64,000 bases of DNA, taken from the IMG/VR virus record IMGVR_UViG_3300025809_001850, one strand, 5' to 3'. This document shows positions 1 through 64,000 of this stretch, one piece after another. The position numbers and the translations under genes were made by a program. Within the stretch, counting starts at the first letter, position 1. Each line of letters starts with the position of its first letter. The stretch comes from a virus. Its lineage: Duplodnaviria > Caudoviricetes. Under the pieces are notes generated by a model. That model worked only from the letters and a program-made list of their open reading frames with translations, was not told the origin of the DNA and did not search any database.

Positions 1-1
1 G

Positions 2-736
2 TGTAATTTCTCATCTGATGAAGAACTTGTATTAAACTCCAAGAAAATCATTTACTATGTTCCTATTCGTAATTGGAGAATTATTCATAATGATGGGGAG
101 TATCATAATTCTCGTCATCTTGAGCAACTTCTGAAACGAGTTCTGAAAAAAGACGAAGTAGATATATACGGAATCAAAATTGGTCAAACCAAGAAACTTT
201 CCAAGTACGAAAACTTCAAGAATGTATTTGATGTAATTTCCGAGTATATCGTTTCTTCGTTTGAAAACAAAACGGGTTCTCTTTATGAAAGTGTTACCGC
301 AAGAAAGTTTGATCACTTCAAAACTGAGCATTCTTACAAAACGGTACTTAATATCATTGACAATCGTGTTTTCAAACGAGTTTGTATTCTTCTTAAAGAT
401 TCTGGTAACGATGAATTAGTAAAAGAACTTTTCAAGATTCGTAGAATTATATCTATCAATCGTGATGCTTCCAAGAATATATCTGAAGAAGATAACAAAT
501 TTGCTAATGACTTTTCAAACTTTGCAAGATACATTCGTAGTTTCAATGATACTAGTCTTACTTCATACTTTGCTTGTAAGGTATCATACGAACTCAAGAA
601 CATCTATTCTATGCTTTCCAAGGAGTATCCTATGGTAAGGTATATGGGAAATGCTTTAGAGGGTTCTGGTAACTATGCCAATGCAATGAATAATCTTGTA
701 GAATACATGGAATTGATAAATTCCAACAAGCAATAA
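2..736 (+). CDS. rIIA: C-terminal part of rIIA-like protein (5' truncated by window edge)
   Basis: Frame 2 open from base 2 to TAA at 734-736 (CNFSSDEELVLNSKKIIYYVP...LINSNKQ); absent from ORF track; identity inferred from position upstream of rIIB. Confidence 0.55.
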   Translation, partial: CNFSSDEELVLNSKKIIYYVPIRNWRIIHNDGEYHNSRHLEQLLKRVLKKDEVDIYGIKIGQTKKLSKYENFKNVFDVISEYIVSSFENKTGSLYESVTARKFDHFKTEHSYKTVLNIIDNRVFKRVCILLKDSGNDELVKELFKIRRIISINRDASKNISEEDNKFANDFSNFARYIRSFNDTSLTSYFACKVSYELKNIYSMLSKEYPMVRYMGNALEGSGNYANAMNNLVEYMELINSNKQ

Positions 737-800
737 TATCAATGGATACTAACAAGTCTAAGGAAAGTTTTTTTTGATTTCGCATGAAATTAAAAAAAAG

Positions 801-829
801 TTGACGAAAGACAATTTATTCGGTATTAT
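801..829 (+). promoter_or_regulatory. sigma70-type promoter
   Basis: TTGACG(801-806)-N17-TATTAT(824-829). Confidence 0.75.
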
Positions 830-869
830 TATAATATTAAATTTAACATCTAACAAATATATATACATT

Positions 870-1013
870 ATGAAAGCATCACAACATTGGAAACACCGAC
901 TCAAAAAGAAGTTTGGTATGGGAAAACAAGCAAGACTTGCAAAAAAGTACAAATATGTACAAATTGAGTCAACCAAGAACATTCACGAAACACAACCGTC
1001 AAACGAACGATGA
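870..1013 (+). CDS. small basic hypothetical protein (47 aa)
   Basis: ATG at 870 downstream of promoter; MKASQHWKHRLKKKFGMGKQARLAKK; ATGA overlap with next gene. Confidence 0.6.
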   Translation: MKASQHWKHRLKKKFGMGKQARLAKKYKYVQIESTKNIHETQPSNER

Positions 1014-1219
1014 GTAAAAAAGCACGACTAAACTTACCCGATAAAGATAAACACTCAAAATTATACGCTGTCTCAAAAAAATCCGGTCGAAGTTCCGGAC
1101 CTCTGAGAATGGGATTAACGGGAGTAATGGTTACTCCTAAAATGTATAAATCACAATTATCACATAAAAATAAAGCAAGAGCAAGAGCAGGACTTGCACC
1201 AATCGAAGAAACAAGCTAA
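1010..1219 (+). CDS. small basic hypothetical protein (69 aa)
   Basis: ORF coupled to previous gene; K/R-rich. Confidence 0.7.
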   Translation: MSKKARLNLPDKDKHSKLYAVSKKSGRSSGPLRMGLTGVMVTPKMYKSQLSHKNKARARAGLAPIEETS

Positions 1220-1234
1220 ATAAAGGTTATCAAA

Positions 1235-2788
1235 ATGCAAAGTATTATCACCGACTCAACTATCACGTTAATTGCCAAAGACGGTCCATCCGTTGTTGGT
1301 AAAACTCATCCCAATTTTTATAAAATCAAGAAAGCGTTGCTCACAAAAAATTTCCTCGAAGTTGAAAATTTACTTGATGTGAAGCGTGGATACAAAGAAT
1401 TCTCCGATGGACAAATTATAGTTGACGGTGATAATCTTATTTACAATGGATCAATTGTACACAATGTACTTACTCAACGCATCGTTGGTATGATTCAAAA
1501 TGGAGATGAGGCAACACCTATGTTGAACTTCCTTGTTAATCTTATGGATAATCCCTCTGAAGGTAGCATAGATCAACTTTATACCTTTTTGGAGCATGAA
1601 AACCTTCCTATCACCCAAGACGGTTGTTTTCTTGCTTACAAAGCAATTAATCGTGATTACACCGACAAGTATACTGGAACCATTTCCAACAAGGTTGGTG
1701 ATAAGGTAAAAATGCCTTATGAAGAAGTAACTGCTGATCCAACAAAACATTGTTCAAGTGGTCTTCATTGTGGAAGCATTGAGTATGTTCGTTGTTATGG
1801 AAATTTTACAAGTGATGAAAATGGTGAACATACGGGTGATCGTCTTGTTACCGTTAAAGTAAATCCAAGTGCGGTTGTTAGTGTACCTGAAGATAGTGAT
1901 CGTCAAAAAGTTCGTGTGTATCGTTATGTTGTTCACGAAGAAATTGAAAATCCTTACGATTTAGTTCCTAAGTACGAAGCACCTGTGTATTACGATGATG
2001 AAGGTGATGAATATGACGATGAAGACTATGATGATTATGAATCTTGGGATGAAGATGTTGATGGAGTAGTACCTGATAATCAATCTCAATATTCATGGAA
2101 AGGTGATCCATATTCCGATGAAGGACCTGATGATTCTAATCTTTATTCGGAACGAGGGGTAGAAGGTGAACCTGGTAATCCATGTCATGGTCTTATTGAT
2201 TTTGATGATCCTCAACGAAGTGAAAGTATCCTTGCGGGTTGTGTTCGTCAAAGCACCGACAATCCTCTTGAAAAAAATTCGTTCGATTCTACCGAATCGG
2301 ATATAGATGTCGATATGTTCAATGCCATGTATGGTAACGGTGAACCGTCCGAAAAAAATTCGTTCGACTCCGTCGAAAAGTCAATTGAATCGGATAGTTT
2401 CTCTTACGAATGGCACGGTGTCGGAAATACCGAATGGGATGTTATCCACACTATCAATAATGATAAAAGACGTGAAAATATGCACCCCAAAGCACGTAAG
2501 ATTTTTGAATACTACGAAAACAAGTATGGTATGAATGTTACCGATTGTGTAACAATTGATAGTATCATCGGTGATTTAAAAGATGCCGGTTTTGATATGG
2601 CCGGAAATCCCCTTGAAGAATCTACCGAGCAAAGAAATTTCCTCGATGAAATGTTCCAAGACGCATCTTGTTATGCAAAGAACAATACCGAAAAAAATTC
2701 TTTCGACAAAGTCGAAAATCACTCTAACGAAGAAAGTGTTGTAAAGGTAGAAACACCCAACAATATTATTCTTCCTGACAATAACTAA
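1235..2788 (+). CDS. rIIB: rIIB-like protein with long acidic C-terminal extension
   Basis: LPITQDGCFLAYK, CSSGLHCGS and VKVNPSAVVSVPED motifs typical of rIIB. Confidence 0.9.
   Translation: MQSIITDSTITLIAKDGPSVVGKTHPNFYKIKKALLTKNFLEVENLLDVKRGYKEFSDGQIIVDGDNLIYNGSIVHNVLTQRIVGMIQNGDEATPMLNFLVNLMDNPSEGSIDQLYTFLEHENLPITQDGCFLAYKAINRDYTDKYTGTISNKVGDKVKMPYEEVTADPTKHCSSGLHCGSIEYVRCYGNFTSDENGEHTGDRLVTVKVNPSAVVSVPEDSDRQKVRVYRYVVHEEIENPYDLVPKYEAPVYYDDEGDEYDDEDYDDYESWDEDVDGVVPDNQSQYSWKGDPYSDEGPDDSNLYSERGVEGEPGNPCHGLIDFDDPQRSESILAGCVRQSTDNPLEKNSFDSTESDIDVDMFNAMYGNGEPSEKNSFDSVEKSIESDSFSYEWHGVGNTEWDVIHTINNDKRRENMHPKARKIFEYYENKYGMNVTDCVTIDSIIGDLKDAGFDMAGNPLEESTEQRNFLDEMFQDASCYAKNNTEKNSFDKVENHSNEESVVKVETPNNIILPDNN
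2270..2718 (+). repeat. three copies of GAAAAAAATTC(G/T)TTCGA, each leading into a short inverted repeat
   Basis: Copies start at 2270, 2351 and 2690 and encode EKNSFD. Confidence 0.8.
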
Positions 2789-2801
2789 AATATACGTATA
2801 T

Positions 2802-3017
2802 ATGAAACTACGAAATAATGTTCGAACAAAAGACGGTGAAACGCAACAAACTGTCTTTGTCGTTACCCGTGATAGACGCCGCACCTCTGATTGGAATTTC
2901 TCCAATGAAGCAGATGCAAAACGAGAAGCACAATACTGGATAGGCATTTGCAAGATGCATGATCCCGCATCTAAGGTGTCTATTGTCAAAACCGATAAAC
3001 CTAGAAAGATACGATAA
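2802..3017 (+). CDS. hypothetical protein
   Basis: 71-aa ORF coupled (TAATG) to next gene. Confidence 0.7.
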   Translation: MKLRNNVRTKDGETQQTVFVVTRDRRRTSDWNFSNEADAKREAQYWIGICKMHDPASKVSIVKTDKPRKIR

Positions 3018-3661
3018 TGTATAATTGGGAATTTAACGGAGCAGAACCTGCTCCTAAAAAGAAAGCAGTTGCACCCAAGAAGAAAAAGGTTGTAGCAAAA
3101 AATGCCGAAGGTAGTGCTATGGATACGGTCGAAGGAGATGATAATATCATTTACTTTTATAGTAGTGTTACTACACGTGAGAACTTTAAGTTGAATAAAG
3201 AAATTTCATATTTGGATCGTCAAATGCAAATGATTTCTATGAAACTTGGTTTACAAGTTCCAATTCCGATTCATCTGCGTATCAATAGTTATGGTGGAAG
3301 TGTATTCGCTGCGTTTAGTAGCATAGACTATATGAATAGTTCTAAAACTCCTATATTCACTTATATAGATGGATGTGCGGCCAGTGCTGGTACAATTATG
3401 AGTGTATGTGGTGATCAACGATTCATTGGTGAGAATTCTTATATGCTTGTTCACCAACTTAGTTCTCAGCATTGGGGAAAGTATCAAGAACTTCAAGATG
3501 ACATGAAGAACTCAGATTCTCTTATGAAAAGAATCAAAGAAATCTACGAAGCAAAAACCAAGATTCCAAAAACTAAAATGGATGAAATTCTCAAACACGA
3601 TTTGTGGTGGGATGCCAAGACTTGTTTAAAGTATGGTCTTGTTGATGAAATTCTTACCTAA
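3017..3661 (+). CDS. ClpP-like serine protease
   Basis: INSYGGSV, GCAASAGT (catalytic Ser), MLVHQ (His) and LKYGLVDEI. Confidence 0.88.
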   Translation: MYNWEFNGAEPAPKKKAVAPKKKKVVAKNAEGSAMDTVEGDDNIIYFYSSVTTRENFKLNKEISYLDRQMQMISMKLGLQVPIPIHLRINSYGGSVFAAFSSIDYMNSSKTPIFTYIDGCAASAGTIMSVCGDQRFIGENSYMLVHQLSSQHWGKYQELQDDMKNSDSLMKRIKEIYEAKTKIPKTKMDEILKHDLWWDAKTCLKYGLVDEILT

Positions 3662-3669
3662 GATTTAGA

Positions 3670-3978
3670 ATGTCTCGCAAAAATAATCCTGATATTATTG
3701 AAATGGAAGGAGTCGTAAAAAAACTTCTTCCAGGAACAATGTTTGATGTAGAATTAAGACAAGGAGACGCAACTACAATGTTACTTTGCTCACTTGCCGG
3801 AAAACTTAAACAACATTTTATTAAGTTGACGGTTGGTGACAAGGTATTGTTGGAGATTAGCAAATACGATACATCAAAGGGTCGTATCACCTATCGTTTG
3901 AAAAACAAAACAAGTTATCACAACTCAAAAAAAGCAGCTCCGTTTCGTGGTGGTGGAGTTGGAAAAAAGAAAAAGTAA
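3670..3978 (+). CDS. infA: translation initiation factor IF-1 with basic C-terminal tail
   Basis: IEMEGVV..LPGTMFDVEL...GKLKQHFIKLTVGDKV.LEISKYDTSKGRITYR. Confidence 0.92.
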   Translation: MSRKNNPDIIEMEGVVKKLLPGTMFDVELRQGDATTMLLCSLAGKLKQHFIKLTVGDKVLLEISKYDTSKGRITYRLKNKTSYHNSKKAAPFRGGGVGKKKK

Positions 3979-3979
3979 C

Positions 3980-5041
3980 TTACTTGGTTTTTTTGTATAA
4001 CTCCAATATACTTTTTTGTTCTATATTTATTTGCTTGGGAAACATTGGTTTTACCATAACATACATATCACCCTTAGTGTGTGAATTTCTCATGTTCGGT
4101 AGACCATAACCAGATACTCTTAATATAGCATCAGGTTGTGTTCCTGGTGGAATTTTTAAATTTACTTTACCATGCAGAGATTTCACAACTTTTGTGGCTC
4201 CTAATATCATATCGTAAAAATCAACTTGTTCTTCGCAAATTAAATGATCACCGTCACGATCAAAGTATTCATCTTTTTTTACATATATTACAGCATACAA
4301 ATCTCCACATTCACCTCCCTTGATGTGATTTCCGTGCTGAGAAACTCGGAGTTTTACACCTGAGTGACACCCTTTGGGTATCTTTATTCTCGTTTCAACT
4401 GTTTCTGTGATAATTCCGTGGCCACTGCATTTCATACAACCACCATGTAGTTCACTGCCCGATCCTTGGCAAGTGGGACACATTTGTTCCATTTGCATAG
4501 GTCCCATTTTACGATATACACTACCCTGACCCCTGCAGGTTTTGCACTGTTTATATGTAGATGTACTTGTTTCTCCTGTGCCACGGCATGAATTGCATTT
4601 TCCGTTTCGTGTATACTTGATTGTTCGGTGACATTCATCTATAATTTCACTTAACTTGACTTCTATATCTATCTTTAAATCACTACCTTGAGACGGTTGT
4701 CTTTGTTTTCTGTTATCAGATGTAAAGAAACTATCAAAATTACCCCCTCCTCCACTAAAAAACGAATTAAACATATCAAATGGATCGTGATGTCGTCCAC
4801 CACCTGAACCAGATTGTTGCTTAAAGGCATCATGACCAAACTGATCGTATTGTGCTTTTTTGTTTGCATCTGATAATACATCATATGCTTCTGAAATCTT
4901 TTTAAATTGTTCCTCGGCCTTGGAATCTCCTTGATTTTTGTCGGGATGCCACTTGATTGCAAGTTTTCTATACGACTTTTTAATTTCGTCTGCTGAAGCA
5001 CTTTTCGTTACGTTTAATATATTGTAGTAATCTTGTTCCAT
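3980..5041 (-). CDS. dnaJ: class A DnaJ chaperone
   Basis: J-domain with HPD, G/F region, four CxxCxGxG repeats and C-terminal domain. Confidence 0.97.
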   Translation of the reverse strand: MEQDYYNILNVTKSASADEIKKSYRKLAIKWHPDKNQGDSKAEEQFKKISEAYDVLSDANKKAQYDQFGHDAFKQQSGSGGGRHHDPFDMFNSFFSGGGGNFDSFFTSDNRKQRQPSQGSDLKIDIEVKLSEIIDECHRTIKYTRNGKCNSCRGTGETSTSTYKQCKTCRGQGSVYRKMGPMQMEQMCPTCQGSGSELHGGCMKCSGHGIITETVETRIKIPKGCHSGVKLRVSQHGNHIKGGECGDLYAVIYVKKDEYFDRDGDHLICEEQVDFYDMILGATKVVKSLHGKVNLKIPPGTQPDAILRVSGYGLPNMRNSHTKGDMYVMVKPMFPKQINIEQKSILELYKKTK

Positions 5042-5124
5042 ATGTTTGACTTATTGATTATATATGCTATAGTATAATCATATCAGTTACAATCAAATTA
5101 TACACTATAGGTATATTTATATAT

Positions 5125-5517
5125 ATGTTCACACAACTAATTGCTAAGTTACTAAAGAAAAAAATATACAAATCTCAAATCACGATGGTCGGAGATGACT
5201 TTGTTGCTGAGTACCATAACGATTCGTTATTAGAGTCGTTAAAGTGGACATTACATGGAATACACGAAGCAAATGCGACTCAACCTGAAGACCATCCTAA
5301 GAAGGGTTCTGCTACCAACGGTATTTTCGGTCAGATTTCTGAATTTAAAGTATTGACTGTAACGAAATCTTCGATTGGAGTGTGTGGTTACTCTAAACCA
5401 AATAACGAAGATATTATGTTTATGACCGAGCAAATGGTATATATACCCGAGAAAATTCTTACAACTTTAAAAAAACAAGAAGCAACAATGTCTGATCTTG
5501 ATACTATGCTTAAATAA
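5125..5517 (+). CDS. hypothetical protein
   Basis: 130-aa ORF with TATATTTAT motif 4 nt upstream. Confidence 0.7.
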   Translation: MFTQLIAKLLKKKIYKSQITMVGDDFVAEYHNDSLLESLKWTLHGIHEANATQPEDHPKKGSATNGIFGQISEFKVLTVTKSSIGVCGYSKPNNEDIMFMTEQMVYIPEKILTTLKKQEATMSDLDTMLK

Positions 5518-6853
5518 TTCCATGTGCAATCGCGGCATTTGCTACTCGTAGAAATCCACCTACATTTGCACCAAGAGTGTAATCACCCTCTGTTCCGTAT
5601 TTTCTTGCATTACGTAAACAAGATGCATGAATTTGTTTCATTATCTCTCTGAGTTTATTATCTACTTGTGCCATACTCCACTTTTCCCATCCTGCGTTCT
5701 GACGCATCTCAAGTGCTGATACTGCTACTCCACCTGCGTTTACTGCTTTACTTGGAGCAACTACCACCAATTTGTCGTTAAAGAGTTTTATTGCGTCTTC
5801 TGTGCAAGGCATATTAGCTGCTTCTGCTATAAACTTACAATCGTTATCAATAAGCATTTCCGCATCTTTTTCTGTGATTTCGTTTTGGATGGCACTTGGA
5901 ATTGCTATATCACACCGAACTTCCCAAGGTTTTTTACCTTTAATAAAATCTACTCCGAATTTATCTGCGAAAGGTTTTACGATATCGGCATTACTTTCAC
6001 GCAAAGTTTCCATATAAGGAATCATACTTTTCTTGATTCCATTTTTCATATGTATATATCCATCTGGTCCTGATATAGTAACCACTTTAGCACCCAGTTC
6101 TACTGCTTTTTGTACAACACCAAATGATACTTGACCAAATCCACTTACAGTAATCACCTTTCCCTTGATGTCTGTATGATGATTTTTAAGCATTTCTTCT
6201 GTGAAATATATTGTTCCATAACCAGTTGCTTCTTTTCTTCCGTGAATTCCACCCCAAGCAGGTGCTTTACCTGTAATAAGACCTGGTTCATATTTGCTAT
6301 ATAGTGCCTTATACTGACCGAACAAATACCCTATCTCTTTGTACCCAACCCCAATGTCACCTGCAGGTACATCCGTCTTGTGACCAAGGTGGTCGTGGAG
6401 TTTAGTCATAAACGACTGACAAAACCTCATAATCTCTAAATCGGTTTTTCCGTTTGGATCAAAGTCACTTCCTCCTTTTGCTCCTCCAATCTGAAGACCG
6501 GTTAAACTATTTTTGAAAGTTTGTTCAAATCCAAGAAACTTCATTGTTCCCAAATTAACACTTGGATGAAACCGCAATCCACCTTTATATGGTCCCAATA
6601 CACTATTAAATTGAACACGATATCCACGATTAACATGAACATTTCCAATTTCATCAATCCAAGGTACACTGAATATAATTTGCTTTTCTGGTTCTGCCAA
6701 ACGTTCAAGTAAATTTACTTTCTTGAATTCAGAATGTTTGTCTATAACAGAATGAAGACTTGAATATACTTCGTTTACTGCTTGAATGAATGTTGGTTCA
6801 GAGTGGTTTTTTGCTTCAACCTTTTTTATTACATCATCTACATATTTGCTCAT
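5510..6853 (-). CDS. gdh: glutamate dehydrogenase copy 2 (SGFG-type, possibly NAD-preferring)
   Basis: [39 protein letters not shown]; start moved to ATG 6853 (MSKYV). Confidence 0.93.
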   Translation of the reverse strand: MSKYVDDVIKKVEAKNHSEPTFIQAVNEVYSSLHSVIDKHSEFKKVNLLERLAEPEKQIIFSVPWIDEIGNVHVNRGYRVQFNSVLGPYKGGLRFHPSVNLGTMKFLGFEQTFKNSLTGLQIGGAKGGSDFDPNGKTDLEIMRFCQSFMTKLHDHLGHKTDVPAGDIGVGYKEIGYLFGQYKALYSKYEPGLITGKAPAWGGIHGRKEATGYGTIYFTEEMLKNHHTDIKGKVITVSGFGQVSFGVVQKAVELGAKVVTISGPDGYIHMKNGIKKSMIPYMETLRESNADIVKPFADKFGVDFIKGKKPWEVRCDIAIPSAIQNEITEKDAEMLIDNDCKFIAEAANMPCTEDAIKLFNDKLVVVAPSKAVNAGGVAVSALEMRQNAGWEKWSMAQVDNKLREIMKQIHASCLRNARKYGTEGDYTLGANVGGFLRVANAAIAHGII

Positions 6854-6872
6854 AAAAATATATATGGATTTG

Positions 6873-8252
<1,380 letters not shown>

Positions 8253-8266
8253 TCACAAAATACCTC

Positions 8267-8295
8267 TTGACTTATTATATAAAATCAACTACTAT
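8267..8295 (+). promoter_or_regulatory. sigma70-type promoter
   Basis: TTGACT(8267-8272)-N17-TACTAT(8290-8295). Confidence 0.7.
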
Positions 8296-8306
8296 AATAG
8301 GTAACA

Positions 8307-8591
8307 ATGAAATATTATATTAAAGATACAACACTCGTAGATTCTCCTGTTAAATTATTTGAATCTACTCAACACACCGTAGAATACCTAAAGACGGCCG
8401 TTAGCAGAAAAACAGGCATGAGTTATGAACAATATCTGACACACCTTGCAGATTTAGGACACTTTGGATACGATGAACGTGAAGTGTACGAAAGTATGCG
8501 TGATCATTTTGATATGGGTGTAATGCGAGGAAACAAATTCGTTCGTTGTAGTATATTTGAAGCAACCCACAATGCCGAAGGCAGTGATTAA
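8307..8591 (+). CDS. hypothetical protein
   Basis: 94-aa ORF downstream of promoter. Confidence 0.75.
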   Translation: MKYYIKDTTLVDSPVKLFESTQHTVEYLKTAVSRKTGMSYEQYLTHLADLGHFGYDEREVYESMRDHFDMGVMRGNKFVRCSIFEATHNAEGSD

Positions 8592-8593
8592 TT

Positions 8594-9535
8594 ATGACAG
8601 AAACAATAACAGCTGGAGAAAAAAAACAAGTTAAAGAAAAGAAGTTCAACCGGTATGTGAGTTTTTCTCAATACTCAATGTACTATAAATGTCCACGTAG
8701 TTGGAAGCTTGCATACATAGACAACCTTCGTAAAAAAGAAAGTAACATACACTTGGTGTTTGGTACTTCTATACACGAAGTCATTCAAGATTATCTTGAA
8801 ATGATGTATAATCAACCACACCTTGATGTCGATTCTATTGACTGGAAAGCAAAGTTGTTGCAAACTATGAATACCATTGCTGATGAAGAACGTAATCTCA
8901 TTGATGGTAAACGATGCATGACCGATGACGAGTTTAACGAGTTCGTTGAAGATGGAAATCAATTACTTGATTACTTTCTCGATGACGAAGTTAGACGAAA
9001 ATACTTTTCAAAGACCCGTCACACATTGACAGGAATTGAAACTTCTATTGATTTGGAAGTAAGAAAAAATGTAGGATACATTGGATTTCTTGACGTTGTT
9101 TTGTTTGATAAGATCAATCAAAAGTATAAGATAATCGACTTGAAGACTTCAACCCGAGGTTGGAACAAATGGCAAAAAGCAGATGAAAGTAAAACACATC
9201 AGTTGTTGTTATATAAGGTTTTCTATGCAAAAGAATTTGGTGTACCACTTGATAAAATTGATGTGGAGTTTATTATTCTAAAACGCAAGCACGATCCAGA
9301 TGATCCGTGGAGTGGTGATCGGGTTCAACGATTTGTTCCTCCTCATGGAAATATGTCGTCAAAACAAGCTTGGTCAAGTTTTAATAACTTTCTAAATGAA
9401 TCATTCACCAAAAGTGGTGAATATGATATGGAAAATCCGTTTCCCAAAACACCCGGTAAAGCAAAAAAGAATTGTCGTTGGTGTGAGTTTTCAAAGAAGT
9501 CTGGTGGTCCATGTGATGGAAAAGAAGGTGCATAA
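8594..9535 (+). CDS. PD-(D/E)XK nuclease, RecB/AddB/Cas4-like
   Basis: SFSQ, GTSIHE, GFLDVV..IIDLKTS and QLLLY; Cys near N-terminus plus CRWC...C. Confidence 0.88.
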   Translation: MTETITAGEKKQVKEKKFNRYVSFSQYSMYYKCPRSWKLAYIDNLRKKESNIHLVFGTSIHEVIQDYLEMMYNQPHLDVDSIDWKAKLLQTMNTIADEERNLIDGKRCMTDDEFNEFVEDGNQLLDYFLDDEVRRKYFSKTRHTLTGIETSIDLEVRKNVGYIGFLDVVLFDKINQKYKIIDLKTSTRGWNKWQKADESKTHQLLLYKVFYAKEFGVPLDKIDVEFIILKRKHDPDDPWSGDRVQRFVPPHGNMSSKQAWSSFNNFLNESFTKSGEYDMENPFPKTPGKAKKNCRWCEFSKKSGGPCDGKEGA

Positions 9536-9562
9536 AAGTAAATTTAACTTATATTTATATAC

Positions 9563-9606
9563 AGATAATGCTCAATTGAGATTATCTAGAATGCTCAATC
9601 GAGATT
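9563..9606 (+). repeat. two 17-bp direct repeats, each palindromic, in dnaK leader
   Basis: AATGCTCAATTGAGATT (9567-9583) and AATGCTCAATCGAGATT (9590-9606). Confidence 0.8.
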
Positions 9607-9640
9607 CAAACTAACTAACAAAATAAAAAAGGAATAGAAA

Positions 9641-11572
9641 ATGGCTAAAGTAATTGGCATTGATTTAGGTACATCGAACAGTTGTGTTGCGGTGGTAGAA
9701 GCAGGAGAACCAAAAGTGATAACCAACTCAGAGGGATCAAGAACTACCCCAAGTATAGTTGGATTTGCAAAAGACGGACAGCGACTTGTAGGTCAGGCCG
9801 CAAAACGTCAAGCAATCACTAATCCAGAAAATACAATTTTTTCTGCGAAACGTCTTATAGGACGAAAATATAAAGAGATAAAGAAAGAAGTTAAAAATCT
9901 TCCTTATTCTGTTGTATCTGGTAAAAACGGAGATGCATACATCAAATGTAAAGATGGTGACGAAGAAAAGGAATATGCACCTGAGTTTATTGCAAGCATT
10001 GTGCTTGGTAAATTAAAAGCAGATGCAGAAGCATATCTTGGAGAAGAAGTAAAACAAGCAGTTATTACCGTACCTGCATACTTCAATGATTCTCAACGAC
10101 AAGCAACAAAAGATGCGGGTGAAATCGCAGGACTAGAAGTATTGCGTATCGTTAACGAACCAACCGCTGCATCTCTTGCATATGGATTAGAAAAGAAAAA
10201 TGAAGAAACTATTGCAGTTTACGACCTTGGTGGTGGAACATATGATGTATCTATTCTTGAAATAGGTGACGGAGTATTTGAAGTAAAGTCTACTAACGGT
10301 GATACACAATTGGGTGGTGACAATTGGGATGATACTCTGATTGACTATCTTGTATCTGAGTTTAAGAAAGAGTCGGGAATTGATTTACAGGAAGATGGAC
10401 AAGCAATGCAACGTCTTAAAGAAGAAGCAGAAAAAGCAAAAGTTGCGTTATCATCAAGTGCGTCCACCACAATAAATCTTCCGTTTATTACGGCAGATGC
10501 AAGTGGACCAAAACACTTAAACATTGATGTTACTCGTAGCAAGTTTGAACAAATTTGTGATTCTTTATATCAACGAACAAAAGAACCTTTTGAAAAGTGC
10601 CTTGATGACGCAGGTATCACCATGAGTGATGTTAAAAACCTCATTCTTGTTGGTGGAATGACTCGTAGTCCCAAGGTTGTAGAAATTGCAAAAGAACTTG
10701 CAGGTGGTAACGATCCACACCAAGGAGTTAATCCAGATGAAGTAGTTGCACTGGGTGCAGCCATTCAAGGTGCGATTCTTGCAGGAGACGAGGGTGTAAG
10801 TGATGTTTTGTTGCTAGATGTAACTCCACTATCACTTGGAATCGAAACTGCTGGTGGTGTATCTACACCAATGATTGAACGCAACACCACAATTCCAACC
10901 AAGAAGTCCCAAATCTTTACAACCGCAGGTGACAATCAACCAGCAGTTGATATTGTGATTCTTCAAGGAGAACGAGCAATGTCTGCCGACAATAAGAATC
11001 TTGGTACATTCAAATTAGATGGAATTCAACCTGCACCAAGAGGAACTCCTCAAATTGAAGTTACCTTTGATATTGATGCAAATGGTATTCTTAATGTAAG
11101 TGCAACTGATAAAGGAACTGGTAAAGATCAAAAAATTACTATTAGTGATTCAAGTGGACTTGACAAAGACGAAGTTGAAAAAATGAAGGCAGATGCTGAA
11201 AAGTATGCTGATGAAGATAAAAAGAAGAAAGAAGGAATAGAACTTCGCAATCAAGTAGATTCAACTGTGTATCAGGTAGAAAAAATGTTGGAAGAAAACA
11301 AAGAAAAGGTTCCCGAAGCAGAAGCAACAGAAACAAATGAACTTCTTGAGGATGTTAAAAAGCAACTTGAAGATGCTTCTATTGATGTTGCTAAATTGCA
11401 AGAGTTGAATAAAACACTAATGGATCAAATTCAAAAGTTGACTCCACATATGCAAGCAGAACAAGAAGATGTTACACCTGATAACGAAGACTCACCTACA
11501 AAAAACAAAGAAGATGTAGTTGACGCAGACTTTGAGGTGGTTGATGAGGAGGCAAAGGAATCTTCTAAGTAA
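9641..11572 (+). CDS. dnaK: Hsp70 chaperone DnaK
   Basis: [38 protein letters not shown]; full length (643 aa). Confidence 0.98.
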
Positions 11573-11602
11573 TATATACATATATATCATATATATTTTA
11601 AT

Positions 11603-11633
11603 AAAAGGTGGAAGGAAACTTCCACCTTTTTTT
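11603..11633 (+). terminator. intrinsic terminator (bidirectional-type)
   Basis: AAAAGGTGGAAG-GAAA-CTTCCACCTTTT followed by T run. Confidence 0.9.
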
Positions 11634-11664
11634 GTTTTTATAATAATTTGTTATATTTATTTAC

Positions 11665-11850
11665 ATGGGAAATGAAGTTGTTGTAACACGAATTAAGAAA
11701 CGAGCTTACGAACTACGTCACAGAAGACGGGAAGGATTTGATGACAAGCATTTAGATTCAAAGTGTATTATACACGAAATAAAGTTTTTATTTCTGATGC
11801 TAAGTGAAACTGAGAAAAGTGATATATTAAATCAACCATGGCTAGATTAA
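11665..11850 (+). CDS. hypothetical protein
   Basis: 61-aa ORF with TATATTTAT 4 nt upstream. Confidence 0.6.
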   Translation: MGNEVVVTRIKKRAYELRHRRREGFDDKHLDSKCIIHEIKFLFLMLSETEKSDILNQPWLD

Positions 11851-12536
11851 TAAATTACATATTTGATGTAGACGGAACTCTTACTCCAAGTAGATTAAAA
11901 ATGGATAACGAGTTTGAAATTTTTTTTAGGAAATGGATTTCTGATAAAAATGTATATCTATTAACTGGATCTGATCACGATAAAACTATTGAACAAGTTG
12001 GCGTTGATGTATGGAGAGAAGTTACTGAATCTCATCAATGTGGTGGAAATGTAGTTTATAAACGTGGGGATTTGATTGAAGTGAGTAAATGGGAACCGTC
12101 TAAAAAGTTACTTGATAGATGCCAAGAACTTATAGATGATTCTTCGTATGAAATTCGCACACAGAACCACTTAGAGGTACGGGTTGGTCTTTTGAACATA
12201 AGTGTGGTGGGAAGGGATTGTACCCAGGAACAACGAGAAGCATATTATGAGTGGGATAAAGTAAACAAAGACAGAGAACACATTTGTAATGTATTAAATA
12301 AAGAATTTCCAAACCTAGAGTCAAGTGCAGGTGGTCAAATTAGCATTGATATTCATCAACGAGGAAGAAACAAATCTCAAATCCGTGGGAAAATAAAAGG
12401 AGATATTTGGTTTTTTGGTGATAAAACAATGGAAGGTGGAAACGATTATCCAATTGCAAATATACTTGAAGAACCTGATAAAGTTTTCCAAGTAGACGAT
12501 TGGGAACATACATATAAGTTGTTAAAAGAGATTTAA
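11838..12536 (+). CDS. eukaryote-type phosphomannomutase (HAD IIB)
   Basis: FDVDGTLT, GGQISIDI and FFGDKTMEGGNDY. Confidence 0.88.
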   Translation: MARLINYIFDVDGTLTPSRLKMDNEFEIFFRKWISDKNVYLLTGSDHDKTIEQVGVDVWREVTESHQCGGNVVYKRGDLIEVSKWEPSKKLLDRCQELIDDSSYEIRTQNHLEVRVGLLNISVVGRDCTQEQREAYYEWDKVNKDREHICNVLNKEFPNLESSAGGQISIDIHQRGRNKSQIRGKIKGDIWFFGDKTMEGGNDYPIANILEEPDKVFQVDDWEHTYKLLKEI

Positions 12537-12538
12537 TT

Positions 12539-12970
12539 ATGATAAAGGCAGTTTTGATAGACCTTGATCGTACTTTTTGGAACTTTGATAGTTGGTCCGG
12601 TAACGAAAAAACATTACAACAACTGCAACTTGGGTTATATCCAGAATCACTTGAATGTATTGACTTACTGAAAAAGAAAGGGTACTTAGTGGGATTTGCA
12701 AGTGCAAGTTATAAAAAAGAATTGTGTGAAAAATATATTCATATGTTATTTCCACCAAAGTATCTTGACTTTGTGTACATAGAGGCAACATATCCGTCAA
12801 AGAAAAATCACTTTAATTATGTATCAACCAAGTTTAATGTTGAGTTTGGTGATATGATATTAATTGATGATCTAAAAGCAATACTCAACGATGCGGTAAA
12901 AAGTGGTCTTAATATTGTTGATGTTTCAACAACAGGACTTTCAAAAGAAAAAATTAAACACTTACTATAA
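12539..12970 (+). CDS. HAD phosphatase, MDP-1-like
   Basis: DLDRTFW motif I, FAS motif II and LIDD motif IV. Confidence 0.75.
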   Translation: MIKAVLIDLDRTFWNFDSWSGNEKTLQQLQLGLYPESLECIDLLKKKGYLVGFASASYKKELCEKYIHMLFPPKYLDFVYIEATYPSKKNHFNYVSTKFNVEFGDMILIDDLKAILNDAVKSGLNIVDVSTTGLSKEKIKHLL

Positions 12971-13413
12971 TGGAAAAAATAACAAAAGGATTCACCTGTG
13001 GGGCAATGGACGTATTTCATGCGGGTCACGTGCTTATGATGGAAGACTGTAAACGACATTGCGATTATTTGATCGTAGGATTGCACACCAATCCACAATT
13101 AGATAGAGCAGACAAAAACAAACCAATTCAATCAGTTGTAGAACGATACATACAACTTCGTGGAAGTAAGTTCGTTGATGAAATTATTCCATACGAAACT
13201 GAATCAGATTTAATTGAAATTCTTAAAGGTATAAATTATGATGTTAGGTTTGTCGGTGACGATTGGAAAGATAAACCCTTTACAGGACATGATTTACCAG
13301 GACATTTGAATAAAGTGTTGTACAACTCTAGGCAACATGATTATAGCAGTTCTGCGTTGAGGCATAGAGTCACACAGGGTGAGACAAAAGAAAAGAAATC
13401 TAAACGTAAATAA
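12970..13413 (+). CDS. cytidylyltransferase (TagD/glycerol-3-phosphate type)
   Basis: GAMDVFHAGH (HxGH), YLIVGL, VGDDWK and YSSSALR. Confidence 0.88.
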   Translation: MEKITKGFTCGAMDVFHAGHVLMMEDCKRHCDYLIVGLHTNPQLDRADKNKPIQSVVERYIQLRGSKFVDEIIPYETESDLIEILKGINYDVRFVGDDWKDKPFTGHDLPGHLNKVLYNSRQHDYSSSALRHRVTQGETKEKKSKRK

Positions 13414-13470
13414 AATATATATTATATTTATATTCAAATAAAGGTTATATTCACTTAATGCTGATGTGAT

Positions 13471-13938
13471 ATGAACTTTATTTACTTTATATGTCCCGAA
13501 ACTCCACAACTTGCAAAATATTGCGAGGGGTTTTTTAATTATTTAACGTACGGATACAAAACATGGAGTCGTGATAGGTATATACAAACATCTCCTAAAG
13601 AAAAACAAGGCCAATCTAGATTGCCGATGCGGAAACACGTTCCTCAAATCGAAGAAATGAAAGCAGGAGATCCGGTTCTTGATAGAATTTATCAAAAGGT
13701 AATTACAAGTGATTGCTATGAACATTCTTATAGCAGACTTACTGATCTGGATATATATAAAAGTGAATTGATGGTGTTTATTACATCAAAGGACAAACCC
13801 GAACGACCTCCTGCTTATTTATATACCAAAACCAACTCAGTTGTTGTGTGGAAAGTGTCTAATATAAATAAACTAAGTAACAATAAATATCATCTTCTTG
13901 AATCACAAATTAGAAGATTGGCCAAACCCAAAGACTAA
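13471..13938 (+). CDS. hypothetical protein
   Basis: 155-aa ORF. Confidence 0.65.
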   Translation: MNFIYFICPETPQLAKYCEGFFNYLTYGYKTWSRDRYIQTSPKEKQGQSRLPMRKHVPQIEEMKAGDPVLDRIYQKVITSDCYEHSYSRLTDLDIYKSELMVFITSKDKPERPPAYLYTKTNSVVVWKVSNINKLSNNKYHLLESQIRRLAKPKD

Positions 13939-13942
13939 TATA

Positions 13943-16372
13943 TCAATCGTAGAGATTTTCTACAATTTCACCAAAATTTCTCATAATAATACCAGCACAC
14001 GCATTTGCTTCGTTTTCTATATCACTTCCTGTTTGACCACTATCCACTTCAAGAACTCCAAGTTCATTTTGTTTTTGATGAACTAGTTCATGTGCTAAAC
14101 TTCTGCATACATCTGGAAATGCTCTGCCTTTTGTATATATAGAAATCTCGTTTGTATTAGGATCGTAACAAGCAGCTGTCATGTTCTCGTGCCTCTGTGT
14201 TAAAAGTTTCACAGATACCTTTTCTTTTAATTGCAAAGCTTTTCTTGCAAACTTGATAAACTCATGAACATTATCTTTGTTCATTGCGACTTCGTTTAAT
14301 GATTCTTTTGTATATTTCATATTCATTTCGTTTATATTTGCTCCACCTGTTCTGACAATTTCACGAAAGAACCAACGAGTCCACTCTCCGAGTTTGCCTG
14401 GTCCTTTTACTATATATAGTTTAAATGCTTCTGCAAATGCTTCTTCTGCATTTGTATTTCCGTAACTTGTAATGTGTTCAATTGGAATTTCTTTACCAGG
14501 ACCAACCCATCTATCTGCTAATTTTGTTACAACTTCTTTTCTGTCTTCGGCTGAATAAACTCCTGTCATTTGCAATGCTTTGAACTTAGCTTTGGTCTCG
14601 GCGTTGTCTTCTTTTTTGTCAATGACTCTCAATCCTGCTTTTCTTTTGTGAAGTTTTTCTCCATATTGATTGAAATACTTTTCTACATAATCTTCTACAT
14701 CTTTACGTTCAATAGATACTTTCTTGCTTTTGATTGTATCTTGCCAATGCTTCTTTGCATTAGATGGAACATTACGATACCAAAAACGATGACCAAGTTC
14801 GTGAGTGAATGTATCTTGGGTCATTCCACACCCGTACAACTTGAGCATATCTTTGTTCATATAATACTCACCATTAACCATATCGTTGCTATTATCTGAT
14901 GTTAGACCGAAGTCTAAATCAACGGTTAATCCTTCTATGCACTTTCCGAATCCTGCTTTTTGAATTTTCTTTGACCAATGCTTGATTCCATTTACCAACT
15001 CCTTGAAACTTTTTTCACGACTTGCTTCACCTTGTTCTGTTCCACCTTTTCGTTTGAAGTTATGAATAACCAATTTAACGGGTCCTATTTGTGCTTGTTC
15101 AATTGGTTTCTCTCGTTCTTGATCACCTTCTATTGCGATGTATTGAAGAAGTGCTTTGATTCCCTCACGAAATTGTGATCTGTATCTTCTGATATTGGTT
15201 TCTCGTTCTTTAGCAAGTCTTTGTGGACTTACACGATGCTTTTTATCTATAAAGTCCCACATCTCTGGAAAGTTTCCACCAAGACCTGTAACTGCTCCCC
15301 AACATTTTTCACGAACTTCTTTTTCTTCCCAGGTTTCCATCTTCTTACCACTCGCACCTGTATGTTTATACTGCAAAAAGAATTTGTAAACCCATTGTTC
15401 AAAGTTTTCTTGGAATGTACCAAATGCTCTTCTTACTTTCTTAAAGTCTTTGATTGTTTGTGGGTCTTGACTATTATCACCAATTGATTTATATGCCTTT
15501 GTAAGAACTCTTAAATCCTTTGCCCACTTTTTTACAGAGCTGCTATCAACCTTCACTTTGCTTTCTGAAATGACTTCCGACAACTTTCCTTTTTGTATAT
15601 ACATATATAAACCTGCTAATCGTTTCTTAAACTTCTTGAGATATTTGCTATTGATGTATGTAAGAAAGTCTTTATCAAAGAACTCTACATCAATTGCCCA
15701 ATCTTGAAATGCTTTGTAACTTTCTAATTTTTTCTTTTTAAAGTCAGCAAGAAATTCTGGACGATGTGCGAATCTGTCGGATAGATTTTTCCATACACGA
15801 ATTATTTGAGATTGTCCTGCTTGGTAATATGCATTAAATTCTTCTGGTGTGTTGTAGTATCCTTCTATATCTTGTGTATCTAAGTACTTGGCACTTGTTT
15901 TTCCTAAACCACGACTACGATACCTTAAATGATCAAGAAAGTGTATGTATTCGTGAATGAATGTATCTTTATCAAGACGAGTATCCATATACTTGCCATT
16001 GTAATCACCAAGTAGATTAGCATTTACAATTACACCTTTAAATGATATTCCACCCACTTTCAAACTTTTGTTTGTAAAACCACCTGCGATTGTTACTCCA
16101 CCACGTGATGTACTTTTTGTTGGAATGAAAAATAATACTACCTCACTTAAAGAAGGAAAGTTTTTGTCTATGTCTGTTCCTCTAAGAGCAACACCTTTCC
16201 ATTGTGTAAGTGGTATAAATGGTTTGTTGACTATACTATTCTCACCCTCACCTTCAATTTTATCTTTATGTTTAGTTAAAAATCGCACCACTTTATCATA
16301 TGCTTTCTCGGCAATACCTGTGTAATACATATCTTGCTCTACATTTGCTTCTTTAATATGGGTGCTATTCAT
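13943..16372 (-). CDS. multidomain protein with three HExxH zincin-like motifs
   Basis: FIHEYIH, FTHELGH...EEAFAEAF, LAHELVH...ENEANA; ATG at 16372 preceded by TATATTTAT. Confidence 0.8.
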   Translation of the reverse strand: MNSTHIKEANVEQDMYYTGIAEKAYDKVVRFLTKHKDKIEGEGENSIVNKPFIPLTQWKGVALRGTDIDKNFPSLSEVVLFFIPTKSTSRGGVTIAGGFTNKSLKVGGISFKGVIVNANLLGDYNGKYMDTRLDKDTFIHEYIHFLDHLRYRSRGLGKTSAKYLDTQDIEGYYNTPEEFNAYYQAGQSQIIRVWKNLSDRFAHRPEFLADFKKKKLESYKAFQDWAIDVEFFDKDFLTYINSKYLKKFKKRLAGLYMYIQKGKLSEVISESKVKVDSSSVKKWAKDLRVLTKAYKSIGDNSQDPQTIKDFKKVRRAFGTFQENFEQWVYKFFLQYKHTGASGKKMETWEEKEVREKCWGAVTGLGGNFPEMWDFIDKKHRVSPQRLAKERETNIRRYRSQFREGIKALLQYIAIEGDQEREKPIEQAQIGPVKLVIHNFKRKGGTEQGEASREKSFKELVNGIKHWSKKIQKAGFGKCIEGLTVDLDFGLTSDNSNDMVNGEYYMNKDMLKLYGCGMTQDTFTHELGHRFWYRNVPSNAKKHWQDTIKSKKVSIERKDVEDYVEKYFNQYGEKLHKRKAGLRVIDKKEDNAETKAKFKALQMTGVYSAEDRKEVVTKLADRWVGPGKEIPIEHITSYGNTNAEEAFAEAFKLYIVKGPGKLGEWTRWFFREIVRTGGANINEMNMKYTKESLNEVAMNKDNVHEFIKFARKALQLKEKVSVKLLTQRHENMTAACYDPNTNEISIYTKGRAFPDVCRSLAHELVHQKQNELGVLEVDSGQTGSDIENEANACAGIIMRNFGEIVENLYD

Positions 16373-16401
16373 CAAGTATAAATATATACAATGTTATTAA
16401 A

Positions 16402-16430
16402 TTGACTATTTTAGTCATATCTGACATACT
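16402..16430 (+). promoter_or_regulatory. sigma70-type promoter, leaderless geometry, with inverted repeat over -35
   Basis: TTGACT-N17-CATACT-N6-ATG; TGACTA-TTT-TAGTCA palindrome. Confidence 0.7.
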
Positions 16431-16436
16431 AACATA

Positions 16437-17453
16437 ATGTCTGCTAATGTGAAACCTTTTTTTGAAGACACCACAATACCACATCTTAATTCAATTGTTA
16501 ATGGTGATTGTTATGAACTTTGTAAAGAACTTCCACCAAATTCCATTGATTGTGTGATTACATCACCACCTTATTTTCAACAAAGAGATTATGGAAGTAG
16601 TGTCGGAGAAGAAGAAACAATAGACGAATATATATACTCGTTAACCAAGGTTGTAAAAGAACTTGTAAGAGTTGTTAAACCAACTGGCAGTATTCTGTAT
16701 AATGTCGGTGACAAGTATCTACCCAACGATGGACTTCAACTTATTCCATATAAGTTTGCGGAACACATTAAAAATGAACTTAATTTATATTTGGTGAATG
16801 TTATTCAATGGCATAAAACGAATCCAACACCTCATCAATGTAAAACAAGACTTGTTAATTCTACCGAACCTTTCTTTCACTTTACATTAGAAAAAAGTTA
16901 TTACTATAACAAAGATGACTTTGAAAAAACTGATATTGATTTAAGTTGCAATCGTTCTGATACAAAAGGATTAAAATATCTTGATATGTTGAGTGAATCC
17001 ACTTTATCTGATTCTGAAAAGATATTTGCTGAACAAGAAATCAATAAAGTTATCAATGAATATAGACAAGGTGAATTGTATGACTTTCGTATAAAGATTC
17101 GTGGTGTTCACGCACCTGCGTATGGTGGTCAACAAGGTGGAAGAACAAACCAATTAAAGAACCAAGGATTCACCATCATTCGTATGCACGGACAAAAAAT
17201 GAAAACAGACGTACTAAGTCACGCAGTTGGCAATCACAAAAATACAAATCATTCTGCGATGTATCCAAGTTCTTTGATTGAAAGAATTATTCCGTTGGTA
17301 TGTCCTGAGAATGGAATTATACTTGATCCGTATATGGGAAGTGGAAGTACTGCAATTGCTTCTATGCATACCAATAGAAACTTTATTGGATTTGAACTTA
17401 ATTCTGATTATTGTGATTTAGCAAATAATCGAATAAAAAAGAACCAATCCTAA
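16437..17453 (+). CDS. N4/N6 amino DNA methyltransferase (beta class)
   Basis: ITSPPY near N-terminus; LDPYMGSGST near C-terminus. Confidence 0.92.
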   Translation: MSANVKPFFEDTTIPHLNSIVNGDCYELCKELPPNSIDCVITSPPYFQQRDYGSSVGEEETIDEYIYSLTKVVKELVRVVKPTGSILYNVGDKYLPNDGLQLIPYKFAEHIKNELNLYLVNVIQWHKTNPTPHQCKTRLVNSTEPFFHFTLEKSYYYNKDDFEKTDIDLSCNRSDTKGLKYLDMLSESTLSDSEKIFAEQEINKVINEYRQGELYDFRIKIRGVHAPAYGGQQGGRTNQLKNQGFTIIRMHGQKMKTDVLSHAVGNHKNTNHSAMYPSSLIERIIPLVCPENGIILDPYMGSGSTAIASMHTNRNFIGFELNSDYCDLANNRIKKNQS

Positions 17454-17465
17454 AATTGGTTCTTT
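17438..17465. terminator. hairpin terminator between convergent genes
   Basis: AAAGAACCAAT-CCTAAA-ATTGGTTCTTT. Confidence 0.7.
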
Positions 17466-17487
17466 AATATAACCTTTGGTTTTTGTA

Positions 17488-17604
17488 TTACTCGTTACCG
17501 GTTAGAATATACCAAACCTGTAAGCAAATAATAAAACTAAATGCAACTATTCCACCAAGTAGTTCATAAACTGCGTATAACCTACTTTTTAGATTCTTAT
17601 TCAT
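17488..17604 (-). CDS. 38-aa single-TM microprotein (not in ORF track)
   Basis: MNKNLKSRLYAVYELLGGIVAFSFIICLQVWYILTGNE; ATGA overlap with clamp loader stop. Confidence 0.6.
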   Translation of the reverse strand: MNKNLKSRLYAVYELLGGIVAFSFIICLQVWYILTGNE

Positions 17605-18557
17605 AGTGTTTGAACAATTTGTGCAATGGTTGATGCAAATGTAATTTCTTTATCAACAACTAAACTATCGTGGTAAGTTTGCTGATCAAGCATAATAACA
17701 ATGTTTGCACTTTTACCGGGAGCATACTCATCTACATTATCAAACAAAAACTTGTAAACATCTGTGAAGTCATTTATTTTTTCATTTGCAATAAGTTGAC
17801 GAGCCGTTAACCATGCATTCTTTTTGTCTTTACTTGCATTCTTTAGAATGTCCAACAACTTTAACTTATAGTCACCTTCAATAAGGTCTTCTTTGATAAT
17901 CTCAAGAGTACCATGAATGCTATTCTGTTGAGCATTGTTAATTACCTTACGAATATCAGGATAACCTTTGTTTACAATCAATGCAATATCATCTGGTTGT
18001 GCTTTGATTTCTTGTTTAGCAAGAATCTTGGCAAGATGAATTGCGACATCTTTACGATTAGGAGGAACGATGTTGAATGTTTGACAACGACTGACAATCG
18101 GTTCAATAATCTTTTCGTGGTAATTACAAGTAAGAATAAAACGAGTAGTCATACTAAACTGCTCCATTAAATTTCTTAAAGCAGCCTGAGCATTACCTGT
18201 GAGAAAGTCACACTCGTCAAGCAATACGACTTTAAGATCATTGAATCCCATACTGCTTGCGAACGACTTAATCTTGGTACGCACGGTATCAACATTGTTT
18301 TCGTCACTTGCATTGATATACAAATGATCACACGGAATCTGCTTTGTAATCAACTTACCAAGTGTGGTTTTACCTGTACCTGCTTTTCCATACAAAAGCA
18401 AATGTGGAATGTCACGTGACTCAATCCACGAAGCAGCTCGTTTCTTTAAAGGTTCGTTTCCAATATAATCAGAAAGGTCTTTGGGTCGATATTTCTCGAC
18501 CCAAAGACTATTTTCCGATTCAACTGGAGACTTTGTTGCTTCTTCTAAAAAATTCAT
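17601..18557 (-). CDS. gp44: clamp loader AAA+ subunit (gp44/RFC-like)
   Basis: WVEKYRP, GKAGTGKT, NASDE, LDECD and SRC. Confidence 0.95.
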   Translation of the reverse strand: MNFLEEATKSPVESENSLWVEKYRPKDLSDYIGNEPLKKRAASWIESRDIPHLLLYGKAGTGKTTLGKLITKQIPCDHLYINASDENNVDTVRTKIKSFASSMGFNDLKVVLLDECDFLTGNAQAALRNLMEQFSMTTRFILTCNYHEKIIEPIVSRCQTFNIVPPNRKDVAIHLAKILAKQEIKAQPDDIALIVNKGYPDIRKVINNAQQNSIHGTLEIIKEDLIEGDYKLKLLDILKNASKDKKNAWLTARQLIANEKINDFTDVYKFLFDNVDEYAPGKSANIVIMLDQQTYHDSLVVDKEITFASTIAQIVQTL

Positions 18558-19282
18558 TAATCGGTTGTTTGAATTTCAACCAAGTAATAACTGCTACGGA
18601 AGTCACCGACTTCAAACTCAATGCTTGCAATTCCCTTGGAACTGACATTGAGAACGCTCTTTTCAGAGTCACTATTTGCATTAAGAATTTCCTTGAAATA
18701 CTTCGAGGAAAAACTAATGGGGTCTGTGAGAGTGCTTGACCCTTCGTTAATCGCACTTAAAGAAACACGATTACTATTGATTGTGGAATAACCAATTACC
18801 AACTGAATTCCGTCTTTTGAAGGAACAATGGTAAATGTATCACAATCACTTAATGCACTTGCAGAACGAACAAACTTCTTCGCGAAGTCGTTGCTGAAAG
18901 GAATTTGCAGATCATATTCTGGTAAATCCTTCAATGCAGGAACATTAGGAATTACTGCTAAGTCAGCAAGCATGAAGTTTACACTTGTTGTATCGTCTGA
19001 TACACTAACACTAACGTTCTTTTCGTTTTTCTCAACGACTTCAACATTAATGTCATCACCAACAACTGCTAAAAGTTGCTTTAACTTTGCAGTATCATAA
19101 ACACCAATTTCACCTTCACCGAGTTCAAAGTCTTTTGTAGAAACTTTGCCGAGAACACTTTTGTCATCGGTAATGAAGGTGGTTTCGCAAACGTTGTCTC
19201 CGTTGGTATTCCATTTAACTGATTCCACGTTACCATTAAGGTTGTAACGAGAAATGAATTGTAGTACTTTATCTTTTTTCAT
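18557..19282 (-). CDS. gp45: sliding clamp (gp45/PCNA-like)
   Basis: 241 aa, beta-rich, directly upstream of clamp loader; GIYD-like GVYDTAKL. Confidence 0.85.
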   Translation of the reverse strand: MKKDKVLQFISRYNLNGNVESVKWNTNGDNVCETTFITDDKSVLGKVSTKDFELGEGEIGVYDTAKLKQLLAVVGDDINVEVVEKNEKNVSVSVSDDTTSVNFMLADLAVIPNVPALKDLPEYDLQIPFSNDFAKKFVRSASALSDCDTFTIVPSKDGIQLVIGYSTINSNRVSLSAINEGSSTLTDPISFSSKYFKEILNANSDSEKSVLNVSSKGIASIEFEVGDFRSSYYLVEIQTTD

Positions 19283-19289
19283 AGTTTAT

Positions 19290-19318
19290 ATAATATTATT
19301 TTAATTGTTATTTGTCAA
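19290..19318 (-). promoter_or_regulatory. sigma70-type promoter of clamp operon
   Basis: TTGACA-N17-TATTAT-N7-ATG. Confidence 0.8.
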
Positions 19319-19326
19319 TGTTTTTG

Positions 19327-19578
19327 TTATTCATCGGGGTTTTCCAAAATCTTTTCGTAATTGTACTCGTTTTTCTTTTTTGCACAATTGGTTACAAGTT
19401 CTTGTACATAGGATGAAAGTAGTTCTTGTGATACGGTATCTATATTTTTTTCTGTTTTTATCATATCTAAAAATGCGTCATTAACTTCAAATAACATATC
19501 AGGAACACCTTGTTCGGTTTGTGTTATATCGATCACTTCTATGTGAGGTTCTTTGCTTTTTTTATGATATGCATCCAT
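19327..19578 (-). CDS. hypothetical protein
   Basis: 83-aa ORF in operon context. Confidence 0.65.
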   Translation of the reverse strand: MDAYHKKSKEPHIEVIDITQTEQGVPDMLFEVNDAFLDMIKTEKNIDTVSQELLSSYVQELVTNCAKKKNEYNYEKILENPDE

Positions 19579-19942
19579 CTGTGATCATACTCCTAAGTTG
19601 TGCAGGTATCATCTCCACCTTTTCATTTTTTGTATTATTCAGAACAAGAGAGTGGTTTTTGATTTCTGCGTTCATAAAACTGTCTATATCAAAAAAGTGA
19701 ATAATATTCTTATATGATATTTCTAATATTCTATCGGAAGACTTCATACTCTTAATGTCATGTAACTTATGCTCATACATTTGATTTCTAATCATAATAA
19801 CGTGACACTCGGTTATTGCAGAATACAACCCGTAGAACTTTTTTTCTTTTTTGAGATCAAACATAGAAGAAAACCTAGATGCGTATTTTTTGTAACGATC
19901 ATCTTGTTCTTCTTCTATATCAAATAAGTCTTCGTAAAACAT
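19562..19942 (-). CDS. hypothetical protein
   Basis: 126-aa ORF; TTGACC-N17-TAATAT upstream. Confidence 0.65.
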   Translation of the reverse strand: MFYEDLFDIEEEQDDRYKKYASRFSSMFDLKKEKKFYGLYSAITECHVIMIRNQMYEHKLHDIKSMKSSDRILEISYKNIIHFFDIDSFMNAEIKNHSLVLNNTKNEKVEMIPAQLRSMITDGCIS

Positions 19943-19997
19943 TTTTAATTTTTATATATGTATATATTATATTATATATGTATATATAGGTCAAGCA

Positions 19998-21116
19998 CTA
20001 TTTCAATAATTGATCTGGATTGAGTGGAATTAAATCATTAACAACGAACTCTCCGTCTTTGCGAATAAGTTCATCATCAAAGTAAATTTCACCTCCACCA
20101 TAGTCTGGTCGTTGAATCTTGACCATATCCCAATGAACCTGTGAATCATTTCCATTGCTTGCATCGTCATAGCATTGACCAGGTGTAAAGTGAAAACTTC
20201 CACCAATCTTTTCATCAAATAGAATATCACGCATTGGATGTGTAACATATGGATTGAATCCAATAGCAAACTCACCAATGTATCTTGCTCCGGCATCACT
20301 ATCAAGAATTTCGTTTAGTGCCTCGGTGCTTGCATCACTATTTGCGGTTGCGTCCACAATTTTTCCATTCTTGAATTCCAACCGAATTCCATCAAAGTCT
20401 GTTCCACGATAAATTGTCGGAGCATTAAACTGAATGTGTCCCTGGACACTATCCTTGATTGGACAACTGAATACTTCTCCATCCGGAATGTTATGAGTTC
20501 CACCACAAGCAACTGCACCTATATCTTTAATAGAGAAACGCAAATCTGTATCATCACCTTTAATGTGAATTTTATCTGCGTTTTGCATTCTTGTTTGAAG
20601 GTTACTCATACCCGGATTAAACTTGGCATAATCAAATGTACATACATCAAAGTAAAAGTTCTCAAATGCTTCGGTACTCATATTTGCTTGCTGTGCCATT
20701 GCAGGAGTAGGCCATCTTAGAATACACCACTTGGTTTGATTTACACGATAATCAAGATAAGGTTTGGTGATCTTGGACATCATTGTTTTGATGTCTGCAT
20801 CTACATCACTTGTTTCGTATATATTATGAGAACCTGCGATAGCAATATAAGCATCCATTTCTTGAATCTTAGGCATACTAAACTTCATAAAAATTTCCAT
20901 TTGCTCTTTGGTTGCGTGAAGCATCACCTCACGACCTATACGACTTTGTGATGTTTGTACAAAAGGTATTCCTCCATATTCACGAACTGCACGAACGAGT
21001 GCAATCGTCATATTTTCCGGCACTTCTGTGTTGTCTATTAATACCTTTTCTCCTTTCTGTAAAGACACACTATGTCTTACAAGAAGGTCTGCTAATTTTG
21101 TATAGTTCTGTTCCAT
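19998..21116 (-). CDS. aminopeptidase, peptidase family M29
   Basis: [26 protein letters not shown] and SQVHWD. Confidence 0.93.
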
Positions 21117-21156
21117 AATGTTTTATATTTTATATATTTATATATGTATATACAAG

Positions 21157-22602
21157 TTAAAATGCAAAGAATTCTTTGCTTTTATTTTTATCACTTGCTT
21201 GTGTAGGACTTTCCGCATCATTTACTCGTGTTTTAGCAATAATAGCATAATCCTTTTCTTTTTCAATTCCAATATATTTTCTATCAAGCATTTTAGCCGC
21301 AATACAAGTTGTTCCACTTCCAACAAACGGATCAACGACCACATCATTCTCACGACTTCCAAGTGTTATCAAGTAACTCATTAGTTCAATCGGTTTAACG
21401 GTTGGATGAACATTTTGTTTTTCCGTGACAAATCTACCAGTAACATCGTTATCGATTTTGCTATTGCTCATATCTTCTGCATTTCTTCTTCCTGGCATTG
21501 AAGAACTTTTCTTTTTAGGAAGATGTTCAAGACCTTTGTTTTTTTCTGCTTTGCTTGCTTTTGCAACAATCATAAAAGGAAAAGTCTTTTGAACACTTTC
21601 GGGTAATTTATGTATTTGTGATTTCCACCAAGAATCCAAATCGTAAAAACGAGAAAACGATCCTTCGTCTCCGTAAGTTCTTCCGGCAGGTTTACCTGTG
21701 CTTTCTTGCCAAATACCACCAGATGCACTTCCACTATCTGTGTGTTTTCCTTTGCTTCGTTTTACTCCATCATTAAGTACATCATCTTGTACAATTAAGT
21801 TAGCTGCGAATCTTCCGTCTGGTATAGCAGATTCATCGTATTCTATTTTTTCGTTTCCTGTTTGATAAAAAGATTCAGCATTACTACCAGTTCTATTGCC
21901 ACTATACGAACCACCTTTCAAAAGTCTACAATCTTTTTCGTAAGGAATTCTGCAATCATCTAACCAAGTAATTCCTTTACCATTTTTCATTGCTTGCTCA
22001 ATCGTGGTTTTTTCTGTAATTGGTTTCATTGCAACAAGTACAACTTCTACCGCAGGTTTTGGTTGGTAACCTACATAAGAACCTTCAAGTGCGTTTGCTT
22101 CATCGGATGCAGGTTCAGTTATTTCTTTCACGGACATATCATTATAGTCCGACCGATTTTCAGATTCTCTCCAATTTGTATTTATTGCAGATGATGAACG
22201 GGATTTCCCATCATACTTTGAACGTGGGTCTATTGTTCCTGTTATCTTTCGTGTCTTTCCAAGTTTTTTATCAACTGCTTTTCCAACATTTGTTGCTTTT
22301 GGAAATCCCGTTGCGTATGTCCAATAAATCGGAGTGAATCCAATATTGAATCCTGCGTCTTCTAAACGAACCATCATACGACTTTGTACATCTGAACGTG
22401 GTGCTGACATAACAAAGCAGAATCCTCCTGGTTTCAAAACTCGTAAACACTCTTGCCAAATTTCTAATGCAGGAACTGCTTTGTCCCAATCACGATTCAT
22501 AAACGAGTATCCATAAGGTGGGTCTGTACACACCAAGTCTACCGATTCATCCTCAAGTTTCTTGAGGACTTTTAAACTATCTCCATTGATTATCTTATTC
22601 AT
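21157..22602 (-). CDS. N6/N4 DNA methyltransferase with large insertion
   Basis: TDPPY, HPTVKP and DPFVGSGTT; start moved to MNKIINGD (22602). Confidence 0.92.
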   Translation of the reverse strand: MNKIINGDSLKVLKKLEDESVDLVCTDPPYGYSFMNRDWDKAVPALEIWQECLRVLKPGGFCFVMSAPRSDVQSRMMVRLEDAGFNIGFTPIYWTYATGFPKATNVGKAVDKKLGKTRKITGTIDPRSKYDGKSRSSSAINTNWRESENRSDYNDMSVKEITEPASDEANALEGSYVGYQPKPAVEVVLVAMKPITEKTTIEQAMKNGKGITWLDDCRIPYEKDCRLLKGGSYSGNRTGSNAESFYQTGNEKIEYDESAIPDGRFAANLIVQDDVLNDGVKRSKGKHTDSGSASGGIWQESTGKPAGRTYGDEGSFSRFYDLDSWWKSQIHKLPESVQKTFPFMIVAKASKAEKNKGLEHLPKKKSSSMPGRRNAEDMSNSKIDNDVTGRFVTEKQNVHPTVKPIELMSYLITLGSRENDVVVDPFVGSGTTCIAAKMLDRKYIGIEKEKDYAIIAKTRVNDAESPTQASDKNKSKEFFAF

Positions 22603-23494
22603 TAAAGTCAAAAAATTTATTTGATTGTACACGCAAGTCATCAAGTGAGCAATAGTCAGGAACTTCATACTCTCCTTCTTTGCGGAATACCATAACGTAT
22701 TCGTGTATCTTGCTTGTGTATCTTTTGCTTGCTACCTTACCTGCTTGCAACGGAGCAAATGGACTGATGTTCTTCATTATGATTGTATCGTGGTGAATCA
22801 ACTTCTCTTTGGTAAACAAAGAAATCAAGTCAGAATGAAACGAACGAAATCCACTACCTTTGGGACATCTCCAATCACCGACAACCCATACACAGAATGC
22901 TCCTGGTTTCAGTACACGATTAATGTGGTATCCACAATAACCGATTTGCTTCAAAAACTTTTCGTAAGTTTCGCAATCACTTAATTGATTTTTCGTACTT
23001 TCATACTCTTCAAGATTATGATACGGAGGACAAGTAAACACCAGATCAGCAGTTTCATTTTGTGTGTGAAGCATTTCTGTTCCATCACAATTAAAAAGTT
23101 TAGGCGATACCCCCAACTTTTTAAAATGCTCCGTAACTCGTTTATATGTCGTTGGAGAAATTTCGTAACCTTCGTATTGCCTTTCCATCTTGGATGCCAC
23201 TACCGCACGGGTAGCACGACCTGCGAAGGGGTCTACAACCACACTTCCCTTCATGCTCCAGTAACGAAGTATCTGCTCTGCTACTCCTGCGTGGAACTCA
23301 CTAAACTTTAATCCAGGAAGATACTTGGCATCATCACTTCGTCTGCTTTCGTTTTCTCCGTCATCAAGATATGCTTCTTTCCAAGATGCCTTCGACTCTT
23401 TGGTTGGTTCAAGAATACTCATAGGCAACCAACCGAATTGCTCATCGATTCGACAATCGTTTCTAATGGGTAATACTTGTTTATATACCTTCAT
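22595..23494 (-). CDS. amino DNA methyltransferase (CPPY variant)
   Basis: VDPFAGRAT motif I then FTCPPY motif IV. Confidence 0.85.
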   Translation of the reverse strand: MKVYKQVLPIRNDCRIDEQFGWLPMSILEPTKESKASWKEAYLDDGENESRRSDDAKYLPGLKFSEFHAGVAEQILRYWSMKGSVVVDPFAGRATRAVVASKMERQYEGYEISPTTYKRVTEHFKKLGVSPKLFNCDGTEMLHTQNETADLVFTCPPYHNLEEYESTKNQLSDCETYEKFLKQIGYCGYHINRVLKPGAFCVWVVGDWRCPKGSGFRSFHSDLISLFTKEKLIHHDTIIMKNISPFAPLQAGKVASKRYTSKIHEYVMVFRKEGEYEVPDYCSLDDLRVQSNKFFDFNE

Positions 23495-26001
23495 TAAAAG
23501 GAGAAGAACTTCTGGGCAGTTGCAAGATTCTCACTTGCAAAGTCCCAATTAAGTGCTTGGTAAAAATCACGGAGTTTTCCTTCAAGTTCTCGCTCAAACA
23601 ACTTGTCCTTATCCGCATACTTCTCAATAAACTCCATAAGTTCAGGTGGGTCTTCGTATCCACGAAACGCAAGAGCATCTAAACCAAGTTCATTGTTCTT
23701 TAAATAAATCCACTTTATCTTTTCTCCGTTACGAATAGGTTCTGCTTGAATCTTAAACTTCTTGATAAACTGATTATGAATAATACTTGCTTTAACGTGA
23801 GCAGGTGTACTCTTCGCACACTCACCAACAACCGCACCTTTATCCATCATCTTTAAATACTTGGTTACATTTTTAACTGCACTTGTTTTTGCGATGTCTT
23901 GAACCGACTCATTTTTGACTTGTCGTTTAAGAGCAACGATTTTGTCATCAATTTCTTGTTTTGGAACATCCTTCAAAATGTCTTTAAGAATCTCTGTCAT
24001 AAACGCACGGAATCGTGTGGGGTAACTACTACGCACCACATCAAGACCTTTAACTTCCAATTCATCACAAGTAACACCGTTGTTGTTGATAATCCATTGT
24101 GCATATCGTTTCTTTGCCAACCAAATACTTGCTTTGGAAATAACTTCTTGTTTAATGTCATAACGATGTTCTTCAATATTAAAGAAACGTTTTGCCATCA
24201 CATCATAACTTTTGTTGATAAAATTCTGTACATTACCTGCGACCTCTAAAATAGCAGCTGCCATTTCATCATCATTCTTTACATCAACATTGGGCATTGT
24301 TTTTTCTACGATAGGCAATGCTGAAAAGAATACCGAGTCGGTATCAATGTAAATACAATGATCTTCGGTATCACCGAGAGTTTTATTGTAATAGTGATTC
24401 GCAATCTTGCGACTGAACTTAATCACGGACACACCGGTGGTTGTAACTGCTTCTGCATTATCTACATCGTAAAAACGAAAGATAGGCAAACCGAGAACAC
24501 CATACAAAGAATTAAGAAGAATCTTTTGTACGTGTTGTCTTCTTTTATAGAACACATACTTGGCGTCGTCACCTGCGTTACCATATTCTTTCATTTTATC
24601 TTTGAATTCAACTCGTTGATTAAACCATTGCTCAAGAATCGCAGGAATAAGTCCTACTTTTTCTTTGGTATACATTACACCATTGCTACTAATAGCAAGA
24701 TTGTTTTCCTTCAAAAATGTTTTGAATTCATCTGCTGAATATACATCTCCACGAAACCCAACTTCGGTTTGTTCGCCATCACAGAAATCTTCGGGACTCC
24801 AATTATCAACGACACCCACTTTAGTTTCAGGAGAAATATTCGTGGACATAATGATAGAAGGATACAGAGATGTCAAATCCAAATCAAACACCCACTTGTA
24901 TTTACCTGGTGTAGGAGCAGCCACATACGCACCACTAAACTTTTTTGATCCATCACCTTTAATCTCATTGAATTTGTCGCGACCATCTGGATCTTTATTT
25001 GGAGCAACAAGATTGTGTCTGCGTAAATATGTAAGCAACGCACCCTCAAGATAACGAGACGAAAACAAAATATCTTCATAAGGAACATGACCGACATGAC
25101 AAATGCTACGAGTCAACTCGATGAGCTCCATCTTTTTGTCAATCTCCACAACAATCTTTACGTCATTCAAATTGTATTCAATAAACTTCTCGATGTCCGA
25201 GGAAAATAGATCATCAAGATTACCTTCATATTCAATTTTTCCTATACCAACTTCTTTGCGACCAATTGAATCGAGACGATAACTTGGTTCAACTGAGTAT
25301 GTAAAGTTTTTGTACAACACAAGATAATCCAAGCAACTAACACCTGCAATCACGATTCGTTTCTTGAATGGATGAAAGTATGCGTGGCCAATCGGACTCA
25401 AACGATTTGCTTCTTCTTGTCCTAACACTCTTGCAAGTCTGCGATACAAATAAGGAACGTCAAATCCATCAATGTTCCAACCTGTTAATATTGTCGGACT
25501 AATCTCTTGATAAAAATCAAGAAAATGAGAAAGTAATGCTCGTTCATTATCATAAGAATAAACTGATACGTCATCATTAGAGTAATTGGTGATCTTGTCT
25601 TCTTTATCAAGAATCAACACCACATAATTATTGGTGCAACTATCGTGCCACGCAATAGCAGTAACGGGATTGTTTGCTTTTTCTGTATCAGGTAAATCAC
25701 CTTCCATACTCACCTCAATATCAAAATTCATAACGCAATGACCGGTGCTTGGTTCATCATCGTCTTCGTACAAATCAATTAGATTACGAGTTTCAATCGG
25801 CACATCCGATTCAAACAGACCTGTATCTTCATACCTATACTTTGTTACCTTTTCTAACTTGTCACCATACATACTGCGATACATTCCGTTCGGAGACTTT
25901 TTGTATGCGTATGGTTTATTCTTGAATGTTACGAGACCTTTTTTATCGTCCCACAGATAGACCGTATGATCTTTTTTATTTACGAATATGTTTTGATACA
26001 T
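23494..26001 (-). CDS. gp43: family B DNA polymerase with 3'-5' exonuclease
   Basis: FDIE, GWNIDGFD, DLTSLYPS, KILLNSLYG and YIDTDS; no intein. Confidence 0.98.
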   Translation of the reverse strand: MYQNIFVNKKDHTVYLWDDKKGLVTFKNKPYAYKKSPNGMYRSMYGDKLEKVTKYRYEDTGLFESDVPIETRNLIDLYEDDDEPSTGHCVMNFDIEVSMEGDLPDTEKANNPVTAIAWHDSCTNNYVVLILDKEDKITNYSNDDVSVYSYDNERALLSHFLDFYQEISPTILTGWNIDGFDVPYLYRRLARVLGQEEANRLSPIGHAYFHPFKKRIVIAGVSCLDYLVLYKNFTYSVEPSYRLDSIGRKEVGIGKIEYEGNLDDLFSSDIEKFIEYNLNDVKIVVEIDKKMELIELTRSICHVGHVPYEDILFSSRYLEGALLTYLRRHNLVAPNKDPDGRDKFNEIKGDGSKKFSGAYVAAPTPGKYKWVFDLDLTSLYPSIIMSTNISPETKVGVVDNWSPEDFCDGEQTEVGFRGDVYSADEFKTFLKENNLAISSNGVMYTKEKVGLIPAILEQWFNQRVEFKDKMKEYGNAGDDAKYVFYKRRQHVQKILLNSLYGVLGLPIFRFYDVDNAEAVTTTGVSVIKFSRKIANHYYNKTLGDTEDHCIYIDTDSVFFSALPIVEKTMPNVDVKNDDEMAAAILEVAGNVQNFINKSYDVMAKRFFNIEEHRYDIKQEVISKASIWLAKKRYAQWIINNNGVTCDELEVKGLDVVRSSYPTRFRAFMTEILKDILKDVPKQEIDDKIVALKRQVKNESVQDIAKTSAVKNVTKYLKMMDKGAVVGECAKSTPAHVKASIIHNQFIKKFKIQAEPIRNGEKIKWIYLKNNELGLDALAFRGYEDPPELMEFIEKYADKDKLFERELEGKLRDFYQALNWDFASENLATAQKFFSF

Positions 26002-26009
26002 TGAATATT

Positions 26010-26038
26010 ATAGTATCGCAATTTATATAAAAAGTCAA
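26010..26038 (-). promoter_or_regulatory. sigma70-type promoter of polymerase operon
   Basis: TTGACT-N17-TACTAT-N8-ATG. Confidence 0.8.
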
Positions 26039-26562
26039 GCACCGGTGCTTCCGAATCCACCTTTTCCACGATCAGTCTCTGACAACTCTTCTACAATTTC
26101 AAATTCAACTTTGTGAGTTTCTGCAATTACAAGTTGTGCAATCCGTTCACCTTTTGTATAAATTTTGTCCATATTAACTTTAGTGAGCAATGGAATAGTT
26201 GCTTGGTCTCCAAGAATTCTTGCTTGAATGTCTTCGGGTTGTGTGATGTACTTGAATCGCACAAGCAACTCTCCACGATAACCACAATCAATCAATCCAA
26301 CTGAATTTGCAAGCATTAGATTTTTGTTGCTGATACTGCTTCTTGGGAAAATATTAGTATGATAAACTTTATCGTCAACACACGGTTCTATATATAAATC
26401 TGTGTGATACTGAATGTAATCTATTCTTGACCATGCTTTTGCTTCTTCATTGTATTCACCCGAAATTGCTGGATGTGATGATGCGACTAAATCATATCCT
26501 ACATCATATTGCGTTAAATTTTTTGGTACAATACTTCCGGTATTTTTTATCTTAATTTTCAT
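26035..26562 (-). CDS. dut: trimeric dUTPase
   Basis: GYDL, PRSS, GLIDCGYRGE and RGKGGFGSTG. Confidence 0.96.
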   Translation of the reverse strand: MKIKIKNTGSIVPKNLTQYDVGYDLVASSHPAISGEYNEEAKAWSRIDYIQYHTDLYIEPCVDDKVYHTNIFPRSSISNKNLMLANSVGLIDCGYRGELLVRFKYITQPEDIQARILGDQATIPLLTKVNMDKIYTKGERIAQLVIAETHKVEFEIVEELSETDRGKGGFGSTGA

Positions 26563-27028
26563 TCAGATATAATATCGCATCTTCAAAGGTATTGACAACC
26601 TTAATATCATTTTCTTTTGCTTCGTGTTCAAGCAGATGTCTCCAAAACTTAATGGTTGGCCACATATGATTTTGATTTATTTCCACCAGATTTTGTTTAT
26701 GTCGTTCTTCATCAATGGTAACAAGAACATTAGGTTTAATAGGCCATTCCCAAAAACTTCTTGCACTCCACACTTCTGGTATGCTCAAAATTGTATCATT
26801 GTTTTTTAACCAAGATTCCAAAACTTTCCAGGAATCTTGTGAAAAAGAAACTGCAACTTGATGTTCTTCAATGTGTGGACACGCATAAATCTTATCAGAG
26901 AATTCTTTTTTATCAAAGTGATTTGGCCAACCTATTTTGTTTGCTATGATTTCATCGCAATCTGCAAATCCAAGTGATTTGCTATGATAAGTTTTTCCTG
27001 AATGCCTAACTGCTGATATTATCTTCAT
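26552..27028 (-). CDS. hypothetical protein, possible P-loop kinase
   Basis: N-terminal AVRHSGKT followed by DCD. Confidence 0.5.
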   Translation of the reverse strand: MKIISAVRHSGKTYHSKSLGFADCDEIIANKIGWPNHFDKKEFSDKIYACPHIEEHQVAVSFSQDSWKVLESWLKNNDTILSIPEVWSARSFWEWPIKPNVLVTIDEERHKQNLVEINQNHMWPTIKFWRHLLEHEAKENDIKVVNTFEDAILYLNEN

Positions 27029-27365
27029 TTGAATAATATTTTTGAATGAGTTTTACAAGGACGTCTCCGTGGCAAGGTTTGGGTTTACACCAACAACCGA
27101 GTATTTTTCCTCTAAGTGTTTTAAGTTCATCAATGAGTTGAGGTTGATCTTCGATCCATTCTTCATAATTTTGAATTGCATCTGATTTACTTGCAACACG
27201 GAACTTTGCAAGAGTTTTATCTTTTGACGAAAACGGATTACCCCATATAGAAGGTCTTCCGATGTAGACATCATATTCTGATTTCTTGCAATGGACTACT
27301 TTAGTTGTATTTGTGTTTATTTCTAAGTTAGAATAAAATGATAAATTAACTTTTGGTTGTGTCAT
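27006..27365 (-). CDS. DUF4326-like protein
   Basis: VVHCK..YDVYIGRPSIWGNPF...LGCWCKPKPCHGDVL. Confidence 0.85.
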   Translation of the reverse strand: MTQPKVNLSFYSNLEINTNTTKVVHCKKSEYDVYIGRPSIWGNPFSSKDKTLAKFRVASKSDAIQNYEEWIEDQPQLIDELKTLRGKILGCWCKPKPCHGDVLVKLIQKYYSNEDNISS

Positions 27366-27687
27366 CCAAATCTATATCTGTATCTTTATCAATGTCTTCT
27401 ATATTGGAAAATAATTCGTTAACAAAGTCAAATTCTAACTGCTGGTTCTGAAACTCGGGTTGATTTACCTCAGAGTAATTTACATCAGTTGAATGATTTT
27501 CTTCGTTTACGAATTCAAGGTGACCATCAAAGTGGAAACCTGATCCTCTTAAAAACAACTCAAACGCATTTAATACGTCACCTAAAGTTTCGTCTGTGGT
27601 GGTGTGTCGTGTTCTTGATACAAGTTCACCCTCAGTATCTCTCCATGTGTAATCAAATGTAAATTTTGCTGTATTGTCTATTTTCAT
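27346..27687 (-). CDS. hypothetical phage protein
   Basis: FELFLRGSGF motif; TATATTTAT upstream. Confidence 0.75.
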   Translation of the reverse strand: MKIDNTAKFTFDYTWRDTEGELVSRTRHTTTDETLGDVLNAFELFLRGSGFHFDGHLEFVNEENHSTDVNYSEVNQPEFQNQQLEFDFVNELFSNIEDIDKDTDIDLDDTTKS

Positions 27688-27728
27688 ATATACATAAATA
27701 TATACGAGTTACACCCAAACGTAAAGTC

Positions 27729-27938
27729 TTATTTTTTTAAATTGGTATTAATAGTCGATGCTTTGATTATAACTTGTAGATATAGTTGTAAAAAAGCAAT
27801 GCTTAACCAATTTAAAAAAGTGTATTCAATGTTCATTAAAAATGCAGTATTAACTGCCCACATAAAACCTAGAGGTAGTGTAATTAATCCGAGAATTCCT
27901 GCTAGAAACGCAGTTAACTTCTCTGTTTCTATTTCCAT
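27729..27938 (-). CDS. small membrane protein
   Basis: Two hydrophobic segments in 69 aa. Confidence 0.65.
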   Translation of the reverse strand: MEIETEKLTAFLAGILGLITLPLGFMWAVNTAFLMNIEYTFLNWLSIAFLQLYLQVIIKASTINTNLKK

Positions 27939-27940
27939 AG

Positions 27941-28231
27941 TTAGCTTCTAATTTGACAAATTTTTTCGTGAAGTATTTTGACGTCGTCAGTTGTCATTCC
28001 AAATATTGCTTCAACACCTTCAACCATTTTATCAAATGAAACGATTGTTCCTGCTTCTACTGGATCAGCCTCAGATTCTACAATTTCGTACTTTAAGTCA
28101 AGTGTATCATCTTGTACTTCTTCAAGTTTACACAATGTCATATGCTCATATAATGCGACAAAGTCATCTACGGAGCAAGTTGTTAAAAAGTCTAAAGACT
28201 CTTGTTCAATTCTATTTTCTTCGGAATTCAT
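27941..28231 (-). CDS. hypothetical acidic protein
   Basis: 96-aa ORF. Confidence 0.7.
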   Translation of the reverse strand: MNSEENRIEQESLDFLTTCSVDDFVALYEHMTLCKLEEVQDDTLDLKYEIVESEADPVEAGTIVSFDKMVEGVEAIFGMTTDDVKILHEKICQIRS

Positions 28232-28290
28232 TTTATATTATTGATTTAAGGTTATGTATATGTATAAATATATATTATATTTTGAAAATG

Positions 28291-29517
28291 TCAATTCTTT
28301 TTCCATATCCAAATGGGTTCTGCGAATGCAACATTCTTTGTTTCTTCGGTAATTGTTTTTAGGTCTTCTGAAAAATATTCACTTTTTGCATTACCTGCTC
28401 CACCAGAGTTGAATCGTTTTGTCATTTCCATTCCGATACAACCTTGGTATTGTAATCCACATGATTTAATAAAGTCGTTCATTGGATTAGTAATTTCTAC
28501 ATAGTCGTTGATTGGTGCGTTAAATACGTCTGCGATATTGACTGCAAGAATTCCACCAGACTTTAATGTGGGAATAAGTTTCTGAATAGTTGCGTGTAAA
28601 AAATTAACATTCCAATCATCTATCTTTTTGTAACGAACCCACGATTGAGTATCATCTTCCGAATACTTCTCTGTGTTAAAATACGGTGGACTTGTAAAAA
28701 TTGTATCAAAGAAATTTTCGTATTTAGAATAATCCACATCTTCTGCTGGACTATCAATCAATTCAACTTCTCTGTTTTGTTCAAAGAAGGTGGAATACTT
28801 TTTGTAGAACTCAACTTGCTTTTGATAATTGGGGTGATTGTTGCTATTGGGATCAATACCCACATAATGTTCGGTAGTTTCACCTGTATAAAATCCTGCT
28901 AATCTATCACCCCATCCTGCACTAAAGTCTAATACATTTCTGCTTTTAAAGTGATCGTAAAATGCTTTTGCTACTGCCGGTTTGAATTGTGATGCGACAT
29001 ACTTACGAAGAGTTGTAGCAACACGCAGAGTATTAACATCAACACGATTAAGAACTTTATCTAATGTCCAATAAGCACGAACGATTGTTTTGATTCCTTT
29101 AACCGTTTGCCATGTCTTCCACCCACTTGGTGTTCGTGTCCAATCTACTTTCCAACGATTTTCCACATGAAACGGGTTGGAAGCATTGTTACCCGAGTTG
29201 TTTCTTTTCAATAGAAACTGAGAATCTTTGTAGTTTAAATGATAGTTGCTTTTTCTTTCGTTGCGAGGAAACCACTTCTTTTCAACGAGAACATCGTTGT
29301 GCTTGATTCCTTTTAACTTGTTTAAACTATCAAGAGTTTGTTTATCACTTATCTCTGGCAACGGAGCTGAATAAGTGTGCAATGCTTTTGCTAATTCTTC
29401 TACGACATCTTCTTTCTCATATCTTTGCATGATGTCTTTCCATTCATCTTCTTCAATAAGAAGATACGGTTTCATATCGTAGAACTTTTTGAATTGTTCT
29501 TTTAGTTGGTTATTCAT
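28291..29517 (-). CDS. amino DNA methyltransferase (motif I before SPPY)
   Basis: LDFSAGWGDRL, GIDPN and FTSPPYFN; start moved to ATG 29517. Confidence 0.9.
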   Translation of the reverse strand: MNNQLKEQFKKFYDMKPYLLIEEDEWKDIMQRYEKEDVVEELAKALHTYSAPLPEISDKQTLDSLNKLKGIKHNDVLVEKKWFPRNERKSNYHLNYKDSQFLLKRNNSGNNASNPFHVENRWKVDWTRTPSGWKTWQTVKGIKTIVRAYWTLDKVLNRVDVNTLRVATTLRKYVASQFKPAVAKAFYDHFKSRNVLDFSAGWGDRLAGFYTGETTEHYVGIDPNSNNHPNYQKQVEFYKKYSTFFEQNREVELIDSPAEDVDYSKYENFFDTIFTSPPYFNTEKYSEDDTQSWVRYKKIDDWNVNFLHATIQKLIPTLKSGGILAVNIADVFNAPINDYVEITNPMNDFIKSCGLQYQGCIGMEMTKRFNSGGAGNAKSEYFSEDLKTITEETKNVAFAEPIWIWKKN

Positions 29518-29539
29518 AAACCAAAACAAAATTTAATTG

Positions 29540-30355
29540 TCAACTTGCTTGGTCCGATGTGGGAGTTATATCTGTTTCAGTAAGTTCGGTTTCAGTTAAC
29601 TCTTCAGGTTCGGGATTGGATTGTGATATCACTGTTTCTCCAAAACTTCCTGACGAATTTTTATCTACATTCTGTTGTGCTTTTTTCAACTTGTTTTCAT
29701 TATGAATTTTAAGTTGCTCACCTATATAGTCATCCACTTCGTCATTAGTTCCACCCGGCATTCCGTTTACACTTTCTCCGTTGGCTGCTCTGAGTATTGC
29801 TTGCTGAGACAGACCGTCAGAAGTTTGTGCTCGTTTATTCATTTCAGGATAACTATCTCCATATCTAGTTCTGTCAACAACCAAAGTTTCTTCTGCTTTT
29901 TGCTTTGGTTTTAGGTCATTTGTAACTTTTTCTGAGTTTACTATTTGAACATTTGTTTGTTCTACCACGAGATTTGATATAGGATTTGGTTCAGTTGGTT
30001 TGTTTTCGGTCGGTTTTGGTTGTTCTTTATTTTTACCAAGCAACTTTTCTATGCTTTCCTCAGATACATCTTCACCTGATGTGTTTGTGTTCGATTTGGT
30101 GATATTGTCGGATGTGACAGTTAGTGTGTCAAATTCTTCTCCACCACGAATTCGTTCGGGGGTAGATTGTGCTAGTTTCTTTTGAAACATGGATAGCAAT
30201 CCACTTGTATCACTAACAGATTTTTCGTATTTTTCTTTATCCTGTTCGTGATTTTTTTCAAAGTGCTTCATAGCATCATCTTCTCTAGCACCTTTGGGTT
30301 GTGCTTTTTTTTGAGCAATATTCTCAAAGTTTTGGTCTAAGTTTTCAAATGACAT
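29540..30355 (-). CDS. hypothetical low-complexity protein
   Basis: 271-aa E/K/T/S-rich ORF; TATATTTAT upstream. Confidence 0.75.
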   Translation of the reverse strand: MSFENLDQNFENIAQKKAQPKGAREDDAMKHFEKNHEQDKEKYEKSVSDTSGLLSMFQKKLAQSTPERIRGGEEFDTLTVTSDNITKSNTNTSGEDVSEESIEKLLGKNKEQPKPTENKPTEPNPISNLVVEQTNVQIVNSEKVTNDLKPKQKAEETLVVDRTRYGDSYPEMNKRAQTSDGLSQQAILRAANGESVNGMPGGTNDEVDDYIGEQLKIHNENKLKKAQQNVDKNSSGSFGETVISQSNPEPEELTETELTETDITPTSDQAS

Positions 30356-30393
30356 AGTTTATATAAATATATATACAATGTGTTTTAGTTGAA

Positions 30394-30648
30394 CTAATTT
30401 ACTTTTTCGAATAACAAGGTGGGTCTTCCAATTTCACCTTCTACTTTACCTGCAGTTTTAATTGTACCGTTTTCTAGTGCTTTTTTTACTCTAAATCTCA
30501 GGGTAATTGGTACTGCGGTTGGGTGTTCTCGTTCCAAATCTGCAATAGAGAATTGACCTGTTGGCCAGTTCACTATTAACTTTTTCTTGGATACGGAGAC
30601 GTTTGTTTCAACATTTAAATTTTGTTTTACTTGATCTTCTTTTGTCAT
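30394..30648 (-). CDS. small putative winged-helix DNA-binding protein
   Basis: FSIADL...helix...GRPTLLF wing pattern. Confidence 0.55.
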   Translation of the reverse strand: MTKEDQVKQNLNVETNVSVSKKKLIVNWPTGQFSIADLEREHPTAVPITLRFRVKKALENGTIKTAGKVEGEIGRPTLLFEKVN

Positions 30649-30661
30649 ATTAATTCCGTTT

Positions 30662-30850
30662 CTATGATTGTTTTGATTCTTCTACCGATGCTTTACGATA
30701 CTCTGTTGCCAGTTTCTTAATTTCTCCGATTGCTTTTCTCGCTCGGGTACCAGCTGCTTTTGTTCCAGTTTCTGCGTTTTGCGTGTGATTATCATCAAAT
30801 GCTTCATACAAAGCCTTGATTTGGTCATATAGTTCTTGTGATTTGCTCAT
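30662..30850 (-). CDS. histone H1-like Hc1-family protein (N-terminal domain only)
   Basis: GTKAAGTRARKA..EIKKLATEYRKAS signature. Confidence 0.8.
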   Translation of the reverse strand: MSKSQELYDQIKALYEAFDDNHTQNAETGTKAAGTRARKAIGEIKKLATEYRKASVEESKQS

Positions 30851-30928
30851 AGTTTTTATGTTTAGGGTTATTCCGTTTGTTAAATAATATTATATTATAG
30901 TGTTTACAGGTTTGATGCAAGTCTTTTT

Positions 30929-31348
30929 TTATGCAAAGAAGATTGTATACGAATCATCATCTGTGGTAATAGACATATGATTGTATATCCAATTTTCAGT
31001 TTGTGAGGTTTTAATGAAGTTTGCATATGCTTCTTCTGTTTTTTCAATTTTGAAAAACTTTCCCGATACTTCATTTGTCTCGTACTTGCTAATAAATTGC
31101 TTGAGATCAATTGCATTCGGATTTTCCGTGAGGAAACCTTCCGTGAATCGTGAAACTGATTCTGTGTTTTGGTTGTAGTGAGTTATTATACTCTCACGAC
31201 AACTGCACTCAGGATCAACCGAAAAACTCAATGCATTGTCTGTCATATCAGGAAATGAATCAATGTATTGGTTCATATACAACTCAGATGTCAATATCAA
31301 CTCAAGTATCAAATTGCTTCCGTAAGAATTTATATTATTTGATTTCAT
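30929..31348 (-). CDS. hypothetical protein
   Basis: 139-aa ORF preceded by TTGACT-N17-TAAGTT-N6-ATG. Confidence 0.7.
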   Translation of the reverse strand: MKSNNINSYGSNLILELILTSELYMNQYIDSFPDMTDNALSFSVDPECSCRESIITHYNQNTESVSRFTEGFLTENPNAIDLKQFISKYETNEVSGKFFKIEKTEEAYANFIKTSQTENWIYNHMSITTDDDSYTIFFA

Positions 31349-31429
31349 ATAATTAACTTATCTCAAAAATATTTTATAGTCAACATTTTTATACTTGTAA
31401 TTTATTTTGTTTATATTATTATATAAACA

Positions 31430-32038
31430 ATGTATCAATATGTAAGTTCATCTGAAAATTTAGTTCTTTTATTGACTCATTACTGGACTCCTCTGAATGT
31501 GACATCTGTCAAAGAGGGTTTAAAGAAATTGATGGGTGCTAAAGAACGATTTCATAAAACACGGCCAAAGGTTGTAGCTGTTGCTAGTGATGGAAATACG
31601 TGTGATTGGGATACTTGGTTGGAATATAAACATGGATTTTATTCCGAACAACCATTTATTCGTTCAGTTAATCATGTTATACCAGTTCCCACTATATTGC
31701 TCACAACTGCAAACTTCACATATAATGCGAAACGGAAACCATCATTAAAGTATTTGTACAAGAAATATGAAGGATTGTGTCAAATATGTGGAAACCACTT
31801 TCCTCAAAATCAACTAACTATTGAACACATCAAACCAAAAAGTAAAGGTGGTGACAACGATTATTTCAATTTAACACTAACCTGTGTAAAGTGTAACTCT
31901 CGCAAAGGAAGTATATTTCCTTATTATGATTTTAAAGGAGAGATTCTTAAAGCAGAACCACCAAAACCTTTTTATGAAGTTGGAAATGTTATACGAGAAG
32001 AATGGAAACCATTTCTTTTTAAAAATTCTTCTTTTTAA
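31430..32038 (+). CDS. HNH endonuclease
   Basis: CQICG...TIEHIKPKSKGG...NLTLTCVKCNSRKG. Confidence 0.92.
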   Translation: MYQYVSSSENLVLLLTHYWTPLNVTSVKEGLKKLMGAKERFHKTRPKVVAVASDGNTCDWDTWLEYKHGFYSEQPFIRSVNHVIPVPTILLTTANFTYNAKRKPSLKYLYKKYEGLCQICGNHFPQNQLTIEHIKPKSKGGDNDYFNLTLTCVKCNSRKGSIFPYYDFKGEILKAEPPKPFYEVGNVIREEWKPFLFKNSSF

Positions 32039-32041
32039 TTG

Positions 32042-32070
32042 TTGACATTTCTTATAAAAACAAGTATAGT
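32042..32070 (+). promoter_or_regulatory. sigma70-type promoter of tRNA cluster
   Basis: TTGACA-N17-TATAGT. Confidence 0.8.
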
Positions 32071-32170
32071 AAAATCATAGTTAAAACTTCCTGTGTAGTT
32101 AACATAGGCACAACGTCCAATTAGGGGTGTCCAAACCATTTTAATGAGAGGGGCAAATGTTTTATTTCAC

Positions 32171-32246
32171 GCATCGGTGGCTCGAATGGCTAGGCAAGGG
32201 ACTGCAAATCCCTATCATGCAGGTTCGAGTCCTGTCCGATGCTCCA
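32171..32246 (+). tRNA. tRNA-Cys(GCA)
   Basis: GCATCGG/CCGATGC acceptor, AGGGA-CTGCAAA-TCCCT, GGTTCGA, U73, CCA. Confidence 0.95.
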
Positions 32247-32258
32247 TATCAATTTTAT

Positions 32259-32334
32259 GCCACTTTAGCTCAGATGGTAGAGCACCTCACTTGTAATGAG
32301 GATGTCGTCAGTTCGATCCTGACAAGTGGCTCCA
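32259..32334 (+). tRNA. tRNA-Thr(TGT)
   Basis: GCCACTT/AAGTGGC, CCTCA-CTTGTAA-TGAGG, CCA. Confidence 0.95.
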
Positions 32335-32340
32335 CCTTTT

Positions 32341-32417
32341 CTCCTCATCGTCTAGCCAGGTTAGGACACATGGTTTTCATCCATGCAACCGGAGTTCGAA
32401 TCTCCGTGAGGAGGCCA
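32341..32417 (+). tRNA. tRNA-Glu(TTC)
   Basis: CTCCTCA/TGAGGAG, CATGG-TTTTCAT-CCATG, CCA. Confidence 0.93.
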
Positions 32418-32422
32418 GTTTG

Positions 32423-32511
32423 GGAGAGGTGACAGAGTGGTTTAATGTGCAACATTGGAAATGTTGTGTTGTGTAATGCAACCTCAGGTTCGAATTCTGT
32501 CCTCTCCTCCA
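32423..32511 (+). tRNA. tRNA-Ser(GGA)
   Basis: GGAGAGG/CCTCTCC, CAACA-TTGGAAA-TGTTG, long variable arm, CCA. Confidence 0.88.
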
Positions 32512-32544
32512 GTTTTTATCATATAGTTATATTTATATATTCAC

Positions 32545-33276
32545 ATGGAAATACCACAACTAAAAAAACTCATTCAAACTTGTATATCTGAACTTCTTTC
32601 GGAAGAGGGTGGTTTTAAATATAATGTTGCAAGTTTGAGTCTAGATAAAGCACGAGATTATGCTGAATCTGAATTTACTAACGCAGGTAAAACGTTAAAT
32701 GAAGTTATTCCCGAGTTTGATAAAAACTATATGAATCTTCAAAGGGCGTGTAAATCTGCATTAGATATTCCACGAATTGATATGCCCGTGATAGAACCAA
32801 CCGATATGAAAATGTTTACCAAAAAACTTGCTCTTGGTCATATTGATATTTTCAAACCATATAAAGTAGATAACTTTATTTCAAGGTTTCCAAAGGCATT
32901 AAATAAAAAGAACGGAAAGCAGTGGGTAAAACTTGGAATGCAAGATGGTGATCCAACGGATGATGTTATTAAAGGTAAATGGACAAAGTTTCCTGCAAAG
33001 AATCTCAAACCCACTCAAAGTCAGATTTGGTTGGAAAAACTAGTAGGTAATATTATTCAGTTTGGTGTACCAGAAGACGGATCACCACTCACCAAGGCAT
33101 CTGTTATTGCTTCGCAGGAAGGTTATATATTAGATGGTCACCACAGGTACGGACAAGCAATGCTTGCTAATCCACCATTAAAGCTGTCGGCACTTTATAT
33201 ACCATTAGATATCAAAACACTACTGGCAATGGGTAGATCATATGGCAATGCCATCGGCAATAAACAAAAAGGTTAA
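32545..33276 (+). CDS. ParB/Srx-fold protein, probable virion cargo
   Basis: LKPTQ and YILDGHHR; N-terminal LKKLIQTCISELLSE. Confidence 0.75.
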   Translation: MEIPQLKKLIQTCISELLSEEGGFKYNVASLSLDKARDYAESEFTNAGKTLNEVIPEFDKNYMNLQRACKSALDIPRIDMPVIEPTDMKMFTKKLALGHIDIFKPYKVDNFISRFPKALNKKNGKQWVKLGMQDGDPTDDVIKGKWTKFPAKNLKPTQSQIWLEKLVGNIIQFGVPEDGSPLTKASVIASQEGYILDGHHRYGQAMLANPPLKLSALYIPLDIKTLLAMGRSYGNAIGNKQKG

Positions 33277-33290
33277 CTTAATAAACTTTA

Positions 33291-33366
33291 GGGGATGTAG
33301 CTCAGTTGGAAGAGCATCTGATTTGCATTCAGAAGGTCATCGGTTCGATCCCGTTCATCTCCACCA
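33291..33366 (+). tRNA. tRNA-Ala(TGC)
   Basis: GGGGATG/CATCTCC with G3:U70, TCTGA-TTTGCAT-TCAGA, CCA. Confidence 0.95.
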
Positions 33367-33384
33367 CTTTAGCAAAGAAATAAT

Positions 33385-33570
33385 ATGAAAGTAGAAATAG
33401 ATAAAGAAACCAACGAGGTAATTATTCGTTTACCAATAGAAAAAGAACCAAAGAGCTCTGCAAGTGGAAAAACAAAAATCATCGCATCGTCAAGTGGACG
33501 AAACGTTACAACCGAATCTTATGATGGTAAGCAACTGATGGTAACTGCAAGTGTTTATTATAAACCCTAA
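33385..33570 (+). CDS. hypothetical protein
   Basis: 61 aa with SASGKTKIIAS motif. Confidence 0.7.
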   Translation: MKVEIDKETNEVIIRLPIEKEPKSSASGKTKIIASSSGRNVTTESYDGKQLMVTASVYYKP

Positions 33571-33602
33571 GTTTTTTTGTAAAAGATATATATTTATTGT
33601 TT

Positions 33603-34526
33603 ATGAAGTCCGAAAATATTATTTGTGAAGAGTGGAGAGGGTATAAACCCAATATGTCTGTCCAAGTCGTTGGTGTTAAAAATGGAAAAATTACGTCCAA
33701 TGGTGGTGGAGTTGAGGTGTTCAGAAATCTTAAAGATGCACAAACGGCATTTCCTGACATTGATCCCGGGGAAAACACAAAGAGGTTTACATGGGTAACC
33801 CGTGGTCAAGTTAAAGGAAAGGATGCAGGACGGTTTGAAACATGGCAAGCAGAAAGAATGTATTCAATGGAAGAAGAAGTTCTACACAAAGCAGTTGTTG
33901 AAACAAAATTTAATTCAAGAATTCTACCTGCTAATGTAGAAGACATTGAAATGAAAACTTTAATTGTTGCAATCGGAAGTGCAGTTGTTGGTTTATTGGA
34001 CAAAATTAAAAAGAACACCGGTTCAAATGCAAATCCTGTTAGTTTACAGATTATTAAAGGTGGTGATGCAATTAAGAATGCACTTAAAAGTCATCTTGAT
34101 TTAAAAGGAAAGGAGGCACTTGTGGCATTCTTCAAAGAAACAAACAAACACTTCGATGCGTCTGCTCCCGTTATATCAAGTATAGTAAGGAAATATAAAT
34201 TGAAATCAGATAAATATAGTGGTAAAGTATTTGCAGAACAAGAAACAAAATTACGTGAACTTGTTCGTGGTTATTTAAAAAATAAACTTAATGTAAACGA
34301 AGCAAAGAAAAGCAAAATGATTCCTATGGAAAAATATGGAGCTGCTTATATGGTAGACAACGGAACTCTTATGTCAGTTGCTATGTTGCGTGATGGTAGT
34401 TTTGAAACATTTGACGGAGATTTAGATTGGGGTGAAGTTACTGCTCCTGAAGATCAAAAGTTTCTTGATGATATCAACAAAAAATTTAAGACGAAGTTCA
34501 AACTAGATGACTTCGCAGGCAGATAA
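33603..34526 (+). CDS. modular hypothetical protein, probable virion cargo
   Basis: ATG 33603 lies 5 nt after TATATTTAT; ICE/VVE/VNE junctions. Confidence 0.7.
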   Translation: MKSENIICEEWRGYKPNMSVQVVGVKNGKITSNGGGVEVFRNLKDAQTAFPDIDPGENTKRFTWVTRGQVKGKDAGRFETWQAERMYSMEEEVLHKAVVETKFNSRILPANVEDIEMKTLIVAIGSAVVGLLDKIKKNTGSNANPVSLQIIKGGDAIKNALKSHLDLKGKEALVAFFKETNKHFDASAPVISSIVRKYKLKSDKYSGKVFAEQETKLRELVRGYLKNKLNVNEAKKSKMIPMEKYGAAYMVDNGTLMSVAMLRDGSFETFDGDLDWGEVTAPEDQKFLDDINKKFKTKFKLDDFAGR

Positions 34527-34607
34527 ATGGAACTCTTAATCTGTGTTGGTGCTTCTGCTTTGGTAGTGTGCTTTCTTTACGGAACGATTTTGTTATTATC
34601 AAATTAA
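34527..34607 (+). CDS. 26-aa hydrophobic microprotein (not in ORF track)
   Basis: MELLICVGASALVVCFLYGTILLLSN, starting immediately after previous stop. Confidence 0.45.
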   Translation: MELLICVGASALVVCFLYGTILLLSN

Positions 34608-34646
34608 TCCACACAAAATTCATTTATTATAATATTTATAGATGTT

Positions 34647-34973
34647 ATGAGTAATAAAGACGAATTTAAAGGAAAACCGTTTACGAAAGATAATCGTGAA
34701 CACGCATTAAAAGATATCACCCCGCTCAACATGGATGATAAAAGAACTGTATGTAATGTAATTCGTCTTATATACCAAAACGCAGATGATGAAGCATTTA
34801 ATTTAGGTGCTATCCGTGAACTTGCCTTGGAAGCAATGTGGATGGGTAAACGAATGAACAACAAGTTAACCGAACACCGAAGAGCAGAGTTGAAGACTGA
34901 ATATATAAAACAATCCGACAGTTATTTAAATTGTAACTATGATATGTATCCTGCCCAAGGAAATTGGGATTGA
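34647..34973 (+). CDS. hypothetical protein
   Basis: 108-aa ORF; ATATTTAT 7 nt upstream. Confidence 0.75.
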   Translation: MSNKDEFKGKPFTKDNREHALKDITPLNMDDKRTVCNVIRLIYQNADDEAFNLGAIRELALEAMWMGKRMNNKLTEHRRAELKTEYIKQSDSYLNCNYDMYPAQGNWD

Positions 34974-35004
34974 TTTTCACGTCATCTAATATATATATAT
35001 TGGG

Positions 35005-36558
35005 ATGACTAAACTCAAGTGCATAAAAACATCATGCTCATATCCAGAAACGTGTGACTGGAATAATATGTGTATGCTAGAACAACTTGAAATAAGTAAT
35101 TCTGCAAGAGCAAACAAAACCTCAGTTGATACAATTGGGGTTCTTTTGTGTCATGGGTTTCTAAGCAAACATGAACAAATGGTCCCATTAAGCAATTATA
35201 TATACGAAACGCTTGGGTGGGAAACAAGTTTAGTGGAATTAACTGGACACGGATATGATCAAGAAAATATTGCAACTGCAACTTGGAACAACTGGGTTGA
35301 TGATGTAAAAGAAAAGTATTTAAATTTAAAACAAAGGTGCAATAAAGTTTATATGATTGGGTTTTCTTTGGGTGGTTGTATATCTGCATATGTTGCTAGT
35401 TTAAAAAGCATAAGACCTGAAGGATTAATTATTGTAAATGGTGTATTTGGTGTTAAGAACGTTTTCAACAAACTTCTTCCTGGTGTGATGGTATACAACA
35501 AAATATGCAATAAACTAAATTTACAAAAGATAATGTTAGAATCAATTACTAATGATAGTGAGGATCCTGATCTAAATCAACCTCTTGTTAATTTGTCGGC
35601 AACAAACGAACTACGTAAAATGTCTAAAATAGCAGGTACTATATTACAAGATGTGAAGTGTCCTACCTTTTTAATTCAAGAATACAATGATCCAACTGTA
35701 TTTTATGGAAGTGGAAAACGAGCATTTAAAAAACTTGGTGCTACTTTCAAACGATTTTATACAACCAAGTTAAATACTCATCTTACAATTCACGACAAAG
35801 GACTTGAGTGTAGTGTGTTTTGTAAGATATTGGAATTTCTAAAAGATGTAGAAAAAGATGATTTTGTTAATATTGCTCATCGTGGAGCAAGTGGTGATTT
35901 TACTGAAAATACATTGCAAGCATTTGAAGAAGCAATTGATCGTGGGTGTGATGCGATTGAATTTGATGTGCAAAGTATAGGAAATCGTTTTAGAATTTTT
36001 CACGACTGTAACTTTAATAGAATGTTTGGTGTTGATTTAAAAACCAACGAAGCATCTGAAGCAGATGTAAATAAACTAATATATCCTAATCTTGAGAAAC
36101 TTCCTACATTACAACAAACACTTGATTGTATAAATGGTCGTGTTGATGTTAATGTAGAAATCAAAAGCAATCAAGCAGCCTTAAATATTGCTAATATAGC
36201 AGAATCATATTTAGAAAAACCAGAGTGGAAAAACAAAAGCATTACTTTATCTTGTTTTAGTCTTGCTACTATAAACACTATACATAGATTTAAAAAGAAA
36301 ATAAAACTTTCATATTTGTTGTACGATCAGTATTGTAATTTAGAAGAAATCAAACGACTTAAAGATGATTACATTAAGTATAATATTCATTCTTTGAATC
36401 TTCCACTTGAAAGTATTTCCGAGAAAATTATCGAGTATTGCGTAAACAACAACATACGAATATATGTATATACCGTAAATGAAATCAAACAAATTCGGTA
36501 TTTACGAGAGTTGGGTGTTAATGGTGTATTTACCGACTTTCCCAAATTGATACGATAA
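35005..36558 (+). CDS. alpha/beta-hydrolase fused to glycerophosphodiester phosphodiesterase
   Basis: LCHGF, GFSLGG, DPTV and TH, then IAHRGASG..ENT..EFDVQ..FHD. Confidence 0.9.
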   Translation: MTKLKCIKTSCSYPETCDWNNMCMLEQLEISNSARANKTSVDTIGVLLCHGFLSKHEQMVPLSNYIYETLGWETSLVELTGHGYDQENIATATWNNWVDDVKEKYLNLKQRCNKVYMIGFSLGGCISAYVASLKSIRPEGLIIVNGVFGVKNVFNKLLPGVMVYNKICNKLNLQKIMLESITNDSEDPDLNQPLVNLSATNELRKMSKIAGTILQDVKCPTFLIQEYNDPTVFYGSGKRAFKKLGATFKRFYTTKLNTHLTIHDKGLECSVFCKILEFLKDVEKDDFVNIAHRGASGDFTENTLQAFEEAIDRGCDAIEFDVQSIGNRFRIFHDCNFNRMFGVDLKTNEASEADVNKLIYPNLEKLPTLQQTLDCINGRVDVNVEIKSNQAALNIANIAESYLEKPEWKNKSITLSCFSLATINTIHRFKKKIKLSYLLYDQYCNLEEIKRLKDDYIKYNIHSLNLPLESISEKIIEYCVNNNIRIYVYTVNEIKQIRYLRELGVNGVFTDFPKLIR

Positions 36559-36585
36559 AATTGTTTTAATATATATTTATTCATC

Positions 36586-38142
36586 ATGGATGTTGTTGAA
36601 CATTATCTATCGGAGATTGATTTAACCGATGTTTCTTCTGAGTTAAGAACTTTGATGCGTGAAGCTGCCACTACAAATGCCTCGGATGCCGAAGTTGCTA
36701 TATGTGTTGCGTATAACATCAAACAAGGTAAGAAGGAAGCAGATGCTCTTAAATCGGCAGGTGTAGACAAAGCAACTTGGAAAAAGATTAAAGCAAACAA
36801 ATTAGTGTATAATGCAGGTAAAAAAGTTGCGAAAGGATTAAAGAACATCGGTGGTACTTTATTGTGGTCAGGAAAAACATCTGCATCTACATTTTACAAA
36901 AACGGAAAAAAAGAAGCATCAAAAGCAGACTTGGTTGGAAACAATCGGAATCGGTTGTCTGTAAAGCAAGCAAGTAGTTCTGCAAAAAGTGCTCAACTTG
37001 TAAGTGGAACTTCCGGTGAAGCAAGTGGAGTATTTGAATTTGCCGTTAAACATTTAGAAGCAAGTGGTGGAAAACTGACATCTGATTCTGAGATAAAAGA
37101 GTTGTTTGATATTTTTGAAAAAGAAATGTCAAAAGCAATTCGCACGGATATAAATGTAGAAGTTGGTAAAGGTAAAAAAGATTTTCGTGATTGGGTTATA
37201 TCCGACAGTGGTCGTTATGATGTTGTTAAGTCAAAAGCAAAACAAGCAACGGACGATGAAATTAAACGACACATTCGTGCAGAGTTGGCAGTTAATAATG
37301 CTATATCAAATGCAGATGCTCCTAAACTTCAAGGAGATTACATCAAAGGAGTTAAACCACTAACTGCAAAACAAATCAGCAAAATGCGTTCTGATTATAT
37401 TTCATCGGATATGAAAATCGGTGATGTTACAATTGCAAAGGATTATCTTGAAAAAGCAGATGTTCCTTCTGATTTATTAACCAAAGAAGCACTTAGAACT
37501 CAAATAATGGATTTGATTGATGTGGCATTAAAAGCAGATACTTGGAAAACTCGTATTCGTGAGATTATGCAAAACAACGCAGAACTTAAAAAGTGGATTG
37601 TGTATGAAGCTGCAAGTGGTCTTGGTAAGTTTACTGGTAAAGCATCTAAAGGAGGAAACTACTTTGGTGATAATACTGCGGTTGCTAACAAGATATTGGT
37701 ATTTGATTCTAACGGTGTAAAGAAAGTACACGATTTATTCAAGTGGTCACAAAGCAATGGTAATCTTTGTAATAATGTTGATATTAGTTTCAAAGGAAGT
37801 GGTCGCAGAAAATTCATTAAGTTTGGATTGGCTGCTGAGTCTATTAATAGCAACATAGAAAATATCATAACCGAGGAATACAATAAACTTGAAGATCAAT
37901 TGAAACTACTCAACGAAGGTAAAATTTGGGACACCATAAAAAGTGGATTTGATTCTGCGTCAACTTGGGTTAAAGCATCATATGATAAAATTGAAGTTTT
38001 ACTTTTGCAGTTTTATGAAAATGCTATAAAGAAGGTTCTTGATTACTTTTGGGAACTATTTCAAAAAGGATTAAGTCCCGTACTTGAAAAAATGGGATTT
38101 ATTATGGAGGGTGTTTGTTCGTTATCTGTTCCTGTTTGGTAA
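36586..38142 (+). CDS. PD-(D/E)XK-like protein paralogue A
   Basis: DAEVAI...SKADL...LSVK...AQLVS; shares EAASG.GKF and SFKGSG with paralogue B. Confidence 0.6.
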   Translation: MDVVEHYLSEIDLTDVSSELRTLMREAATTNASDAEVAICVAYNIKQGKKEADALKSAGVDKATWKKIKANKLVYNAGKKVAKGLKNIGGTLLWSGKTSASTFYKNGKKEASKADLVGNNRNRLSVKQASSSAKSAQLVSGTSGEASGVFEFAVKHLEASGGKLTSDSEIKELFDIFEKEMSKAIRTDINVEVGKGKKDFRDWVISDSGRYDVVKSKAKQATDDEIKRHIRAELAVNNAISNADAPKLQGDYIKGVKPLTAKQISKMRSDYISSDMKIGDVTIAKDYLEKADVPSDLLTKEALRTQIMDLIDVALKADTWKTRIREIMQNNAELKKWIVYEAASGLGKFTGKASKGGNYFGDNTAVANKILVFDSNGVKKVHDLFKWSQSNGNLCNNVDISFKGSGRRKFIKFGLAAESINSNIENIITEEYNKLEDQLKLLNEGKIWDTIKSGFDSASTWVKASYDKIEVLLLQFYENAIKKVLDYFWELFQKGLSPVLEKMGFIMEGVCSLSVPVW

Positions 38143-38171
38143 TAAAATATCTTTGATATATATTTATTGTC

Positions 38172-39800
38172 GTGGATATTGTAGAACATTATTTGAATAA
38201 GTCTCTGATTACATCTATTGCGTATGAAGATGTTTTGTGTGAACTTGCTTTACACGATTTGTTTAAACGTGACAACAAGCAAAGGTTCATTGACAAAGTT
38301 GATAGCAACGAAGTTCTTGATGATAAAAATAATCCTCTTAAAATAAAAAGTGGTACTACTGCTTTGTGGAAAGATATGAAGAAGCAACTTTTATCTGCAA
38401 CAGACAAAGATGGAATTTCTGATTGGGGTGGTCGTGGTGAAACCAAGATAAAGCAACTATTTGGTGTTCCTATTAGTAAAATAGGTAAATCACAAAATGA
38501 TATGAGTGGTGGTGCGAGTAGTGGTAATCCAAGTGGAGAAGATTGGGAGGCAATGATTGCTATTGGTCTTGCTACTATTGAAAAGAAAGACCCATCAAAA
38601 GAAGTACCTGACGAATGGTCTAGGATAGAAAGAAAAGGTTTTTGGGATAGTGAATTTAATCGTGACATTGCAGAAAAGATTGCAAGTGCATTTAAGAAAA
38701 ACGGATATGCACCCATTTCACAAACTGGTAGTGGAAAGGGTGGTGCAGGGGTATCAAGTGAATGGGGAGAGATATTTAAAGAATACGGAAGTGGTAGTAT
38801 GAACAAAACTCCAAAGACTGATATCAAGGGTGGTTCAAAGAAAATTTCATTAAAGAAAGCAGGTGGTTCTCAAGCAATGAGTGCCAAGCAAGCAGAAGCA
38901 GCTTCTACATTCGGAGCAGCTGTTAGTATGTATGGCAAGAATTATCCGAGCAGTGTAAATAAAATCTTAGATTCATTTAAAAGTTCAATTCTTGATTTAT
39001 CTGAAAGTGGTTATCGTGGTAGTATATCTGCTCTTGAAAAAGACATCAAAGCAAGTGAGGGTGATCCAAAGAAAATGAAGAAACTTAAACCCGTGGTTGA
39101 TAATTTGAAGCAAGCAAGAGATGATGGTAAGTTTATTACATCGGAAATGAATCGTTTGTTTTTAAGTGATTCAAAATTTAAAGACTTGTTTGTATTTGAA
39201 GCAGCTACCGGTTCTGTTAAGTTTGGAGATTCATCGGAAAGTCGTGCTGATACTATGGTGGAAATTGATACTGATAGTGGTAAAATTACATCACAATACA
39301 AAATGAATTCTCCAAGTGATATTTCTTCGTTGGCAAGTCAATATAAATTTTATTTGTCATTCAAAACAAGTGGTAATAGCACTCCTTATATGGCACTCCG
39401 AGGAAATATGGAACAAGACCCAAAGAAGGTTACTGCGTGGATGAAGAAGCAGGTTGTAGAAAATAAAAACTTTTCAACGATATGTCCAACATTTTCTACT
39501 ATTATTCAAGAAGGTTTCAAACAAGACGAATTTGGAAAAAGATTATTAACTGAATCGAGTTATCAAAATCTCAATGAATGGCAATTACTTAAAAAAGTTC
39601 GTGACGGAATAACATCTGTTAGCAACAAAGTAAAAGACCGTTTTGTTAAAATATGGAATTGGATTTCCGAACGAGTTTCAATTGCATTTGATTGGTTAAA
39701 GAAACAAGGAGCAAAAGCACTTGTTTATCTTCAAAAGTTTTTTGGAGTGAAACTTGACAAGTGTGGAATAAACGGAAAAATAGAACTTTTCTCTGCGTAA
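38172..39800 (+). CDS. PD-(D/E)XK-like protein paralogue B
   Basis: DWEAMI...TPKTDI...ISLKKAGGSQAMS; EAATG.VKF and SFKTSG; GTG start. Confidence 0.65.
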   Translation: MDIVEHYLNKSLITSIAYEDVLCELALHDLFKRDNKQRFIDKVDSNEVLDDKNNPLKIKSGTTALWKDMKKQLLSATDKDGISDWGGRGETKIKQLFGVPISKIGKSQNDMSGGASSGNPSGEDWEAMIAIGLATIEKKDPSKEVPDEWSRIERKGFWDSEFNRDIAEKIASAFKKNGYAPISQTGSGKGGAGVSSEWGEIFKEYGSGSMNKTPKTDIKGGSKKISLKKAGGSQAMSAKQAEAASTFGAAVSMYGKNYPSSVNKILDSFKSSILDLSESGYRGSISALEKDIKASEGDPKKMKKLKPVVDNLKQARDDGKFITSEMNRLFLSDSKFKDLFVFEAATGSVKFGDSSESRADTMVEIDTDSGKITSQYKMNSPSDISSLASQYKFYLSFKTSGNSTPYMALRGNMEQDPKKVTAWMKKQVVENKNFSTICPTFSTIIQEGFKQDEFGKRLLTESSYQNLNEWQLLKKVRDGITSVSNKVKDRFVKIWNWISERVSIAFDWLKKQGAKALVYLQKFFGVKLDKCGINGKIELFSA

Positions 39801-39805
39801 GAATA

Positions 39806-39976
39806 TTAAGAAGTTTGAGTTTCTAATTGAACTCTGACATACGGTTCACTCGTTTCGTCTTCATCTATATCGGCAATGTTACAATTTACCAACTTTAAAG
39901 GTAATTTATCAACCGACCCGTCTACATCAAACGAACACAAGTCGTTTCCAAAGTAATCTTCTATTTTAATTTTCAT
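39806..39976 (-). CDS. 56-aa acidic protein (not in ORF track)
   Basis: MKIKIEDYFGNDLCSFDVDG...; own promoter TTGACT-N17-TATATT-N6-ATG. Confidence 0.65.
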   Translation of the reverse strand: MKIKIEDYFGNDLCSFDVDGSVDKLPLKLVNCNIADIDEDETSEPYVRVQLETQTS

Positions 39977-40021
39977 ATATATAATATAATATTATTATTA
40001 TAATAAGTCAAGGTATTTATA

Positions 40022-41599
40022 TTATTTTTTGTAAAACACAAAGATTGGTTCGTACTTGTGCAACTCTCCGTTTATTTGACAACAATTTTTGATTGTGGTT
40101 CTATCTCCACGCATTGTTGCCATAAGCATTTTAAGAGTTTCAACATACTCAAGACCATATTCTTGTAAAATGTTTTTGCTATCTTCTTCAAGTGGTATAT
40201 ATCCACCACCGTGAGTGATGTCCGCGATATTCCACAATAAATACCTGTCGTGTCTTAAATACTGAGATGCAGTTCTTAATGTGGGACGAAGAAAGTTTTC
40301 TTTCCAATCTTCATACGATGGAAACTTCTTGAAACTTTGTGTGTCATCTGATGAGTATTGTTCACGATTAAAATATGGTGGACTGGTAAATACTAAATCA
40401 AATGTTCCTTTATATTTTTCAAATTCTTTGTTTTGGTGAATGACTTCACTTCCATCTTGAAACAACTGATATGTATTACGGTGTCCAAAAAATGGATTAC
40501 CACCATTTGTTTTGTCGTTGAAAAAATCTGCTACATATTCGTATCTTGATTTATTGAGTTCACTAATATAGTTGTCTGTATTTGGGTCTGTTCCGACATA
40601 ATGTATCTGACGATCATCTATGCTCATAGCACCAAGGATGCGACCACCCCAACCTGCACTTGGATCATATACGGTTAGATCATTTTTGTTTTCAATGTGG
40701 TCTGTATATTTTTGATAAACGAACTTTGCAGTCAATGGTGGAAAGTTTACGGCAGGATGTCTTCCAAGTCCAAGACGAAGTGCTTCCATTGCTGATGGAA
40801 AGATGGTTGATGTTTTGTTGTAGTAACGAATACTAAATTTATATTGAGTTTCATCAAGTGTATCAAGTTTATCAAAGTCTGTGTTAAAGTCTGTTGTTCT
40901 TTCTAAATTGCTGATATTGTTTTGTTCAAGCAAGCCCTCTTTATACAACCTAAGTATTTGTTGAGCAGATAACAATAAATGATTTTCTTCATAGTCTTCA
41001 AACTTTCTTTCTGTGAAAAGTTCAATAATCCAAAAGTCATTGTCGGGATGTAAATGTTTTTCTGCTATAAAGTTTCTAATCCAAGTTTCTCCATCGTTTG
41101 TTGGGTATGGTACTTCATCATCGTTTTTTCTGATTGTTTTTCCGTGAGCAAAAAAAGCATCTCGTCTAATTGTTCTTCTCATCGTGACGTGGAAACTATC
41201 TCTTTTATCGGGATCAACAAAATAGTCGTAAATGCTTTCTGAATGAGTACCTGTTTGCAATGCCATTTTCGTTTTAAGCATTGTTGGAAAAAACTGATCA
41301 ATTACAGTTGCGAACTTGTTAAAGTTTTTTACAATGGTGTTTGATTTATCAAGTTCATCAAGATGTAAAAACTTGCTAACATCATATCTTTGTAGTTTAT
41401 TAAATTGTGCAATAATATCTTTTTCTATTTTACCACTTCTCGGTGGAATTCCTTTTTCATTCCAAGTGGTAACAATATAATATCTTAAATCATCCAACCA
41501 AATTTCAAGTTCCTCTTTGCTTTTTAAAAGTAACTGATGGAAGGTTATGTTTTGCTCCCAATCTACGAGGTTGTTTTTCTCGTAAAAATATTTCTTCAT
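40022..41599 (-). CDS. long amino-MTase paralogue 2
   Basis: YDPSAGWGGR, GTDPN and FTSPPYFN; start MKKYFYEKNN at 41599 (ATGA overlap). Confidence 0.88.
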   Translation of the reverse strand: MKKYFYEKNNLVDWEQNITFHQLLLKSKEELEIWLDDLRYYIVTTWNEKGIPPRSGKIEKDIIAQFNKLQRYDVSKFLHLDELDKSNTIVKNFNKFATVIDQFFPTMLKTKMALQTGTHSESIYDYFVDPDKRDSFHVTMRRTIRRDAFFAHGKTIRKNDDEVPYPTNDGETWIRNFIAEKHLHPDNDFWIIELFTERKFEDYEENHLLLSAQQILRLYKEGLLEQNNISNLERTTDFNTDFDKLDTLDETQYKFSIRYYNKTSTIFPSAMEALRLGLGRHPAVNFPPLTAKFVYQKYTDHIENKNDLTVYDPSAGWGGRILGAMSIDDRQIHYVGTDPNTDNYISELNKSRYEYVADFFNDKTNGGNPFFGHRNTYQLFQDGSEVIHQNKEFEKYKGTFDLVFTSPPYFNREQYSSDDTQSFKKFPSYEDWKENFLRPTLRTASQYLRHDRYLLWNIADITHGGGYIPLEEDSKNILQEYGLEYVETLKMLMATMRGDRTTIKNCCQINGELHKYEPIFVFYKK

Positions 41600-43185
41600 T
41601 TCTTGTAAAACACAAAGATAGGTTCGTACTTTTGTAACTCTCCGTTTATCTTGCAACAATTCTTAACCGTTTCTGCTTTAACACCACGCATTGTTGTCAT
41701 AAGCATTTTAAGAGTTTCAACATACTCAAGTCCGTATTCCGCAAGAATATCACGACTATCTTTTTCTAATGGCATAAATCCATCTCCGTCTGCGATGTCT
41801 GCGATATTCCAAAGCAAGTATCTATCGTTCTTTAAATACTCTGCCGCCGTTTTCAAAGTAGGACGAAGAAAATTGTCTCTCCAATCTGCATACTCTGGAA
41901 ACTTTTTGAAACTCTGAGATTCATCTGCTGAATATTGCTCACGATTAAAATATGGTGGACTTGTAAAAACCAAATCAAGTTTGCCTTTATATTTTTGGAA
42001 ACTTGGGTTATTGTGAATTTCTTCACTTCCATTTTGATAAACATCATATGTGTTGCGATGACCAAAGAATGGATTACCTCCATTTGTTTTATCATTAAAA
42101 AAGTCTGCAAGATATTCGTAACGACTTTTGCCAAGTTCATCAATATAATTGTCGGTGTTTGGATCAGTTCCGATATAATGAATTTGACGATCATGTACTG
42201 ACATAGCACCAAGAATGCGACCACCCCATCCTGCACTTGGATCATATATATGAAGATCACTTTTATCTTGAATGTGGTCTGTGTACTTCTGATAAATGTA
42301 CTTTGCAGTCAACGGAGGAAAGTTTACTGCTGGTTGACTAAGACCCAACTTGAATGCTTCCATTGCTGATGGAAATATTCTTGAGTTTTTGTCGTAATAT
42401 CTAATGCTAAAACGAAACTCTACTTCTTTGTCATCTTCAATAACGACATCATTTATATTTTCAATATCGTCACCGAAGTTTGCAGTTCTTTCTAAATTTC
42501 TGATGTTGTTTATTTCAAGCAAACCTTCTTTGTGTAATTTTCTTATTTGCTTTGCAGTAAGCATCAAACTACTTTCTTCGTATGAATCAAACTTCTTTTC
42601 GGTGAACAACTCAATAATCCAAAAGTCGTTGTGTGGATGAAGATGTTTCTCTTTGACAAAATTACGAACCCACTCTTCTGCGTTTTCAGTTGGACACGGA
42701 ACATCATAATCATTTTTCTTGATTGTTCTTCCATGAGCATAAAATGAATCTCTTCGCACGGTTCGTCTCATGCAAGTGTGAAAACTTTCTCGTTTCTCTG
42801 GATTAGCAAAGCAATCATAAACACTCCAAGATGTATGCTTACTTGAACCTATTTTAGTTTTAAGCATTGTTGGAAAAAACTGATCAACTACGGTTGCGAA
42901 CTTGTTAAAGTTTTTGACGATGGTATTTGTTCCGTCCATTTCGTCTTTGTGCTGAAACTTATATACATTGTATCCTGATAACTTGTTTAAGTTGGCAATA
43001 ATATCTTTTTCGTTTTTACCAGTTCTCGGAGGAAGACCCTCATTATCCCAAGTGTCTACAATATAAGTTCTAAGTTCGTCTATCCACTTGGTTAACTCTG
43101 TACCATTCTTTTGTAATAGTTCATGGAATGTAATATTAACCCTACATTCTGCAAGATTGTTTTTTTCGTAAAAGTATTTTTTCAT
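41596..43185 (-). CDS. long amino-MTase paralogue 1
   Basis: Same motifs; AVNFPPLTAK; start MKKYFYEKNN at 43185. Confidence 0.88.
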   Translation of the reverse strand: MKKYFYEKNNLAECRVNITFHELLQKNGTELTKWIDELRTYIVDTWDNEGLPPRTGKNEKDIIANLNKLSGYNVYKFQHKDEMDGTNTIVKNFNKFATVVDQFFPTMLKTKIGSSKHTSWSVYDCFANPEKRESFHTCMRRTVRRDSFYAHGRTIKKNDYDVPCPTENAEEWVRNFVKEKHLHPHNDFWIIELFTEKKFDSYEESSLMLTAKQIRKLHKEGLLEINNIRNLERTANFGDDIENINDVVIEDDKEVEFRFSIRYYDKNSRIFPSAMEAFKLGLSQPAVNFPPLTAKYIYQKYTDHIQDKSDLHIYDPSAGWGGRILGAMSVHDRQIHYIGTDPNTDNYIDELGKSRYEYLADFFNDKTNGGNPFFGHRNTYDVYQNGSEEIHNNPSFQKYKGKLDLVFTSPPYFNREQYSADESQSFKKFPEYADWRDNFLRPTLKTAAEYLKNDRYLLWNIADIADGDGFMPLEKDSRDILAEYGLEYVETLKMLMTTMRGVKAETVKNCCKINGELQKYEPIFVFYKK

Positions 43186-43186
43186 A

Positions 43187-44014
43187 TTATGCACCTACAT
43201 TCCAAAACAACGCACCTTCTTTTGCGTGTTCTTTAACAAACTTCCATGCTTTAGCATCATAAGTCGGAGCAGATGGAAATGGTGGCATTTCACTTTCTTT
43301 TATTGCTTTATCAAACTGATACTCTGATCTATAATATTTTGCTCGTCCTATTTCTCGTTCATTCATTTTATGTCCAACAGATACTACATTAACAGGTATC
43401 TCAGGAAACGCAAGTTGTAAACCACGACTAATAGTTCCACTTGATCCAACACTCCATATCTCACTTGGTAATTTTTTGGACAACGCATTTCGTGCAACCT
43501 TTATTATACTTGCCACAACCGTTGGATGTTCAAGACCAATTGGAAATTCCATTCTATTTTCAGGGTCTTCTGCAACATATTTTTTTGCTCTTGATTTGGT
43601 TACCGATAGCATTCCCATATTAACCCATTCGTATATAGCACCCAAACCCATTCCTCTTTTTTGATATTCGTGGTAATTCTCAGGATTTCGTTTTGCCATA
43701 AACAGAATTACTTTTTTTCCGTATTTCTCTGCAACGACCGGTAAAGATATTTGTGCATATCCTGTTGCAGGACAACAACCAAATACAATTTCGTTTGCCG
43801 TTGTTTCTTGTATAAACTTATCAACAAACCTAATCTTACTTCCGTAGTTTAATAAATCATCACGCACTACATCAATACCTTCATAATTGATAATAACCGG
43901 ATCAGGATTTGGGTCTTCCCAATCTTTCACCAGACCAAGTAGTTGATCTTCACTCCACACATTACCTGTGTTGTCTTCATATACTGATTCTATAAATTGT
44001 GATAACATTACCAT
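43187..44014 (-). CDS. fold-type II PLP-dependent enzyme
   Basis: VRDDLL..GSKIR (PLP Lys), VGSSGT loop, YDAKAW and LFWNVG; start could be 44008. Confidence 0.85.
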   Translation of the reverse strand: MVMLSQFIESVYEDNTGNVWSEDQLLGLVKDWEDPNPDPVIINYEGIDVVRDDLLNYGSKIRFVDKFIQETTANEIVFGCCPATGYAQISLPVVAEKYGKKVILFMAKRNPENYHEYQKRGMGLGAIYEWVNMGMLSVTKSRAKKYVAEDPENRMEFPIGLEHPTVVASIIKVARNALSKKLPSEIWSVGSSGTISRGLQLAFPEIPVNVVSVGHKMNEREIGRAKYYRSEYQFDKAIKESEMPPFPSAPTYDAKAWKFVKEHAKEGALFWNVGA

Positions 44015-44478
44015 TCCTTTGTGTTTACTTTGTTTGCTCGGTCTTTTGATAGATTACATCCCATGAGTTCACCCAATATACGCGTTCTATTGGAAGGTCC
44101 TGGTCTGCCAACCGTATTATACATGAAATAACACTTTTTTGCTTTCGTGTAATCCACATCTTCAAAATTAGAAAATTGATCAACTGCCAAATCAACTATT
44201 GAATAATCTGGCCACATAATAAAACGATGAAGTCCATCGTCTCCTGGTATACCAGGTAGTTTATATGGTTTAGAACCACGTGGTGATAAATAGTAATATA
44301 CAAACTCTGCAATTACATAACAATAGTTTTTGGTTGGATTATCTTCTGACCAACCCTCTCGCATTAACTTTGTTTTAAGATGTTGTATTCCCATGATTCT
44401 AAGTGAGTTGTGTAACTTGTCTTTAGTTACACCTGCAATATCGTACATTTTTTGAAGTCGATCTTCTGAGATTTTCAT
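44008..44478 (-). CDS. Cys-His-Asp (transglutaminase/papain-like) protein
   Basis: NYCYVIAE, LHRF and VDLAVDQF. Confidence 0.55.
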   Translation of the reverse strand: MKISEDRLQKMYDIAGVTKDKLHNSLRIMGIQHLKTKLMREGWSEDNPTKNYCYVIAEFVYYYLSPRGSKPYKLPGIPGDDGLHRFIMWPDYSIVDLAVDQFSNFEDVDYTKAKKCYFMYNTVGRPGPSNRTRILGELMGCNLSKDRANKVNTKEW

Positions 44479-45761
44479 TCAATGTAATCGTCTGCTTCTT
44501 TCGTAGGTGGGTATAGTTTACTGCTTTCTACCATCCAATCTCTAAAGTTTTTATTTGCTTTTAAATCAACCACCAAGTGGTATCTGTCTTCTGTTCCACC
44601 GTTGAATGCGGTATGAGGTTTTCTCATATCAAGATACCACAATTCTCCTTGTTTCATTTTGTCTACCGTTTTTGATCCGTCTGTGTTCCACAACGTAAAC
44701 TGAACCTTTGGGTTAGTTCTAATTGGAAAGTGAACTCTTGCCCATTGATTGTCTGATATACCTGCTTCTTTGTCTTGTCTGTCGGTGTGTCTTTGTAACT
44801 CACCCTCACCCCCGGATAACTTTAATATCCGAATTCTTTCAAATTCGTATGGAAGTAATTTAAGATATTCTTCAACCGCCGGAAGTTTTTCACGAAGTGG
44901 GGTATCTTCAACTTTCCATTTTAGTTTTTCTGGATTTTCTTTTTTCCACTTGTTACCCATTTCACTTGGTTTGATAATAAAGTCCCAATCACCTCCATAT
45001 CCAGAAACTGTAATACCCGACCACGAATCACTTTTGTTGTAGTTAGAGTAGTGATTAGAGAAATCTGAATTTACCTTATCAAGTTGTTCCATTATTTTTT
45101 TAGGATTGGGTATGTTGGGCATGGCAAGTCGTTGCAACGCAATTTCTTGGGCAGGATCAATCTGCGTATGCTCACCACCCTTAAACCAAAATCCGTACAT
45201 ATCTGCAAAACTTGATATTAAATTGTCTTTGCGAGTATATCCAATTGATGCAAGAAGATCACGAATTCGTTTCAATTGCATATCACACTCAACTACTGTA
45301 GTTCCTGATTCAAAAAAGTTTCCTTTTGCTTCATGCTTTTGAATGAGATTTCCTAACCACTCTTCGTATCCAGGATAGCAGGCCACTTCCTGTATGTATG
45401 AGTCATTGCTACTTAGTGTTATTTCTCTACCAGTAAAACTGACTATTTTCTTTTTCTTGGAATGCATTTTCGGAATAACGAAATATAAAATACACGCACG
45501 AATAACTCCACCTTCGTCTTCAACCCAATCTACTTTTTCGTAAGTATCTTCTTTATGACCAAGCAGTTTTTGGTTGGTCATGTTGTTTATTTTCCTAAAT
45601 GGGTCACGTAGTCTTGGAGAATCTTTAAATGAATCTTCTGGATGTTGTGTATTCCAAAAGCAACTCAACAAATTCTCATATATTGGACTATCTTCATAGA
45701 CCCACTTTTTTCCATTGTGAAATGGTTTGGGGTAATCTAGCTTTAAATTCCTAAAATTCAT
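44475..45761 (-). CDS. GNAT-like N-domain fused to Asp/Asn beta-hydroxylase-like 2OG-Fe(II) dioxygenase
   Basis: C-domain RIRI..LQRHTD..RVHFP..GELWYLD..KPHTAFNGG..RYHLVVD; the N-domain GNAT call is tentative. Confidence 0.75.
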   Translation of the reverse strand: MNFRNLKLDYPKPFHNGKKWVYEDSPIYENLLSCFWNTQHPEDSFKDSPRLRDPFRKINNMTNQKLLGHKEDTYEKVDWVEDEGGVIRACILYFVIPKMHSKKKKIVSFTGREITLSSNDSYIQEVACYPGYEEWLGNLIQKHEAKGNFFESGTTVVECDMQLKRIRDLLASIGYTRKDNLISSFADMYGFWFKGGEHTQIDPAQEIALQRLAMPNIPNPKKIMEQLDKVNSDFSNHYSNYNKSDSWSGITVSGYGGDWDFIIKPSEMGNKWKKENPEKLKWKVEDTPLREKLPAVEEYLKLLPYEFERIRILKLSGGEGELQRHTDRQDKEAGISDNQWARVHFPIRTNPKVQFTLWNTDGSKTVDKMKQGELWYLDMRKPHTAFNGGTEDRYHLVVDLKANKNFRDWMVESSKLYPPTKEADDYIE

Positions 45762-45782
45762 ATATATATTATATGAATTATT

Positions 45783-46688
45783 TTACTTTGCGTCAACTAT
45801 TTTTTTAATGTAATCTTCAAGTTTTATTTTTGCAACCCAACCTAAGTGTTGGTAAGTTAAAGAAGGAATTGCTTTTCCGTAAAATCTTTCACCCCGTCTT
45901 TCTGGAATCATAATGTGTTTGTGATTAAACATTTTTGCTACATCAATTATTTTATGAGAAATAGAAGTTCCAAGGGGGTATTCATCCTGACGTCCATTCT
46001 CTGCCGCCAGCACCACACCATTCACAATGTCATTAACATGAGTAAAATCTCTTGATTGTTCTCCTGGTTCCACAACCGTGAGTGGTTCTCCTTTAGCATA
46101 TTGCTCTTCAAAGATTCCTATTACGGTTGCATAATCTCCTGTTCTAACTTGTCCAGGTCCGTAAGCATTATAAAAATAGGTTATCTCATATTTCAAATCA
46201 AACCAATCTGCGTAGTTCTTTATGAGTTCAACCATTTTTGCTTTCATCCACGCATACGGAGAAAGATTTTCATCTTTACCATCATTACCAAACTTACTTG
46301 AACTAGCAGAGTAAATTAACTTTGCTTTTTTTGCAACACAATAATCAAGAACCATTTTTGTTCCTTGTATATTATAATCCCAACAACTATCAAATCCATC
46401 AAAACTTGTTACTATTCTTGAAAACTCTCCGAAGTGAAAAACAACATCTGGTTCAAATGAATCGGCAACATCCATTTTGGTATTATTTGCATCAAATTTT
46501 TTCGGAATCAACGTCTGAGTATCCTTATCAAGATAAGTTATTTTTTTGCTTTTGATGTGGTTACTTTCATACCCACTACTATAATTGTCAATAGACACAA
46601 CTTCTATATTCTTATACTTGCGAATAAGTTTGCGTATAAGTGCAGTGCCAACGAATCCCGCACCACCTGTTATTAATACTTTGTTCAC
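45783..46688 (-). CDS. NDP-sugar epimerase/dehydratase (extended SDR)
   Basis: ITGGAGFVG, YSASSS, YAWMK and RDFTHV. Confidence 0.93.
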   Translation of the reverse strand: MNKVLITGGAGFVGTALIRKLIRKYKNIEVVSIDNYSSGYESNHIKSKKITYLDKDTQTLIPKKFDANNTKMDVADSFEPDVVFHFGEFSRIVTSFDGFDSCWDYNIQGTKMVLDYCVAKKAKLIYSASSSKFGNDGKDENLSPYAWMKAKMVELIKNYADWFDLKYEITYFYNAYGPGQVRTGDYATVIGIFEEQYAKGEPLTVVEPGEQSRDFTHVNDIVNGVVLAAENGRQDEYPLGTSISHKIIDVAKMFNHKHIMIPERRGERFYGKAIPSLTYQHLGWVAKIKLEDYIKKIVDAK

Positions 46689-47092
46689 TTTTGTTCTTTT
46701 AACCCGGTTAAATCACTTGAACTTCGTATTTTGTCGCCGAGACCATCAACCATTTCAATGTTATGATTTTTACAAACAACACTTTCAGGAACTTCACCCG
46801 TACTTCTATCTCCACCATTTGCAAAGATGTCGGGTTTAATTGCATCTAGAGAAGCACATACACTTTTGTCTTGATCAATGCTGAGAAACACTTCATCAAC
46901 AATTTTAAGTGCTTCTACGATTTTTACTCTATCTGCTTCATCCATGAATGGTTTGCCTTTTTTAAGAACACATTGATGATTGTTGTTTACAATAACAACA
47001 AGACGATCACCAAGTTGTTTTGCCATTTCTAAATACTCTAAATGTCCTACATGAATAGGATCAAAGTATCCACTAACTGCTACTGTTTTCAT
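46685..47092 (-). CDS. cytidylyltransferase-family nucleotidyltransferase
   Basis: SGYFDPIHVGH, ANGGDR and IRSSS; start moved to 47092. Confidence 0.9.
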   Translation of the reverse strand: MKTVAVSGYFDPIHVGHLEYLEMAKQLGDRLVVIVNNNHQCVLKKGKPFMDEADRVKIVEALKIVDEVFLSIDQDKSVCASLDAIKPDIFANGGDRSTGEVPESVVCKNHNIEMVDGLGDKIRSSSDLTGLKEQK

Positions 47093-47096
47093 TTTA

Positions 47097-47468
47097 CTAT
47101 TCCGATTTATGTTTTTCTGGACGATCATAATCATCCTGAACACGAACAATGTCATCTTCACCAAAATAAGTTCCTGTTTGAACTTCCACTAAAATCATAT
47201 CTCCTGTGGCACTTGGATTTGCCATTCTATGTTTTGCTCCGAGTGGAATCAACACGGTTTCACCTGCTTTGTAATCTTCCGTAACATCATCTAAAGTTAT
47301 TCTCGCAATCCCACTAACGACTGTCCATGCTTCTTGTCGTTTGTGATGATACTGATAACTTAATCTTTGTCCCGGTTTCACGAAGATGCGTTTAACTTTG
47401 CAGTAATCTGCGTCTAGAAGAATTTCATAATTTCCCCAAGGTCTAATACTTTCGTCTGTTTCACTCAT
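47097..47468 (-). CDS. mannose-6-phosphate isomerase type II cupin domain
   Basis: RPWG, PGQRLSYQYHHKRQEAW and EVQTGTYFGEDDIVR. Confidence 0.92.
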   Translation of the reverse strand: MSETDESIRPWGNYEILLDADYCKVKRIFVKPGQRLSYQYHHKRQEAWTVVSGIARITLDDVTEDYKAGETVLIPLGAKHRMANPSATGDMILVEVQTGTYFGEDDIVRVQDDYDRPEKHKSE

Positions 47469-47473
47469 AATTT

Positions 47474-47593
47474 TTATCCCCATCTATCTGCTAGATCTTG
47501 TGCAGATATCTGATTGTTGTTTTTTATATTTTTTACTTTATTCGGTAAAATTACTATACTATTTTTTATGATGTTAGTAAAGTTAATTTTCAT
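47474..47593 (-). CDS. 39-aa microprotein (not in ORF track)
   Basis: MKINFTNIIKNSIVILPNKVKNIKNNNQISAQDLADRWG; ATGA overlap. Confidence 0.5.
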   Translation of the reverse strand: MKINFTNIIKNSIVILPNKVKNIKNNNQISAQDLADRWG

Positions 47594-48543
47594 TGACCAT
47601 ACACTCCTTCAAACTTTTCAATAAAGTTATTCAATTCTGACTTTGGCAGCTCATTAACACCCGCTGCTTTCTCACGACCACCACCAGTTGGAAATTGTAA
47701 GGCAAGTTTGCTTGCTCCGTATGGATTTGTTTTTGGTGAACGGATGCTTACACGATAAGTTTCTTCGTCTATCAATGTTAAAATTGCAAATGCTTTGTTT
47801 GGGGTATCTGTTGTTTGTTGATTGCTATATATACCCGAATACCGAACGGATGCTTTTGTGTTCGGAAGTAGAATTACCTTACCTGTATCTGTGTCGTGTA
47901 AAATTTCTGATGAACTTAATTCTGCTTTATCTGAAATCATCTGTGTATGAATTTTGTTGTAGATTTCCGATTTTTTTCTGTATTGAAACGGAGATACATA
48001 TTGATGTAAATCAAGATACACTTCTTTTGGATCAACTGTTAAGTCTGATAATTCGTTTCCGTATCCATTATAGTTTAATGTTTCACCAATTTCTTTAAGT
48101 TCCGACATTATCGTTTCATTGAAGTTAGGATTAAGTTTTTCTGCTTGTTCGTGTAAATTATCTCCGTATGCTCCACATATAGTCCAAGGTCTGTGTAATC
48201 CGTCTATATATTTATCAACTAAAATGTTTGTGCAACAATTTGGGTCTGCATCTACTTTTATTGAAAAGTTTTCACCTAGATCAGTTTCACCTGGTTCGTG
48301 GTGATCAAACCAAGTTACACGATTGTTGTTATTTAGTACCTCACCTATATAGTCTTTATTAGACAACAATGAAATATCAAAAACAGTAAGTGTTGATTTT
48401 TTAATATCAACTGCGTGTCTTAAAAGTTTTACATCACGTTTGACTCCTGTAAAAACTTCACTTTTTTGTGGAAATTGTAAACGATATTGATGTAGACTTA
48501 TAATGCCATCTGCATCTCCGTTAAAAAAATCATAATACTTCAT
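47590..48543 (-). CDS. DHH-superfamily phosphoesterase
   Basis: NGDADG, FDIS, FDHH and GGGREKAAG; start moved to 48543. Confidence 0.85.
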   Translation of the reverse strand: MKYYDFFNGDADGIISLHQYRLQFPQKSEVFTGVKRDVKLLRHAVDIKKSTLTVFDISLLSNKDYIGEVLNNNNRVTWFDHHEPGETDLGENFSIKVDADPNCCTNILVDKYIDGLHRPWTICGAYGDNLHEQAEKLNPNFNETIMSELKEIGETLNYNGYGNELSDLTVDPKEVYLDLHQYVSPFQYRKKSEIYNKIHTQMISDKAELSSSEILHDTDTGKVILLPNTKASVRYSGIYSNQQTTDTPNKAFAILTLIDEETYRVSIRSPKTNPYGASKLALQFPTGGGREKAAGVNELPKSELNNFIEKFEGVYGQ

Positions 48544-48544
48544 T

Positions 48545-49387
48545 TTATTCCTCGGCAACTGCACGACCTTTATCTGCTTTCCAGTCCTGTTCTGATCGGT
48601 CTATTTCTTCGTTTCTTTTAATTACCGCATCTAAAATGGGTGATTCAACTTTATTTTCTTTTGCAAAGTTTGCTAATGCGTTTGTGTCTTTCGGAAAACA
48701 AGTTCCTCCGAATCCACGTTTACCATCGTGTCCTGGTACTTTTGTATGACCCGTTCCTATTCTTTTATCTTGTGTTGCAATACAACGAACGTTTTCGTAA
48801 TCAATACCGACTTCTGAACAAATGCTTTCAAGTTCGTTAAAGAATCCAACCTTAACACTTAAAAACACATTCTTTAAATACTTGATCATTTCTGCTTCAC
48901 CTGGTTTGCATTGAATTACTTGCTTGTTAACAACAGAACCCGTTCCTCCGTTGTAAGCCAACTCAAACATACGTTTCATTTTTTCGTATAAAAAAGGATC
49001 AGTAGAACCAAGTATCCATTGATCGCAGTTCTTAAAATCTTCTTCCCAATTTTTCTCGGTAAGAAATTCCGGCATAAAGTTAACATCAAGTTCTTCACTT
49101 GTTCCCGGTGGAACTGTAGACCTCAACACAATATACTTGCTATCATCTATTTCTTGTATTTCTTCGCATACTGAACGAACAATATCAAGATTTGCACTTC
49201 CATCTGAATTCATTGGTGTAGGAACGGCAACGAAAATAATTTCGGACTCTTCTACAAATGTTTCAATATCCAATGTTTTAGGATCTCTTTTTTCGGGAAC
49301 TACATCCCATACCAAAACTTCTACGTGTGGTCTAAGCAATGTCATTGCATGACCCACGAAACCATTACCAACCACTCCAATCTTCAT
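48545..49387 (-). CDS. ugd: UDP-glucose/GDP-mannose dehydrogenase family, lacking C-terminal domain
   Basis: GNGFVG, VAVPTP, LRSTVPPGT, PEFL and GFGGTCFPKD. Confidence 0.9.
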   Translation of the reverse strand: MKIGVVGNGFVGHAMTLLRPHVEVLVWDVVPEKRDPKTLDIETFVEESEIIFVAVPTPMNSDGSANLDIVRSVCEEIQEIDDSKYIVLRSTVPPGTSEELDVNFMPEFLTEKNWEEDFKNCDQWILGSTDPFLYEKMKRMFELAYNGGTGSVVNKQVIQCKPGEAEMIKYLKNVFLSVKVGFFNELESICSEVGIDYENVRCIATQDKRIGTGHTKVPGHDGKRGFGGTCFPKDTNALANFAKENKVESPILDAVIKRNEEIDRSEQDWKADKGRAVAEE

Positions 49388-49452
49388 ATAACACAATCTC
49401 CATTAAATTAATGCGATATAACCTTTTATTATAAATATAATAAAACGAAGTA

Positions 49453-50268
49453 TTACTTGAATTTTCTTTTAATTCTATCGATTGCGTTTTTGTCGGAAAC
49501 ATTAGTTGAGTTTCCAAGTGAAGAGCCGAATATGTTTAATATCTCATTCTTACTTAATTTTTTATCATCGTCAACAGAACGTATTTTTTCTTTAGCATCG
49601 TGTACACCCTTAATGATGTTGCTTGTCATCTGACTACTTGTTATTCCGAACCATGTAATTAGTGCAGGTATTTTTCCCACCAACCAACCAAATAGTTGAG
49701 TGATCACAGGAAGAAGAGCAGGTCCTGCTATAACACAAACTGCGATTGCACCAAGTAAACCGAATGTTCCTGTTAACCATGCCCACAAAGAAGAAAAGAA
49801 TCCATCTTTGTTTTCTTGTGCTTTTAATTCTCCTAAACTAATTAGTTTTTCCTCGGTATCTTTTAAGTCGTGTCCAAGAATTTCTTTTCGTCTGCTTAAG
49901 TCTATAACATCACTATCTCTGTCTGCGAGATTTTCTATTGCCAGTTCGTTGTTGTTTATTACATCTTCCACATAAATTTTATCACCTGGTTGTGGAAGAC
50001 CCACAATTTCTTGTGCCTTTTGTGCGAAACCGAGTGCTACCAGGTCTTCTTTAGATTTGTCTTCTGATAAAGATAGGGCATCTACTGCCCCCGATACAAA
50101 TGCACGTGTGTGCCTACTCAACTCTCCTTCTTTGCGAGTTATTTCTCCTGCAATTTCTTGTCGGTCTTTTTTTAAACCCCAAGTGGGCAAACTTATGCAT
50201 CCTGATGTGAATATCAGTATCATTGCGACCAAACTTGGTATAAGTATTCCACGAATCCTCATACTCAT
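49453..50268 (-). CDS. lipoprotein with C-terminal hydrophobic segments
   Basis: Signal peptide with lipobox TSGC (Cys24), coiled coil and TM region. Confidence 0.7.
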   Translation of the reverse strand: MSMRIRGILIPSLVAMILIFTSGCISLPTWGLKKDRQEIAGEITRKEGELSRHTRAFVSGAVDALSLSEDKSKEDLVALGFAQKAQEIVGLPQPGDKIYVEDVINNNELAIENLADRDSDVIDLSRRKEILGHDLKDTEEKLISLGELKAQENKDGFFSSLWAWLTGTFGLLGAIAVCVIAGPALLPVITQLFGWLVGKIPALITWFGITSSQMTSNIIKGVHDAKEKIRSVDDDKKLSKNEILNIFGSSLGNSTNVSDKNAIDRIKRKFK

Positions 50269-50281
50269 ATATATGCAGTTT

Positions 50282-51139
50282 TTATAGTTTTTTAGAAAAT
50301 TTGTTTACTTCGGTATGAAAATACTTATTTGATTCGTCTCTAAAGTTTGGTATATCTGATCGCAACATTGGATTGTTTTTTACAGGTGACGGTGACTCAC
50401 ATACTATCATGTTTTTTAAAACATATTGTTGAACATCGTAGTTTTTTGCTTTCATTATTTTACAACACTGCATTGCGAATGTATCATCTGGTCCGTAACC
50501 CTTAAATGTAGTTGGTATTCTTATTTTCTTAAGTAAACTTGCATTGATGCAATTAAACCACCCACCTCCCCACTTGAATGTGTTAATAGGAACTAGTTGT
50601 ACACGGCCGAAGTTGTGATTTTCAATCAAGTCACAATTTACACTTTTGTAGAAATTGTGTGACTTATCCTTGAATACTTCGTGTACGATACAATCCCAGG
50701 TAGTATCCCACAACCTAACAACATTGGGTGTTATTATATAATGATCGTGTTTGTTTGATAAAACAACATCTGCGCTTTCATGGTGTGCTAAAATTTTTGA
50801 ATTAAAGTGCATATCCGAATCTAGGAATATTATGGAATCTGATGTTGTGCTGTAATTTATCGTGAGATTTCTATGTTCATTTACTCCTAAAAAGTTTTTG
50901 TCTGATGTTATTGTTTCATCATACCCAAACTTACTTTCTTCATTTATTTTTCTAAACGAATTTATTATGTTTGGTGTGTGGTTTTCCAACTTGGTTAGTG
51001 ATTCGTTGATATTTAATGTCGTGAGTATTTTAAATTGAGATGAATCTTTTACATGAGCAGCTGCCATGTTCAACGAATGCATGAGTCTTTTATACTCGGT
51101 TAATTCTTGTGGGAATATGTGAATTGATAGTATGATCAC
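50282..51139 (-). CDS. GT-A fold glycosyltransferase
   Basis: FLDSD and GGGWF..GYGPDD; GTG start at 51139 overlapping upstream TGA. Confidence 0.8.
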   Translation of the reverse strand: MIILSIHIFPQELTEYKRLMHSLNMAAAHVKDSSQFKILTTLNINESLTKLENHTPNIINSFRKINEESKFGYDETITSDKNFLGVNEHRNLTINYSTTSDSIIFLDSDMHFNSKILAHHESADVVLSNKHDHYIITPNVVRLWDTTWDCIVHEVFKDKSHNFYKSVNCDLIENHNFGRVQLVPINTFKWGGGWFNCINASLLKKIRIPTTFKGYGPDDTFAMQCCKIMKAKNYDVQQYVLKNMIVCESPSPVKNNPMLRSDIPNFRDESNKYFHTEVNKFSKKL

Positions 51140-52830
51140 GACAATAACAGACTCCAACAAAAACTCATGTACACCGACTCTTCACATTTTCCTTCATTTT
51201 TGGTGACTGATGTACGAAGGGACTTATATACAGTAAGTGGGTGTTTCCGTATATATGACTTGCTTACATAAAAACTGTGCTTGGGATCATATTGCATTGG
51301 ATTGGGACTTGGTGGTTCGTGTAGTGTATATCCATCACGATGACGTTTCAATGTTAATGTATGATTTCCTATATAGCGTTTTTGCCAGGATTCAAATGTA
51401 TAGTTAGAGAACCTAATTTCGTTTTTTCTGATTATGTGTTTGCTTGGATTTAATTGTATAATTTCACGTACAGATTCCAGTGGTGTATAAGGATATTCTT
51501 CAAAACTACCAGCTGTATTAAATATTATATCATTAACATAATAAGTCCAGTTGTTGTGAATATTCTCACTTACAAAGAAGCACATATCTGGTAAATTTTC
51601 ATAATTTTCAATTATATACTGCAAATAATATTGATTGTAATTGTGGTGCTTGGGTGTATTGGTGAAATCCAACAAAACCTTCTCACATTCAATTAATCCT
51701 AAGTTGAATTGTTTTTTGTGAAATTTGACTCCAACCACCACATGATCACCGTATTGCTTTCTGTGATCAACTATTGACTTTGGTTTTATGGTTTTTAGTT
51801 TATTGACAAAATCAAACGAGTTTGTGTTTATCGAAAATGATCTGTTGTGTTTTTTTATCAATCGTGAAATTTTTGTGCGAAGGTGATAACCATCTGTGCT
51901 ATTCGCTAGGTGATCATCCTCTTTTCTTTGAACAAAATAATCGTTTAATAGCACAAGTGCTTTTTTGTTTTTAACTTTATATAAACGAGTTGTTTGTTCT
52001 AGATCCTGATTTGGATTATATTTTGCTAACCTAAGAATGTGTTCTCTGTCTACATATTTTCTGTTCTCTGGTGTTCCGTGGTATGAAACTTCTAATTCTA
52101 TTTTTAATGATTTAATTTCGTTCACTTTTTTGGTTGTGTGTCTCCATTTAATGAAATCTTGTTTGAACTCTCGTAGATCAGAGAAAAATCTATCACTGTT
52201 TATGAAAGAATCAAAATTATCAATTTCAAGAAATCCTATAAAGTTTAGGTAATCTCCGGATCCTGCGATTGCCCTGTCGTATAGTGGTGCGTCCGATGAC
52301 AAAAATGAAACTGGATATACATAACCGTAACCAGGTTCACCCTTTCTGAAGTGTAGCATATCATGGAGTTCAGTTGACTGAGTTTCAATTGCATATGACA
52401 AAGAATCACATTTGTAAAAATCACCAAAGTGGTTTTTGTGTTTTTTGATGGTGGAGCAGATCTGTATAATTGAATTGGGTGACACTTCTTGTGTAAGTTT
52501 ATTATACCATCTTGGATTCGTTGGATTTATGTCACAATCTAACCACCCTATATATTCATATTTACTTTTGATTTTGTTTATCTGAAGATTTAGTAACTGC
52601 TCTTTTTTCCAGTAAGTCTGTTCGCAGTAAATAGATGTAATACGATGGCAGTTTTTATTTATTCTGTATTTTGATTCGTTGTTATACGACTCTATTACAT
52701 AAATCTCGTATAAGGTGTCGTTGTACATTTTATCATAAAACATCAAGAAGTTAATGTATTTTGATAAATAATTACACGGATTAAAATAACAACACACAAA
52801 TGCAATTTTTGGTTTACTTGACACTTCCAT
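51136..52830 (-). CDS. GT-A-like domain fused to DUF3431-like domain
   Basis: CCYFNP, WKKEQLLN and WLDCD; C-terminal YLQYIIENYENLPD. Confidence 0.65.
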   Translation of the reverse strand: MEVSSKPKIAFVCCYFNPCNYLSKYINFLMFYDKMYNDTLYEIYVIESYNNESKYRINKNCHRITSIYCEQTYWKKEQLLNLQINKIKSKYEYIGWLDCDINPTNPRWYNKLTQEVSPNSIIQICSTIKKHKNHFGDFYKCDSLSYAIETQSTELHDMLHFRKGEPGYGYVYPVSFLSSDAPLYDRAIAGSGDYLNFIGFLEIDNFDSFINSDRFFSDLREFKQDFIKWRHTTKKVNEIKSLKIELEVSYHGTPENRKYVDREHILRLAKYNPNQDLEQTTRLYKVKNKKALVLLNDYFVQRKEDDHLANSTDGYHLRTKISRLIKKHNRSFSINTNSFDFVNKLKTIKPKSIVDHRKQYGDHVVVGVKFHKKQFNLGLIECEKVLLDFTNTPKHHNYNQYYLQYIIENYENLPDMCFFVSENIHNNWTYYVNDIIFNTAGSFEEYPYTPLESVREIIQLNPSKHIIRKNEIRFSNYTFESWQKRYIGNHTLTLKRHRDGYTLHEPPSPNPMQYDPKHSFYVSKSYIRKHPLTVYKSLRTSVTKNEGKCEESVYMSFCWSLLLS

Positions 52831-53443
52831 CTGAATTATAATTACTATCGTAGATATTGTTATTTGTTTCTTGCTTGGATATTGATTTTGTGTGTATTAA
52901 ATCTAACGAGTGGTCTTTGGGTAAATTAGACGCAGATGTATGCCCTACAATGTATTCATGTACAGAACGAGTCCAACGAATTGATTTCTTGTTTTTAAAT
53001 ATCCGTGTTTGATAATCTGGATAGTTTATACGAGATTGTGAATCTAATACCCAATTCCACTTCTTTAAATGGGTTGTCTGTATGCCGGTTACGTAGTTTT
53101 CACGTGGTACTCGGAACATCTCGGTTTTTGGGTTTTTCCTTAAAATTGTTTTTATATTCTTGAATAAGGTTCGTGTTGGATATTCATCTGCGTCTATTTG
53201 AAATATATAATCACCCGAACACTTTGTTATTAGTATGTTCTTGTGAGTTGCATAATCTTTATTTAAATTATTGTAATGTACATTGGGTTGAGATTTTAAT
53301 ATATCAAGTGTTTCTTGATTCGTGGAGTAATCGTCAAGAATAACAACTTCATCTTCTGCGTCTTTGTTTATAGTAAGTTCATTGATTAATTTTAATAAAC
53401 AACTCACTTCGTTGTGAGTGCATATAGCATAACTAATTTTCAT
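52814..53443 (-). CDS. GT2 glycosyltransferase
   Basis: ICTHNE, FQIDADE and DYQTRIF..VHE. Confidence 0.9.
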   Translation of the reverse strand: MKISYAICTHNEVSCLLKLINELTINKDAEDEVVILDDYSTNQETLDILKSQPNVHYNNLNKDYATHKNILITKCSGDYIFQIDADEYPTRTLFKNIKTILRKNPKTEMFRVPRENYVTGIQTTHLKKWNWVLDSQSRINYPDYQTRIFKNKKSIRWTRSVHEYIVGHTSASNLPKDHSLDLIHTKSISKQETNNNIYDSNYNSDGSVK

Positions 53444-53446
53444 TTT

Positions 53447-54151
53447 CTATTTCTCGTCAACTGGTGGTTCACTAGAACTTGTCACATCGGTTTCTTTTAC
53501 AAACTTCTCAACTTCACGAAATACACTTAAAAATGTATCAACATCACCAAATCTGTCAATAACAATATTTTTAAATCTTCTGTCTGACAATCCATCTAAC
53601 TTTGTTCCAATCGCATTTTCGACAAGCTTCTTTTCTCTCGATAACTCTGATAGTTTATCGTCTTTTGATATTAAGGTTTTCTTTTGTTCTCGGTGACCGG
53701 TGTAAATTTTTGAGAAATCTATATATGCAAGCTTGAGGGTGCTCATGTTGCTTGTTATGTAGGTTCTATAACAATCACGAAACGAAAGTATCCGTTTGAC
53801 ATGGGTTGCATAAAACGAACGTGGACGATTTACTATTTCCTTCACTGGGGATATTAGTTCATATCTCCGTTTTAAAAGTGATAGTGTATCGGTGACTAAA
53901 ACTACTTTTAAAAATGATTTGAACTCACTCCAAGGCAGAATTTCTAAATTTATTCCATGAAGCTTCAACCCACGAGCATCTCTGAATGTATTTAATACAA
54001 ATACAATACGCATTAATTTTCGTTTTGTTTTCTTGGAGTCATCCGATGGTGCATATGAGAATGTTACGATTTGACCTGGTTTTATACTGCGTATTGGTGT
54101 ATTTTTGAAACCACCGACTAATCTAGATAAATATGCTTTGTAAAAACTCAT
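53447..54151 (-). CDS. gp2-like DNA end protector (tentative)
   Basis: PGQIVTFSY..VFVL..GINL..CYRTY; start moved to 54151. Confidence 0.5.
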   Translation of the reverse strand: MSFYKAYLSRLVGGFKNTPIRSIKPGQIVTFSYAPSDDSKKTKRKLMRIVFVLNTFRDARGLKLHGINLEILPWSEFKSFLKVVLVTDTLSLLKRRYELISPVKEIVNRPRSFYATHVKRILSFRDCYRTYITSNMSTLKLAYIDFSKIYTGHREQKKTLISKDDKLSELSREKKLVENAIGTKLDGLSDRRFKNIVIDRFGDVDTFLSVFREVEKFVKETDVTSSSEPPVDEK

Positions 54152-54171
54152 TGTATATAAATACAAACACA

Positions 54172-55413
54172 CTAGTTTATATCAGGTAAATCAATTGGAA
54201 CTTCTACCGAAACCTGCTCAAACTTTGGAATTAGAGTCTGTGTGTATTTCTTGAACGCAGATTCCTTGGAAAACTCAGTGAGATTAATTTCTTTTAATTT
54301 TACTGCACTCTCTTTGTATCCTTCATATGTTTCATATATAGTCCTAAGTTCTTTTGCTGAATCTGATTCTACCACATCCGCCCACGTTGAGTCTTCACAA
54401 AACAACTCGTTGGTTACCCCTACAAGTTTTGGAACATAATTTAATAAGGTAGAGTGTTCTTCTGATAGAAAGTCTAGATGCCCTGACCAATTAGGTGCTA
54501 CTACAGGTACGGCACACAAAGTTGCTTCTAACAGAGGTCTACCAAAACCCTCACCTCTGGTATGCGTTACAAAGACCTTTACCTTTGTGTGGTTATACAA
54601 CTGATTTAGTTCATTTGAGTCAATTTCACCGTGGAGCAAATAAACGGAAGGTCGGTTTGATTTTGGATAATCAGAAAGAATATCACGTATGCGTTCTTGT
54701 GTATCGTAATAATCAGATGTACTAAAATTAGTTCCGTTTGTTTTTAATATTAACCCAGGTTTGACATCATGTGAATTGAATGCATTTACAAATGTGTTGA
54801 TCAATGAACTTATATTCTTTCTACCCCCGTCATCCGTGGGTGATGCTGTCCATTGACCCATAAACAAATAGCAAAAATCTTCCTGAATTGAATTAAGTTG
54901 GTTTGTGATATCCGAGTTGCATATCTCTTTGGTGTTTTTGTAAAAACAATCGTTTGCATATTCGTGTACAACTTGTATATCAGTTGTTAGTTTAACTGAT
55001 TCGTATATTGAATTTTCAAATGTGAGTTTGGTGAATTCAGATGGCACTATAACGATATCCATTTGATTGCACCCCTGTATAAACGGAACATTTACCTTTG
55101 ATGTCTCGACTCCGGCCGTTATACCTACATTGTATGTACCAAGACGTTTAAATTCAGGTGGTAGTCCCATTTGAACATATATGTCGTAGAAATCATGTAC
55201 ATCATCTTTATCTACAAACATAGGTGATAATTGTTTATGCAATTCGGTGTTGTCTTTTAATCCTGTCTGTGGATTGTGACCCCAAGGTGTTGCTATCAAG
55301 TGTATGTCATATTCAGATGTATGTTCCAATAAAAATTGTGCAAACTCTCTTGCGTGGTCACCATATCCACTACGAGACAATATGGGTGATACATATAGTA
55401 ATTTCTTTTTCAT
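54172..55413 (-). CDS. GT4 (GT-B) glycosyltransferase
   Basis: SGYGDH, RKNI and RGEGFGRPLLEA. Confidence 0.92.
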   Translation of the reverse strand: MKKKLLYVSPILSRSGYGDHAREFAQFLLEHTSEYDIHLIATPWGHNPQTGLKDNTELHKQLSPMFVDKDDVHDFYDIYVQMGLPPEFKRLGTYNVGITAGVETSKVNVPFIQGCNQMDIVIVPSEFTKLTFENSIYESVKLTTDIQVVHEYANDCFYKNTKEICNSDITNQLNSIQEDFCYLFMGQWTASPTDDGGRKNISSLINTFVNAFNSHDVKPGLILKTNGTNFSTSDYYDTQERIRDILSDYPKSNRPSVYLLHGEIDSNELNQLYNHTKVKVFVTHTRGEGFGRPLLEATLCAVPVVAPNWSGHLDFLSEEHSTLLNYVPKLVGVTNELFCEDSTWADVVESDSAKELRTIYETYEGYKESAVKLKEINLTEFSKESAFKKYTQTLIPKFEQVSVEVPIDLPDIN

Positions 55414-55414
55414 G

Positions 55415-56674
55415 TTAGAGTTTCTTTATTTTTAACTTAGTACGTGGTTTGAATTTTTTAATACAGGTATCAATTATATCAACTATACCAGATGTCATGT
55501 GTTTCAATGAAAAGTTTTTTTCAATATACTTTCTACCGGACTTTCCCATTTCAAGACGTTGTTTTGGAGTTTTGTTGTATAACTTAATAATTGCCCGAGC
55601 TACATCATCTGAACACACAAAGTCTTCGTATAAATACGGAGTTGTTGCGTCACCTGATAATTTTCTTACTTTGGGGGTTATGCCAACGCCACCTGTATTT
55701 GTTTTGCTTAGTTGATCAGATAGACCTCCTGTTTTATTGCATATTATGGGTGTTCCCGCTGCAAGTGATTCAGCTGTTGATAAACCAAATCCCTCGTTGC
55801 TTGATGCGTTTATTGTTACATCAAATGTATTGTACATTCTGTTGAGGGTAATTTCATCTACCTTGGTGGTGGAAAATATTATATTTCTATTCGGATATAA
55901 TTGATCAGACAATTTAACAATGTCATGCCCACCTTCTCCAATTTGATTGGTGTGGAACATTAATAGTGTTTTTTCTGCTTGTTCAGGTGAAATCATACTG
56001 CAAAATTTATCGTATGCCTCCATTACAACAGGAAGCTGCTTACGTCTCATGTTGGCATTGTTGCAAAACAACGCAAACTCACATCCGTTTTTTAGCAAGT
56101 TGTATTTACTTTCACGAATGTTTGATTCACTTAACTTGTTAAATACGGTTGTATCAACTCCATGTGGAACATAACTACACAATGTGTCAGATCCCTCTGT
56201 TAACGAATTAACGATTGAATATGTCAACTGACTGATACACGCTATTCCGTCACAACTCATATAAACTTTTTTATTAAACTCCGGAATTGGATCGTTGTCC
56301 CATACATGGTAATATATCATGGGACACAATTGACGAATTTGAGTATCTAGTTTAAATAACCATTGATAATAACGTGGATCTGTCATAAACATCACTACAT
56401 CCGGAGTTTCTTCTTCAAGAATTTTATTTAAAATCGTCTCATTTCCATATCCCGAACTGCAATATAGTCGTGCATAGCAATCTTTAACGTCGGTTAGTTT
56501 AGTTATTGACTGAGATATGTCAATAACCGATCCGTGTTCAGGATGCTCTTTTCTGCACGCTATCTGTATCCAGTCGTATTTGTCAATGGTATTTAGAATA
56601 ATATTTTTACATATATTCGATACACCTGTCGGATATCTTATATCGTCACCAATTAGTAGTATTTTAGATTTCAC
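55415..56674 (-). CDS. GT4 (GT-B) glycosyltransferase
   Basis: PTGV, RRKQ and NEGFGLSTAESLAAG; GTG start. Confidence 0.92.
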   Translation of the reverse strand: MKSKILLIGDDIRYPTGVSNICKNIILNTIDKYDWIQIACRKEHPEHGSVIDISQSITKLTDVKDCYARLYCSSGYGNETILNKILEEETPDVVMFMTDPRYYQWLFKLDTQIRQLCPMIYYHVWDNDPIPEFNKKVYMSCDGIACISQLTYSIVNSLTEGSDTLCSYVPHGVDTTVFNKLSESNIRESKYNLLKNGCEFALFCNNANMRRKQLPVVMEAYDKFCSMISPEQAEKTLLMFHTNQIGEGGHDIVKLSDQLYPNRNIIFSTTKVDEITLNRMYNTFDVTINASSNEGFGLSTAESLAAGTPIICNKTGGLSDQLSKTNTGGVGITPKVRKLSGDATTPYLYEDFVCSDDVARAIIKLYNKTPKQRLEMGKSGRKYIEKNFSLKHMTSGIVDIIDTCIKKFKPRTKLKIKKL

Positions 56675-56709
56675 TCACTTAGTATCATACTATTGAGTGA
56701 AAATGTCAA
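56669..56709 (-). promoter_or_regulatory. sigma70-type leaderless promoter overlapped by a long palindrome
   Basis: TTGACA-N17-GATACT-N6-GTG; TTTCACTCA..AGTATCATACT..TGAGTGAAA. Confidence 0.65.
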
Positions 56710-56710
56710 A

Positions 56711-56908
56711 CTAATATTTTTTGTTGTCTGTGATCGGAGATGACTCGTCAATGGTTTTTTTAAACTTAGAGTCGGTCAAGTACAAATGAATTGCACGATT
56801 TACTAGTTTTTGCAGTGTCATTTCGGAATTTAATGTCTCCATTTTAAATTCCTTGTACTTGTCCGATAAGACCTTTACGGTGGTTAATTTGTAATTAGCA
56901 TCATTCAT
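56711..56908 (-). CDS. ribbon-helix-helix-like small DNA-binding protein
   Basis: Alternating LTTVKV strand followed by two helices (TLQKLVNRAIHLYL). Confidence 0.65.
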   Translation of the reverse strand: MNDANYKLTTVKVLSDKYKEFKMETLNSEMTLQKLVNRAIHLYLTDSKFKKTIDESSPITDNKKY

Positions 56909-56962
56909 GTGAATATAAATATATCGTAAATAAGTTTTAATTCTAAAATATTATAAAAACTA

Positions 56963-57595
56963 CTACCATCTTGGTGGATTTAGAGGACATTTACTACTTG
57001 CTAATAATAATTTTCCACTTCCACATCCACATTTTGTACACTTTGCATAGTTGGTTTGCTTATTTTCTGTCCAAAACGAACATGATCTACATATTGAGAT
57101 TCTTTTATTCCATTGATGTGATTCTACCACAGGTCTTCCACTTTTTTTCCACGATACAAGAGAGTGAGCTAAATTTTTTGGAAGATTTTCAAATCCCAAG
57201 TCTCTTGCTTCAACTTCATATTGCTCTTGTGTGGGTTGTTGTGGTTCGTGTGTAGGTGGATTTGGTGAAACTGGTATTGGATTATTTAAGTGAATGTTAG
57301 AATCTTCGGTTTGTGAATTGATGTATTCTGATAAATGTTGTTTGAATTCAGCTGGTATATCAAATGTAGGATTATCTAAATCACCACCCACAGACTGTTT
57401 AACTTCATGTTCATTACTTTTATGTAATTGTGGTTCGTTCCTCCTGGCAACGGATTCAAGTTGCAGTTGGTTGTCGGTGGCGTTAATTGATATTGAATCT
57501 TCTGATTTGGTTTCATCCACTTCTTTATATTTAGCTTCAGTAAACTCACCGACCTGTCGGCCGTTTCTTTTGTATCGTTGATATAGTTTTCCCAT
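56963..57595 (-). CDS. hypothetical protein with C-terminal Cys-rich domain
   Basis: RISICRSC...CTKCGC...KCP...RW. Confidence 0.75.
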   Translation of the reverse strand: MGKLYQRYKRNGRQVGEFTEAKYKEVDETKSEDSISINATDNQLQLESVARRNEPQLHKSNEHEVKQSVGGDLDNPTFDIPAEFKQHLSEYINSQTEDSNIHLNNPIPVSPNPPTHEPQQPTQEQYEVEARDLGFENLPKNLAHSLVSWKKSGRPVVESHQWNKRISICRSCSFWTENKQTNYAKCTKCGCGSGKLLLASSKCPLNPPRW

Positions 57596-57641
57596 TTTAT
57601 CTTTCTCGAAAATAATTTTACTCTAAATACTTATATAGTAC

Positions 57642-57944
57642 ATGGATTCAAATATTATTACAATTCCAAGCACAAACGATGAACTTGATGCAGACTTATC
57701 CAAAAATAAAGATGAATACATAGATTTCATATACGGAGAGTTTGAAAGATTTAAAACATTAAAGACAATTCCCGAACACGTCAAGATTTTTAATTTTAAA
57801 GAAACTGACCTACAAGTCATTATACGAGAAGCAAATTATATCTCTAATATTGACAACTTACTAAAACACTATATAACAAAGGAGGAATATGAAAAATGTA
57901 ATACGCTTAATAAATTAAAGAATAGAATAATGGATACTAATTAG
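57642..57944 (+). CDS. hypothetical protein
   Basis: 100 aa; ends with UVR-like EEYEKCNTL. Confidence 0.7.
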   Translation: MDSNIITIPSTNDELDADLSKNKDEYIDFIYGEFERFKTLKTIPEHVKIFNFKETDLQVIIREANYISNIDNLLKHYITKEEYEKCNTLNKLKNRIMDTN

Positions 57945-57992
57945 TAGTAGCAGGAAATAGCATTATAAATAATAATAGTAGAGGAAATTAGG

Positions 57993-58736
57993 ATGTCAAG
58001 CAAAAAACAAACAACCACCTCAGATGAAATAAGGTCGGATAGTCAATTACAAGACCAAATCAGAGAAAACGAGAAACCAAGAACATTAAAAATAAAACAC
58101 AAAAAGTTTACAGATAAACAAAAAAACTTTGTAGATATCGGTTTAGCAGATAATACAAACATGATGTTTATCAACGGACCAGCTGGTAGTGCAAAAACAT
58201 ACATCAGCATATATTGTGGATTAAAATTGTTATCGGAACAAAAAGTAGAAGAACTAGTCTACATAAGAAACGCAGTAGAAAGTTCAGATCATAAGTTGGG
58301 ATTTTTACCAGGAGCACAAGATGACAAGATGGCTCCGTATTTAGAACCACTTAAAGATAAACTTGAAGAATTTTTAAGTATCGTAGATATCAAATATTTA
58401 CAAGAAGACAACCGAATCTACGGAGTTCCAGTTGGATTTTTGCGAGGAGCAAGTTGGACAGATAAGTTTGTAATTGTAGATGAAGCTCAGAACATGACAG
58501 AAAAAGAACTAATCACAATCATGACACGAGTCGGTGAAAATACAAGAGTGTTTATATGTGGAGACACAATGCAAAGTGACATCGGCAACAAATCAGGGTT
58601 TGCTAATATTCAAAATCTATTCAATGATGAGTCCTCTAAAGAGCAGGGAATATTCACCTTTGAGTTTGACGAAGACGATATTATTAGGAGTAAACTTGTG
58701 AAATTCATAGTCAGACGAATAAAAAGTTTAAGATAG
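57993..58736 (+). CDS. phoH: PhoH-family ATPase
   Basis: GPAGSAKT, LGFLPG, RGASW, DEAQN and CGD..QSD. Confidence 0.96.
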   Translation: MSSKKQTTTSDEIRSDSQLQDQIRENEKPRTLKIKHKKFTDKQKNFVDIGLADNTNMMFINGPAGSAKTYISIYCGLKLLSEQKVEELVYIRNAVESSDHKLGFLPGAQDDKMAPYLEPLKDKLEEFLSIVDIKYLQEDNRIYGVPVGFLRGASWTDKFVIVDEAQNMTEKELITIMTRVGENTRVFICGDTMQSDIGNKSGFANIQNLFNDESSKEQGIFTFEFDEDDIIRSKLVKFIVRRIKSLR

Positions 58737-58804
58737 GCCATATTTATTGAAATATAAAAAATATACATATATTTATTTATAGACAGACGAATTTAGGTTA
58801 AACA

Positions 58805-60544
58805 ATGGCGAATCAAAAAATAACGGATTTAAACAAACACACCAAGTTGACAGGTGAAGACTTGTTTATTGTGGTTGACAAAGACGAGTACGGTACATCA
58901 CCAACAGGTGAAACTAAAGCAATCACCGCAAAAACACTAGCGGAACAACTTGCAGAAATAAAACACTCGGATGTCGGCATCCGATTCAGTGAACTTGCAG
59001 ACGTACCCAACGAGTATATCGAAAGTGCAGGATCGTTTGTAAAAATAAATGACACAGGTGACGGTGTTGATTTTACCGAGTCACCTGGTCATTCTGAGAT
59101 AACCGTAAAATACGAAGAGTTATTTCAAAGTATTGAAAGCAACCAAGTTATTGTATATCGTGTAGGTGATGTATTGATGCGTGATCCTGCAACCAACACA
59201 TATAAACACGCATCATCAGATAATCCAGATTCAGCTGAAGTTGTAGGAGTTATTCGTAAAATCAAAAAAGATATTGAAGGAGACATCGTTCAAGTTAATA
59301 TCGCATTTGGTGGTCATGTAGTTTTCGAAGAACCGGTTCATGTTGAAAAAAGTCAAATTGACAATACATCAGCCATGGCAACCGAGTCAGTCTTGGTTGG
59401 AGGAAAAACCTACTTTTTGGGAAGAATTGGAAAGTTATCAGATTACGATCCTTCTATACAAGTCAATGATAGTGACCCACATATATCAAAACCACTATTA
59501 GTTGCGACAGGTCCTCAATCGGGTATCTTTGTTAATTATCGTGGTTTGCTTTCTGAAAAAACAGACGAACCTCATAAATTTGTGGTTGAATATAGTGCAA
59601 GTTGTAGCAAAATTAAAGTAGGTGACATAGTGCGAGTACGCAGGCGCATCAAACGTAATGTCAATGGAAATTTCGGTAGTGCTATAGAAAATGCTGATAA
59701 TGCGTTTGACGGAATGCCCGAAAACATACGACCTGCATATCTAGACTTTGAGAGTGGAGAGTCACCCTATGTATTAGCCAACTCAGCATCACAAGATGCA
59801 GAACTTGCACATGAAGATGCGTATGCGTGTGAGTTTATTGGAATTGTGACAATTGCGTCTTCTGATTACTTCCAAATACAAACAAGTGGAATGATAACAT
59901 TTGATATGCCGGCATCCGTTATATCGGATGATAACTCTGCCATTGAGAAATCAAATGCAATATTCAAACGAGGATACACATACTATTTGGAGTCATTTGA
60001 TATAACTTCCGACCAAAACACAAATGTTTACACGAAACGTCTTAGACGAACACTTTACGATTATAGCACAGACGAAATAAATGATTACTATGGAAATTCA
60101 ATTGTTGATTCTAACATTGAAGATGTAGTAACCGGTATATCTCCATTTAGAAACACCACAATAAACAATCCGTTCGCACGTGATCCAGAAACACAGAAAG
60201 TTACATCATATGCCAAACCTGTTTTTTATGCAGTTTCTGAAAATCAAATACTTTTATTGAACCACGCAACATATCCAATGCCGTTTGATGCGTGTAACGC
60301 AGTTAATCCAACTGCAAATCAACCATGTAAAGAATTTACTCAGTCAAAAAGTTTTACAATGAACGAAACACTTGGTGATGTAAATGAATTCTTGGGTGAC
60401 AAGTGGTCAGATGCAAATAAGGGTGATACTGCTGATGTTCAATTAATAAATTTCAGTGAATCAACGATCAAACACCAAGTGTGGAAAAAGGTTGAAGAAA
60501 ATTCAGCTGCAGGTGTTTGGCAAATGCAAGAAGGAGATACATAA
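58805..60544 (+). CDS. probable virion structural protein with repeated module
   Basis: Two copies of a GD.V..A...V/IG.V..G...KP module; late-type motif upstream. Confidence 0.6.
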   Translation: MANQKITDLNKHTKLTGEDLFIVVDKDEYGTSPTGETKAITAKTLAEQLAEIKHSDVGIRFSELADVPNEYIESAGSFVKINDTGDGVDFTESPGHSEITVKYEELFQSIESNQVIVYRVGDVLMRDPATNTYKHASSDNPDSAEVVGVIRKIKKDIEGDIVQVNIAFGGHVVFEEPVHVEKSQIDNTSAMATESVLVGGKTYFLGRIGKLSDYDPSIQVNDSDPHISKPLLVATGPQSGIFVNYRGLLSEKTDEPHKFVVEYSASCSKIKVGDIVRVRRRIKRNVNGNFGSAIENADNAFDGMPENIRPAYLDFESGESPYVLANSASQDAELAHEDAYACEFIGIVTIASSDYFQIQTSGMITFDMPASVISDDNSAIEKSNAIFKRGYTYYLESFDITSDQNTNVYTKRLRRTLYDYSTDEINDYYGNSIVDSNIEDVVTGISPFRNTTINNPFARDPETQKVTSYAKPVFYAVSENQILLLNHATYPMPFDACNAVNPTANQPCKEFTQSKSFTMNETLGDVNEFLGDKWSDANKGDTADVQLINFSESTIKHQVWKKVEENSAAGVWQMQEGDT

Positions 60545-60897
60545 TGGGTTCTTTATACGACATAGGAAATTTTAGATACAAACACTTTACTTTTTACTCC
60601 CCGTGTGAAGCTGGAAGAGATTGCTTTCCATACGAAGGACAATCGGCACTTATAGACACGGAAATCAAAAACTTTCTAAATAAAGTATGGCCGTATCGTG
60701 GAGTATTAATCGGTGACTCATCTGAAGGTGATTATGCGTTCGTTACATATGTTCACAACGAACTTGATAATCAACAAACCCCAACACAGATAGTTGACAA
60801 CATATACACATACACCCGTATACAACTTGGAACAGGTGAACCTCAGTGGGTTCAGGCAACAACTCCAAAGAAAACTTTAGAAAGAACAACATCTTAG
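60517..60897 (+). CDS. hypothetical (probably structural) protein
   Basis: 126-aa ORF between related large genes. Confidence 0.65.
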   Translation: MANARRRYIMGSLYDIGNFRYKHFTFYSPCEAGRDCFPYEGQSALIDTEIKNFLNKVWPYRGVLIGDSSEGDYAFVTYVHNELDNQQTPTQIVDNIYTYTRIQLGTGEPQWVQATTPKKTLERTTS

Positions 60898-60907
60898 AAA
60901 AATAGTT

Positions 60908-63070
60908 ATGGCAACGTTACAACATAGATCAGCATTCAACCTCAGAGGAAGTCTTCCCTTGGGTGGAAGTGCAGTACAAACAATTGATTCAACTTGTGAT
61001 GGAGTAGTTCTTGACAACATACACGAACAAGTAAGACAGGCTGCAAACGATTATAAATGGGAAACCAACCGAACTGCAATGCGGGCAAACTTAAAATATA
61101 ATTGCCCCAAGGTTGGAGACGCAGTTAGATGGGACCCATCAATAAACGGATTTAATTTATCATATGCGATGTTTGATACAAACAACCCCACCGACCAAGA
61201 ACATATGGTAGAAGTTGTGGGTATAGTTGAAAGTGTCACAGTTGATTGCACAGGTGACGGAATTGATTTCACAAACGATGACACAGAAACCAATGCAGTT
61301 ATTGTACTGAGTGGCCAAGTTTCATTCAACACCTTACCAACCGAATCTAGTTTAAATCCAGGTATGGTATATTATTTATGGGACAAAGGTTCTCCTCAAA
61401 CACTTGCTCTAGCAAATAATGTGGTGGGTGACACACACGAACCTGTAATCAGCAAACCATTATTTTTAGCAACAGGAACAAATTCCGCAATAGTTTTGAC
61501 ATATCGTCCTCTAACAGGATCACCAACAGGTGGTAAACCTAGATCAGAATCATATGAGGTTGATGTTAAAAACATCACAAGTGGGTGGAGAGTCAAAGTA
61601 AAAAATACTTCTGTTGTATCATCAAAACATCCACTCGTTGTGCAACTTGATTACGACAGAGCAGTTGGTCCACGTAGCAACCTAAACGGAAACGAAGTGT
61701 ACTCAATGTTCAAGCACATTGGTATATTACATGACGAAATTGTTGCCAGTACAACTGTAGATGCAAACGGAATGACGACACTATTAAACGAAATAGAATT
61801 TGATGTAGACATAAATTCAGAGTTTGGTATAAGTGGAGGTATTGCCGGTAATGCTGAAAACGGAGTAAATGGTGTTGGTAGATTGACAGTTAGTTTAAAA
61901 TCAAACACAACAGGATCAATGAGTGCAAGTGCATTAAGTTCACTTATACCACTACATACAACTCCGAGATATTTAAGAAAACCATCAGTTCAACTTTTAA
62001 CAAAATGCAACGACACGAATGCATTGGGCAACATAACCACAAACGATCCTAACATTCCGGACTTGAAAGTAACTCAAGACGGAACAACACAGAATGACAT
62101 TCAAGAAGGTATTGTATATGAAATTAAACTACTTGAGGCAGGTGGTGAGTGGGTGCATCGTGGTGGAGAAGACGAAGTTAATTACGTTCCAATGGCAGAC
62201 GAACTACATTTTGAAATCAGTAGTTCTGCACTAGACAAACCAATCAGAAGTTCACTTGAACTGCACCACCCAGACAACAATACAGGAAACGGAGCTTCAG
62301 TTGAAGTTATTCCTGTTAATGATTCTGGAAAAGGACTAACAAAAAGTAAAGTTTATTTCAAATTTATAAACGCAGACGGAACGGATTTACACAAAAACCA
62401 CTGGGCATACTCACTTGGAATTGCAGGACGTTCGTGTGATGATAAAATATGTTGTGATACATCAACACACATAAACATTGATGTAGAGCGTCTTGGATTA
62501 ACAAATGCAGATGCACCTCTTAGTGATTTACTTGATGCAGATGATTCATATATGAACAATAAGGCAGCTGCTAGGTTGTATTCACTTGATCCAAACCAAC
62601 TTCCGTCAATAACTAACTATGGTTCAGGTGATCCACTAATTGCGTCATTTAAGAATGCAAGAGAAGGTACAACACTTTGCTACTCAGGTAATATTCAACC
62701 AGGAAGCGAACCTTCGTTTATGGCATTATACTTTAACGATGCAAAACGGATACCATCAAGTGATCGTACCGCAAAGGCATATGATCCAAGATACATTGCA
62801 ATTGAGATTGGGGCGCAAGACTCACTACAAGACCAAACAATAACAATAACACTAAAACGTGATACAGACGATCAAGTGTGCATTGAACTTGAGTTTGACG
62901 GAAGTGCAACTGGAACTCATTATACATTTGAAGAATTGTACGCAGAGGGTAAGGTAAAAAGTTGGGGAAGTAAACTTGATAGTCATAACTACTTCGGCAA
63001 TATAGCACCCACCTCCACGGTGGATGGATCTTTTGGTAACACAAACGAATCTACAACCACCAATGGATAA
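60908..63070 (+). CDS. probable virion structural protein sharing a module with 58805
   Basis: VGDAVRWD..EVVGIVE..SG..ISKPLFLATG..RP. Confidence 0.6.
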   Translation: MATLQHRSAFNLRGSLPLGGSAVQTIDSTCDGVVLDNIHEQVRQAANDYKWETNRTAMRANLKYNCPKVGDAVRWDPSINGFNLSYAMFDTNNPTDQEHMVEVVGIVESVTVDCTGDGIDFTNDDTETNAVIVLSGQVSFNTLPTESSLNPGMVYYLWDKGSPQTLALANNVVGDTHEPVISKPLFLATGTNSAIVLTYRPLTGSPTGGKPRSESYEVDVKNITSGWRVKVKNTSVVSSKHPLVVQLDYDRAVGPRSNLNGNEVYSMFKHIGILHDEIVASTTVDANGMTTLLNEIEFDVDINSEFGISGGIAGNAENGVNGVGRLTVSLKSNTTGSMSASALSSLIPLHTTPRYLRKPSVQLLTKCNDTNALGNITTNDPNIPDLKVTQDGTTQNDIQEGIVYEIKLLEAGGEWVHRGGEDEVNYVPMADELHFEISSSALDKPIRSSLELHHPDNNTGNGASVEVIPVNDSGKGLTKSKVYFKFINADGTDLHKNHWAYSLGIAGRSCDDKICCDTSTHINIDVERLGLTNADAPLSDLLDADDSYMNNKAAARLYSLDPNQLPSITNYGSGDPLIASFKNAREGTTLCYSGNIQPGSEPSFMALYFNDAKRIPSSDRTAKAYDPRYIAIEIGAQDSLQDQTITITLKRDTDDQVCIELEFDGSATGTHYTFEELYAEGKVKSWGSKLDSHNYFGNIAPTSTVDGSFGNTNESTTTNG

Positions 63071-64000
63071 GCAAAATATCACAATAGTAGTTCCTATATA
63101 TAACTTAGGATCTTTTAGGTTTAATAATTTTTGCTTTTTGGTAAAAAAATTAAACAATCTCGGTTGTTCTGTTATTGTAGTTGAACAACGATCAGACAGA
63201 ACAGGACCCGTTGAGCAGATAGTTCTTAGTTTAGAAAACGTATCCCACTCACTTGTTGAGGTGGACGGTTTGGATTTCAATAAATCAAAATTAATAAATT
63301 ATGCGTTTAAGAGAGTGTACACTGAGTTCATGTGGGTGGTGGACGGTGACTTTTACACAAACTTTAAAGATGTCATCACCGATGCTGATAGTTCATCTGA
63401 CTTGATAGTACCGTTTAGTGAAGTTTTGTTTTTAAACAAACAAGAATCTAATAATTTACACACATCTGGTAGTGTACTATTAAATCACGATGAAAAATAC
63501 AAAACCAACAATCAAGAAGGTAAATTTTCCTTTATAGTAAGATCGTCCGTATTTTCTAATTGCAAAGGAATGAATGAAGATTTTTACGGATGGGGATTTC
63601 AAGACTTGGATTTCGTGGAAAATAGATTAATGGGTGACGAGTTGAAATCACGTGTGCAAATCAGGGCGTATCATATGTTCCACTTACCTCAATCAAAAGA
63701 CAACATAGAGATAAACCGAAAGTTATATTTAAACTACAAAGAAGTTAATATCAAACAGGTTGTAAAAGATAAATTAAAAGAATATGTGGGTCAGGCAAAT
63801 CAACTAAGTCAAAGCAAAACCGACTTATACACCAAAAAACACAAACCGAAAACCACAGAAACCAACACATCGGTAAAAACAAAAATTACTAAACGTGTAG
63901 TTAACAAGTGGAGTAAACCAACTTTTGGAATTTTGTATTCATGTAATAGCAAAATATACTACCCAACCAACGATGTTATTACAATTCGAGACACTACACT
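63063..64000 (+). CDS. GT2/GT7-like glycosyltransferase (3' truncated; not in ORF track)
   Basis: MDKQNITIVVPIYN..VEQ..FNKSKLIN..VVDGD..MNEDFYGWGFQD; open to window end. Confidence 0.85.
   Translation, partial: MDKQNITIVVPIYNLGSFRFNNFCFLVKKLNNLGCSVIVVEQRSDRTGPVEQIVLSLENVSHSLVEVDGLDFNKSKLINYAFKRVYTEFMWVVDGDFYTNFKDVITDADSSSDLIVPFSEVLFLNKQESNNLHTSGSVLLNHDEKYKTNNQEGKFSFIVRSSVFSNCKGMNEDFYGWGFQDLDFVENRLMGDELKSRVQIRAYHMFHLPQSKDNIEINRKLYLNYKEVNIKQVVKDKLKEYVGQANQLSQSKTDLYTKKHKPKTTETNTSVKTKITKRVVNKWSKPTFGILYSCNSKIYYPTNDVITIRDTT

Follow-up and report, generated by a model that had tools for sequence, protein, structure and literature searches.

The window analysed here, a stretch of 64,000 nucleotides, belongs to an uncultured T4-like phage, and it contains a consecutive and translationally coupled series of three minus-strand genes, in which a DNA polymerase is followed by two DNA methyltransferases. 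The polymerase (Pol; 23494-26001, 835 aa) is of family B and of the T4 gp43 type, as judged from Pfam DNA_pol_B (2.6e-40), an exonuclease domain and a match to PHROG 262 at 2e-187 in a profile search. Both methyltransferases are of the N6_N4 type and match PF01555 well above its gathering score of 26.7: MT_B (22595-23494, 299 aa) at 2e-21 and 77 bits, and MT_A (21157-22602) at 2e-31 and 110 bits. The start of MT_A is the ATG at 22602, which gives a protein of 481 aa, the same length as an identical database protein. The stop/start overlaps in the series are TAATG (Pol stop and MT_B start) and ATGAATAA, the final two codons of MT_B overlapping the start of MT_A. On the same strand, the gene of a sliding clamp protomer with the PCNA/gp45 fold (18557-19282, 241 aa) adjoins that of the large subunit of a clamp loader (17601-18557), a gp44-like AAA+ protein matching PHROG 168 'clamp loader of DNA polymerase' at 3e-75 as well as Pfam AAA and DNA_pol3_delta2. 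A megablast search of the region against phage genomes gave zero matches; among named phages, Microcystis phage Mel-JY01 comes nearest (Pol identity 47%), and in the 26-kb Pol region of this phage the tail described below is found on Pol only.

The preliminary description of this DNA had remarked that the three consecutive genes end alike, and the translations confirm it. Pol ends in ATAQKFFSF, MT_B in QSNKFFDFNE and MT_A in NKSKEFFAF, the tails proper being AQKFFSF (23497-23517), NKFFDFNE (22598-22621) and SKEFFAF (21160-21180), all on the minus strand. The likeness is real and not a product of chance: FFxF occurs five times in the window's proteome (145 ORFs, 43,136 aa), and three of these five occurrences fall within the last nine residues of the neighbouring Pol, MT_B and MT_A. 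By chance, a C-terminal FFxF is expected in 0.08 proteins, and three or more were reached in none of 20,000 simulations (P < 1e-4). Codon choice changes from one tail to the next, which excludes a DNA repeat as their source; a repeat or regulatory element acting at the DNA level was rejected on this ground. The FF dipeptide itself is not enriched, with 72 observed in the proteome and 86 expected, and 28 of the 59 proteins of at least 250 aa contain one or more.

Conservation of the tails is high. In Pol, [KQE]FFxF is kept in 81 of 81 homologues (47-98% identity) while the residues before it vary, and in MT_A the end K[SA]x[DEQ]FFx[FLY] is present in 118 of 120 homologues (57-100% identity), behind a linker of 7-16 aa that is itself variable. 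MT_B retains a di-aromatic end in nearly all of its 119 homologues, among the matches listed, in forms that include FFxF/Y, KFF, NFW, WW and EFFG, and the layout of this family is a core, a variable linker of 12-20 aa and then the di-aromatic end. In the AF2 model of MT_B the core is folded to about residue 280, and the tail behind this confident core falls below a pLDDT of 50. In other words, the methyltransferase tails lie, as in T4, at or near the C-terminus behind a variable linker (from the alignments and, for MT_B, from pLDDT), and the motifs appear exposed on flexible segments rather than buried.

When the di-aromatic tail was counted by protein cluster in 160 related loci, it was found in 9 of 9 Pol clusters and 14 of 18 clusters of N6_N4 methyltransferases; the clamp (0/8) and clamp loader (0/5) are devoid of it, and all other genes together carry it in 37 of 769 clusters (Fisher odds ratio 69, p 9e-15, at cluster level). 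The other carriers in the relatives include Mom, TAGT, an alpha-glucosyltransferase-like protein, a P-loop+GNAT protein, a GHKL ATPase and a GT2 gene that lies immediately after Pol, such that the tail occurs on four unrelated enzyme folds and its carriers are almost exclusively enzymes acting on DNA.

Comparison of the sequences also shows that methyltransferase tails follow the tail of their cognate Pol in other clades and in the cultured phage RB49, a pattern that the following pairs support. On the same contig, Pol and methyltransferase tails read QKFFAF and KFFSYE, SEWFAF and EKFFEF, IERFF and SKWW or EKFL, or LDSFFG and LGAFFN; in the window the series is QKFFSF (Pol), KEFFAF (MT_A) and NKFFDF (MT_B). 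In RB49, gp43 ends SLTDLFDI and the methyltransferase RB49p143 ends TLSDLFDI, and the genome contains exactly two sites at which DLFDI precedes a stop, namely these two. Mismatches to the Pol format do occur, since phages with an FFxF-ending Pol also have modifiers that end in NFW, KFF or EFFG. For four records with MT_B homologues ending AEFFS/K or SFFDFE, a search for Pol found none, these records being only 27-41% complete.

Whole-proteome scans covered two relatives. In a close relative of 170 kb, the carriers with an annotation are limited to Pol, MT_B and MT_A, accompanied by three unannotated ORFs (60-202 aa). In a 207-kb relative rated complete, the carriers are Pol, a Mom-family protein (Pfam) and ten others, one of which is an FkbM-type methyltransferase and the rest of which have no annotation. 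Small ORFs that end in FF-type peptides (30929-31348 in the window and, upstream of it, 3788-4180 of the genome, among others) had no family match in Pfam or PHROG searches. T4 gp55 as query had zero matches in this genome (CheckV completeness 65%) and in five related records, and neither this genome nor the two relatives fetched whole yielded a gp55/gp33 analogue bearing the tail; these late-transcription factors consequently provide no internal positive control.

The preliminary description had extended the motif to FF pairs at terminal or linker positions of other modifiers in the window, an extension that is mostly unsupported: the dipeptide is not enriched and several of the sites are internal. 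STFFEQ lies inside ORF 28291 (residue 246) and GNPFFG inside the twin methyltransferase-like genes 40022-41659 (residue 387) and 41596-43194 (residue 373); the di-aromatic pair is conserved in homologues of both, and neither family has the C-terminal tail. GNPFFG was also considered as a variant of the catalytic motif IV (NPPY), an idea abandoned since the homologues have KFFDV or NPFWG there, within a loop whose length varies. Homologues of the ORF with GNFFES (44475, GNAT/dioxygenase) are absent from the fetched loci. The third N6_N4 methyltransferase (ORF 16437-17453, plus strand) remains a tentative case: its VKPFFE (16449-16466, residues 5-10) could be an N-terminal version of the motif, and of two close relatives the one at 72% identity has such an extension (EKFFKE) and the one at 80% lacks it, as do 117 mostly cellular homologues. 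In 67 of these 117, LF occurs within the last nine residues.

The putative docking partner is the clamp. Its AF2 model (pLDDT 90.5, pTM 0.89) has the two-domain fold of a clamp protomer, and Foldseek aligns it with PCNA chains at a TM of 0.68-0.75 (E ~1e-13), to which weak matches to PHROG 947 'processivity factor' can be added. A complex was modelled from three clamp copies and MT_A residues 464-503 (as numbered in the model), using an alignment of our own. Its three runs scored 0.69, 0.12 and 0.69 (median 0.69), the highest score among three controls being 0.02, and the runs showed a contact agreement of at least 13% and a partner pLDDT of at least 35, with the three clamp copies at a pLDDT of about 90. 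The calibration set had 58 of its 80 solved complexes at or above the mark, as well as 2 of its 110 mismatched pairs, counts that hold only roughly here because of the own alignment and the multi-copy job; the pass may moreover reflect likeness to solved PCNA-peptide complexes. The modelled pocket comprises clamp residues 37-44, 115-120, 216-218 and 233-238, which are mostly invariant. MT_A residues 491-503 are predicted to touch it, F500 and F501 contacting residues 37-44, the loop 115-118, 217-218 and 233-235, and of the 19 residues at the interface, 14 show no or almost no variation, as against 59 of 222 elsewhere in the clamp (p 6e-5). The model, in which the MT_A tail is placed in the conserved pocket of the clamp, is thus supportive and does not amount to proof.

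What emerges is that the MT_A and MT_B tails are probably short linear motifs that copy the clamp-binding tail of Pol and thereby tether DNA modification to the phage clamp. In such a mechanism, a [K/E]-F-F-x-[F/Y] peptide, joined to a complete N6_N4 methyltransferase core by a flexible linker that evolves fast, would plug into the clamp's hydrophobic pocket beneath the interdomain loop, and the PCNA-like clamp itself would be put on phage DNA by the clamp loader encoded next to it. The methyltransferases would then be held at a free protomer of the trimer, or at clamps left behind the fork, from where they could scan the fresh duplex in one dimension and methylate their sites shortly after these are made; being translationally coupled to Pol, the enzymes would be supplied once replication starts. 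We infer from this physical binding, a toolbelt arrangement, faster or fuller modification and a preference for phage over host DNA. That only replicating phage DNA is modified, as the preliminary description proposed, would be a further surmise. Of its central claim, a clamp-binding-type peptide shared by Pol and the methyltransferases and coupling them to the replisome, the core stands on conservation, exposure, enrichment, matching to Pol and the model; the part concerning PIP boxes (see below) falls away, and that on the other FF sites is mostly unsupported.

Conservation, enrichment and co-variation with Pol indicate a common partner and not which one, such that the tail could in principle dock on another hub of the replisome, be it the single-strand-binding protein, the helicase/primase or the clamp loader. 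This we regard as improbable, given that the Pol tail occupies the position of the T4/RB69 tail, the partner of which is the clamp (PMC2988020), and that the model puts the tail in the most conserved pocket of the clamp with controls at 0.02 or below. It is harder still to credit that the tail is a C-terminal tag for degradation or sorting, through a phage ClpP-like protease or packaging, that limits the enzymes in time or relocates them. Hydrophobic C-termini can serve as degrons, and an M29 aminopeptidase is encoded just downstream; however, the replicative polymerase has the same tail in all 81 relatives, where it matches a known clamp anchor, the carriers are almost only DNA-acting enzymes, and the copying recurs in RB49 with an acidic tail of unrelated sequence, LxDLFDI. 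A similarly slight probability attaches to the tails being structural or oligomerisation elements that converged in an AT-rich genome with common TTT codons. The base composition (~35% G+C) and a phenylalanine content of 4.5% of residues would favour such convergence, but FF dipeptides are not over-represented, the tail is predicted to be flexible on linkers variable in both length and sequence, and it is carried by four unrelated folds and tracks the Pol tail across clades.

The significance of a tether to the clamp lies in the need of phages to modify a fast-replicating genome fully enough to escape host restriction, where the question is how modification keeps pace with the fork. A Pol-type clamp tail on the methyltransferases would be a simple physical answer, one that would add DNA modification to the uses of the clamp 'toolbelt' in replication, repair and T4 late transcription and that parallels DNMT1 and PCNA in animals. 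It also suggests an annotation rule, in which comparing the C-termini of proteins with the tail of their own Pol would reveal clamp clients in uncultured phages. A wider reading, for which the case is appreciable and yet falls a little short of even, is that sliding clamps are a general toolbelt for post-replicative modification, onto which unrelated modifiers (N6_N4 methyltransferases, Mom, TAGT, alpha-glucosyltransferase-like enzymes and a GNAT fusion) have repeatedly come by gaining the peptide of the resident replicase, in T4-like phages as well as bacteria. Phage enzymes would then have phage-Pol-type tails and cellular homologues beta-clamp-type LF tails, each being targeted to DNA bearing that clamp; if true, clamp-specific targeting would also separate phage from host DNA. 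The LF tails on the cellular homologues hint at the same logic for bacterial orphan methyltransferases and the beta clamp.

Among known systems, the closest is that of T4 and RB69, in which gp43, gp33 and gp55 all finish in a shared short hydrophobic peptide, preceded by a linker that is flexible and divergent. The last 11 residues of RB69 gp43 have been co-crystallised with the RB69 clamp, and clamp-binding tails are interchangeable between T4 clients (PMC2988020). As there, the tail here is common to the polymerase and other clients, putative in our case, of the phage's own trimeric clamp, and its position on Pol is homologous: the alignment of the Pol thumb with RB69 gp43 ends at residue 892 of the latter's 903, and the Pol tail begins at that point, 11 residues before the RB69 C-terminus. 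The sequences differ, the T4 ends (gp43 SLDFLFG, gp55 SLDFLYEAND) having the consensus SLDFL[F/Y], from which the [K/E]FFx[F/Y] of this phage departs, and the extra clients are DNA methyltransferases here and transcription factors there. T4 does offer a modifier with the phage clamp as partner, a role that is putative for MT_A and MT_B, in that its alpha-GT co-purifies with gp45 and modification concomitant with replication was proposed (Sommer et al. 2004; PMC13216743). This enzyme, in contrast, is a glycosyltransferase that ends EQFDIITK, without a Pol-like C-terminal motif, and modification levels have been judged to be set by something other than its contact with gp45 (PMC13216743), from which it follows that a clamp contact need not matter much in vivo.

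DNMT1, too, is a DNA methyltransferase held on a clamp of the PCNA fold by a short motif that has two aromatics at its core (the tether being putative in the phage), and its binding to PCNA raises methylation efficiency on newly replicated DNA (PMC9690074). It differs in being a eukaryotic maintenance C5 enzyme, the PIP box of which is canonical, Qxx[ILM]xx[FY][FY], and lies internally or at the N-terminus. The likeness to FF-ending PIP boxes drawn in the preliminary description does not hold, as a PIP box has Gln six residues and an aliphatic three residues before the first aromatic. In the phage tails these positions are K and S in MT_A and R and S in MT_B, the Q of Pol lies two before FF, and only the FF pair is present; identity with a PIP box was rejected. 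The bacterial beta-clamp motif (QL[SD]LF or QxxLxL) was rejected too, the Q...L-F penta- or hexapeptide being absent from the tails.

Phage DNA modification enzymes fused to or dependent on ParB, the partner of which is the CTP-dependent ParB clamp (PMC13229309), resemble the present case in coupling a DNA modifier to a partner that loads onto or slides along DNA, and distant MT_B homologues of cultured phages are annotated as ParB-domain fusions. The coupling differs in that it runs through domain fusion or a separate partner rather than a Pol-like peptide, and not through a replication clamp. Literature searches turned up no clamp-binding motif described for a DNA methyltransferase of a phage or a bacterium, and a search on the RB49p143 tail found no publication. 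In RB49 (Krischvirus), the methyltransferase end copies that of the phage's own gp43, just as MT_A and MT_B resemble their Pol, with the differences that the tail sequence is unrelated, the methyltransferase is of another family, and its gene lies between baseplate genes and not behind Pol. RB49 offers a cultured and tractable example of such copying.

The window (G+C ca 35%) lies in a virus record that is a single contig of 134.8 kb with a CheckV completeness of 65%; the closest named phage is Microcystis phage Mel-JY01, at 47% identity in the polymerase, and no phage record gives a nucleotide-level match. On the minus strand, a family B polymerase of the T4 gp43 type (Pol, 23494-26001; assigned by Pfam and PHROG 262) is followed by two N6_N4 DNA methyltransferases, MT_B (22595-23494) and MT_A (21157-22602), and, further along, by a 241-residue candidate clamp (18557-19282) and a gp44-like clamp loader (17601-18557). 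The genes overlap at both junctions, the stop of Pol with the start of MT_B (TAATG) and the final two MT_B codons with the MT_A start (ATGAATAA), and so are translationally coupled. An M29 (thermophilic-type) aminopeptidase gene (19998-21116, minus strand) sits within this replication module, between the methyltransferase and clamp genes, with two small minus-strand ORFs between it and the 241-residue ORF.

The products of the three consecutive genes end alike, in AQKFFSF (Pol), NKFFDFNE (MT_B) and SKEFFAF (MT_A), as the preliminary description had it, and the likeness is well beyond chance: FFxF occurs five times in the 145 ORFs (43,136 residues), three of these being the C-termini in question, where the random expectation is 0.08 such proteins and three were reached in none of 20,000 trials. 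The codons of the three tails differ, and therefore selection is on the peptide; a shared DNA element is ruled out by the same observation.

Conservation of the motif, on which the proposal of clamp binding had been made to depend, is seen for all three proteins. A Pol end of the form [K/Q/E]FFxF is present in every one of 80 IMG/VR loci at 52-98% identity and in Mel-JY01, the preceding ten residues being variable. In MT_A, the last helix is followed by a variable linker of 7-16 residues and then by K[S/A]x[D/E/Q]FFx[F/L/Y] in 118 of the 120 best homologues (57-100% identity), the two exceptions being truncated or frameshifted by appearance. The MT_B family has a highly conserved core up to LVFRKxGEYE, a linker of 12-20 residues with indels and a di-aromatic end, the variants of which include FFx[F/Y], KFF, NFW, KFWE, WW, EFFG and YW. 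Distant homologues from cultured phages align to the core only, such that the MT_B tail is a clade-specific addition. Burial of the motif, which would have told against the proposal, is not predicted for MT_B, since its AlphaFold model is confident to about residue 280 and falls below a pLDDT of 50 in the tail.

The feature is also concentrated in particular gene families. Among 160 related loci, with simple gene calls clustered at 60% identity and scored per cluster, di-aromatic C-termini are found in 9/9 Pol clusters and 14/18 N6_N4 methyltransferase clusters, as against 37 of 769 other clusters (odds ratio 69, p = 9e-15). Of the four methyltransferase clusters scored as tail-negative, two nonetheless show FF or FY close to the C-terminus. 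None of the eight clamp or five clamp-loader clusters carries such an end. Several of the other carriers in related phages are DNA modifiers of unrelated folds. They comprise Mom-family proteins (L027:33-836, L060:5798-6592, L136:4511-5311 and L180:1473-2273, with ends including EINFW, NLYF and TENFW), a TET-associated glycosyltransferase (L022:522-1331, NNKFW), an alpha-glucosyltransferase-like protein (L154:2984-4354, LEDFFG), a GT2 gene directly after Pol (L093:3379-4143, KVNYWN), a P-loop+GNAT protein (L057:5667-6839, NKFFQF) and a GHKL ATPase (L035:12121-13683, DFFTFN). All of these genes lie near Pol in their respective phages. The occurrence of such tails on unrelated DNA-acting enzymes suggests that the set of clamp clients is broader.

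Where a contig holds both genes, the tail of the MT_B family is similar to that of the cognate Pol. Pol and methyltransferase ends pair as QKFFAF with KFFSYE, SEWFAF with EKFFEF, LDSFFG with LGAFFN, KKFFSF with KKFFAL and EKFFSF with QNFFSF; at nine loci from two lineages, a Pol ending in IERFF is accompanied by a methyltransferase ending in SKWW or EKFL, each at the free carboxylate. The match is not strict, in that modifiers ending in KFF, EFFG or NFW are found beside FFxF polymerases, and the common core across tail formats is the di-aromatic pair. In cultured coliphage RB49, gp43 ends in VASLTDLFDI and the annotated DNA methyltransferase RB49p143 in SGTLSDLFDI (NC_005066, 15793-18471 and 74465-75304; loci L184 and L187), DLFDI followed by a stop occurring at these two sites only in the genome. 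RB49p143 is encoded between baseplate genes 8 and 9; RB49 Dam has no DLFDI-type tail. That an unrelated tail has been copied in the same manner in a distant clade speaks for a partner in common with Pol.

In this regard, the 241-residue ORF is a plausible partner. Its PHROG matches are weak, its predicted fold is a two-domain clamp protomer (pLDDT 90.5), and Foldseek returns PCNA chains at TM 0.68-0.75. The Pol thumb aligns with RB69 gp43 through residue 892 of 903, beyond which RB69 has 11 residues and the present Pol 13; it is this RB69 11-mer that was co-crystallised with the RB69 clamp, and T4 gp43, gp33 and gp55 have common, interchangeable clamp-binding ends (PMC2988020). Complex prediction with three clamp copies and MT_A residues 464-503 gave scores of 0.69, 0.12 and 0.69 in three runs (best control 0.02), with contact agreement of at least 13% and partner pLDDT of at least 35. 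The score mark had been calibrated on solved complexes, of which 58 of 80 reached it, and on mismatched pairs, of which 2 of 110 did; these figures hold only approximately here, and the pass may be explained by likeness to solved PCNA-peptide complexes. In the best run, MT_A residues 491-503 are placed against clamp residues 37-44, 115-120, 216-218 and 233-238, which form the interdomain loop and C-terminal strand of the model, with the lowest expected errors at F500 and F501. Across 30 clamp homologues, 14 of the 19 contacted residues are invariant or nearly so, compared with 59 of 222 elsewhere (p = 6e-5).

The argument does not extend to FF in general. FF dipeptides show no enrichment, 72 being seen where 86 would be expected, and roughly one in two of the larger proteins contains one. 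In the methyltransferase-like ORF 28291 (28291-29529) and its twin paralogues (40022-41659 and 41596-43194), all on the minus strand, STFFEQ and GNPFFG had been put at terminal or linker positions; they are internal, some 160 residues from the C-terminus. The di-aromatic [FW][FW] is conserved in homologues (KFFDV in relatives) within a loop of variable length. These proteins have no tail, their sequences stopping where the last core strand does (EPIWIWKKN, EPIFVFYKK), and none of the nine clusters of this family has a di-aromatic end. The VKPFFE of ORF 16437, an N6_N4 methyltransferase (16437-17453, plus strand), is indeed N-terminal (MSANVKPFFED) and a 72%-identical relative has EKFFKE there, but it is missing from an 80%-identical relative and from 117 more distant, mostly cellular homologues; as a clamp-type motif it is no more than suggestive. 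Those homologues, ca 50% identical and mostly on Mb-sized cellular contigs, carry LF within the last nine residues in 67 of 117 cases against a background of 1.9% (LRLFEKK, QQQQKLF, LSLFGGK, PRLFEGK), ends that look like the bacterial beta-clamp-binding motif and that are lost in the phage copy. In the literature we found no report that connects bacterial DNA methyltransferases with the beta clamp.

Elsewhere, a 139-residue ORF of no known family (30929-31348, minus strand) ends in TIFFA, with VVFFA, IIFFA and VIFFA in relatives; the ORF could encode a small clamp client, or the end could just be a terminal strand. Near the replication and modification genes lies an HNH endonuclease ORF (31430-32038, plus strand; Pfam HNH_5 and HNH), which may be of the homing type. 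With T4 gp55 as query, no homologue was found either in this record (65% complete) or in any of the five related records searched, of which three are rated 100% complete, and the clade's late transcription may depend on another factor or on a highly divergent one.

The tails of Pol, MT_A and MT_B are probably clamp-binding short linear motifs, which is the best-supported reading. They would tether MT_A and MT_B to the phage clamp, either at a protomer left free next to Pol or via clamps that remain on the new duplex, and target sites would be methylated shortly after synthesis. We infer physical binding, as we do any kinetic benefit or any discrimination of phage from host DNA, and the T4 alpha-glucosyltransferase calls for caution, since it binds gp45, yet this contact was considered not to govern modification levels (PMC13216743). 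The partner shared with Pol, for which RB49 argues, might be another hub of the replisome, an unlikely case when set beside the modelled contacts and the conservation of the clamp residues involved. Less probable again are a degradation or sorting tag and, to a similar degree, a structural element of convergent likeness, against which the predicted flexibility of the MT_B tail counts. All three are less likely than clamp binding.

On sequence, the tails were rejected as members of the T4 clamp-tail consensus, the PIP box and the bacterial beta-clamp motif, and we found no published description of a clamp-binding tail on a DNA methyltransferase of a phage or bacterium. The T4 alpha- and beta-glucosyltransferases themselves have no di-aromatic end. 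In proposed function, however, and with binding here predicted, the tails would work as do those of T4 gp43, gp33 and gp55, as DNMT1 does with PCNA (PMC9690074) and as T4 alpha-glucosyltransferase does with gp45.

Follow-up and report, generated by a model that had tools for sequence, protein, structure and literature searches.

The 64-kb window analyzed here comes from a marine T4-like phage. Inspection of its open reading frames and their junctions identified five tightly coupled genes, all on the minus strand, at positions 40022–45761. The first gene, HYD (44475–45761), encodes a 428-residue protein with a GNAT fold (residues 1–198) and an Fe(II)/2OG oxygenase domain (residues 202–420). HYD meets the YunG-like gene (44008–44478; 156 residues) at an ATGA overlap. 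The junction of the YunG-like gene with the gene for a PLP-dependent enzyme (43187–44014; 275 residues) is ATGGTAATG, read as TAATG or as a 7-nt overlap. A 1-nt gap separates the PLP gene from MT2 (41596–43185; 529 residues), and MT2 and MT1 (40022–41599; 525 residues) are joined by another ATGA overlap. Both methylases start at the ATG of MKKYFYEK; the TTG and GTG codons further upstream in the automatic open reading frame list are not true starts. These coordinates and junctions match the first-pass annotation, which described five minus-strand genes linked by ATGA/TAATG overlaps or a 1-nt gap. The gene order and overlaps are identical in four further contigs (L003, L005, L006, and L010; protein identity 81–97%). 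This recurrence, together with the fusion of the same domains into single polypeptides, places the coupling beyond chance.

The five genes are preceded, across a gap of 21 nt, by a block of nucleotide-sugar and glycosyltransferase genes that spans 12 kb in the same orientation, with epimerase, cytidylyltransferase, UDP-glucose dehydrogenase, and glycosyltransferase genes directly upstream of the cassette. The coupling of the five genes holds, but they are not isolated. A sigma70-like promoter match (45768–45796, minus strand; TTGACG, 17 nt, TATAAT; 11/12), which is a consensus match only, extends from just before the 21-nt gap that lies upstream of HYD into the gap itself.

HYD, the YunG-like protein, and the PLP enzyme

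The HYD oxygenase domain is of the AspH/proline-hydroxylase type (PF05118), with residues His325, Asp327, His383, and Arg393, and the folds nearest to it are amino-acid hydroxylases, not AlkB or TET. The fold confirms the GNAT plus 2OG-Fe hydroxylase architecture initially assigned to the 428-residue protein. The acylation step attributed to its GNAT domain is doubtful because the GNAT fold is present but lacks the conserved acyl-CoA loop. The YunG-like protein had been described as a Cys-His-Asp protein, and Cys53 (in NYCYV), His84, and Asp96 are indeed conserved throughout the YunG-like family.

The PLP enzyme has fold type II and aligns along its whole length with its homologue gp52 from Pseudomonas phage M6 (hhalign probability 99.2%, E 2.9e-19; full-length BLASTP match, 2e-9). 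Both proteins belong to phrog_7093 and share the C-terminal signature PPFPS..YDAKAW..FWNVG, and gp52 Lys36 is matched by Lys60, which lies in the GSKIR motif. This lysine never varies in the 33 fusion proteins, and its conservation among 55 homologues is 90% or more. In polymeric DNA, amino-acid:nucleobase conjugates are the decarboxylation substrates of M6 gp52 and ViI gp226 (PMC8989533), and the kinship to these decarboxylases suggested at first reading is borne out by BLASTP, hhalign, and PHROG membership. The family is not confined to methylase partners, since PLP homologues adjoin thymidylate-synthase-like genes in L075, L080, G007, and G009, and the homologue in L077 adjoins genes for a seryl-tRNA synthetase, a tRNA-binding protein, and Dus.

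The long methylases

MT1 and MT2 are paralogues (~70% identity) that combine an N-terminal domain (residues ~1–283 in MT1) with a C-terminal class-I amino-methylase-fold domain. The ~280 extra N-terminal residues reported earlier amount to ~285 by our count, with the methylase domain predicted to begin near residue 286. Motif I precedes motif IV in both proteins: DPSAGWGG and FTSPPYF in MT1, and residues 315–323 and TSPPY at 408–412 in MT2, where Asp341 is invariant. Motif IV was tallied in 20 fusion proteins, MT1, MT2, and five adjacent or fused methylases; among these PLP-linked enzymes it is SPP[Y/F] in 17 (including MT1 and MT2), CPPY in nine, and D/NPPY in none. Both window proteins score below the PF01555 threshold. 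Nothing in the sequence discriminates between methyl transfer and transfer of 3-amino-3-carboxypropyl (acp) by these enzymes.

The nearest solved folds of the methylase domain are the tRNA m2G methylases Trm11, TrmN, and Trm14 (Z 14–16), not DNA methylases. This similarity raises the idea that the module modifies tRNA or other RNA, for example with an acp-type or aminopropyl base like acp3U or wybutosine. The phage does carry a tRNA cluster (32171–33366), the L077 PLP homologue has tRNA-related neighbors, and the acp modifications known to us are all on RNA. However, the Z-score lead over other methylases is just 1–2 units, and sequence profiles group the enzymes with DNA N6/N4 and Eco57I/Alw26I-type methylases. 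Moreover, the characterized relatives of the PLP enzyme all act on DNA, and the module is partnered by ParB, terminase, DNA polymerases, UDG, and helicase domains. We regard an RNA target as quite improbable.

MT2 is the conserved anchor of the locus. Near relatives keep it at 88–98% identity whatever cassette lies upstream, whereas MT1 is found in only some of them. In place of the cassette seen here, these relatives carry AsnB-like, 2-hydroxyacid-dehydrogenase-like, HYD', and PLP' genes, or nothing. Near relatives therefore retain the methylase and exchange the tailoring cassette. The long methylase is a lineage-wide core gene with more than 2000 homologues and is cassette-free in L007, L008, and the L012-L059 lineage, so MT1 and MT2 are not dedicated to the cassette and may be ordinary m4C methylases.

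The methylases could also be the modification half of a restriction-modification system, with the two paralogous genes at 36586–39800, whose products are 518 and 542 residues long, encoding the nucleases. These genes converge on the methylases and are syntenic in near relatives, and one weak atlas lead connects them to a HaeIII-like endonuclease cluster, although its score of 0.81 is at chance level. Among Pfam and PHROG families, no nuclease matched either protein. A tail-fibre-like GDPD/hydrolase gene precedes the two genes, whose products are 31% to 99% identical among strains with near-identical MT2, a spread typical of receptor-binding proteins. Restriction-modification also leaves the methylase fusions with PLP, HYD, and YunG unexplained, and we consider it highly improbable.

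Fusions and genomic contexts in other phages

An exhaustive search with the PLP protein as query returned 1064 matches that were surveyed for fusions. Methylase, HYD, and PLP domains are joined in P0123 and P0135, and HYD, YunG, and PLP in P0126. YunG precedes PLP in six fusions and follows it in one; methylase and PLP are fused in P0125, P0130, and P0139, and methylase and HYD in P0074. L073 encodes a YunG plus long-methylase fusion adjoining ParB, and gp1 of Erythrobacter phage R6L places the PLP domain between methylase motifs I and IV. In unrelated phages, unfused genes are ordered PolA-HYD-MT-PLP in L071, PLP-MT near UDG and PolA in L079, MT-PLP adjoining terminase in Mae-JY30, and HYD-PLP-DUF7831-MT after gp47/gp46-like genes in L043. 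L068 has an MT-HYD pair without PLP. The first-pass annotation had set co-occurrence elsewhere as a test in advance; all four gene types co-occur and occur fused. The catalytic motifs of the module are intact. The five genes probably form a nucleobase hypermodification module acting on DNA, judging from these sequence comparisons.

Another view is that MT1 and MT2 are orphan methylases that methylate DNA for anti-restriction beside an unrelated cassette. HYD, YunG, and PLP would then use another substrate, such as another type of base adduct, a small molecule (for instance an amino acid derived from SAM), or a sugar or amino-acid unit made by the adjacent nucleotide-sugar block. Six N6/N4-type methylase-like genes lie within the window, so methylation is a habit of the lineage, and the position of the cassette directly downstream of the glycan genes and the non-methylase contexts of PLP homologues also fit. 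However, glycan genes are not conserved partners, being missing from L071, L079, L043, R6L, and Mae-JY30. The repeated, independent methylase fusions with PLP, HYD, and YunG, including the triple fusions and the PLP domain lodged within a methylase, are difficult to account for unless the enzymes share a substrate. These data make the orphan explanation unlikely.

The fusions also bear on a route in which MT1 and MT2 genuinely methylate cytosine N4 or adenine N6 and the oxygenase then hydroxylates the N-methyl group, giving an N-hydroxymethyl hemiaminal. In place of an amino-acid:DNA transferase, the YunG-like thiol protein would add serine or glycine, and the gp52-type enzyme would decarboxylate the product, in parallel with the 5-hmdU and 5mC/TET pathways. 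MT2 occurs alone in L007 and L008, which suits a plain methylase with a mark that can be, but need not be, elaborated. The P0074 fusion and the PLP-free L068 pair fit as well, and an amino-acid transfer step does precede the action of gp52-family enzymes. N-hydroxymethyl hemiaminals, however, are chemically labile. The oxygenase is an amino-acid-hydroxylase type (PF05118) and not AlkB or TET/JBP. It is missing from most PLP-linked modules (the MT+PLP fusions, L073, L079, Mae-JY30, and R6L), so hydroxylation is not a general source of the PLP substrate. For 5mC, methylase and dioxygenase pairs are known to generate hydroxymethyl handles (PMC8256090), but the route has only a small likelihood here.

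Related systems and a proposed pathway

The M6/ViI thymidine pathway proceeds from 5-hmdU through the 5-HMUDK kinase and an amino-acid:DNA transferase to the PLP decarboxylase gp52/gp226 (PMC8989533). Beyond the homologous PLP enzyme, with its shared PHROG, aligned lysine, and equal C-terminal signature, the systems resemble each other in that a base in polymeric DNA receives, or here would receive, an amino acid that is subsequently tailored. In both, the tailoring genes recur in shuffled combinations and as fusions, and they include genes for amidotransferases, oxygenases, and acetyltransferase-fold proteins. They differ in that we found no dUMP/dCMP hydroxymethylase, TET/JBP, 5-hmdU kinase, or amino-acid:DNA transferase here. 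Pfam profiles PF00303, PF18724, PF18748, and PF12851 gave zero matches in this record. In relatives, among them the 98%-complete G004, the first three likewise found nothing, although the PF18748 run there had a silent control. These searches agree with the earlier remark that no hmU kinase, aGPT, or TET is visible and extend it to the hydroxymethylase. With the record at just 65% completeness, entry enzymes may be encoded in the third that is missing. The sole group-transfer enzyme here has the SAM-dependent amino-methylase fold, and attachment is therefore probably at an exocyclic amine and not at the pyrimidine C5-methyl.

Microcin C maturation offers an analogy in mechanism only. MccD and MccE carry out acp transfer from SAM by a methylase fold and then PLP decarboxylation to aminopropyl, and the system includes an attached GNAT domain (PMC11350588). 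Instead of DNA, this system modifies a peptidyl-adenylate phosphoramidate, and the MccE decarboxylase belongs to PLP fold group IV, unlike the fold type II enzyme here, with no sequence relationship found. In Synechococcus phage S-B43, which makes 5-carboxymethylcytosine and its glycyl amide, the methylase-fold enzyme CmoX puts a non-methyl group on DNA, and the asparagine-synthetase (AsnB) homologue CmoY acts on the DNA-borne carboxylate (PMC12783734). The AsnB-like gene in the type-B cassette of our relatives may do likewise. CmoX is homologous to C5-cytosine methylases and draws on carboxy-SAM produced by CmoA, whereas the enzymes here are SPPY amino-methylase types, no CmoA is seen, and the PLP decarboxylase implies an alpha-amino acid adduct.

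In tRNA wybutosine synthesis, Tyw2 transfers acp to a base with a Trm5-like methylase fold and the 2OG-dependent Tyw5 hydroxylates the side chain. That pathway acts on RNA and lacks a PLP step, and Tyw5 is a JmjC hydroxylase, in contrast to the AspH/proline-hydroxylase type here.

The most economical reading is group transfer to a base amine followed by decarboxylation and hydroxylation. A PLP enzyme requires a free alpha-amino acid and, to our knowledge, acp is the sole alpha-amino-acid group that methylase-fold enzymes transfer from SAM. SAM, and not free glycine or serine, is the probable source of the amino acid. The identity of the transferred group as acp, its target atom, the sequence of steps, and the biological role are inferred as follows. 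The extra N-terminal domain of MT1 and MT2 probably reads DNA, and the SPPY-type domain would flip a base out and attach SAM-derived acp to the exocyclic amine of that base; the SPPY motif points to cytosine N4 as the probable target. The gp52-type enzyme would then remove the carboxyl group of the added alpha-amino acid to leave an aminopropyl side chain, which the oxygenase would hydroxylate. The YunG-like protein and the GNAT-fold domain may perform or assist some further step. Taken whole, a post-replicative DNA-base hypermodification module that includes acp chemistry is a tentative proposal whose chance we place slightly below even.

The decoration on the DNA base is probably new and amino-acid-derived, and our literature search found no published description of such a module. 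The product is likely a cationic, polyamine-like base. If this is true, such a base would protect the phage genome against host nucleases.

Source phage and gene organization

The virus record that contains the window is 134.8 kb long, with an estimated completeness of 65%. The phage is T4-like, with genes for rIIB and a gp43-type family-B polymerase. Among named phages, Microcystis phage Mel-JY01 is the closest relative (polymerase identity 47%), and megablast searches with the cluster region and with the polymerase region matched no named phage. Marine metagenomes of more than a dozen studies contain the stretch. Five minus-strand genes at 40022-45761 encode, in transcription order, the oxygenase-type protein HYD (428 aa), a small YunG-like protein (156 aa), the PLP enzyme (275 aa), and the methylase-fold paralogues MT2 (529 aa) and MT1 (525 aa), which are ~70% identical. 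The first-pass annotation described genes joined by overlaps or a 1-nt gap, and the sequence confirms junctions of ATGA, ATGGTAATG, a 1-nt gap, and ATGA in transcription order. The 21-nt gap upstream of the cluster contains a sigma70-like promoter match (11/12).

Beyond the gap upstream of the cluster, the same strand carries a nucleotide-sugar and glycosyltransferase block (45783-57595, minus) that encodes an NAD-dependent epimerase, a cytidylyltransferase, a DHH-like protein, a UDP-glucose dehydrogenase, a GT2 enzyme, two GT4 enzymes, and several unknowns. Both GT4 enzymes also match the 'GT4 in conflict systems' family (PF20706). This block may glycosylate virions, host surfaces, or DNA.

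Three plus-strand genes downstream (35005-39800) are convergent with the cluster. The first encodes a tail-fibre-like 517-aa protein with alpha/beta-hydrolase and glycerophosphodiester-phosphodiesterase (GDPD) domains and a tail-fibre PHROG match; it is followed by two unknowns of 518 and 542 aa. A restriction-modification system in which the convergent genes are the nucleases finds no support, since these genes match no nuclease family searched. Among strains whose MT2 is nearly identical, their identity ranges between 31% and 99%, like that of receptor-binding genes. Five tRNA genes (Cys-GCA, Thr-TGT, Glu-TTC, Ser-GGA, and Ala-TGC) are clustered at 32171-33366 on the plus strand.

Contigs of related strains from RNA libraries span MT2, PLP, YunG, and part of HYD. 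RNA libraries can contain DNA, so this coverage was not counted as proof of expression. The match of marine RNA-library contigs to the window ends exactly at 41598 and 43185, the two ends of MT2, which fits MT2 as a conserved unit with variable neighbors.

Protein families of the cluster

The PLP protein is a short PLP enzyme of fold type II and carries a conserved lysine. Along its whole length it is related to gp52, the decarboxylase of Pseudomonas phage M6, by BLASTP (2e-9, residues 59-274 versus 35-277) and by hhalign (probability 99.2%, E 2.9e-19, 222 columns). Both proteins match phrog_7093 (1.5e-38 for the PLP protein and 2.2e-159 for gp52), which is annotated as 'threonine dehydratase' and has gp52 among its members. 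Lys60 of the PLP protein (SKIR) aligns with SKIR 35-38 of gp52, and thus with Lys36, the position proposed for the PLP-binding lysine of gp52 (PMC8989533). This lysine does not vary across 33 fusion proteins, its conservation among 55 homologues is at least 90%, and the C-terminal signature PFP..YD.KAW..FWN.G is common to the PLP protein and gp52. Lee et al. purified gp52 and its ViI homologue gp226, and both decarboxylate amino-acid:nucleobase conjugates in polymeric DNA, the substrates being C-alpha-glycinylthymidine and O-serinylthymidine (PMC8989533). Thus, every characterized relative of the PLP gene acts in DNA hypermodification and requires an alpha-amino acid linked to the base. In line with the first-pass annotation, which places fold-II PLP enzymes in ViI/M6 hypermodification, gp226 was modeled on the fold-II protein 1j0a (PMC8989533). 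By homology the PLP protein belongs to the gp52/gp226 family, and decarboxylation of DNA adducts is its predicted function. PDB sequence searches with the PLP protein alone and with MT2 alone returned no match, and a search with the PLP family profile reached cysteine synthases and serine dehydratases. For the PLP enzyme, an initial assignment to lyases of the ACC-deaminase or threonine-dehydratase type, with a 2-oxo-acid route, was set aside when the homology to the gp52 decarboxylase emerged.

The HYD model (pLDDT 92.9) has two domains. Residues 1-198 adopt a GNAT fold that aligns with many acetyltransferases (Z 10.4-12.1, 134-160 residues aligned). The acyl-CoA pyrophosphate-binding loop (Q/R-x-x-G-x-G/A) is not conserved among 38 homologues with this domain; only six positions are at least 80% conserved, and none forms a loop motif. 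Residues 202-420 are an AspH/proline-hydroxylase-type oxygenase (PF05118, 35.8 bits against a cut-off of 22.6) with fold matches to L-proline cis-4-hydroxylase (4p7x, Z 15.6) and AspH (Z 14.8). The iron triad HxD...H and the 2OG arginine (His325, Asp327, His383, and Arg393) are invariant in 40 sequences.

The small protein is a putative member of the YunG/Phage_YunG-like families (PF24585 and PF24591), with conserved Cys53, His84, and Asp96. It has no Pfam match of its own at E 0.01, and its atlas neighbors at 0.95-0.97 carry YunG families. Eight fusion proteins contain a homologue of it (phmmer 4e-27 to 7e-40), and eight fusion proteins match PF24585. Complex prediction for the PLP enzyme and the YunG-like protein scored 0.00, which gives no verdict either way.

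MT1 and MT2 have weak matches to PF01555 and Eco57I and clearer ones to DNA-methylase PHROGs. Their PF01555 scores (22.1 bits for MT1 and 22.8 bits for MT2) are below the cut-off of 26.7, and a precomputed PF01555 match is present in many homologues that are 47-74% identical. The long methylase has more than 2000 homologues. The AlphaFold model of MT2 (pLDDT 85.8) contains a class-I methylase domain from about residue 286, with motif I (DPSAGWGGR, 315-323) before motif IV (TSPPY, 408-412); both motifs and Asp341 are invariant in 32 homologues. An atlas search with the first 285 residues returned only chance-level unnamed viral clusters, and in the whole-model fold search the methylase domain accounted for most of the signal, leaving this region without an assigned fold; thus, the N-domain fold is not shown to be new. 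The best fold neighbor of MT2 is aTrm11 (Z 15.8), and the solved amino-methylase folds of Trm11, TrmN, and Trm14 score at Z 14-16, only 1-2 units above many other methylases. RNA as the target of the module is suggested by these small fold-score margins and by one gene context only. MT1 and MT2 have a class-I amino-methylase fold, and DNA is the predicted recipient of the transferred group. The fold search found no link to known acp (3-amino-3-carboxypropyl) transferases of the Tyw2, MccD, or CntL type.

Motif IV was compared in 20 fusion proteins, MT1, MT2, and five adjacent or fused methylases. These PLP-linked methylases have SPP[Y/F] in 17 cases (counting MT1 and MT2), CPPY in 9, and D/NPPY in none. 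SPP[Y/F] is the usual form in N4-cytosine enzymes, which makes cytosine N4 the best guess for the acceptor.

Four further N6/N4-type methylase-like genes lie around the DNA polymerase gene, at 16437-17453 (plus, SPPY), 21157-22668 (minus, DPPY), 22595-23494 (minus, CPPY), and 28291-29529 (minus, SPPY). With MT1 and MT2, this makes six such genes in 64 kb. The 412-aa methylase-like product has a C-terminal domain in common with MT1 and MT2 (HMM E 3e-40).

Domain fusions, gene orders, and exchangeable cassettes

An exhaustive phmmer search with the PLP protein identified 1064 relatives, and about one-fifth of the best 150 are long fusion proteins. Architectures were mapped by Pfam and phmmer in 33 of the fusion proteins. 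The PLP domain is fused to methylase and oxygenase domains (P0123 and P0135), to oxygenase and YunG domains (P0126), to YunG alone in either order (YunG-PLP in six proteins, PLP-YunG in P0194), and to methylase alone (P0125, P0130, P0139, and others). The HYD search found a methylase-oxygenase fusion (P0074). Contig L073 encodes, between a PLP gene and a ParB gene, a fusion of a YunG domain with a whole long methylase, including the N-domain. In gp1 of Erythrobacter phage vB_EliS_R6L (L069), methylase motif I and the CPPY motif IV flank the PLP domain, which is apparently inserted likewise in P0147, P0172, P0191, P0211, and P0214. GenBank names R6L gp1 just 'DNA modification methylase'. If MT1 and MT2 were simple orphan methylases that happen to adjoin an unrelated cassette, these fusions of methylases with PLP, HYD, and YunG domains would have no explanation.

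The components also recur as separate genes. The orders are PolA-HYD-MT-PLP in a family-A-polymerase phage (L071), PLP-MT near UDG and PolA (L079), MT-PLP adjoining the terminase in Microcystis phage Mae-JY30, HYD-PLP-DUF7831-MT after gp47/gp46-like genes in a T4-like genome that is 98% complete (L043/G004), and MT-HYD-PLP or MT-HYD (L066 and L068). Failure of the genes to co-occur elsewhere would have refuted the first-pass proposal, but they do co-occur in other phages, as fusions and as recurrent gene orders. Glycan genes are absent from all of these separate-gene loci, so the adjacency of the glycan block in the window is not a conserved link. A glycan or cell-surface role, prompted by the upstream sugar genes, was rejected as the principal interpretation, since the module is also found where such genes are missing.

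In a lineage with a long methylase ~45% identical (L055:2919-12695), the gene order is PLP enzyme, dUTPase, SAM-lyase-family protein, short methylase, family-B polymerase, 239-aa ORF, long methylase, and short methylase. The presence of a SAM lyase beside SAM-using enzymes is curious.

Near relatives, in which MT2 is 88-98% identical, have three states between the epimerase gene and MT2. Type A, found in the window, is HYD-YunG-PLP. Type B occupies the same site upstream of MT2 (L001:5385-10004, and also L002, L004, L009, and L011) and consists of overlapping genes for an AsnB-like glutamine amidotransferase, a 2-hydroxyacid-dehydrogenase-like protein, a divergent AspH-like HYD, and a divergent PLP enzyme. 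Type C has no cassette. MT2 identity does not track cassette type, being 98% between the type A window and type B L001, and MT1 is found in only some of these contigs. In this pattern, the methylase stays constant and the tailoring genes are exchanged.

Entry route and proposed chemistry

Pfam searches covered the entry enzymes of classical hypermodification. The thymidylate-synthase-family hydroxymethylase (PF00303) had no match in the window record (G000) or in the related genomes G001, G002, G003, and G004. The amino-acid:DNA transferase and both parts of the 5-hmdU kinase (PF18724, PF18748, and PF18723) had no match in G000, which is 65% complete, and neither did TET/JBP (PF12851), though its search control was also silent. 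These results agree with the first-pass statement that no hmU kinase, aGPT, or TET is visible. In the relatives, PF18724 had no significant match (one 14-bit match was taken as noise), and the kinase family PF18748 had no match with a silent control. The 98% complete G004 carries HYD-PLP-MT without a hydroxymethylase, transferase, or kinase match; thus, classical amino-acid attachment to a pyrimidine is not available there. The phages share the PLP family with the 5-hmdU thymidine pathway, but its hydroxymethylase, kinase, and transferase are not matched. A sister T4-like lineage has a weak thymidylate-synthase-like ORF (233 aa, 25.9 bits) ~1.5 kb from a divergent PLP gene (G007:C1:25423-25815 and G009:C1:64317-64706) and may use a pyrimidine C5 route. 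Other PLP homologues are in typical pyrimidine-hypermodification loci (L075 and L080). These contexts indicate that the PLP family serves several entry routes.

The PLP enzyme would need a free alpha-amino acid tethered to the base, and in most modules the only other enzyme has a SAM-dependent methylase fold. To our knowledge, acp is the sole alpha-amino-acid group that methylase folds transfer from SAM. The fold of MT1 and MT2 and the downstream PLP decarboxylase are consistent with acp transfer. In the proposed pathway, the methylase-fold enzyme would place SAM-derived acp on an exocyclic base amine, probably cytosine N4; the gp52-type PLP enzyme would decarboxylate the base-tethered acp to aminopropyl; and the AspH-type oxygenase would hydroxylate the side chain to a polyamine-like product. 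The methylase alone would give an acp-base, methylase plus PLP enzyme an aminopropyl side chain, and methylase plus oxygenase a hydroxy-acp side chain; acp transfer would thus account for every architecture seen. The oxygenase belongs with the amino-acid hydroxylases and not with AlkB or TET, which fits acp as the substrate. A route from methyl through N-hydroxymethyl to an amino acid, mirroring 5mC/TET logic, fails on the oxygenase-free modules, because it leaves many methylase-PLP modules unexplained.

Microcin C maturation follows the same logic as the proposed acp pathway, with acp transfer from SAM and then PLP decarboxylation to aminopropyl, and has an attached GNAT domain (PMC11350588). 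The AsnB-like enzyme of the type B cassette would amidate the carboxylate; its precedent is CmoY of cyanophage S-B43, an asparagine-synthetase homologue proven to act on a DNA-borne carboxylate (PMC12783734).

The module is probably a nucleobase hypermodification system, with DNA the most likely target, and as a candidate new DNA hypermodification operon, the first-pass proposal, it is supported by the gp52-family anchor and the many Rosetta-stone fusions. Acp transfer followed by decarboxylation is a plausible but tentative assignment of the chemistry. More tentative still is the full scheme, by which marine T4-like and many unrelated phages might decorate an exocyclic base amine, probably cytosine N4, with SAM-derived acp, which decarboxylation and hydroxylation would then convert to a polyamine-like side chain. 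Full-text literature, with most subscription journals outside the scope, yielded no description of a methylase, PLP, AspH-like, and YunG system. The module is testable by ordinary co-expression and nucleoside mass spectrometry.

All phage amino-acid- and polyamine-type DNA hypermodifications known to us start from a 5-hydroxymethylpyrimidine handle. If the proposal is true, the module would make the first exception among amino-acid-type DNA hypermodifications, and acp-type modification would for the first time extend to DNA. The modified base could bias sequencing and restriction-based methods. The module could yield new enzymes for site-specific DNA labeling with primary amines, and the domain fusions are ready-made single-polypeptide versions of it. 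With more than 2000 long-methylase and more than 1000 PLP homologues, the components are very common in aquatic viromes, so an unrecognized base could be widespread. The module would reveal an independent second way into such modifications, in which a methylase fold uses SAM to alkylate a base amine directly and the same PLP decarboxylase family is reused for tailoring.
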